Source: a virus (taxonomy: Duplodnaviria > Caudoviricetes). Taken from it: 24,626 bases of DNA. This document shows, piece after piece, positions 1 to 24,626 of this stretch. The notes below the pieces were generated by a model. It did not search any database. It saw only the letters and a list, made by a program, of their open reading frames with translations, and had not been told where the DNA came from. The translations under genes and the position numbers were made by a program. How positions within the stretch are numbered: the stretch's first letter is position 1; the number at the start of each line of letters is the position of its first letter. The DNA lies in the IMG/VR virus record IMGVR_UViG_3300032116_001258, positions 1-24,626 of that record. One strand, 5' to 3'.

Positions 1-1357
1 TGCCAGAGCCTGCTTGTTGCATCGCTGCAATGGCTGTAGCTGTAGTGTTTTGTAGAATGTTAGCGTCTAATCCCTGACTTGTCTGCGTAACACCTGAACG
101 CTTCTGCAATACCTGATCCATGTAATCAAGCATTGGGAACGACTGAGATGCTGTTGCCGGTACAGATAATGGTTGAACTGCACCCTGAGACTTAATCCGC
201 ACTACACCGCCTGGTGATGTGGTTAGTAGGTCATCTAGGTTTACTTGTCCATCTAAGGCTGTAACCCTAGGCATATTGGTTAGGTACAGGTTATCTAGGA
301 TCTGACGAGTGATCGTAGACTTGATAAGCTGTATGTCCATTGCTCTGTCGGCTAGACTCTGACCAAAAAACTTGTGTGGCATAGGAATCGGGCAGATGCT
401 TGCAAAGGGAATGTGATCTGTTTCCTCGTTGTCAATAATCTGATCGCCTGCATAAACTACCTTGCGGAGTTCTGCAATCCCATCACCATCAAAATCTGTA
501 CGAATATAGCACTCGAACAACTCTACTTCTTGCATTGTAAAGTCTAGGCTTTGTGTCTCATCTGGCATCTCGCCTGCGCTGTACCTTGCTACTCTCTCAG
601 GAGTGTAAGTAAGATCGTTGTACGCTGGCATCTTGTCCACTTTGTCTTGTGGATAGCCCATAGCGATTAAGTCTGAACGAGTTTTAACTGTGCGATGTGC
701 TACAAATCGTGCGTTTTTGATGCTCTTATCGCGCTTGGCGATTAAGAACTCCTCTGGTGGCACATTCTCTACACAGACCTTACCGACTTCTTTTTTCTTC
801 TTGATGACTACATTGTAAGAAAGGATAGGCATACCCATTGGGTCTATGCCGACTTCCTCGGTCTCTTGGCTGATTAACTCCATCTCGCCATCAGCAAACA
901 GAAGTGTTAGTTCTTCTGCGTTTAATCCTTTGTATTCTTCTTTGGTAGGATCTTCGCTATCCTCCCACCAATACTTAACGATTCCGTTCTTCTGTAGAAG
1001 TGCATCCTTCATCCAGTTATGTAGGATGATGACACCATCGTTATCGCTAAAGAACACATAGTTTGTAAGTTCGGTAGCTTGCTTGGCGAACTCCTCGTCT
1101 CCTGGCATCCTTGGCTCGAACCGACCTAATTCGTCTGATCCAGCAAAGATACGCATTAACTGAGGTAAAGCACCATCTACGACCTCGGCTACTTCGCCTG
1201 TTACGATCTTAGAACGACCATCTACCTCGTTGCCATACTCGTAACGATTGTAGTAGTTGATCGCCTTTGTGCGTTGCTCTACTGTCTCGGTCTCTACATA
1301 GCCGATAGAATCGTCTATCTCTGCTTCGAGAATGACCTTTAGTTTTTGTTCATCCAT
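1..1357 (-). CDS. Phage portal protein (P22-like), runs off the left edge
   Basis: My translation from ATG 1357, directly after the TerL stop: MDEQKLKVILEAEIDDSIGYVETETVEQRTKAINYYNRYEYGNEVDGRSKIVTGEVAEVVDGALPQLMRIFAGSDELGRFEPRMPGDEEFAKQATELTNYVF...KDALLQKNGIVKYWW. This is a typical podovirus portal N-terminus in the expected position after TerL. Confidence 0.88.
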   Translation of the reverse strand, partial: MDEQKLKVILEAEIDDSIGYVETETVEQRTKAINYYNRYEYGNEVDGRSKIVTGEVAEVVDGALPQLMRIFAGSDELGRFEPRMPGDEEFAKQATELTNYVFFSDNDGVIILHNWMKDALLQKNGIVKYWWEDSEDPTKEEYKGLNAEELTLLFADGEMELISQETEEVGIDPMGMPILSYNVVIKKKKEVGKVCVENVPPEEFLIAKRDKSIKNARFVAHRTVKTRSDLIAMGYPQDKVDKMPAYNDLTYTPERVARYSAGEMPDETQSLDFTMQEVELFECYIRTDFDGDGIAELRKVVYAGDQIIDNEETDHIPFASICPIPMPHKFFGQSLADRAMDIQLIKSTITRQILDNLYLTNMPRVTALDGQVNLDDLLTTSPGGVVRIKSQGAVQPLSVPATASQSFPMLDYMDQVLQKRSGVTQTSQGLDANILQNTTATAIAAMQQAGSG

Positions 1358-2644
1358 TTATACGATCCATGAAGTTTTTACTGTTATCGGTTGCGACCAA
1401 GTGGTGTTTTGTTCCATTCCTAATGCAAGATAGCGCATAGAGTCTGATCCATGACTTGCCCAGTCGTGCATTGGCTTGTCAAAAAAGACATTACGCTTTT
1501 CGTCATAATCGCGCCTATAGTTCCTAAGACAATCTAGCCCTTGCTTTACCTGTGGCATATTGAACCAACATCTCGGTAGGAGTCTACGGACTGCCTGAAT
1601 ACCATCATCTACAGAAAGTCTTGGCAGAACCCGAACATCTAGTCCAGCTTCTCTCAACACTTCCAATCTGCTCTTGCCTGTGCCTAGTTCTCTTACTTCT
1701 ACATCGTGTGGTAGGAGTTGCTCTGCTTTCTCCCACTTGTTATCTTTTAGCCAGTTGACATACCAATCGAGTCCTTGACCATGATTCTCTACATAGTCTA
1801 GTAGTCTTACTTCTTGTCCTGTTGCTTGTGCCACCCACAATGCTGTGCTATCACCCATGCCCAAATCCCAAGCCACATAAGTTCTACAGAGATCATCTCT
1901 CGTAATGTCGCAAAGTCTACCTTTTTCTTCGAGGTCGTTGATGAGTTTGCCATAGTAACTTCCTTCTACTGCTGCGTTAAAACTACACTCGAACTCTTGG
2001 TTGTACTTATCGTCTCCCATTTCTTTTCTGGCAGACCATAACTCTTGTTCATCTAGTAGCTTTGTTTCGCTTGCCTTGAACTGTAATGCACTCCATCCTT
2101 CTTCTTTTCCTGCTCTGTCGAACAAGTCCTTGAAGTGGTTGTTTCCTTTTGGAGTCCCAATAAACAAGCACGACCCTTTTCTGTCTGCAAGAGCCGGTCT
2201 AATGATCTCATTCCAAATCTTAGGATTTTGATCGCCAATTTCGTCTAGCACTACAGAGTCGAAATATTGCCCGCGCAAAGAGTCTGGGTTATCAGAGCCA
2301 TAAAGCTGGATTCTCCTTCCGTAAAAATCTACTCTTAATTCCGCTATATTAGCTGTTGCATCTAATGGTCTACAGAAGTTTGTAAGGTAATCCCAAGCTA
2401 CTCTTTTTGCCTGGCTATATGTCGGTGCGATATACGCATACCGAGGGTTAGGCTTATCGTTCTCCATCGCTGCTTTGATCAGCGCATTAAGAGCCTGTAC
2501 TGTCTTACCCATACGCCTATGTGCCACTACCACCACAAAACGATTGTTCTCCATCGCCTCATGGATCTGTAACTGAGGTTCTCTTGGCTTGTAAGGGATA
2601 ACGACTCGCTTTACCTCATCATCTGCGTACTCTACTTCTCCCAA
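1358..2644 (-). CDS. terL: Terminase large subunit
   Basis: Walker A-like HRRMGKT, Walker B VVLDE, FIGTPKG motif, RNase H-like WDLG and C-terminal HDWASHGSDSMRY. Confidence 0.96.
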   Translation of the reverse strand: MGEVEYADDEVKRVVIPYKPREPQLQIHEAMENNRFVVVVAHRRMGKTVQALNALIKAAMENDKPNPRYAYIAPTYSQAKRVAWDYLTNFCRPLDATANIAELRVDFYGRRIQLYGSDNPDSLRGQYFDSVVLDEIGDQNPKIWNEIIRPALADRKGSCLFIGTPKGNNHFKDLFDRAGKEEGWSALQFKASETKLLDEQELWSARKEMGDDKYNQEFECSFNAAVEGSYYGKLINDLEEKGRLCDITRDDLCRTYVAWDLGMGDSTALWVAQATGQEVRLLDYVENHGQGLDWYVNWLKDNKWEKAEQLLPHDVEVRELGTGKSRLEVLREAGLDVRVLPRLSVDDGIQAVRRLLPRCWFNMPQVKQGLDCLRNYRRDYDEKRNVFFDKPMHDWASHGSDSMRYLALGMEQNTTWSQPITVKTSWIV

Positions 2645-2937
2645 GCGACCACCATCTTAAAGATGCCACCTTCTGCATTGCTTAGTTCGGTAGTGTTAAC
2701 AGGCTTACCATCTATCCTGTCCATGACTTCCTTGATTGCCCAAGGCTCTCCGGCTTCTGCTGACTTGACTAGCTTCTCGGTAATGTTCCTGAGTTTCTTA
2801 CGATCCTCTTGTACTAGGGCTACTCTTAGTGCATCGTAAAAGAGCTTTCCCTTCTTACCATTCTGATTGCCTGTAGGTGCGCCACCTTTATTAGTTGGCT
2901 CAACTTGTAGATTGTTGTTTTGTGTAGAGTTTTCCAT
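2632..2937 (-). CDS. terS: Terminase small subunit
   Basis: GGAPTGNQNG N-terminal motif and AIKEVMDRIDGKP motif; overlaps the TerL start. Confidence 0.8.
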   Translation of the reverse strand: MENSTQNNNLQVEPTNKGGAPTGNQNGKKGKLFYDALRVALVQEDRKKLRNITEKLVKSAEAGEPWAIKEVMDRIDGKPVNTTELSNAEGGIFKMVVAWEK

Positions 2938-2973
2938 TCCATTCCCTAGGGGTTGATGGTTGATGATGTTGCT

Positions 2974-2981
2974 ATTCTACA
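2974..2981 (-). promoter_or_regulatory. Possible -10 element (TGTAGAAT) upstream of terS
   Basis: TAGAAT about 40 nt upstream of the terS ATG; the same TTCTACA core is repeated at 13.99-14.09 kb; no clear -35. Confidence 0.3.
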
Positions 2982-2986
2982 ACACT

Positions 2987-4060
2987 TTAGTCTAGTAGTC
3001 CTTCTACTTTTTGACTATTTTTTTCTAGTATTTTTACATCAGCAGGGTCAAAGACTACAAAGTTACTTGTGCCTTTTCCTGCACTACGACTACCTTCGTC
3101 TAAATAGCGTATGCCTTTAATTCCAGCATCTTGCATTGCCTGTGATGCTAACTTTGCACTTCTTAATCCACTTATCTTTTCATAAGCATACCGACCATTA
3201 AGACTTTTATCTAAAGTTTCTCCAGTTGGTCTACCTAAAGCATCTTTGCTTACTATTTCATCTAATGCGTCTTGTATAGATTTAGGGTGTTGGCTCAATG
3301 GTTTATCGTAATCCAACATTTTAGGGATGTATTCATCAGGTATATCTACTTTGTATAGATTGCCTGTCGGCTGTAATTGATTAGTTTTCAGAATATCAAT
3401 AGCATCTTCAATCTGCTTGTTTGCTTCTAATTGTCCAGAGTTTTTTAACTGGCTATTTGCTTTTAAAGTTTTTTGCAGTTGTTCAACAGCGTTGTCACCA
3501 TGCACATTTAATGTATCTTGGGCAATTCTTAGGGCATCCCAAGGTGTATTGTCGGGCGTTCCAGCCATAACCTTACCTACATAACTTCTATCTGTTGCAT
3601 ATTGTTTGGCTACCGCAGGATTCTCAGCAAAATACATACCATGCCCATAAACCTGTGCGCCCTCACCAGTTCCTACCTTGCTTATGTCAAACTGTCCTCG
3701 GATGTTATGAGGTGTTCCATGATAGGCAGTAGCACCCATAAGCCCTGGCACTTGTTCCATTAGCCTTGCAAGAGCCTGTCTGTCTCCTACATTAATACCG
3801 CCTTGATCCATTACTAAGGCTTTATCTAGGTCAGACATCTGCGTTTGTAGATTCTGTTGTGCTGACTGTGCCACATTTCTTGCATAATCCATCACTTGTG
3901 GATTTGTCATTGCTGTCATCTGTGGTGGTGTATAGCCTTGTAGTGCGCCTGCTAGTGTGCCTGTTGGCTGTCTGCCACCTAGCAATCCTGCCATTGATGG
4001 TCTTTGCGGAGCTAACAAGCCACCTAATCGGGCTTGTGCCAGATCTAATAGGCTTGCCAT
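2987..4060 (-). CDS. ADP-ribosyltransferase-like protein (ART-PolyVal-like domain) with low-complexity N-terminus
   Basis: AYHGTPH..FD...GTGEGAQVYGHGMYFAENP..A..YA, GNLYKVDI and GIKGIRYLD...NFVVFDP..VKI motifs match the ART domain of phage/plasmid polyvalent proteins. Confidence 0.72.
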   Translation of the reverse strand: MASLLDLAQARLGGLLAPQRPSMAGLLGGRQPTGTLAGALQGYTPPQMTAMTNPQVMDYARNVAQSAQQNLQTQMSDLDKALVMDQGGINVGDRQALARLMEQVPGLMGATAYHGTPHNIRGQFDISKVGTGEGAQVYGHGMYFAENPAVAKQYATDRSYVGKVMAGTPDNTPWDALRIAQDTLNVHGDNAVEQLQKTLKANSQLKNSGQLEANKQIEDAIDILKTNQLQPTGNLYKVDIPDEYIPKMLDYDKPLSQHPKSIQDALDEIVSKDALGRPTGETLDKSLNGRYAYEKISGLRSAKLASQAMQDAGIKGIRYLDEGSRSAGKGTSNFVVFDPADVKILEKNSQKVEGLLD

Positions 4061-4076
4061 ATTTATCCTTTATTTA

Positions 4077-4364
4077 TTACCACTTAACTTTGTCTGCCCA
4101 ATAGGCTGCACTCATCTTGCCTTTAGCAATGTTGCTTGCATGACGAGCCTTGAATGATTTTTGTCTTGCTTTGCCTGCCTCGGTCTTGGGATTAGCACCT
4201 GCACCACTTACGCCTTGCTGACCAAAACGGATGGTCTTTACCTTATCTCCCTCTTTTGCCACGACTACATGGCTTTTAGTAGGGTGGCTAGGTGTCTTTT
4301 TAGGCGAATTAAATCCGCTAACACCTATTCTTTCAAAGAGTTTCGCAGCTTCTTTTATTTTCAT
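4077..4364 (-). CDS. Conserved small basic phage protein
   Basis: KTIRFGQQG...RQKSFKARH...SAAYWADKVKW pattern, which I recognise from phage late regions; Lys-rich. Confidence 0.8.
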   Translation of the reverse strand: MKIKEAAKLFERIGVSGFNSPKKTPSHPTKSHVVVAKEGDKVKTIRFGQQGVSGAGANPKTEAGKARQKSFKARHASNIAKGKMSAAYWADKVKW

Positions 4365-4845
4365 AGTATCTCTTTACACCCTCTGAAACTCTCTTTTTTG
4401 TTTCTTCTGGTCTTGGCTTGTTTTTCCAATATCTAACAGGATTTCTTAATTTTGCTTCTCTTAATTTTTGTTTATGTTCTTCCGAAAGAGGTCTATTTTT
4501 CAATGCTTTAGATATTTTTTCTTTAACTTCTTGTCTTTTTGCTGGATTTGCATCTCCAACTAAACCGCCTTGACCGCCTGTAGCCAAATTAAATCTAGGC
4601 TCAAATTTCTTAATCCAATGTATTTCTCTGTTATTAAGTTGATCTACATCACAATACTCAATAACACCTTTAATAAATTTCTCTTTACCAATCTTGTTTG
4701 GTATCACGCCACCTGTAAAGTAACCTCTTTTACCGCCTGTGCTTTTGCCTATATAGGCTATTTTGCCCCTAAAAGACAAGGCATAAATATGTGGCTCTAC
4801 AAAATCTGGGCTACCTAAATAGCCATTCTTTCTTTGGTTTGGCAC
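4333..4845 (-). CDS. Free-standing GIY-YIG homing endonuclease with NUMOD3-like repeats
   Basis: HIY-x9-AYIGKS, E in LNNREIHWI, FN...GG, then SEEHKQKLREAK and PEETKKRVSE repeats; GTG start immediately after the upstream stop. Confidence 0.82.
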   Translation of the reverse strand: MPNQRKNGYLGSPDFVEPHIYALSFRGKIAYIGKSTGGKRGYFTGGVIPNKIGKEKFIKGVIEYCDVDQLNNREIHWIKKFEPRFNLATGGQGGLVGDANPAKRQEVKEKISKALKNRPLSEEHKQKLREAKLRNPVRYWKNKPRPEETKKRVSEGVKRYYENKRSCETL

Positions 4846-5007
4846 TTACTTTTTGTATCGAGCAGACTTACCAGCTTCTGACATAGCAATTGCAATCGCC
4901 TGGCGAGGGTTCTTAACGACCTTACCGCCCTTGCCAGAATGTAGCTTTCCAGCCTTGTATTCGCCCATGACTTTGCCAATCTTTTTCTCTGCCTTGGTCA
5001 TCTTCAT
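4846..5007 (-). CDS. Small basic protein, DUF6496-like (53 aa, not in ORF track)
   Basis: MKMTKAEKKIGKVMGEYKAGKLHSGKGGKVVKNPRQAIAIAMSEAGKSARYKK; ATGA overlap with the upstream gene; KVM.EYK.GKLHSG...QAIAIA.SEA motif. Confidence 0.82.
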   Translation of the reverse strand: MKMTKAEKKIGKVMGEYKAGKLHSGKGGKVVKNPRQAIAIAMSEAGKSARYKK

Positions 5008-5162
5008 TTTTTAGCCTTTACTGGTTTAGCTGTCTTAGCTGCTTGTTTAAAAGCCTTAGCTGTTGGCGCACCGGCTGTGCCTGGTTTACGCATCTTCTCG
5101 CCTGATCCTTCGGCTATTCTTTTACGCTTTGCTGCGATATTGCTATAGAGACCCTGTTTCAT
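5004..5162 (-). CDS. Small Lys/Ala-rich basic phage protein (52 aa)
   Basis: MKQGLYSNIAAKRKRIAEGSGEKMRKPGTAGAPTAKAFKQAAKTAKPVKAKK; start reassigned to ATG 5162 because of the ATGA overlap with the upstream stop. Confidence 0.8.
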   Translation of the reverse strand: MKQGLYSNIAAKRKRIAEGSGEKMRKPGTAGAPTAKAFKQAAKTAKPVKAKK

Positions 5163-5530
5163 TCTTCTTCCCCTTCTTCTTCCATTTCTTCTTCGCCTAC
5201 AGCTTCCCAAGCCATACAGCCTCGTTCACCCTTGCAGACAAAATCGAATATCTCGCAATGCCCCATGCCTTTAGGCACTCCGCACTTGCTCATTTCTTCG
5301 CCTGTTTCGTAGTATTCACAGGCTTTGCACTTGCCTTCACCATCTTTACGATCACCATAATCGGCTGTAATAACAGCTTTTTTCATGTTGCCTTTGTTAA
5401 TATCGGCATCAACTGTAGAGAGTGGGCAAGATTCGGTATCCGACTCTAGTAGACCGCCCTCGGACTTCTCAGCCATCTTAGGCTCTTTGCCAAGGAGTCC
5501 AATCATTATCGACATACCTTTTTCTTTCAT
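5159..5530 (-). CDS. Cys-rich acidic protein, HiPIP-like fold candidate
   Basis: Y-x9-CKACEYY...GHCEIF...GCMAW pattern and poly-Glu tail; first gene after the late promoter. Confidence 0.6.
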   Translation of the reverse strand: MKEKGMSIMIGLLGKEPKMAEKSEGGLLESDTESCPLSTVDADINKGNMKKAVITADYGDRKDGEGKCKACEYYETGEEMSKCGVPKGMGHCEIFDFVCKGERGCMAWEAVGEEEMEEEGEEE

Positions 5531-5539
5531 ATCGCACCC

Positions 5540-5564
5540 AAAAAAAAGCCCTATTTCTAGGGCT
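5540..5564 (-). terminator. Intrinsic terminator in the late leader (tR'-like)
   Basis: Minus strand AGCCCTA-GAAA-TAGGGCT followed by a T run: 7-bp stem with a GNRA loop. Confidence 0.85.
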
Positions 5565-5607
5565 ATGAAGAAGAATCACTAAATTCTGGGTGCAATGACC
5601 CAAGAAA

Positions 5608-5636
5608 ATTATACAAGTATTTTTTGGTTTTTACAA
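5608..5636 (-). promoter_or_regulatory. Sigma70 late promoter (pR'-like)
   Basis: TTGTAA (5636-5631), 17 nt spacer, TATAAT (5613-5608). Confidence 0.8.
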
Positions 5637-6416
5637 GGAAAAATGTTTTTTGATCTTAACAACTTGGTCATCTAATCGTTGTGGAAAACTATCCTGTAAT
5701 TCCTTAACCCGATCATGCAATGTAGAAATGGCTAACAAAGCAGACTCAATCTCATCTTGCGATTCTGCCCAAAACTTTCCAAGTTCTGCATTTTGTAGCT
5801 CTGGTAGTGGTTTTTGTAGAAAGTATGGCAAGCATCCGCAGAGTGCAGCATCTAGGTTTGTGGCTGTATGTGCATCGTAAGAAAATAGTATTTTTGTCTT
5901 TTTTAATACATTTGCTAGTTCTTGTTTTGTTTCTGGATAGGATCTAGTTATCTCAAAACAATCTAGTTTGGGACAATCTCCGTACAAATAGCCTTTACCA
6001 ATGTAGAACGCATTTTGTGTTCTTTCTTGGTTGTCGTTGTAGAAAGTAGATAAGTCGCTATTTGGATAAAACAAGGTTTCGCAATCATTTCTGTAAACTG
6101 TAGAAAACGAAAGAGGATAGTCTTTCTCTCCCCAATCAATCATTCTTTTTTGTAGATACCCTTCTTTGTTTAACAAATAGCGGACTACATACTTTGCTTG
6201 TAGAGGATTATTGGTAATAATCTCAGGGTAAACCACTACTGAGTTCTGAATATGCCCTACTGGTGTATTGAAATTAGGGTTAGTAATCTGCTCTTTTTCA
6301 TAGATAAATATTGTAGAAGTGTGTCCAATCTTGTTTAGTTGATCGCACAGAAAATGTAGAACCCATGATCCACCGCTTTTTTCATTGTAGTTAGGTGCAA
6401 AGATTGTAAAGTTCAT
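5631..6416 (-). CDS. Putative GT-B glycosyltransferase (WavQ-like)
   Basis: APNYNEKSGG..VLH.LC..L...GH N-terminus, VVYPEI..NPL.AK.VVRYLLN, and SYD..TA..LDAALCGC. Confidence 0.65.
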   Translation of the reverse strand: MNFTIFAPNYNEKSGGSWVLHFLCDQLNKIGHTSTIFIYEKEQITNPNFNTPVGHIQNSVVVYPEIITNNPLQAKYVVRYLLNKEGYLQKRMIDWGEKDYPLSFSTVYRNDCETLFYPNSDLSTFYNDNQERTQNAFYIGKGYLYGDCPKLDCFEITRSYPETKQELANVLKKTKILFSYDAHTATNLDAALCGCLPYFLQKPLPELQNAELGKFWAESQDEIESALLAISTLHDRVKELQDSFPQRLDDQVVKIKKHFSL

Positions 6417-7096
6417 TTAAACCATTGTTGATGTAACTCCGGCATATTTTCTTTGATCCATTGCTCTGCCTCTCGATGGTTCTTGCCATGATCCATTCCG
6501 ATGGTCTGGCTGCCAACATGGTGGACATAAGACCGACTGACATAGTTTTTGTATCCGTTTGCCCTAATTTCTAGGCATTGAATGTCATCCGAAAACCAGT
6601 TGATAGGCTTGTAATCTACCCATTTGTCCTTATGTATGTAGCCGAATAGGGGAGAAATAATATCTGTAGGAATTATTTTTCTTTCTTCTACATATCGGAT
6701 ACCTTCCCTTTGCTTGAACTCTCGAATATTTTGGTATCCACGAACATAGTCTGATTTAGCCGATACCCAAGCAGTATCTTCTGGCAATAGTTCTACATCT
6801 GCTAACAGAAGTTCGTAGGAAGTAGGGGTTAATACTATGTCATCGTTGGCTACGATTACCTCGTCAAACATTTCGTAGGCACAATGGACTACTTCGTTGT
6901 ATGAATCCCCAAAATTATTGCCTTCATTCTCTATGTTTATGGTTCTATGCTTAGGAAGCCTTAGATCGCTTCCAGAGACGAAAACAGTAACATCTTGTGG
7001 CACATACTGGTCTATGCTTGCTAACAGCACAGGGAGGCATTTAGCAGTCTTAGTGGCTATTACGATTGGTACATCTCTTACAGACGAATCTTTCAT
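6413..7096 (-). CDS. GT2-family (GT-A) glycosyltransferase
   Basis: PIVIAT strand, FG.SYN, VIVANDD (DxD-like), NWFSDD and YVHHVGSQT. Start placed at ATG 7096 (TAATG overlap with the Q stop); the frame is open to 7129. Confidence 0.8.
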   Translation of the reverse strand: MKDSSVRDVPIVIATKTAKCLPVLLASIDQYVPQDVTVFVSGSDLRLPKHRTINIENEGNNFGDSYNEVVHCAYEMFDEVIVANDDIVLTPTSYELLLADVELLPEDTAWVSAKSDYVRGYQNIREFKQREGIRYVEERKIIPTDIISPLFGYIHKDKWVDYKPINWFSDDIQCLEIRANGYKNYVSRSYVHHVGSQTIGMDHGKNHREAEQWIKENMPELHQQWFK

Positions 7097-7172
7097 TAAT
7101 CCCATGATTGTATATCTCGAAAATCCCATTCTCGGTTGTCTTTCTCTCCTGACACCTTGAGCAGATCCGCAT
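7050..7172 (-). CDS. Small zinc-ribbon protein overlapping Q and GT2 (40 aa; could start at 7226)
   Basis: MRICSRCQERKTTENGIFEIYNHGINERFVCKRCTNRNSH: two CxxC pairs; not in the ORF track. Confidence 0.5.
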   Translation of the reverse strand: MRICSRCQERKTTENGIFEIYNHGINERFVCKRCTNRNSH

Positions 7173-7539
7173 AGTCTTTAGATTTGGCTTTCTTGTCGAG
7201 TTGGTCTTGGAGTCGCTTTTTAGCATTGTGTAGGTCTGTCTCGAATCGTTTTGTAGATATTCTTAGGTGGTGGGCTAGTTGATTCTGACTAGCGTATGGA
7301 TGGCTCACATACCGAGCTTTTAGTATCTTTCTAAGTTCTAAGGGTAAACCCTTTATTGTTTCTTCTATTAGTTCACCATCTCGATTATCGGGTTCGTAGT
7401 GTGGTTCTTCGGGTGCGTAGAGGTTGCCGAGTTCGGGAATGTAGTTCTTTTCAAATGATCGACAAGTAGAGTCTGGCTGCGGAATAACTGATCCAGAGAC
7501 ATACCAAGCCCAGTTTCGTAAGCGGTCATCGAGTGTCAT
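7096..7539 (-). CDS. Late-gene antiterminator Q-like / sigma4-type HTH regulator
   Basis: LDDRLRNWAW N-terminus, LP...R.IL.ARY....Q.A..L.IS...F...L..AK sigma4-like HTH, and position upstream of a promoter-terminator late leader. Confidence 0.68.
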   Translation of the reverse strand: MTLDDRLRNWAWYVSGSVIPQPDSTCRSFEKNYIPELGNLYAPEEPHYEPDNRDGELIEETIKGLPLELRKILKARYVSHPYASQNQLAHHLRISTKRFETDLHNAKKRLQDQLDKKAKSKDYADLLKVSGEKDNREWDFRDIQSWD

Positions 7540-7560
7540 TCACATTCCTGTGTTTAATGA

Positions 7561-7598
7561 ATTGTATAATTGTATACAAATTTTCTGTATTATTTCAA
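7561..7598. promoter_or_regulatory. Overlapping divergent promoters (Q leftward, phosphoesterase rightward)
   Basis: Minus: TTGAAA (7598-7593), 18 nt, TACAAT (7574-7569). Plus: TATAAT 7565-7570 and TATTAT 7588-7593. Tandem ATTGTATA x2 and palindrome TTGTATACAA. Confidence 0.5.
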
Positions 7599-7622
7599 TA
7601 TGTTAACTACTTTGGGATATTT

Positions 7623-8582
7623 ATGGCTAAAGCCTCCTGCACAGATGAAGAATTTATAGCACTTTGGAAACAATATCAATCTCCCGAAAAAGTTAGTCAT
7701 GCTATAAATCTTAGTGTTCGTAATACTTTAAAAAGACGCAGAACTATAGAACAGAAGTATGACATTATTTTAGATGCTTTGACTCCAAGTGGGATGCCTA
7801 AGATTTACATTCCCGATGAGCAAACGCAAGCCAATATCACAATTGACAATGGTGTAATCTTAGTCGGATCGGATTGCCACTATAACCCAGAGTACACTAC
7901 GACAGCCCATCGAGGATTTGTTCAGTTTGTAAAGTATCTGAAACCAAAGATTGTGATTCTCAATGGTGATATAGCTGACTTTGCTAGTATCTCAGCACAT
8001 CATCGCATTGGTTGGCAGAAAAGTCCTACAGTAAAAGAAGAACTAGACGAGATACAGGATAGACTTGGGGATATTGAAAAAGTAAGACCAGCAGGTTGTA
8101 AGTTAATGATTACGATTGGTAACCATGACTTACGATTCTCAGGCAAGCTGTCTAACATCCTACCTCAGTACGAGGGCATTAAGGGTTTTGATATTGCAGA
8201 TCACACTCCGCATTGGAAGTGGTACTGGTCTATTATGGTTAATCAGACCTGTATGATTAAACATCGTTGGCATAACGGCATCCATGCGGTCTACAACAAT
8301 ACAATGAAATCAGGTACAAGTTTCGTTTCAGGGCATCTACATTCTCTCAAGATAACACCTTGGACTGACTACACCGGCACACGATATGGTGTAGATACAG
8401 GAACTATGGCTTGTATTAAAGATAGCCAGTTCAGCTATACCGAAAATAATCCTGTCAACTGGCGGGCTGGTTTTGCAGTATTGACCTTTATCAATGGCAA
8501 ACTCATGCCTCCTGAACTTGCAGAAGTTATTAATGAGGATGAGGGTTTAATTTACTTTCGGGGTCAGTTGTTAAAAGTATGA
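7623..8582 (+). CDS. Calcineurin-like metallophosphoesterase with N-terminal HTH-like region
   Basis: SDCH, NGDIAD, GNHD, H and SGHLH motifs; start reassigned to ATG 7623 (MAKASC). Confidence 0.88.
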   Translation: MAKASCTDEEFIALWKQYQSPEKVSHAINLSVRNTLKRRRTIEQKYDIILDALTPSGMPKIYIPDEQTQANITIDNGVILVGSDCHYNPEYTTTAHRGFVQFVKYLKPKIVILNGDIADFASISAHHRIGWQKSPTVKEELDEIQDRLGDIEKVRPAGCKLMITIGNHDLRFSGKLSNILPQYEGIKGFDIADHTPHWKWYWSIMVNQTCMIKHRWHNGIHAVYNNTMKSGTSFVSGHLHSLKITPWTDYTGTRYGVDTGTMACIKDSQFSYTENNPVNWRAGFAVLTFINGKLMPPELAEVINEDEGLIYFRGQLLKV

Positions 8583-8932
8583 AGTTAACCTCCACTATCC
8601 TAAAGAATATCTACAATATGCTTGTGGTGTGTGAGCCTTTTGATAAATGGAATATGCCTTTAGCAGCCCAAATTCGGTTTGTAGTGGATGCAGATCCAGA
8701 TGTGATGGGAACTTATCTGTATCAGGATGATGAGAAATGGGAACACATCGTTACAATTTCTACTGCCAGGTGCGGATTCTTAGATACAGTTATTCGGACT
8801 ATGGCGCATGAAATGATCCATATGAGCTTTCATCGTAGGAAAGGTAATAAGTGGGCGCAACATGGAAAGGAGTTCCGTTCTCGCTGTTTTCTTGTGGGCA
8901 AAGAGCTGGGGCTAGATCCCTTAGAGTTGTAG
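8579..8932 (+). CDS. SprT-like zinc metalloprotease
   Basis: TMAHEMIH followed by HGKEF; ATGA coupling with the phosphoesterase. Confidence 0.8.
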   Translation: MKLTSTILKNIYNMLVVCEPFDKWNMPLAAQIRFVVDADPDVMGTYLYQDDEKWEHIVTISTARCGFLDTVIRTMAHEMIHMSFHRRKGNKWAQHGKEFRSRCFLVGKELGLDPLEL

Positions 8933-9565
8933 AGGTTTAAGGGAGTTATATTTCAAATAAGAACTATACCCTTCTTTAGGTAAATATGTTCTTCCGTTTT
9001 TAGTGTATCCGTTGCACCACCTTACAACTAAAGATTTGTCAATATTTAGTTGTTTTGCTGCCTCAACGCTTGATTCATAAGTTTTGCCTTTAATAACCCA
9101 AAACTTAGAAACTCTTTTATTTTTTTGATTTACTTTTGGCAAAGCCCATTTGCAATTGTTTTTTTCATAATTGCCATTGTTGTCAATTCTGTCAATCCAA
9201 TGCCCTTTAGGTTTTTTTCCCATGTCTGCATAAAATTCTTCAAATGATTTCCATTTGACTTCTATGCCTCTACCACCATAATTTTTGTATTCAGGCAAAT
9301 TTTTATTATTGCATCTACCAAGCATACCTCTCCAAGTTTTGTATGTTGGAGTATTGCTCATACCATGTGTAGTTACTCTTTTTATAAATTCAGCAGCTTT
9401 TTTACATCCACAAGATGTTGCCTTGCCATTTTTTAATGAACCCCTTTGTGTGTATGTCTCTGCACCACACTTACATATGCATCTGGTACTAGGATTTTTT
9501 CTATGAGGTATTAGCTCTAATACAGTCAAAAAACCATACTCATCGCCTACTTTTACTGCAGACAT
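8921..9565 (-). CDS. HNH-type homing endonuclease
   Basis: C.C.CG / SCGC N-terminus, Y.TW..M..RC......Y..YGGRGI, IDRIDNNGNYE..NC.WA, and a C-terminal NUMOD1-like HTH. Confidence 0.85.
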   Translation of the reverse strand: MSAVKVGDEYGFLTVLELIPHRKNPSTRCICKCGAETYTQRGSLKNGKATSCGCKKAAEFIKRVTTHGMSNTPTYKTWRGMLGRCNNKNLPEYKNYGGRGIEVKWKSFEEFYADMGKKPKGHWIDRIDNNGNYEKNNCKWALPKVNQKNKRVSKFWVIKGKTYESSVEAAKQLNIDKSLVVRWCNGYTKNGRTYLPKEGYSSYLKYNSLKPLQL

Positions 9566-9833
9566 TTAAATATCCTTCCTCAAGTAAAAAACGAAGTGTC
9601 TTGGCGTTGTTTCTAAACTGAAAGTCTAGTCTTTCGCCCTTTGACATCATTTTACCCTGATCGTATTCAAAATGGCAAGAATGGCACAAAAACATAATTG
9701 TTGCATCTGAGGCTTTTATTCCCATTCCTTTGCCAGTATTGCTGTGAGCTGCAACTATAGTTCCATCATTTACTCCACACTCTACACAAGATTGACCTCT
9801 AGCAATTTCTAGGAGTTTTTTGTTTCTATACAT
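9540..9833 (-). CDS. DUF1364/YbcO-like Zn-binding nuclease (nin-region type)
   Basis: RNKKLL..AR...C..CG....TIVAAHSN..GKGMGIKASD......C..CH...DQG. Confidence 0.8.
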   Translation of the reverse strand: MYRNKKLLEIARGQSCVECGVNDGTIVAAHSNTGKGMGIKASDATIMFLCHSCHFEYDQGKMMSKGERLDFQFRNNAKTLRFLLEEGYLNVCSKSRR

Positions 9834-9949
9834 TTTCTTAGGTATTCGTTTTCTTCTCTAGTTTTCTTTAGCAACTGAGATAAATGGTGTGCTGTTTTTA
9901 GCATCTCGTTATACCTATTTAGGTATAAGTTGTAATTTGTAGAGTCCAT
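9809..9949 (-). CDS. Small coiled-coil hypothetical protein (46 aa)
   Basis: MDSTNYNLYLNRYNEMLKTAHHLSQLLKKTREENEYLRKCIETKNS; TGATG coupling with the MTase stop. Confidence 0.6.
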   Translation of the reverse strand: MDSTNYNLYLNRYNEMLKTAHHLSQLLKKTREENEYLRKCIETKNS

Positions 9950-11010
9950 CAAACCAACTCCAATCCTTGTTGCTGTAATCGTTGATTCTGTAGAGTTTCA
10001 TAATCTTTATTAAGTTCGCACCCTATCCATTTACGCCCTAAATTTTGTGCAACTTGACCTGTAGTTCCGCTACCAAAGAAAGGATCTAGAACTATATCAC
10101 CAACTTTACTTCCTGCTAATATGCAAGGTTCTATTAGTTCTTGAGGATACACCGCAAAATGAGCTCCTGAATATGGTTTTACAGGCACAGACCAAACATC
10201 ACGCTTGTTTGCTTTTTCATATTCTTTGCTGACATTGCCTGATTTTGTAGCATATTTTGGGTCATCATTATCGCCATATTTATTGCCACCAAATCTTATT
10301 CCTTCGCTTTTTGTTGTTGCAGGTTCTTTAATAGATTCATGGTCAAAATAATACTTTTGATTTTTAGTTAGCAAAAATATATATTCATGGCTTTTTGTGC
10401 ATCTATCCTGAACAGACTCAGGCATTGGGTTTGGTTTGTGCCAAATAATGTCTTGCCTCAAATACCATCCAAAGTCTTGCAGGGCAAAGGCTAAACGCCA
10501 AGGCATACCCATTAAATCTTTTTGTTTATAGCCATTTCCAATTCTGTTTACTACTTTTTCTCGTGGGTTGCCAAATCCAGCCCTGCCGTTGTTTGATGCT
10601 TGACTGCTGTTATTAGCATAACTATCGCCAAGGTTTACCCATAAAGTACCATCGTCAGCAAGAATATCCCATACACAAGCAAATACTTCTACAAGATTGT
10701 CTATAAACTCTTGTGGTGTTTGTTCGTTTCCTATTTGCGAGTCTTTTCTAGTTGCTCCACATTTCAAACAATCGCCTGACGATATTGCTTTTTTATTGCT
10801 ACCCCTACCACCTTCATCAATAAAATTTCTATTATTTGAAATAACTAAACCTTCATGTTCGCATGAATTATCACCGCCAGCCCACTTGGCAGTTCCATAA
10901 TCTCTAAGACCATAGTAAGGTGGGCTAGTAACGCACATTTGCACCTTGACTCCATCTTTTGCCATCTGTCGCATGGAGTCTCGGCAATCTCCAAAATATA
11001 CTTTATTCAT
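9949..11010 (-). CDS. Orphan DNA N4-cytosine/N6-adenine methyltransferase (beta class)
   Basis: TSPPY motif IV precedes DPFFGSGTT motif I; IIWHKPNPMPES and HFAVYP. Confidence 0.95.
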   Translation of the reverse strand: MNKVYFGDCRDSMRQMAKDGVKVQMCVTSPPYYGLRDYGTAKWAGGDNSCEHEGLVISNNRNFIDEGGRGSNKKAISSGDCLKCGATRKDSQIGNEQTPQEFIDNLVEVFACVWDILADDGTLWVNLGDSYANNSSQASNNGRAGFGNPREKVVNRIGNGYKQKDLMGMPWRLAFALQDFGWYLRQDIIWHKPNPMPESVQDRCTKSHEYIFLLTKNQKYYFDHESIKEPATTKSEGIRFGGNKYGDNDDPKYATKSGNVSKEYEKANKRDVWSVPVKPYSGAHFAVYPQELIEPCILAGSKVGDIVLDPFFGSGTTGQVAQNLGRKWIGCELNKDYETLQNQRLQQQGLELV

Positions 11011-11093
11011 TATTTTGTACCAATCCGTATAGAAATGTAAACTATGAGAAACACAATCAATGCCCAGATGTAAACAAAGTCGCTATCGAGCAT
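11010..11093 (-). CDS. Single-TM micropeptide (27 aa)
   Basis: MLDSDFVYIWALIVFLIVYISIRIGTK; TAATG coupling to the MTase start. Confidence 0.55.
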   Translation of the reverse strand: MLDSDFVYIWALIVFLIVYISIRIGTK

Positions 11094-11409
11094 GATTATC
11101 TACAGATCGGTTAGTAGCCTCTAAACTGCGCCATATCTCGACTTTGAGTTGTGCAGCAGTCAGCATCCATTTGATCTTCTCCTCGCACTCTACAGCCTCT
11201 TTTAAGCCCTCTAGTAGCCCTATATACTCAGGATCAGCATAGGCATCTACCTCGGCTGCTGCGACAGACTTAGCCGATGACTTAGACATGAGAATACTGC
11301 GCTTAGACTTTAGGAAGTTCTCTAGGTAGATTCTGTTTGCCTTGGCTTTAGCAAAATCTCCTGAATACTTCATTATGTACTCTACTGCTTTTGTTGGTTC
11401 TATATCCAT
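11083..11409 (-). CDS. Helical phage protein, UvsY-like family
   Basis: AKAKA..IYLE.F.KSK...LM......AAAE..AYA.PEY...EE..KW.L.AA....EIWRS.EA.NR pattern. Confidence 0.6.
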   Translation of the reverse strand: MDIEPTKAVEYIMKYSGDFAKAKANRIYLENFLKSKRSILMSKSSAKSVAAAEVDAYADPEYIGLLEGLKEAVECEEKIKWMLTAAQLKVEIWRSLEATNRSVDNHAR

Positions 11410-11603
11410 GTTCCCCATTCCCCTTTATTACCTCTAGACCATTGTTCTCCGTACAGAACTAATAGGTCTTTATTTATCGTATGGTCTGATAAATACTTTC
11501 TCCACTTTGTCAGACCCCAAACTGCTCTCCACTTACAGAGTTGCCGTACTGCCGATCTTAGCCGAAAGTCTGGCTCTAAATTGGGCAAAAGTTTCTCCTG
11601 CAT
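11400..11603 (-). CDS. Conserved Trp-rich hypothetical protein (start uncertain)
   Basis: VRQL..WR...G...W......QW.RGNKGE.G.W pattern, which I recall following replication genes in similar phages. Confidence 0.6.
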   Translation of the reverse strand: MQEKLLPNLEPDFRLRSAVRQLCKWRAVWGLTKWRKYLSDHTINKDLLVLYGEQWSRGNKGEWGTWI

Positions 11604-11913
11604 ATGGGTTTAATCCTAGTTCTTTGCCCTTGGCTAAAGTAAGTTCATCGCTTGCATACCAAGGCAATGGTGGTCTTTTATTCTCTTTTTGCTCGATAAC
11701 AAGCTCATCCTCGAACCTTTCCTGATTCAGCCAGGTAGAGGCATGAGGGATAAACTCCCAATCAGTTCCCTTTGCTGCCCAGTATTTTCGATGCTCTACT
11801 ATTGCCTCTAGTGCTTTTTGTTGGTTGTCTAGACTTAGCTTTTCCCACGATCTTTTTGCTGTTAGCTTTCCGACCTTTTTGGGGTACTGCGCCCAAAACA
11901 AGTTGAACTCCAT
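11533..11913 (-). CDS. Replication-initiator C-terminal-domain-only protein
   Basis: F..FW..YPKKVGK..A...W.KL and IPHASTWLNQERFEDE motifs, normally the C-terminal part of phage O-like initiators; no N-terminal HTH. Confidence 0.72.
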   Translation of the reverse strand: MEFNLFWAQYPKKVGKLTAKRSWEKLSLDNQQKALEAIVEHRKYWAAKGTDWEFIPHASTWLNQERFEDELVIEQKENKRPPLPWYASDELTLAKGKELGLNPYAGETFAQFRARLSAKIGSTATL

Positions 11914-12064
11914 CTTTTTTCCCTTTCATGTTTTCTATTGCCTTCACCAACATACTTTCTAAACCATGTTGCAACAACATTTTATGACCCTGACTATCAA
12001 ATACTACCTCTACATTAGCAGAGCCATCTATGTTTTCTCTAATCCGTTTGATCTGTATCAGCAT
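11762..12064 (-). CDS. Hypothetical protein
   Basis: ORF in the coupled minus-strand chain; its 3' half overlaps the initiator-like gene. Confidence 0.5.
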   Translation of the reverse strand: MLIQIKRIRENIDGSANVEVVFDSQGHKMLLQHGLESMLVKAIENMKGKKDGVQLVLGAVPQKGRKANSKKIVGKAKSRQPTKSTRGNSRASKILGSKGN

Positions 12065-12305
12065 CCATCCATACCTTTATGTTTTGATTAAAGTCTGCTT
12101 TCATAAGAACTGGCTTATTTAAGCAATCTAACATTTTATACAAAGTCTGTTTTACTTCTTCTTTATCTTCTCCCATAACACCAACACCTCTTGCTGTGTA
12201 CAGATAAGGCTCATGGTTCTTGTCGTAAAAAACCTCGCACACCTCGACCCAAGGTTTTCCATCGTTTTCGTCTGAAAAGTCAACCACTCTATGATTCCAA
12301 TGCAT
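12039..12305 (-). CDS. Conserved hypothetical phage protein
   Basis: M.WNHRVV.......W....EVFYD motif; TAATG coupling. Confidence 0.72.
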   Translation of the reverse strand: MHWNHRVVDFSDENDGKPWVEVCEVFYDKNHEPYLYTARGVGVMGEDKEEVKQTLYKMLDCLNKPVLMKADFNQNIKVWMDADTDQTD

Positions 12306-12451
12306 TATTTACTCGCCAAGATGTAGAGACCCACATTACTAAACGCATATCCTGTATATACAACTGCCATAGGCACATTCCCTTTTAGGGCTTGTTCGCA
12401 CCCAATATAGGCATAGATCAAACCGGTAACAATAATAAGCCAAGCACTCAC
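12305..12451 (-). CDS. Small two-TM membrane protein (48 aa)
   Basis: GTG start; SAWLIIVTGLIYAYIGCEQALKGNVPMAVVYTGYAFSNVGLYILASK. Confidence 0.7.
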   Translation of the reverse strand: MSAWLIIVTGLIYAYIGCEQALKGNVPMAVVYTGYAFSNVGLYILASK

Positions 12452-12513
12452 TTTTTCTTTCTTAGCTCTATATGCTTTTGTAAAATGTACCAAAACTCAG
12501 ATTTGATAATCAT
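12448..12513 (-). CDS. Micropeptide (21 aa)
   Basis: MIIKSEFWYILQKHIELRKKK; ATGA and GTGA overlaps at both ends imply translational coupling. Confidence 0.5.
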   Translation of the reverse strand: MIIKSEFWYILQKHIELRKKK

Positions 12514-12806
12514 TTCTCACTCGCTTTCTTTAGTATTGCTCTAGCAAAGTCTAAAAACGGACTAGATGCACTTTCGCTAAAGTTCCAATTAAAAGTATTG
12601 AAATATACATCTTTAATTTGCTCATCACTTAACTCTTTTATTTGTGGTGTTTTTAGCAATTCTTCTTCCAGTTCATCAACATTTTTTGACAACTCCGCTA
12701 TGCGGTCTGCTTGATGGCGTAGCATATTTGCGGCATCTGTTAAATATTCCGCACTTTCTTTATATGCCCATTTATCTACAATATCTGCTAATTCGTATGC
12801 GTTCAT
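12510..12806 (-). CDS. Hypothetical phage protein
   Basis: MNAYELAD...AANMLR.QA..I..L...KELSDEQI...FARAILKKASEK; GGGAGGGG RBS before ATG 12806. Confidence 0.75.
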   Translation of the reverse strand: MNAYELADIVDKWAYKESAEYLTDAANMLRHQADRIAELSKNVDELEEELLKTPQIKELSDEQIKDVYFNTFNWNFSESASSPFLDFARAILKKASEK

Positions 12807-12920
12807 TTCCCCTCCCAAAGTGCATGAAACTTTAATAATCTTATACGAGTTCTACAAATAAGTCCTAAGTATTTTCCCTTATGTATCGTATTTGTTCCGT
12901 TAACTACCTTTAGGTATCTT

Positions 12921-13012
12921 TTATGTTACAAAATACAACTTGTATATAAATGTTAGTTTTCTATACATTTTGTTACAACATATATATATTTTGTATATAT
13001 TTAGACACAATA
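12921..13012. other. AT-rich tract with TGTTACA / TGTATATA repeats (candidate DNA unwinding element)
   Basis: Strongly A/T-rich, with (TA)n runs and two copies each of TGTTACA and TTGTATATA. Confidence 0.5.
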
Positions 13013-13013
13013 A

Positions 13014-13034
13014 CCCTAACCCGTTAACCCACCC
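13014..13034 (-). other. Canonical G-quadruplex motif
   Basis: Minus strand GGG-T-GGG-TTAAC-GGG-TTA-GGG. Confidence 0.6.
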
Positions 13035-13327
13035 ACCATAAGGGTAGCTAACATCTTTATCAGTCAATATGGACTTGTTAGTCCTATAGGGTATTCTCTC
13101 CTCCCACCTTGCCATCCATTTATATCAGCTTGTAACTCAATATAAATTTCGCTCGACAACTACTTGGGTATACCTGTTTACACAGGAGACTGTTTATCCT
13201 TTTGCTTTCGCTACTTGGGGTGCGGGTTAAACACCGATCTGACTGTTTGATAGCCGTCTTTGCCTTTATCTTTTCTTCCACGCTGCCGATCTAAGCACTA
13301 TGTTTCGCCTGGAGTGCGAGCAGAAAT
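13014..13327 (-). ncRNA. Putative structured ncRNA / origin-associated RNA
   Basis: Non-coding stretch with multiple hairpins (CCUGU-GUAA-ACAGG, GC-GAAA-GC, GGUGU-7-GCACC, GGACU-AACA-AGUCC, AUUUAUAU..AUAUAAAU) and a closing stem pairing 13317-13327 with 13146-13155. Confidence 0.5.
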
Positions 13328-13333
13328 AGAAAA

Positions 13334-13451
13334 ACCCCATAAGGTAGCTCTAAGTTGATACCACTTAGTAAATTCCCATGCCAGTATTTACTAAATGCTC
13401 AAAGCTACCCTATAGGGTCTAGGCATGGAACCAAAGCTACACAGGTATCAA
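13334..13451 (-). ncRNA. c4/CI-like antisense RNA with two upstream target sites
   Basis: 16-bp outer helix (13403-13418 with 13334-13349, two G-U pairs on the minus strand), 9-bp inner hairpin whose loop GGCAUGG is complementary to CCAUGCC at 13422-13428, and GGUAUCAA complementary to UUGAUACC at 13444-13451; followed by a U run. Confidence 0.68.
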
Positions 13452-13463
13452 TCTGCTAATGTA

Positions 13464-13492
13464 ATTATAAATCAAAACTCAAATTCTTTAAA
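13464..13492 (-). promoter_or_regulatory. Sigma70 promoter driving the c4-like / structured RNA
   Basis: TTTAAA (13492-13487), 17 nt spacer, TATAAT (13469-13464). Confidence 0.6.
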
Positions 13493-13783
13493 GTCGTACC
13501 TCCCATTGGGTTTCTTAAACCAGCCTATTACGATAATTCTCCACTTAGACCTAATAAGCTCAGGGAGATATTCGCTTTCTTGGATCTTCTTAATTCTGGA
13601 TGACATATTACTTTTGGATGTCATTTGTATGCCTAAAGACTCTCCGTTTCCAATAGCCACCATGTCGAGTATGCCAAACATATCTTTTTTTCGTTTTGTA
13701 AAAGAGTTGTAGGATTCGACCACTTCGCATTTATATCCCAAAGACTCGTATAGAGCCTTTGTACGCTGATTGTAGTTAGGCAA
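13472..13783 (-). CDS. PD-(D/E)XK nuclease, Holliday-junction-resolvase-like
   Basis: L...GY....VE.....DMFG.LD.VAI......IQ.TS motif; TTG start overlapping the cro stop. Confidence 0.68.
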   Translation of the reverse strand: MPNYNQRTKALYESLGYKCEVVESYNSFTKRKKDMFGILDMVAIGNGESLGIQMTSKSNMSSRIKKIQESEYLPELIRSKWRIIVIGWFKKPNGRYDFKEFEF

Positions 13784-13973
13784 GGTCTTCTTCTGTTATC
13801 TTGCCAAACGAGGCTTCTATGATGGCTTCGTGGTGTTTCTTGGGGATGCTGTTCCGCATTGACCAGGCATAGACAGTTACATACTTCATGCCTAATTTGT
13901 CGGCTATATCTTTGTAGCTACCAAACACTTCTAGTAATTTATCAAAGTGTTGGGTTTTCGCAACAGTATCCAT
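13776..13973 (-). CDS. Cro-like HTH repressor
   Basis: FGS...IA..LG.....V..W.....IP.......I..AS.GKIT..DL pattern; first gene of the leftward operon. Confidence 0.8.
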   Translation of the reverse strand: MDTVAKTQHFDKLLEVFGSYKDIADKLGMKYVTVYAWSMRNSIPKKHHEAIIEASFGKITEEDLA

Positions 13974-13985
13974 ATCTTCTCCTTT

Positions 13986-14086
13986 TGTAGAACATTGATT
14001 CTACACCCAAAATAGGTAAATGTAGATATTAGGGTATATCCCTAGTAATTATTCTACATTTATTCTACATTTATGCTATTCTACAT
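13986..14086. promoter_or_regulatory. Divergent early control region with TTCTACA repeats and a TAGGG-N5-CCCTA palindrome
   Basis: TATTCTACAT at 14050, 14061 and 14077; TGTAGAA-N6-TTCTACA at 13986-14005; TAGGGTATATCCCTA at 14030-14044; leftward -10 TAGAAT and rightward extended -10 TGcTATTCT. Confidence 0.65.
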
Positions 14087-14125
14087 ATAGGCGATGTTTG
14101 CTTATTTCTTTGAAAGGGAAATCAA

Positions 14126-14332
14126 ATGTACGAAAAAGCTAAAACAGAATTTGATAGGTTACCTCATGTAAATAGCGATGACCTTGATGGCACTATTGAC
14201 CATCTAGTGTTTCGCGCACAACATGAATTAGACCTTGAGGATGAAGGCGAAAACGAATACATTGACTATGTATTGCCAAAATCTGATTATGTAAAACTTA
14301 CCAAGTTTGTTAAAAAATGGAAAGGTAAATAA
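14126..14332 (+). CDS. Hypothetical protein (first early gene)
   Basis: ORF with AAGGGA RBS; TAATG-coupled to the next ORF. Confidence 0.7.
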   Translation: MYEKAKTEFDRLPHVNSDDLDGTIDHLVFRAQHELDLEDEGENEYIDYVLPKSDYVKLTKFVKKWKGK

Positions 14333-14445
14333 TGAAAGACTTTAAAGGCGAATGGAAAGATATATTTTGGGGTGCTGTGGCAGCTATCCTTATGCTTGCA
14401 CCAGCAATGGTTGTGTATGTTTGGAAAACAGGGGGTGTGTCGTGA
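14332..14445 (+). CDS. Single-TM small protein (37 aa)
   Basis: MKDFKGEWKDIFWGAVAAILMLAPAMVVYVWKTGGVS; coupled at both ends. Confidence 0.65.
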   Translation: MKDFKGEWKDIFWGAVAAILMLAPAMVVYVWKTGGVS

Positions 14446-14735
14446 GTAAATATGATAGTTGGTTAGAAGAACCATACCGGCAAATGGCGCAAGCTGATGA
14501 CCATCAGGAGTATGTATGGACTACCTATATGAAGCCAGGTAAGCCATGCGATCCGATGGACTTGGATAACTTCCAAGAGTATCTTGCAGATGCAACTGCG
14601 GATTATGCTGGTGCTGAGAAGTGGAAGAATCTGCGAGAGTATGCAGATAAAGGTGAATGGGAAAAGTTTGGTCGGGCTATTTATTTTCTAGTCCACGACC
14701 ATATTGAAAACAAATTGATTGCGGAGGAAGAATAA
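14442..14735 (+). CDS. Hypothetical acidic protein
   Basis: GTG start (GTGA overlap), MSKYDSWLEEPY...; the longer start in the track is unlikely. Confidence 0.7.
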   Translation: MSKYDSWLEEPYRQMAQADDHQEYVWTTYMKPGKPCDPMDLDNFQEYLADATADYAGAEKWKNLREYADKGEWEKFGRAIYFLVHDHIENKLIAEEE

Positions 14736-15268
14736 TGTCTAAATATTTAGAACTTAGAAATGTAGATGTTTCGGACAAGATCGAGAAGAAGAATGGTTTG
14801 TCTTATCTGTCTTGGGCATGGGCTGTAGACACATTGCTACAACACGATCCACAAGCTACTTGGTCGTATGGTCAGCCTGTATTGTTTGGTGAGACTGTAA
14901 TGGTGTTCTGCACAGTTAATGCGTTTGGTAAGTCGATGACAGCGCAGTTGCCGGTCATGGACTATCGCAACAAGGCAGTACCGAACCCAGATGCATTTGC
15001 CGTAAATACTGCTATGCAAAGGGCTTTGACAAAAGCAATCGCACTCCATGGATTGGGACTTTCACTTTATGTCGGAGAGGATTTGTGGGATGATATAGAG
15101 GTAGATTCTACAAAGTTTGTAGAAAAGATATTAGGTTCTCAGGACATCCCAGAGCTAAAGGTGAACTTTGCCCAAGCGTTTAAGGAAGTGTCTAAGGACA
15201 AAGAGGCGATGAAGAAGGTAAACGATGCCAAAGAAAAGCGGAAGGCAGAACTGAGTGAAACTAGCTGA
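14735..15268 (+). CDS. Sak3/DUF1071 (Rad52-like) single-strand annealing protein
   Basis: LSYLSWAWA, LPVMDYRNKA and NTAMQR.L.KAIALHGLGL.LY.GED. Confidence 0.88.
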   Translation: MSKYLELRNVDVSDKIEKKNGLSYLSWAWAVDTLLQHDPQATWSYGQPVLFGETVMVFCTVNAFGKSMTAQLPVMDYRNKAVPNPDAFAVNTAMQRALTKAIALHGLGLSLYVGEDLWDDIEVDSTKFVEKILGSQDIPELKVNFAQAFKEVSKDKEAMKKVNDAKEKRKAELSETS

Positions 15269-15452
15269 TGTGCAGCCAGACAATGTGTGCTTCGAGTGCG
15301 GTAAGGCTTGGGGTACACATCCACTAAAGAGTTCGGAGAACCACAGATCATGGATCGACCAATGCGATGTATGTTTAAAGCTCACAGCCGTAGTAGATGT
15401 TTCGGAATATGGTTATATAAAGGAAGGATGGGATGGAAAAAAAGTGGTGTAG
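15255..15452 (+). CDS. Small Zn-binding hypothetical protein
   Basis: CFECG..WG and CDVC pairs. Confidence 0.65.
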   Translation: MKLADVQPDNVCFECGKAWGTHPLKSSENHRSWIDQCDVCLKLTAVVDVSEYGYIKEGWDGKKVV

Positions 15453-15585
15453 TTCTTGTCAGGCTGATAGACCAAAAGCTGGTTTTAAGTTGGTAGCAGC
15501 AGGTAGTCGGGTTCGCCCAGTTATGAGATGGAAATGCGAACATTGTTTAAAACGAGAAGCGGAGAGAAAATATGCAAGAAAATGA
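15433..15585 (+). CDS. Zinc-ribbon protein (50 aa, not in ORF track)
   Basis: MEKKWCSSCQADRPKAGFKLVAAGSRVRPVMRWKCEHCLKREAERKYARK. Confidence 0.65.
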   Translation: MEKKWCSSCQADRPKAGFKLVAAGSRVRPVMRWKCEHCLKREAERKYARK

Positions 15586-15781
15586 TTTTATTTACACACC
15601 AAGTTCTACAGATATTACGATTCGGTGGCGCAAGATTTATGGCTATGTACCGGCAAGCGAACAGGCTAAGTACCAAAAGAAATGGGCAGAGTTTCGCGCA
15701 TTGTCGGCAAGGACTTTAGAGAATGTAAATGTGCCAGAGATACCAGGAGTTGTGCAATGGAAAAAGTGGCAAAAATCCTAG
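15572..15781 (+). CDS. Hypothetical protein
   Basis: F.YTPS.TD....W.K.YG.VP.SE motif; GGAGAG RBS. Confidence 0.65.
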   Translation: MQENDFIYTPSSTDITIRWRKIYGYVPASEQAKYQKKWAEFRALSARTLENVNVPEIPGVVQWKKWQKS

Positions 15782-15873
15782 TAGAGATAGGTGTTTACAT
15801 TTTGTTACCTTTTGCGATAATAAAGGTGTCTTGGGAATTGGCAACTTCTTGGATTGAGGAATTAATAAAATGA
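15757..15873 (+). CDS. Small hydrophobic protein (38 aa)
   Basis: AGGAG RBS then MEKVAKILVEIGVYILLPFAIIKVSWELATSWIEELIK. Confidence 0.55.
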   Translation: MEKVAKILVEIGVYILLPFAIIKVSWELATSWIEELIK

Positions 15874-16094
15874 GAAACAAGCATTGTATGGATGCTTTCT
15901 ATAGAACCCTAAAGGAAGTAGATATTCCTTTTGGGCAGTCTATGATCTGCGAGCATTTCTTTGCAGCAGGTTGGGATGCAGCCATTGATGCCTTGTCTCT
16001 CGCATATCAGAGGCAGTTTGAAAATGATGGAGTCGATACACAGCTTATTCGCAGAGACCCCCAAGAACCTCCAGCCGATGACGATAAAGAATGA
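15870..16094 (+). CDS. Hypothetical protein
   Basis: F.AGWDAA motif; ATGA coupling. Confidence 0.65.
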   Translation: MRNKHCMDAFYRTLKEVDIPFGQSMICEHFFAAGWDAAIDALSLAYQRQFENDGVDTQLIRRDPQEPPADDDKE

Positions 16095-16272
16095 TTGGTA
16101 TCCTGTATGCTTTCATTCCAAATCAGATTATAGAAAATGGCAGTATTACAGGAGGGGATCAGGAGAGAGAGTTACAGTCTGTGATGACTGTAGTGATGAG
16201 TACCAAAAGAAAATGAAAGGGGAGAATCGGTGTTTTATAGCAGAGGCTATGCAACGATCAAAATATGTCTGA
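16078..16272 (+). CDS. Cys-containing hypothetical protein
   Basis: P.CF.S...Y..W.......C.DC..EYQ..M....RC pattern; start reassigned to ATG 16078. Confidence 0.62.
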   Translation: MTIKNDWYPVCFHSKSDYRKWQYYRRGSGERVTVCDDCSDEYQKKMKGENRCFIAEAMQRSKYV

Positions 16273-16432
16273 ACCAGTATCTAAAGCAGTAATGACAGTA
16301 ACAGAGGTTGCTCCATTTCGGTTTGCTATCGAGATTGAGGGATCAGATTTATCTTTAGAAGTTTCACAAATTATGGTAAAGTTTCTGAATGACTGCTTAC
16401 AGCAGATTCATGCGGATCAAAAAATCCATTGA
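16265..16432 (+). CDS. Hypothetical protein (55 aa, not in ORF track)
   Basis: MSEPVSKAVMTVTEVAPFRFAIEIEGSDLSLEVSQIMVKFLNDCLQQIHADQKIH fills the gap between neighbours. Confidence 0.55.
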   Translation: MSEPVSKAVMTVTEVAPFRFAIEIEGSDLSLEVSQIMVKFLNDCLQQIHADQKIH

Positions 16433-16442
16433 AAGGGATTGT

Positions 16443-17051
16443 ATGGAACAAAGAACAGAAGAATGGTTTAGTGCCAGACTAGGCAAAGTTACCGCTAGTC
16501 GGGTCGCAGATGTCTTAGCCAAGATTAAGTCTGGCGAATCGGCAAGTCGTAAGAACTACAAGATGGAATTAGTGGTTCAGCGATTGACCGGCAAAGCAGG
16601 AGAGTCGTTTACCAACGCTGCGATGGAATGGGGTACAGAGCAAGAGCCATTCGCTAGGATGGCATACGAGGCTCATACAGGCACTTTTGTAAAGGAGGAG
16701 GGGTTCGTAGACCATCCCACGATAGAAGGCTTTGGATGCTCTCCTGATGGCATTGTAGGGGAAGGTTTAATCGAGATTAAGTGTCCGAATACCGCTAACC
16801 ATATTGAGACAGTCTTGGAGAACAAAGCTCCAAGTAAATATATCCCACAGATGCAATGCCAGATGGCTTGTACAGGCGCGAAATGGTGCGACTTTGTATC
16901 ATTCGATCCTAGAGTGCCAGAGGACTTGCAGTTGTTTGTAGTACGAGTCGAGAGGGATCAGGAGTATATCGACTCGATGGAAGTAGAAGTAAAGCAGTTT
17001 TTAAGCGAGGTCTTAGACCTATTTAACCAACTAAAAGCGAGGCAGAAATGA
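16443..17051 (+). CDS. YqaJ/lambda-type exonuclease
   Basis: EQRTEEWF.ARLGKVTAS, WG.E.EP.AR, SPDG, LIEIKCP and Q.Q.QM motifs. Confidence 0.93.
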   Translation: MEQRTEEWFSARLGKVTASRVADVLAKIKSGESASRKNYKMELVVQRLTGKAGESFTNAAMEWGTEQEPFARMAYEAHTGTFVKEEGFVDHPTIEGFGCSPDGIVGEGLIEIKCPNTANHIETVLENKAPSKYIPQMQCQMACTGAKWCDFVSFDPRVPEDLQLFVVRVERDQEYIDSMEVEVKQFLSEVLDLFNQLKARQK

Positions 17052-17296
17052 CCTATGAAATGAAAGATGGCAGCTTTAGTCTATTTAAGAACGACAAAAA
17101 GCTCACAGAGAAACACCCCGATTACAAGGGGTCGATTAAGATTAACGGAGTTGAGCATTGGTTTGATGCCTGGCTAAAGGAAGGCAAGAAAGGGAAGTTC
17201 TTATCGGGTCGTATTGGTGATCCGAAACAGAAAGGCTTTACTCCCAAGGGCGATGATGAGATGCCTAAGATTAACGATGATGATTTTGCTTTCTAG
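17048..17296 (+). CDS. Small single-stranded DNA-binding protein
   Basis: LFKND.K....HPDYKG.I.I.G.E.W..AW.K....G.FLS and an acidic DDDFAF tail; follows annealase and exonuclease. Confidence 0.7.
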   Translation: MTYEMKDGSFSLFKNDKKLTEKHPDYKGSIKINGVEHWFDAWLKEGKKGKFLSGRIGDPKQKGFTPKGDDEMPKINDDDFAF

Positions 17297-17305
17297 GAGA
17301 AAGAC

Positions 17306-17440
17306 ATGAAAAAGATTATTTTAGGATTGTTAACATATTTGTTAATAGGTAGTGCATATGCTTGTACAACACAGACACTAATTGTCGGTGGTAAGCTACA
17401 AGTCTGCACTATTTGTGGAACAGTAGTTAGCTGTATGTAA
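17306..17440 (+). CDS. Secreted Cys-rich micropeptide (44 aa, not in ORF track)
   Basis: AGGAGA RBS; MKKIILGLLTYLLIGSAYA signal peptide followed by CTTQTLIVGGKLQVCTICGTVVSCM. Confidence 0.7.
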   Translation: MKKIILGLLTYLLIGSAYACTTQTLIVGGKLQVCTICGTVVSCM

Positions 17441-17520
17441 TCCCCGATGAGATCGGCATTAGTGGCGCAATGCCACACCCTTTCAAGGAGTGCCACTCCC
17501 CTACCGATCAGGGTGGCTTT

Positions 17521-17952
17521 ATGAATGGTTCTAATACCTATAGCGAAAGACAAAAGGTAAAGAATAGGGCTGAGTTTTTATTTGAGTATTACTGCGCTGA
17601 AAAAGACTATAACTTGGTGAGATGTGGGTTTGATGAGAAGAACAAGAATGTAGATAACTTTTATTATCTAAACCCTGTATTAAGAAATCTACCCGATTAT
17701 GTAGTCAATACCGCTAATGGCACTTGGGTAGTGATGGTGAAAGGCACAGCGAATATTAAGCAGAAAGAGATTGATCTTTTGCCAAAGCTGATTGAGTGCT
17801 TTCATAGTGATCGAGCAAAACTTATTTATGCGTTTTGTTTTTTGGGGAAAGAACCAATATTAGCTTCTCCACAAAAAGTAAATACTCTGTATAAAAATGC
17901 CACAGATAAGAAATGGCACGATGGAGTTGTTTATCGGTCATTGGAGGTATAA
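17521..17952 (+). CDS. PD-(D/E)XK restriction-endonuclease-like protein
   Basis: E..FE.YC, LPDYVV....VMVKG (variant of PD..(D/E)xK); start reassigned to ATG 17521. Confidence 0.55.
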   Translation: MNGSNTYSERQKVKNRAEFLFEYYCAEKDYNLVRCGFDEKNKNVDNFYYLNPVLRNLPDYVVNTANGTWVVMVKGTANIKQKEIDLLPKLIECFHSDRAKLIYAFCFLGKEPILASPQKVNTLYKNATDKKWHDGVVYRSLEV

Positions 17953-18411
17953 AGCTCTCTCGTCTTTTCGTCTAGTAGTCAGTCCTTTTAGTTCCTTACC
18001 GCCTGCCTTGTTCCACTTTAGAAACTCCTCGGCAGCAGACTCAAACTCACCCCTATTGTGTTTCATCCGAAGGGTAGAATTTTGGAGATTACCGAGTCCA
18101 ACATTGAAGGCGAAAGACACAAGTGCGCCAAACCGACCAGGAGTAAGCCCACTAGGACATAATCGTTGTACTCCGCTTTCAAACCGCGCCAAATCCTCTG
18201 CCAGCAGTTTGTCCACTTCTTCCATAGAGAAAGTTCTGTTCCAGCCTTCTGGGATTGGTAAATTTTTTCGTTCTTCAAGTTTCACCTTTATATGGTTAGG
18301 GTCGATAACTCTCCCGACTCCTACAGTCCAAAGTAAAGCTGGACACCGATAAGGGGTAGTTCTGACTCCCTCATGGTGCTTAATCATCTCAATAACTTTA
18401 TGGTCAATCAT
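17938..18411 (-). CDS. Endolysin, GH24 lysozyme
   Basis: IK.HEG....PY.CPA..WT.GVG, ALVSF.FN.G.GN...STL, and W.KAGG..L.GL..RR..E..L. Confidence 0.95.
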   Translation of the reverse strand: MIDHKVIEMIKHHEGVRTTPYRCPALLWTVGVGRVIDPNHIKVKLEERKNLPIPEGWNRTFSMEEVDKLLAEDLARFESGVQRLCPSGLTPGRFGALVSFAFNVGLGNLQNSTLRMKHNRGEFESAAEEFLKWNKAGGKELKGLTTRRKDERALYLQ

Positions 18412-18893
18412 TTCTTAGCAAAGGCTTGCGTACCGAACCAGAAAGCAATAATAGAGGCTAGGATCTGCATCTCGTCTGCATCAAACACCAATGGGATAGC
18501 TTCTGCAAACGCTGCACCGCTAGACCAAGCCCACCAGATAGAGGCAATGTCTACAATAATTAAGAGTAAAACGAATAGGTAGGTAACGACAGGGCGAACC
18601 GAGGCTCGTAGGTTAATGATCCATTGGCTTGCACCCTTACCGATTTCTATATCGTGTTGGTACATGGCTGTTCGTTCTTGTGCTTGGGTCTGCATTTGGA
18701 CTTGGTCTGTGCGTATCTCCTCGACTCTAGCCTGTGCTGCGTAACCTCTCTCTAGCATTTGGAGTTCTCGTTCCGTTTGCATACGAGCTAGTTCTAATTC
18801 GTGAGACTTATCGGACTTGTCTTGGAAGAAGTCTAATAGTTTAGGCAGTCCACCCATCAGGAAGGACAAAGCTGTAGAGATGAGTGTAAACAT
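18408..18893 (-). CDS. Holin-like membrane protein (3TM/GTA-holin-like)
   Basis: W...LRASVRP.VTY and II.FWFG motifs with TM segments; ATGA-coupled to the endolysin. Confidence 0.7.
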   Translation of the reverse strand: MFTLISTALSFLMGGLPKLLDFFQDKSDKSHELELARMQTERELQMLERGYAAQARVEEIRTDQVQMQTQAQERTAMYQHDIEIGKGASQWIINLRASVRPVVTYLFVLLLIIVDIASIWWAWSSGAAFAEAIPLVFDADEMQILASIIAFWFGTQAFAKK

Positions 18894-18896
18894 TAT

Positions 18897-19349
18897 TTAC
18901 CCTTTATGACCCCAAGTAAGATACCAGGCAACGATTGCAGCGAGTGCATAGCACATATACATAACTCTACGCACTTCTGCCAAATCTTTTCTAAATTCAT
19001 TTTCTATTTCCTTCTCTTGTTTTTCAATCTTTGCTTTAATAGTTTCTACTTCTGACCATCTCTTTTGACCATGATGTTTTACAAAGTCTTTCTTGACCTG
19101 TTCTTCTTTTAGTCTTATATCTTCTTGTTTTTGCCATTGAATCATGGCTCGTTTGAAATACTGCTCTTTTAGGACTTCTGCTTCTCTGATCTGCCTTCTG
19201 CGTTCTAATGCTTTTTGTTGTGCTACCGAGGCTGCTTCTTTTTGAACATCCTCGATAGACGATCCGATAGTTTTACCGGCTTCTTTGCCTGTCTTTACGC
19301 TTTCGCTAAAAGACTTTGCGCCCTCCAAAAACCCGAATTGGTCTGACAT
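18897..19349 (-). CDS. Coiled-coil protein with C-terminal TM
   Basis: Charged helical body with a hydrophobic YMCYALAAIVAWYLTW tail; lies in the lysis cluster. Confidence 0.65.
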   Translation of the reverse strand: MSDQFGFLEGAKSFSESVKTGKEAGKTIGSSIEDVQKEAASVAQQKALERRRQIREAEVLKEQYFKRAMIQWQKQEDIRLKEEQVKKDFVKHHGQKRWSEVETIKAKIEKQEKEIENEFRKDLAEVRRVMYMCYALAAIVAWYLTWGHKG

Positions 19350-19357
19350 ACATAGGA

Positions 19358-19573
19358 TTACTTTCTAAAGAATAAGTCTGCTAACCAAGCTACAAAGCCA
19401 CCAAAGACAGAGCAAGCCCCCATAATTGCCCAAAGAGATCCTTTAGACCTCTCTGCCATAGCGACTAACTTCTTAATATCAGATTCCATGCTATCTACTT
19501 TTTCTTGCAGATGCTCGACTTGGGCTACTAGACCACCAAATTTGAATGGATCAAATTCAAACTTATCGTTCAT
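19358..19573 (-). CDS. Small coiled-coil + TM protein (XhlA-like lysis-region protein)
   Basis: DPFKFG.L.A.V..L...V..ME.D.K.L...A.RSKG..W followed by a TM segment. Confidence 0.65.
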   Translation of the reverse strand: MNDKFEFDPFKFGGLVAQVEHLQEKVDSMESDIKKLVAMAERSKGSLWAIMGACSVFGGFVAWLADLFFRK

Positions 19574-19716
19574 CCTAACCTCCGATTACTTTGCGACTTT
19601 TTTGCAGGACTTTTCCGTTTAGTCGCGACTTTTTTGCAAGGTTTAGGTATAGAAAAGACTATGCTTGCTTTATTAACATAGCCAAATTTGTCTAGCACCC
19701 AATCGATAATAAACAT
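19570..19716 (-). CDS. Small basic protein (48 aa)
   Basis: MFIIDWVLDKFGYVNKASIVFSIPKPCKKVATKRKSPAKKSQSNRRLG; coupled at both ends. Confidence 0.55.
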   Translation of the reverse strand: MFIIDWVLDKFGYVNKASIVFSIPKPCKKVATKRKSPAKKSQSNRRLG

Positions 19717-19785
19717 TTAATCCTCTTTTTTCTCTAAAGACTCTTTTAACATCTTCAAAAACGCTTCTTTACCTACTTGTAGCTG
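19717..19785 (-). pseudogene. Start-less C-terminal remnant of a small tail-associated gene
   Basis: QLQVGKEAFLKMLKESLEKKED* begins 2 nt after the tail-fibre stop, with an in-frame stop just upstream. Confidence 0.55.
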
Positions 19786-19787
19786 CC

Positions 19788-20831
19788 TTATTTAGATTCT
19801 AGTGCTGCGATGCGGACTGCTTGTGCTTCTACTTTAGCGTTTAGTTCTTGGATGCACTTCATAAGGGCATACTGTAGGTCTGTTTGGTAAATAGCTTTTA
19901 GGGGCACACCATCTTCAGGGGTTTCACCAAAACCTGATTTATCAACCAATTCAGGCGCAATTGTTTCAACATCTTGTGCAACGACACCAAGGTTTAAATC
20001 AGTGTCTGTTTGGTCTTTGTATAAAAATGTTTTAACAGGAATTGCACAAATTTTGTCAAGATAATTACCAGCTAATTGAATGTCTTTTTTGGTTCGTTCA
20101 TCAGATAAATTAACATTGTTTGCTGAATAATTAGCTAAACCACCATTTGAACGAATTTCGGCACGAGTTGTTGTGCTATCATCACAACGAAAAAATTGAT
20201 TTCCAGTTCCGTTAGGGCTTGAGCCACTGTAGTAAACATACTGACCAAATGTGTTAGCTGCTGTTGCTTGTGAATTGTAAAACCTAAAAGCAAAACCCGT
20301 TGATGCACTTGCTAATACATAAAGTCTTTCATTTGCTACTGTTGCAGTATCACCAATCAATACTTGCCCACCAGAGGTAATACGCATCGACTCAACACCA
20401 CCTTCTGCAAAGGCAATAGTGTCGGCTGCTGGGAAGAATATACCTGTGTTGGTATCACCTGATGTTGTGATAGCAGGTGCGGATACTGTTCCAGCTTGAA
20501 CTGTGGTAACACCTGTAGCAGATAAAGTTGTAAATGCACCTGTATTAGCTGTAGCAGCACCGATAGTAGCGTTGTTTATCGATCCACCAGAGATAACAGG
20601 GCTTGTAAAGGTATTGCCTGTAAATGCAACACCAGTAATCGTCCCACCTGTAATCTTAGGTGCAGTCATGGTATATGTGCCATCCCGAATACCATCTCCA
20701 GCATCTCGGATCTGCGCCATCATATCGCGCATAGTATCGTTTACTGCTGATGGGAGCATCCCCTCTGGCGCACCATCTGGAGGTGCTGCTGTGTTATTAG
20801 CAGGGGTTAAAGAATACTTTGTATATGCCAT
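19788..20831 (-). CDS. Tail fibre with peptidase S74 intramolecular chaperone
   Basis: G/T/A-rich repeats (ITGGTITG, DTNTGIFFPAADTIAF), SDERTKKDI autocleavage motif, GVVAQDVE..APELV and a C-terminal coiled coil. Confidence 0.9.
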   Translation of the reverse strand: MAYTKYSLTPANNTAAPPDGAPEGMLPSAVNDTMRDMMAQIRDAGDGIRDGTYTMTAPKITGGTITGVAFTGNTFTSPVISGGSINNATIGAATANTGAFTTLSATGVTTVQAGTVSAPAITTSGDTNTGIFFPAADTIAFAEGGVESMRITSGGQVLIGDTATVANERLYVLASASTGFAFRFYNSQATAANTFGQYVYYSGSSPNGTGNQFFRCDDSTTTRAEIRSNGGLANYSANNVNLSDERTKKDIQLAGNYLDKICAIPVKTFLYKDQTDTDLNLGVVAQDVETIAPELVDKSGFGETPEDGVPLKAIYQTDLQYALMKCIQELNAKVEAQAVRIAALESK

Positions 20832-20843
20832 GATTTTCCTTAA

Positions 20844-22760
20844 TTACTCTGTTATTCCAAATGCAGCACCATAACCAAGGTTTAGTGCTTTCCGTTGCAA
20901 TTCTTTACTAATTGGTTCTATGTTTGTTGTAGATGCCTTAGACATCAATCTTGCTGCTAACTTAGGATCTAACATGGCATCAACAAGCAACTCTCTAATT
21001 TGGTCATCTGTACCATTGTAGAGCCAATTAAGAGGTGCTACCACCTTATTTGCTGCTGCCGGTATTTCTCCAAACATTTGTTTGCCGATGATTCCACCAA
21101 TAACATTAGCTGTAGAAAGATTCTTAAATGTATCTGATCCTGGCACTCTGCCAGACTTGTTTAATACACCAGAATCTAAGTCTCTGCCAACTCGTTCTAG
21201 GATCTTTACTTGCATCTGAGACATATCTGTTTCTTTTGCTGCTGCTCGGATAGCCCTAACAAAATTAGGCTGAGAAATCATAAATTGCCCTATATTGATA
21301 GGATCAGGAATTGTAGAAAGAACTTTGCCTCTAAATCCTTGGGCTGCTTCTACTTTTTCTATGTTTCTGCTTCTTTGTTTATAAACATTTAAATAATCTT
21401 TATATCCTGGTGCGGCAGAGTCAATAACATCATCTACAGAAGAAATAACTTTATTTAATTCACTTCTTGCTGCTTTAAACGCACTAGCACTAGCACCACC
21501 TCGGTCTGCTCTATCTAACAATCCTTGCTCGGCTGCTCTTAGATCTTTGCGAATCTCGTATAGTTCAGCAGGAGTATTAGCTCTGCGAACCATGTTACGA
21601 GCATCTTCCATAGCAGATATAACTGTATCTCGTTTACCAGCAGGAGTTTTTAATATATTGTTAATTGTGTCATCAACTACTAAAGTAATAGCAGATTGAA
21701 ATTGCTCTGGTGTTGTTGTAGATGCTGCAAAAGCAGATTCTCTCATTGGCGCAGTAGCAGCTTCTCTATTAGAAATAGCAACATTAATAGCATCTTTGTC
21801 TTTAGCAAGTCTGTCAATAATAGCCATTCTTGCTTTGTTAGCCTCGGATGCTTGTGCAGCAAACTTACCTGTAACATCCAATGCGCGAATAGGTGTTTCT
21901 GCTGAAATTAAGCCTACATCTCTACTTGCTTGTGCAGTAGTTGGTGTATAGCCAGGAACTTGTGGTTGGAACTCTTGCATACGAGTAATAGCAGTTTCTG
22001 GTTTGTTTGCTAACTGTCTTAATACATTGCCTGTAATTACTTCTCTGCCAGCCTGTGTAAATGGGCGAACAGTTTCTCTAACTGCTCTGCCTGCTGCTGG
22101 AATAGCCGTACTTGCTGCTCCAGGGGCTGCCATACCACCTAACATTGCCAATCCTAATTGACCGCCTGCACCAACATCTGCATATTCTCTACCAGCAGCC
22201 GATGCACCAGCACCACCTACCGCAGCAGACATTTGTAAAGGTAAGTTTTCTACAAAGAACTTTTCTGCTACAGATGGCTGTGCTATTGCTCTTTGACCGA
22301 CAGCCAATCCTCTTTGAACTAGTGCAGCAGGAGCAGCAACGCCTGATATAGCAGAAGTAATATCTTGTATTACCTTCTCGCCTTTGGTCTCTGCCTCTGG
22401 AAGTCCTGATTGAGTTAATCCTCTTTGTAGAACTCGGCTAGGCATTTGCAACTGTGGAATCTCTGTTCCTGTTACCTTACCAACACCGCCTGTAATAAGA
22501 TTAATAAGGGTATTAAGAGCATCACCAGCAATTAATGGGAGTCCTGCTGCACCTGTAGCACCAGCCCTAGCAGTTAAACCTAATTGTCTACTAAGGTCTT
22601 GTCCAAAAGTTGTAGATGCTTTTTGTTCTTTGGGTTTTTCTTCGCCACCAGATGCTCTGATCTTAGCTACTCTAGCTTTAAGCTCATTTGAATTAGGATC
22701 GACAGTATCAGGAATATTGTCAATCGTAATTCCATCCTCTGTAGTAATGGAATATGCCAT
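20844..22760 (-). CDS. Ejection / DNA transfer internal virion protein
   Basis: 638 aa, Ala/Gly-rich with hydrophobic segments and helical; last gene of the ejection cluster before the tail fibre. Confidence 0.7.
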   Translation of the reverse strand: MAYSITTEDGITIDNIPDTVDPNSNELKARVAKIRASGGEEKPKEQKASTTFGQDLSRQLGLTARAGATGAAGLPLIAGDALNTLINLITGGVGKVTGTEIPQLQMPSRVLQRGLTQSGLPEAETKGEKVIQDITSAISGVAAPAALVQRGLAVGQRAIAQPSVAEKFFVENLPLQMSAAVGGAGASAAGREYADVGAGGQLGLAMLGGMAAPGAASTAIPAAGRAVRETVRPFTQAGREVITGNVLRQLANKPETAITRMQEFQPQVPGYTPTTAQASRDVGLISAETPIRALDVTGKFAAQASEANKARMAIIDRLAKDKDAINVAISNREAATAPMRESAFAASTTTPEQFQSAITLVVDDTINNILKTPAGKRDTVISAMEDARNMVRRANTPAELYEIRKDLRAAEQGLLDRADRGGASASAFKAARSELNKVISSVDDVIDSAAPGYKDYLNVYKQRSRNIEKVEAAQGFRGKVLSTIPDPINIGQFMISQPNFVRAIRAAAKETDMSQMQVKILERVGRDLDSGVLNKSGRVPGSDTFKNLSTANVIGGIIGKQMFGEIPAAANKVVAPLNWLYNGTDDQIRELLVDAMLDPKLAARLMSKASTTNIEPISKELQRKALNLGYGAAFGITE

Positions 22761-22761
22761 A

Positions 22762-23892
22762 TTAGTAATTAACCTTAATATTCTTACTTGGTAATTTTGC
22801 TGGTGCGCCTAATGCTCGATTTGCATCAATCCCATAAGCAGAACCCATTTGTTCAAACTCTCCACGCTTTTGGTTGTAAGCAGTAGTAGCTGTACCAAAT
22901 AGTTGGTCTGATAATTGTTGGAAGTCTTTACGCTGATCTGCTGTTAGTTTAGTTCCATTTATACGCATTTGTGCGTAGTTTGTGGCTCTATCTAATGCAC
23001 CAGATGCAGCCATTGCCATACCCAATTCAGACTCACGAACTACCGAGCCAGGATCAAGCAATTTCATAAATTTAGTTGCTGCTGCTAAATCACCTGCTGG
23101 ACTTGCTTGTTTTAATGAGTCTGTAATCTGACCATAAGCAGATTGCATTTCGCTGTATGCTTTATATACAGGTTCTGCTGCAAATGTTTTCTTGAGGGTC
23201 ATTTCATTTTCAAACCCTTTTTGTCCACCTGTCATATCAACAATAGTCTTAGGAGCAGACATTGTTTTAATCTTTTCGTATGCTGTTTTTTGCTCTGGTG
23301 TTAATTGCATAAAAGCCATAGCAGACCTAATATCAGCAGGTAATGTATCTTGTTTTGCAGTAAGTTCTGCATACTTGCCAGGATCTGTAGCTGCCAAGAA
23401 TTGCAATGCTGCTGCATTAGCTTTTACTGGATCTATAGTGGTTGGTAGGTTTCCTCGTAATGCTGCAACAGTCTCAGGCACAGCCATATCGCCACCAAAC
23501 TCAGGGCGAGAAAGCATCTCTAATTGTGAACCTTGTCCTGTTGCCATTGGAATAGCTTGTGGAACTTCTGCACCTTTTAGCATCTTTTGGTATTGCTCTT
23601 GGGCTTGTTGCTTTTTCTTGTACTCGCCCAACTGCATACCTGTAACCATCTGCTTTAGCGTTCTGTCAAACGATTGGTTATAGCCTTCCATGCCTGCACC
23701 TAATGCACCGGCTAATACTTGTCCTGTGCTGATAGGCTGTCTTGTCTGACCTGTCATACCTAGTGCAGAGATAGCAGCGTTTAATAGAGCTTGCTGTCCA
23801 GCGTTGGACTGTAATCGTTGTTGCTCGGCAGGGCTAATAAACTGAGAGTAGTCTGGTTGCTGACCGAATAAAGCTGATAGATCAATTGCCAT
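22762..23892 (-). CDS. Ejection / DNA transfer internal virion protein
   Basis: Gln/Ala-rich; GDLAA...FMKLLDPGSVVRESE motif typical of podovirus internal proteins. Confidence 0.72.
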   Translation of the reverse strand: MAIDLSALFGQQPDYSQFISPAEQQRLQSNAGQQALLNAAISALGMTGQTRQPISTGQVLAGALGAGMEGYNQSFDRTLKQMVTGMQLGEYKKKQQAQEQYQKMLKGAEVPQAIPMATGQGSQLEMLSRPEFGGDMAVPETVAALRGNLPTTIDPVKANAAALQFLAATDPGKYAELTAKQDTLPADIRSAMAFMQLTPEQKTAYEKIKTMSAPKTIVDMTGGQKGFENEMTLKKTFAAEPVYKAYSEMQSAYGQITDSLKQASPAGDLAAATKFMKLLDPGSVVRESELGMAMAASGALDRATNYAQMRINGTKLTADQRKDFQQLSDQLFGTATTAYNQKRGEFEQMGSAYGIDANRALGAPAKLPSKNIKVNY

Positions 23893-23895
23893 AAT

Positions 23896-24626
23896 TTATC
23901 CTAATAAAGAATTTGGATTTCTTGCTCTTTGTAGAGCTAGTAAATTGTATAAACCTGAGTAATCAACATTGCCCTGTGGCATCTGTGTTCTACCACCCAT
24001 CTGCATTTGTGGCATTTGTTGTTGTGGTTGTTGTCTACCACCTAATAAGCCACTTGCTGCTCTTAATCCTTGTAGAGCTTGTCCAACACCTATTCCTTTA
24101 GATGCTAAACCTAAAGCATTAGATGTAAGACCTGTGCCTGCTAGTTCTGCTGTTGTGTATGCTTGCGATAAATTTTGTGCAATAGCTGCTTCGCTTAATC
24201 CTTGGGCTGCTAAATTAGCTGCATCTGCTGCAACAAAAGAATCTACACCTGATGCTGTAAGGTTTTGAGCAATAGTAGCCTCATTAAAACCACTAGCTGC
24301 TAAGTTAGAGGCATCTGCTGCAAGTGTATATGGTAAAGCCTGTGTTGCTGCTTGTTCTGCTGCACCAGATAATAATGTTGCGCCTACTGTATCTGCTAAA
24401 GCACCTTCTCCGGCTAATGTTGCTAAACCTGTTTCTGTTGCACCAGCAAATGCTGCCTCTGGTGCTGCTAATGCTGCTAATTCTGGAATAAGATAAGGTG
24501 CTGCTACGGCTGCTGCAATATGAGGCAATTTATATCCAACAGATTTATCTGCCTCTGCTAAAACATTACTTGCGCCTTGAGCAATATCTTCTAAACCACC
24601 ACCAACAGCCTTAGCAGCAACATCTG
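23896..24626 (-). CDS. Ala/Gly-rich ejection (pilot-like) protein, 5' end beyond the window
   Basis: Frame stays open upstream of 24528 to the edge (DVAAKAVGGGLEDIAQGAS...); internal repeat ADA.NLAA.G..EA.IAQNL x2. Confidence 0.7.
   Translation of the reverse strand, partial: DVAAKAVGGGLEDIAQGASNVLAEADKSVGYKLPHIAAAVAAPYLIPELAALAAPEAAFAGATETGLATLAGEGALADTVGATLLSGAAEQAATQALPYTLAADASNLAASGFNEATIAQNLTASGVDSFVAADAANLAAQGLSEAAIAQNLSQAYTTAELAGTGLTSNALGLASKGIGVGQALQGLRAASGLLGGRQQPQQQMPQMQMGGRTQMPQGNVDYSGLYNLLALQRARNPNSLLG

Follow-up and report, generated by a model that had tools for sequence, protein, structure and literature searches.

The window, which is the whole 24.6-kb stretch of DNA analysed here, is a piece of a tailed-phage genome with terminase-like, lysis and recombination genes according to its open reading frame (ORF) list and PHROG matches. 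Its relatives are freshwater phages with records of 34-36 kb. On the minus strand, a cro-like HTH repressor gene of 65 aa (13776..13973; PHROG transcriptional repressor, E 1e-4, with Pfam YdaS/P22_Cro under the cut-off) is followed by a 103-aa gene (13472..13783), which the ORF list and comparison of relatives identify as the fixed left border of a slot. The 103-aa product yielded zero library matches; from a motif, it is presumed to be nuclease-like. The slot lies downstream of these two genes, with an initiator-like gene a further 1.56 kb downstream. The original prediction assigned the region to the lambdoid O/ori position downstream of cro, in agreement with the placement of the slot behind the cro-like gene and with the full initiator gene that sister phages have there. 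The region was also considered to be the largest non-coding stretch, and the ORF list is consistent with this, the gap at 12819-13471 containing only two short ORFs. A protein-coding reading was rejected: neither ORF has a PHROG match and neither is retained across the module types described below. No tRNA or tmRNA was identified, and the Rfam search proposed with the original prediction returned only chance-level rows for the region and for the window.

Three TATTCTACAT repeats at 14050-14092, between divergent promoters, are likely Cro operators; TGTAGA-type sites also occur near 12855. The divergent operons of the window have no cI-like gene between them. In L031, L041 and L050 a 415-aa gene, judged by eye to encode a nucleotide-sugar dehydratase, forms an insert of ~1.25 kb after the 103-aa gene, between it and the promoter, and the cassette is intact. 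Elsewhere in the window, a 357-aa virion-region protein (2987-4060, minus strand) carries an H-G-T..F-D....G.G.Y-F motif, which we take to recall the ADP-ribosyltransferase-like domains of polyvalent proteins.

Transcription of the slot is predicted to start near 13457 from a sigma70-type promoter, TTTAAA-17-TATAAT, at 13492-13464 on the minus strand. The relatives inspected support this element of the original prediction, a TAtaaT-like -10 hexamer being located at the same place after the stop of the upstream gene; promoter-like sites as such are not enriched relative to shuffles (10 vs 11.5). The leader that follows (13457-13330) is, by its strong covariation, a c4/CI-like antisense attenuator. 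It comprises, all on the minus strand, a target hairpin GCAG/CUGU (13441..13456) supported by covariation, with a1 = UUGAUACC (13451-13444) in its loop; a second target, b1, CCAUGCC (13422..13428); and a c4/CI-like RNA (13330..13418), defined by alignment and fold, in which a long hairpin carries an a' bulge (13362-13355), an apical loop b' (13382-13376) complementary to b1 in a cognate-pairing test, and a U-run terminator. The hairpin and U-run (13418-13334) gave a minimum free energy z of -5.3, equalled by 0 of 150 shuffles. The c4-like element is therefore upheld by its fold and strong covariation, although the Rfam c4 covariance model does not match, with no row at E up to 5 for the whole window or up to 10 for 601 nt.

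A total of 81 loci yielded 40 distinct full-length copies of one c4-like type, of which 25 were aligned, leaving out an L012-like divergent subgroup and near-duplicates. The structure is paired in 99.2% of the cells of this alignment (39-54% in slid controls), and 20 of 43 pairs show changes on both sides. For a1:a', all seven pairs are kept in 25/25 sequences and six vary on both sides; the a1 heptamer takes 10 different sequences among the 25, each complementary to its own a' bulge. For b1:b', with 16 distinct loops, the mean number of Watson-Crick pairs was 6.2 for cognate and 3.8 for non-cognate combinations. Two variable single-stranded elements thus complement an upstream target on the same strand, as in c4/CI systems. 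The covariation shows two mutually exclusive predicted folds of the leader, one with a1:a' and b1:b' and no terminator, the other with the long terminator hairpin. On folding of successive prefixes, a1:a'/b1:b' are predicted at lengths of up to 112 nt, and from 118 nt onwards the terminator hairpin takes over. This is the behaviour of an attenuator, which a c4 copy supplied in trans would push to termination. The fold differs from the three-stem form of c4, being a long hairpin with a bulge and an apical loop. A second downstream target (a2b2/seqC) was sought in the window, where neither a second exact a1 site nor paired a1/b1-like sites at one mismatch were found. The c4 profiles gave no detection in 31 of 82 module-bearing slots; in the type B loci inspected the module lies directly behind the promoter, while L393, L395 and L434 have other c4-like elements recognised by eye. 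A second c4-like type (c4b, ~156 nt), with specificity elements that are also variable, lies upstream of modules C and B in L015/L037/L075 and L397.

The attenuator is followed by a non-coding module, which in the window consists of a 54-nt head common to type A modules (13267..13320, minus strand), with a 4-bp hairpin that covaries among 21 type A sequences, joined to a body of type W (13006..13266, minus strand). Only identical copies of W were found, in two viral contigs and one from a metagenome; of the 25 metagenome matches the remaining 24 were to unrelated sequence, and no homologue was present in the phage collections. The covariation anticipated for the region was obtained for the c4-like part, and also for modules A and B of relatives, but not for W, for which no divergent homologue was found. 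Comparison of W and type A with 72,556 plasmids by blastn gave no match to the ColE1 or MRB origins or to other plasmids. The description of the region as dense in hairpins was correct for the c4 part and did not hold for the body: the fold of the whole 471 nt (z -4.0) owes its stability to the first 130 nt (z -5.3), and the body alone (13266-13005) gave z -1.5, with 9 of 150 shuffles as good. Both of the expected GNRA loops were located, GC-GAAA-GC at 13211-13204 and CCUGU-GUAA-ACAGG at 13186-13173, together with the two segments of the predicted long-range closing stem, UUAACCCG (13230-13223) and its complement CGGGUUAG (13023-13016). The mini-hairpin d(GCGAAAGC) is reported in PMC13037366 to mark the phage G4 origin. 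The proposed link to such a single-strand origin, in which the 8-mer would belong to a conserved primase hairpin, was not sustained: the 8-mer is present, but occurs again at 19299-19306 inside a gene and is absent from eight representatives of the other module types.

The module ends in four GGG tracts, GGGTGGGTTAACGGGTTAGGG (13034-13014, minus strand), the sole four-tract G-quadruplex pattern in the window; such a pattern occurred in 9 of 2000 shuffles of the region. In isolation the tracts fold as a quadruplex; the minimum free energy structure of the whole body with quadruplexes allowed places them in helices, where they can pair with 13230-13223 and 13050-13042. Similar G tracts occur at the 3' end of both E and both F modules, which end in G4-7-N2-3-G5-7, and in 1/63 A, 0/31 B and 0/15 C. 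The predicted pattern is real; a general role as an anchor is not supported, the common modules A, B and C being near-devoid of G tracts. The AT-rich DNA that was expected next is also present: no other 90-mer of the window is as AT-rich as 12914..13003 (16.7% GC, against 41% overall), which is a candidate unwinding element. A low-GC window follows the module in 52/63 A, 29/31 B and 15/15 C and is weak or absent in L393, L395 and L434; it is soft evidence, as the next promoter also lies there. At 12905..12916 a near-palindrome, TACCTAAAGGTA, recurs after A, C, D and W modules, the motif class being found in 28/63 A, 11/15 C and 2/31 B. One metatranscriptome contig of run X1 spans 13006-13445, but all four runs consist of contigs, and in 27 of the 30 bins of 4700-24600 the depth of X1 is as great or greater, so that this contig is evidence of neither transcription, nor RNA ends, nor abundance.

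Among 88 distinct related slots, from loci fetched by protein queries, 82 hold exactly one of seven mutually exclusive non-coding modules of 200-300 bases (A 41, B 25, C 11, E 2, and one each of W, D and F). Five of the remaining six hold a long initiator-type gene instead. The module models were built from the same loci, those of D, E, F and W from one or two sequences; the relatives do not represent independent events, and distant phages may hold undetected module types. Module A is a ~270-nt family with no Rfam match, in which 13 of 25 predicted pairs show changes on both sides (21 sequences chosen from 30 representatives) and G-U outnumbers A-C by 28 to 3. Pseudoknots in type A were considered and rejected; complementary segments exist, but pairing was 5.33 for cognate and 5.39 for non-cognate combinations. 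Module B corresponds to the orphan Rfam motif Betaproteobacteria-1 (RF02932), matched by 11 of 20 related loci at 84-107 bits against a gathering score of 49.4 bits, and 8 of its 25 predicted pairs show changes on both sides. The window did not match RF02932, and W has no detectable similarity to Betaproteobacteria-1. In L054 (4450-4527) and other type B loci, the motif extends ~80 nt past the 120 positions of the Rfam model, and a 3' hairpin around AGG..GGCUAGG is conserved there. Modules C, D, E and F are unclassified. Module E (L058:4325-4505, L392:7440-7620) has a pyrimidine tract, TTCCAC boxes and G7-N2-3-G7, a run pattern like that of CSB II, and by eye resembles an inverted initiator-gene linker. 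Module F (L393:7407-7650, L399:9376-9620) has a common GGTGCAAwTCC..GAA..ATCC core and a 3' G-run, and is found in one phage with a short initiator and in another of the helicase-primase kind.

The initiator-like gene of the window (11533..11913, minus strand) encodes 126 aa and lacks the N-terminal DNA-binding domain. Its match to phrog_270 (positions 178-259 of 383, E 4e-17) is confined to the C-terminal domain of phage initiators, and BFVD gave replisome organizer/RepA-like matches. PDB and Pfam sequence searches with this protein were blank, and a PDB fold search with its model and its last domain gave no significant match; ESM Atlas rows (Phg_2220_C 0.89, DnaT 0.82-0.84) are leads only. 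An extra helix-loop-helix C-terminal domain of ~47 aa (11536..11676, minus strand) is conserved in short initiators and absent from the clade's long forms. Its best PDB row, likewise a lead only, was T4 EndoVII (TM 0.64, E 3.0), which hints at a nucleic-acid-binding helix-extension-helix fold. An added domain of some short initiators might in its own right bind the origin as DNA.

The presence of a module follows the form of the initiator. A module lies upstream in 53/53 distinct short initiators with at least 3.5 kb of upstream sequence, in 0/3 long forms of the same domain family, and in 1/12 distinct full-length DUF1376-type initiators, where it is 7 kb away. The script itself found none among the latter twelve; the single case is the B copy of L403, which had been dropped by a length filter and was added. 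A whole-record search of 17 further records with long initiator-type genes, many of them fragments, revealed neither B nor A, the latter sought with a single blast query. Stand-alone genes for the DUF1376 N-terminal domain (106-115 aa) occur at L397:8622-8939, L403:6985-7317 and L442:6007-6351, with or without an adjoining full-length paralogue.

Two backbones display the exchange directly. L393 (c4, F and a 130-aa initiator) and L395 (c4, A and a short initiator) are 83-93% identical on both flanks to L394, which has a 253-aa DUF1376 initiator and a 181-aa gene. L434 (c4-like, A and 121 aa) is 88-93% identical on both flanks to L444/L420, with a 257-aa and a 104-aa gene. In each case the records differ only in having either a c4-like element, module and short initiator or a short element, long initiator and second gene (the loader); L394 and L408 are of DUF1376 type by profile, and the long genes of L412, L420 and L444, and the loader labels, were assigned by eye. 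In L408, L412, L420 and L444 the 115 nt that follow the nuclease-like gene hold a small conserved leader (GGCTAGGGTAGCTCCCGAAAAG...) with internal complementarity, upstream of the long initiator-type genes.

Five relatives that are 99-100% complete gave no match to DUF1376, HTH_36 over its cut-off, DnaB or tyrosine integrase (5/5), in searches that detected DUF1376 in four of five records chosen for it as a positive control. As in ColE1 and MRB, no origin-binding Rep is encoded, within profile sensitivity, and the initiator that remains is truncated. In the complete genome MW202674 a c4-like element and module A occur with an initiator of 124 aa, and the annotation includes no polymerase, primase or helicase. 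G026, a circular genome with direct terminal repeats (CheckV 72%), has a c4-like element and module A, and no initiator, primase, helicase or polymerase match in the 39 of 55 ORFs scanned, the rest being mostly the virion cluster. In G025, with module B, the only replication-related match in 35 of 58 ORFs scanned was a 106-aa N-terminal-domain paralogue. In L185, module B is followed by genes for an unrelated O-like protein of 102 aa, with the C-terminal part only, and for DUF6475; in L172, L195 and L214 it lies directly behind helicase and short primase genes. A counterexample is L310, in which module A accompanies a full-length 229-aa DUF1376 initiator. In G024, module B is ~7 kb from an intact initiator, and the close relative G015 has no B. 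There were 20 B-like matches among 121 genome loci, and one 1.5-Mb Burkholderia replicon has two copies. By eye, six Caballeronia/Paraburkholderia loci with B have no replication gene nearby among the genes listed. Copies of the motif in these hosts (L163, L167, L169, L215, L216 and L220) lie behind a TATACT hexamer amid genes judged by eye to be for stress and DNA repair, a possible domestication.

The swaps, the contrast of 53/53 with 1/12 and the want of DUF1376 in 5/5 near-complete relatives provide strong comparative support for the original suggestion in so far as it has a non-coding element stand in for the origin-binding domain of the initiator. The 53/53 vs 1/12 pairing, the backbone swaps and the circular genome with a module and no detectable initiator further indicate that the slot is probably the replication origin. 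Strand skew at fourfold sites in seven genomes gave no consistent leading-strand signal. The promoter, switch and module sit where sister phages have a full initiator gene, which suggests that the transcript likely opens or primes this origin. The resulting proposal of a transcript-dependent origin, in which a folded RNA would keep the DNA open or act as primer as in ColE1, is given an even chance. R-loop origins are found in T4, and ColE1 uses Pol I/PriA. In the proposed scheme, a genome of matching specificity, either resident or co-infecting, would supply processed c4 RNA that binds a1/b1 in trans and favours termination at 13330, so that copy number would be limited or kin excluded. Read-through would yield an RNA of ~450 nt, the 3' part of which may remain on the template at the junction of G-rich and AT-rich DNA, about 13030-13000, as a ColE1-style R-loop, from which host Pol I/RNase H and the restart primosome would take over. 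The short initiator would be a helper that is not always needed, its retained domain recruiting the host helicase and its added small domain binding RNA or the displaced strand.

Much of this evidence would be expected equally if the slot were an origin acting as DNA, with transcription merely supercoiling or opening it as at lambda ori. On this account, folds in the displaced strand would be primase/PriA assembly signals, or the added C-terminal domain would bind DNA. Swaps and exclusivity are the same under either account, and the DNA-level one is favoured by module E, which is not obviously folded and whose C/G runs and purine tracts suggest, by eye, the linker of an initiator gene in inverted form, by the position of B after primase genes and by the recurrent near-palindrome after the module. 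In addition, PMC5737381 warns that computation cannot tell such motifs from ssDNA. Against the DNA-level account, the loci inspected have a promoter, and in many cases an attenuator acting at the RNA level, immediately upstream; ornate folds of 200-280 nt with many G-U pairs would also exceed the needs of known ssDNA signals. A DNA-level origin is considered unlikely; the transcript-dependent and DNA-level readings jointly have a good, though not overwhelming, probability.

Equally unlikely is an origin elsewhere, with the module a trans-acting non-coding RNA of the early operon (an anti-defence decoy, antirepressor-like output or protein scaffold). The control of downstream effectors by c4/CI systems (PMC4825925, PMC5320573) is consistent with this, as are the distance of B from replication genes in G024 and the Burkholderiaceae loci and the presence of both A and a full initiator in L310. 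However, it leaves unexplained the 53/53 pairing with initiators lacking the N-terminal domain, the co-replacement of initiator and loader, and the absence of two modules from any one slot. It is very improbable that the module is a 5' leader controlling expression of the short initiator. The initiator gene does start soon after the module in L329, L338, L395 and L434, but 0.6-2.5 kb of variable genes intervene in the window's clade, G025 and G026, each with a module, lack such a gene, and B lies downstream of helicase-primase genes.

Returning to the transcript-dependent origin, its extension to a whole group of tailed phages is put at slightly less than an even chance. Such a group, a widespread one, would have replaced lambda-type O/P by at least seven unrelated folded RNAs, Betaproteobacteria-1 among them, which would be interchangeable in opening or priming the origin and gated by a hypervariable c4 attenuator; some of its genomes would need no initiator protein and others would retain a minimal RNA-binding helicase recruiter. 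Should the transcript-dependent origin be right, RNA-initiated replication arose several more times, in abundant freshwater phages; a single genomic slot is held now by structured RNAs and now by a protein domain; and in phages that lack an integrase, c4-type RNAs become linked to the control of copy number or the exclusion of kin. The orphan motif Betaproteobacteria-1 gains a directly testable function and five or six unclassified RNA families are added. Compact origins with many natural compatibility groups would also be available, given 10 a1 heptamers and 16 loops among 25 sequences. No description of the arrangement was found in a survey, mainly of open-access papers and including the main texts of PMC5737381 and PMC10690425, on Betaproteobacteria-1, RNA at phage origins and ColE1-like tailed phages.

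Several known systems resemble parts of the locus. ColE1 and MRB (pB1067) represent two plasmid families in which replication proceeds from RNA without Rep (PMC3035462). ColE1 RNA II/RNA I and MRB share with the slot, as proposed here, a long origin-proximal transcript, an absent or dispensable Rep and a small kissing-loop RNA that sets incompatibility. In contrast to these plasmids, the slot belongs to a tailed phage and has no plasmid sequence match, several unrelated folds interchange, a truncated initiator is usually present, and the control RNA is on the same strand inside the leader and not antisense. No plus-strand promoter-like site for a convergent RNA I counterpart was found in 13000-13470; the c4-like RNA would take that role. 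In the P4 CI and P1/P7 c4 systems, too, a small RNA from the same strand carries two specificity elements, both variable and single-stranded, with a complementary upstream target and premature termination ahead of replication functions (PMC4825925, PMC5320573). Here the fold is a two-arm hairpin with a bulge in place of three stems, there is neither an Rfam c4 match nor a second target, and the output appears to be RNA, not kil/icd/ant. ARRPOF, GEBRO and PAGEV, described in PMC5737381 as motifs tied to plasmid replication, are likewise structured and 220-350 nt long, and the region that contains ARRPOF suffices for replication without Rep; they are from plasmids of other phyla, and Rfam gave no match to them here. 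Mitochondrial CSB II forms a hybrid G-quadruplex (PMC3488243), and W, E and F likewise have G runs, on the strand that is transcribed, where the primer is predicted to end; such tracts are near-absent from A, B and C, and those of W can pair in helices. In 25 of the 88 related loci the slot is filled by Betaproteobacteria-1, to which W has no detectable similarity. With respect to lambdoid O-P modules (DUF1376/HTH plus a C-terminal domain, with the origin in the gene), the N-terminal domain, internal repeats and loader gene have gone and a small C-terminal domain has been added, while the slot is the same and the C-terminal domain is homologous.
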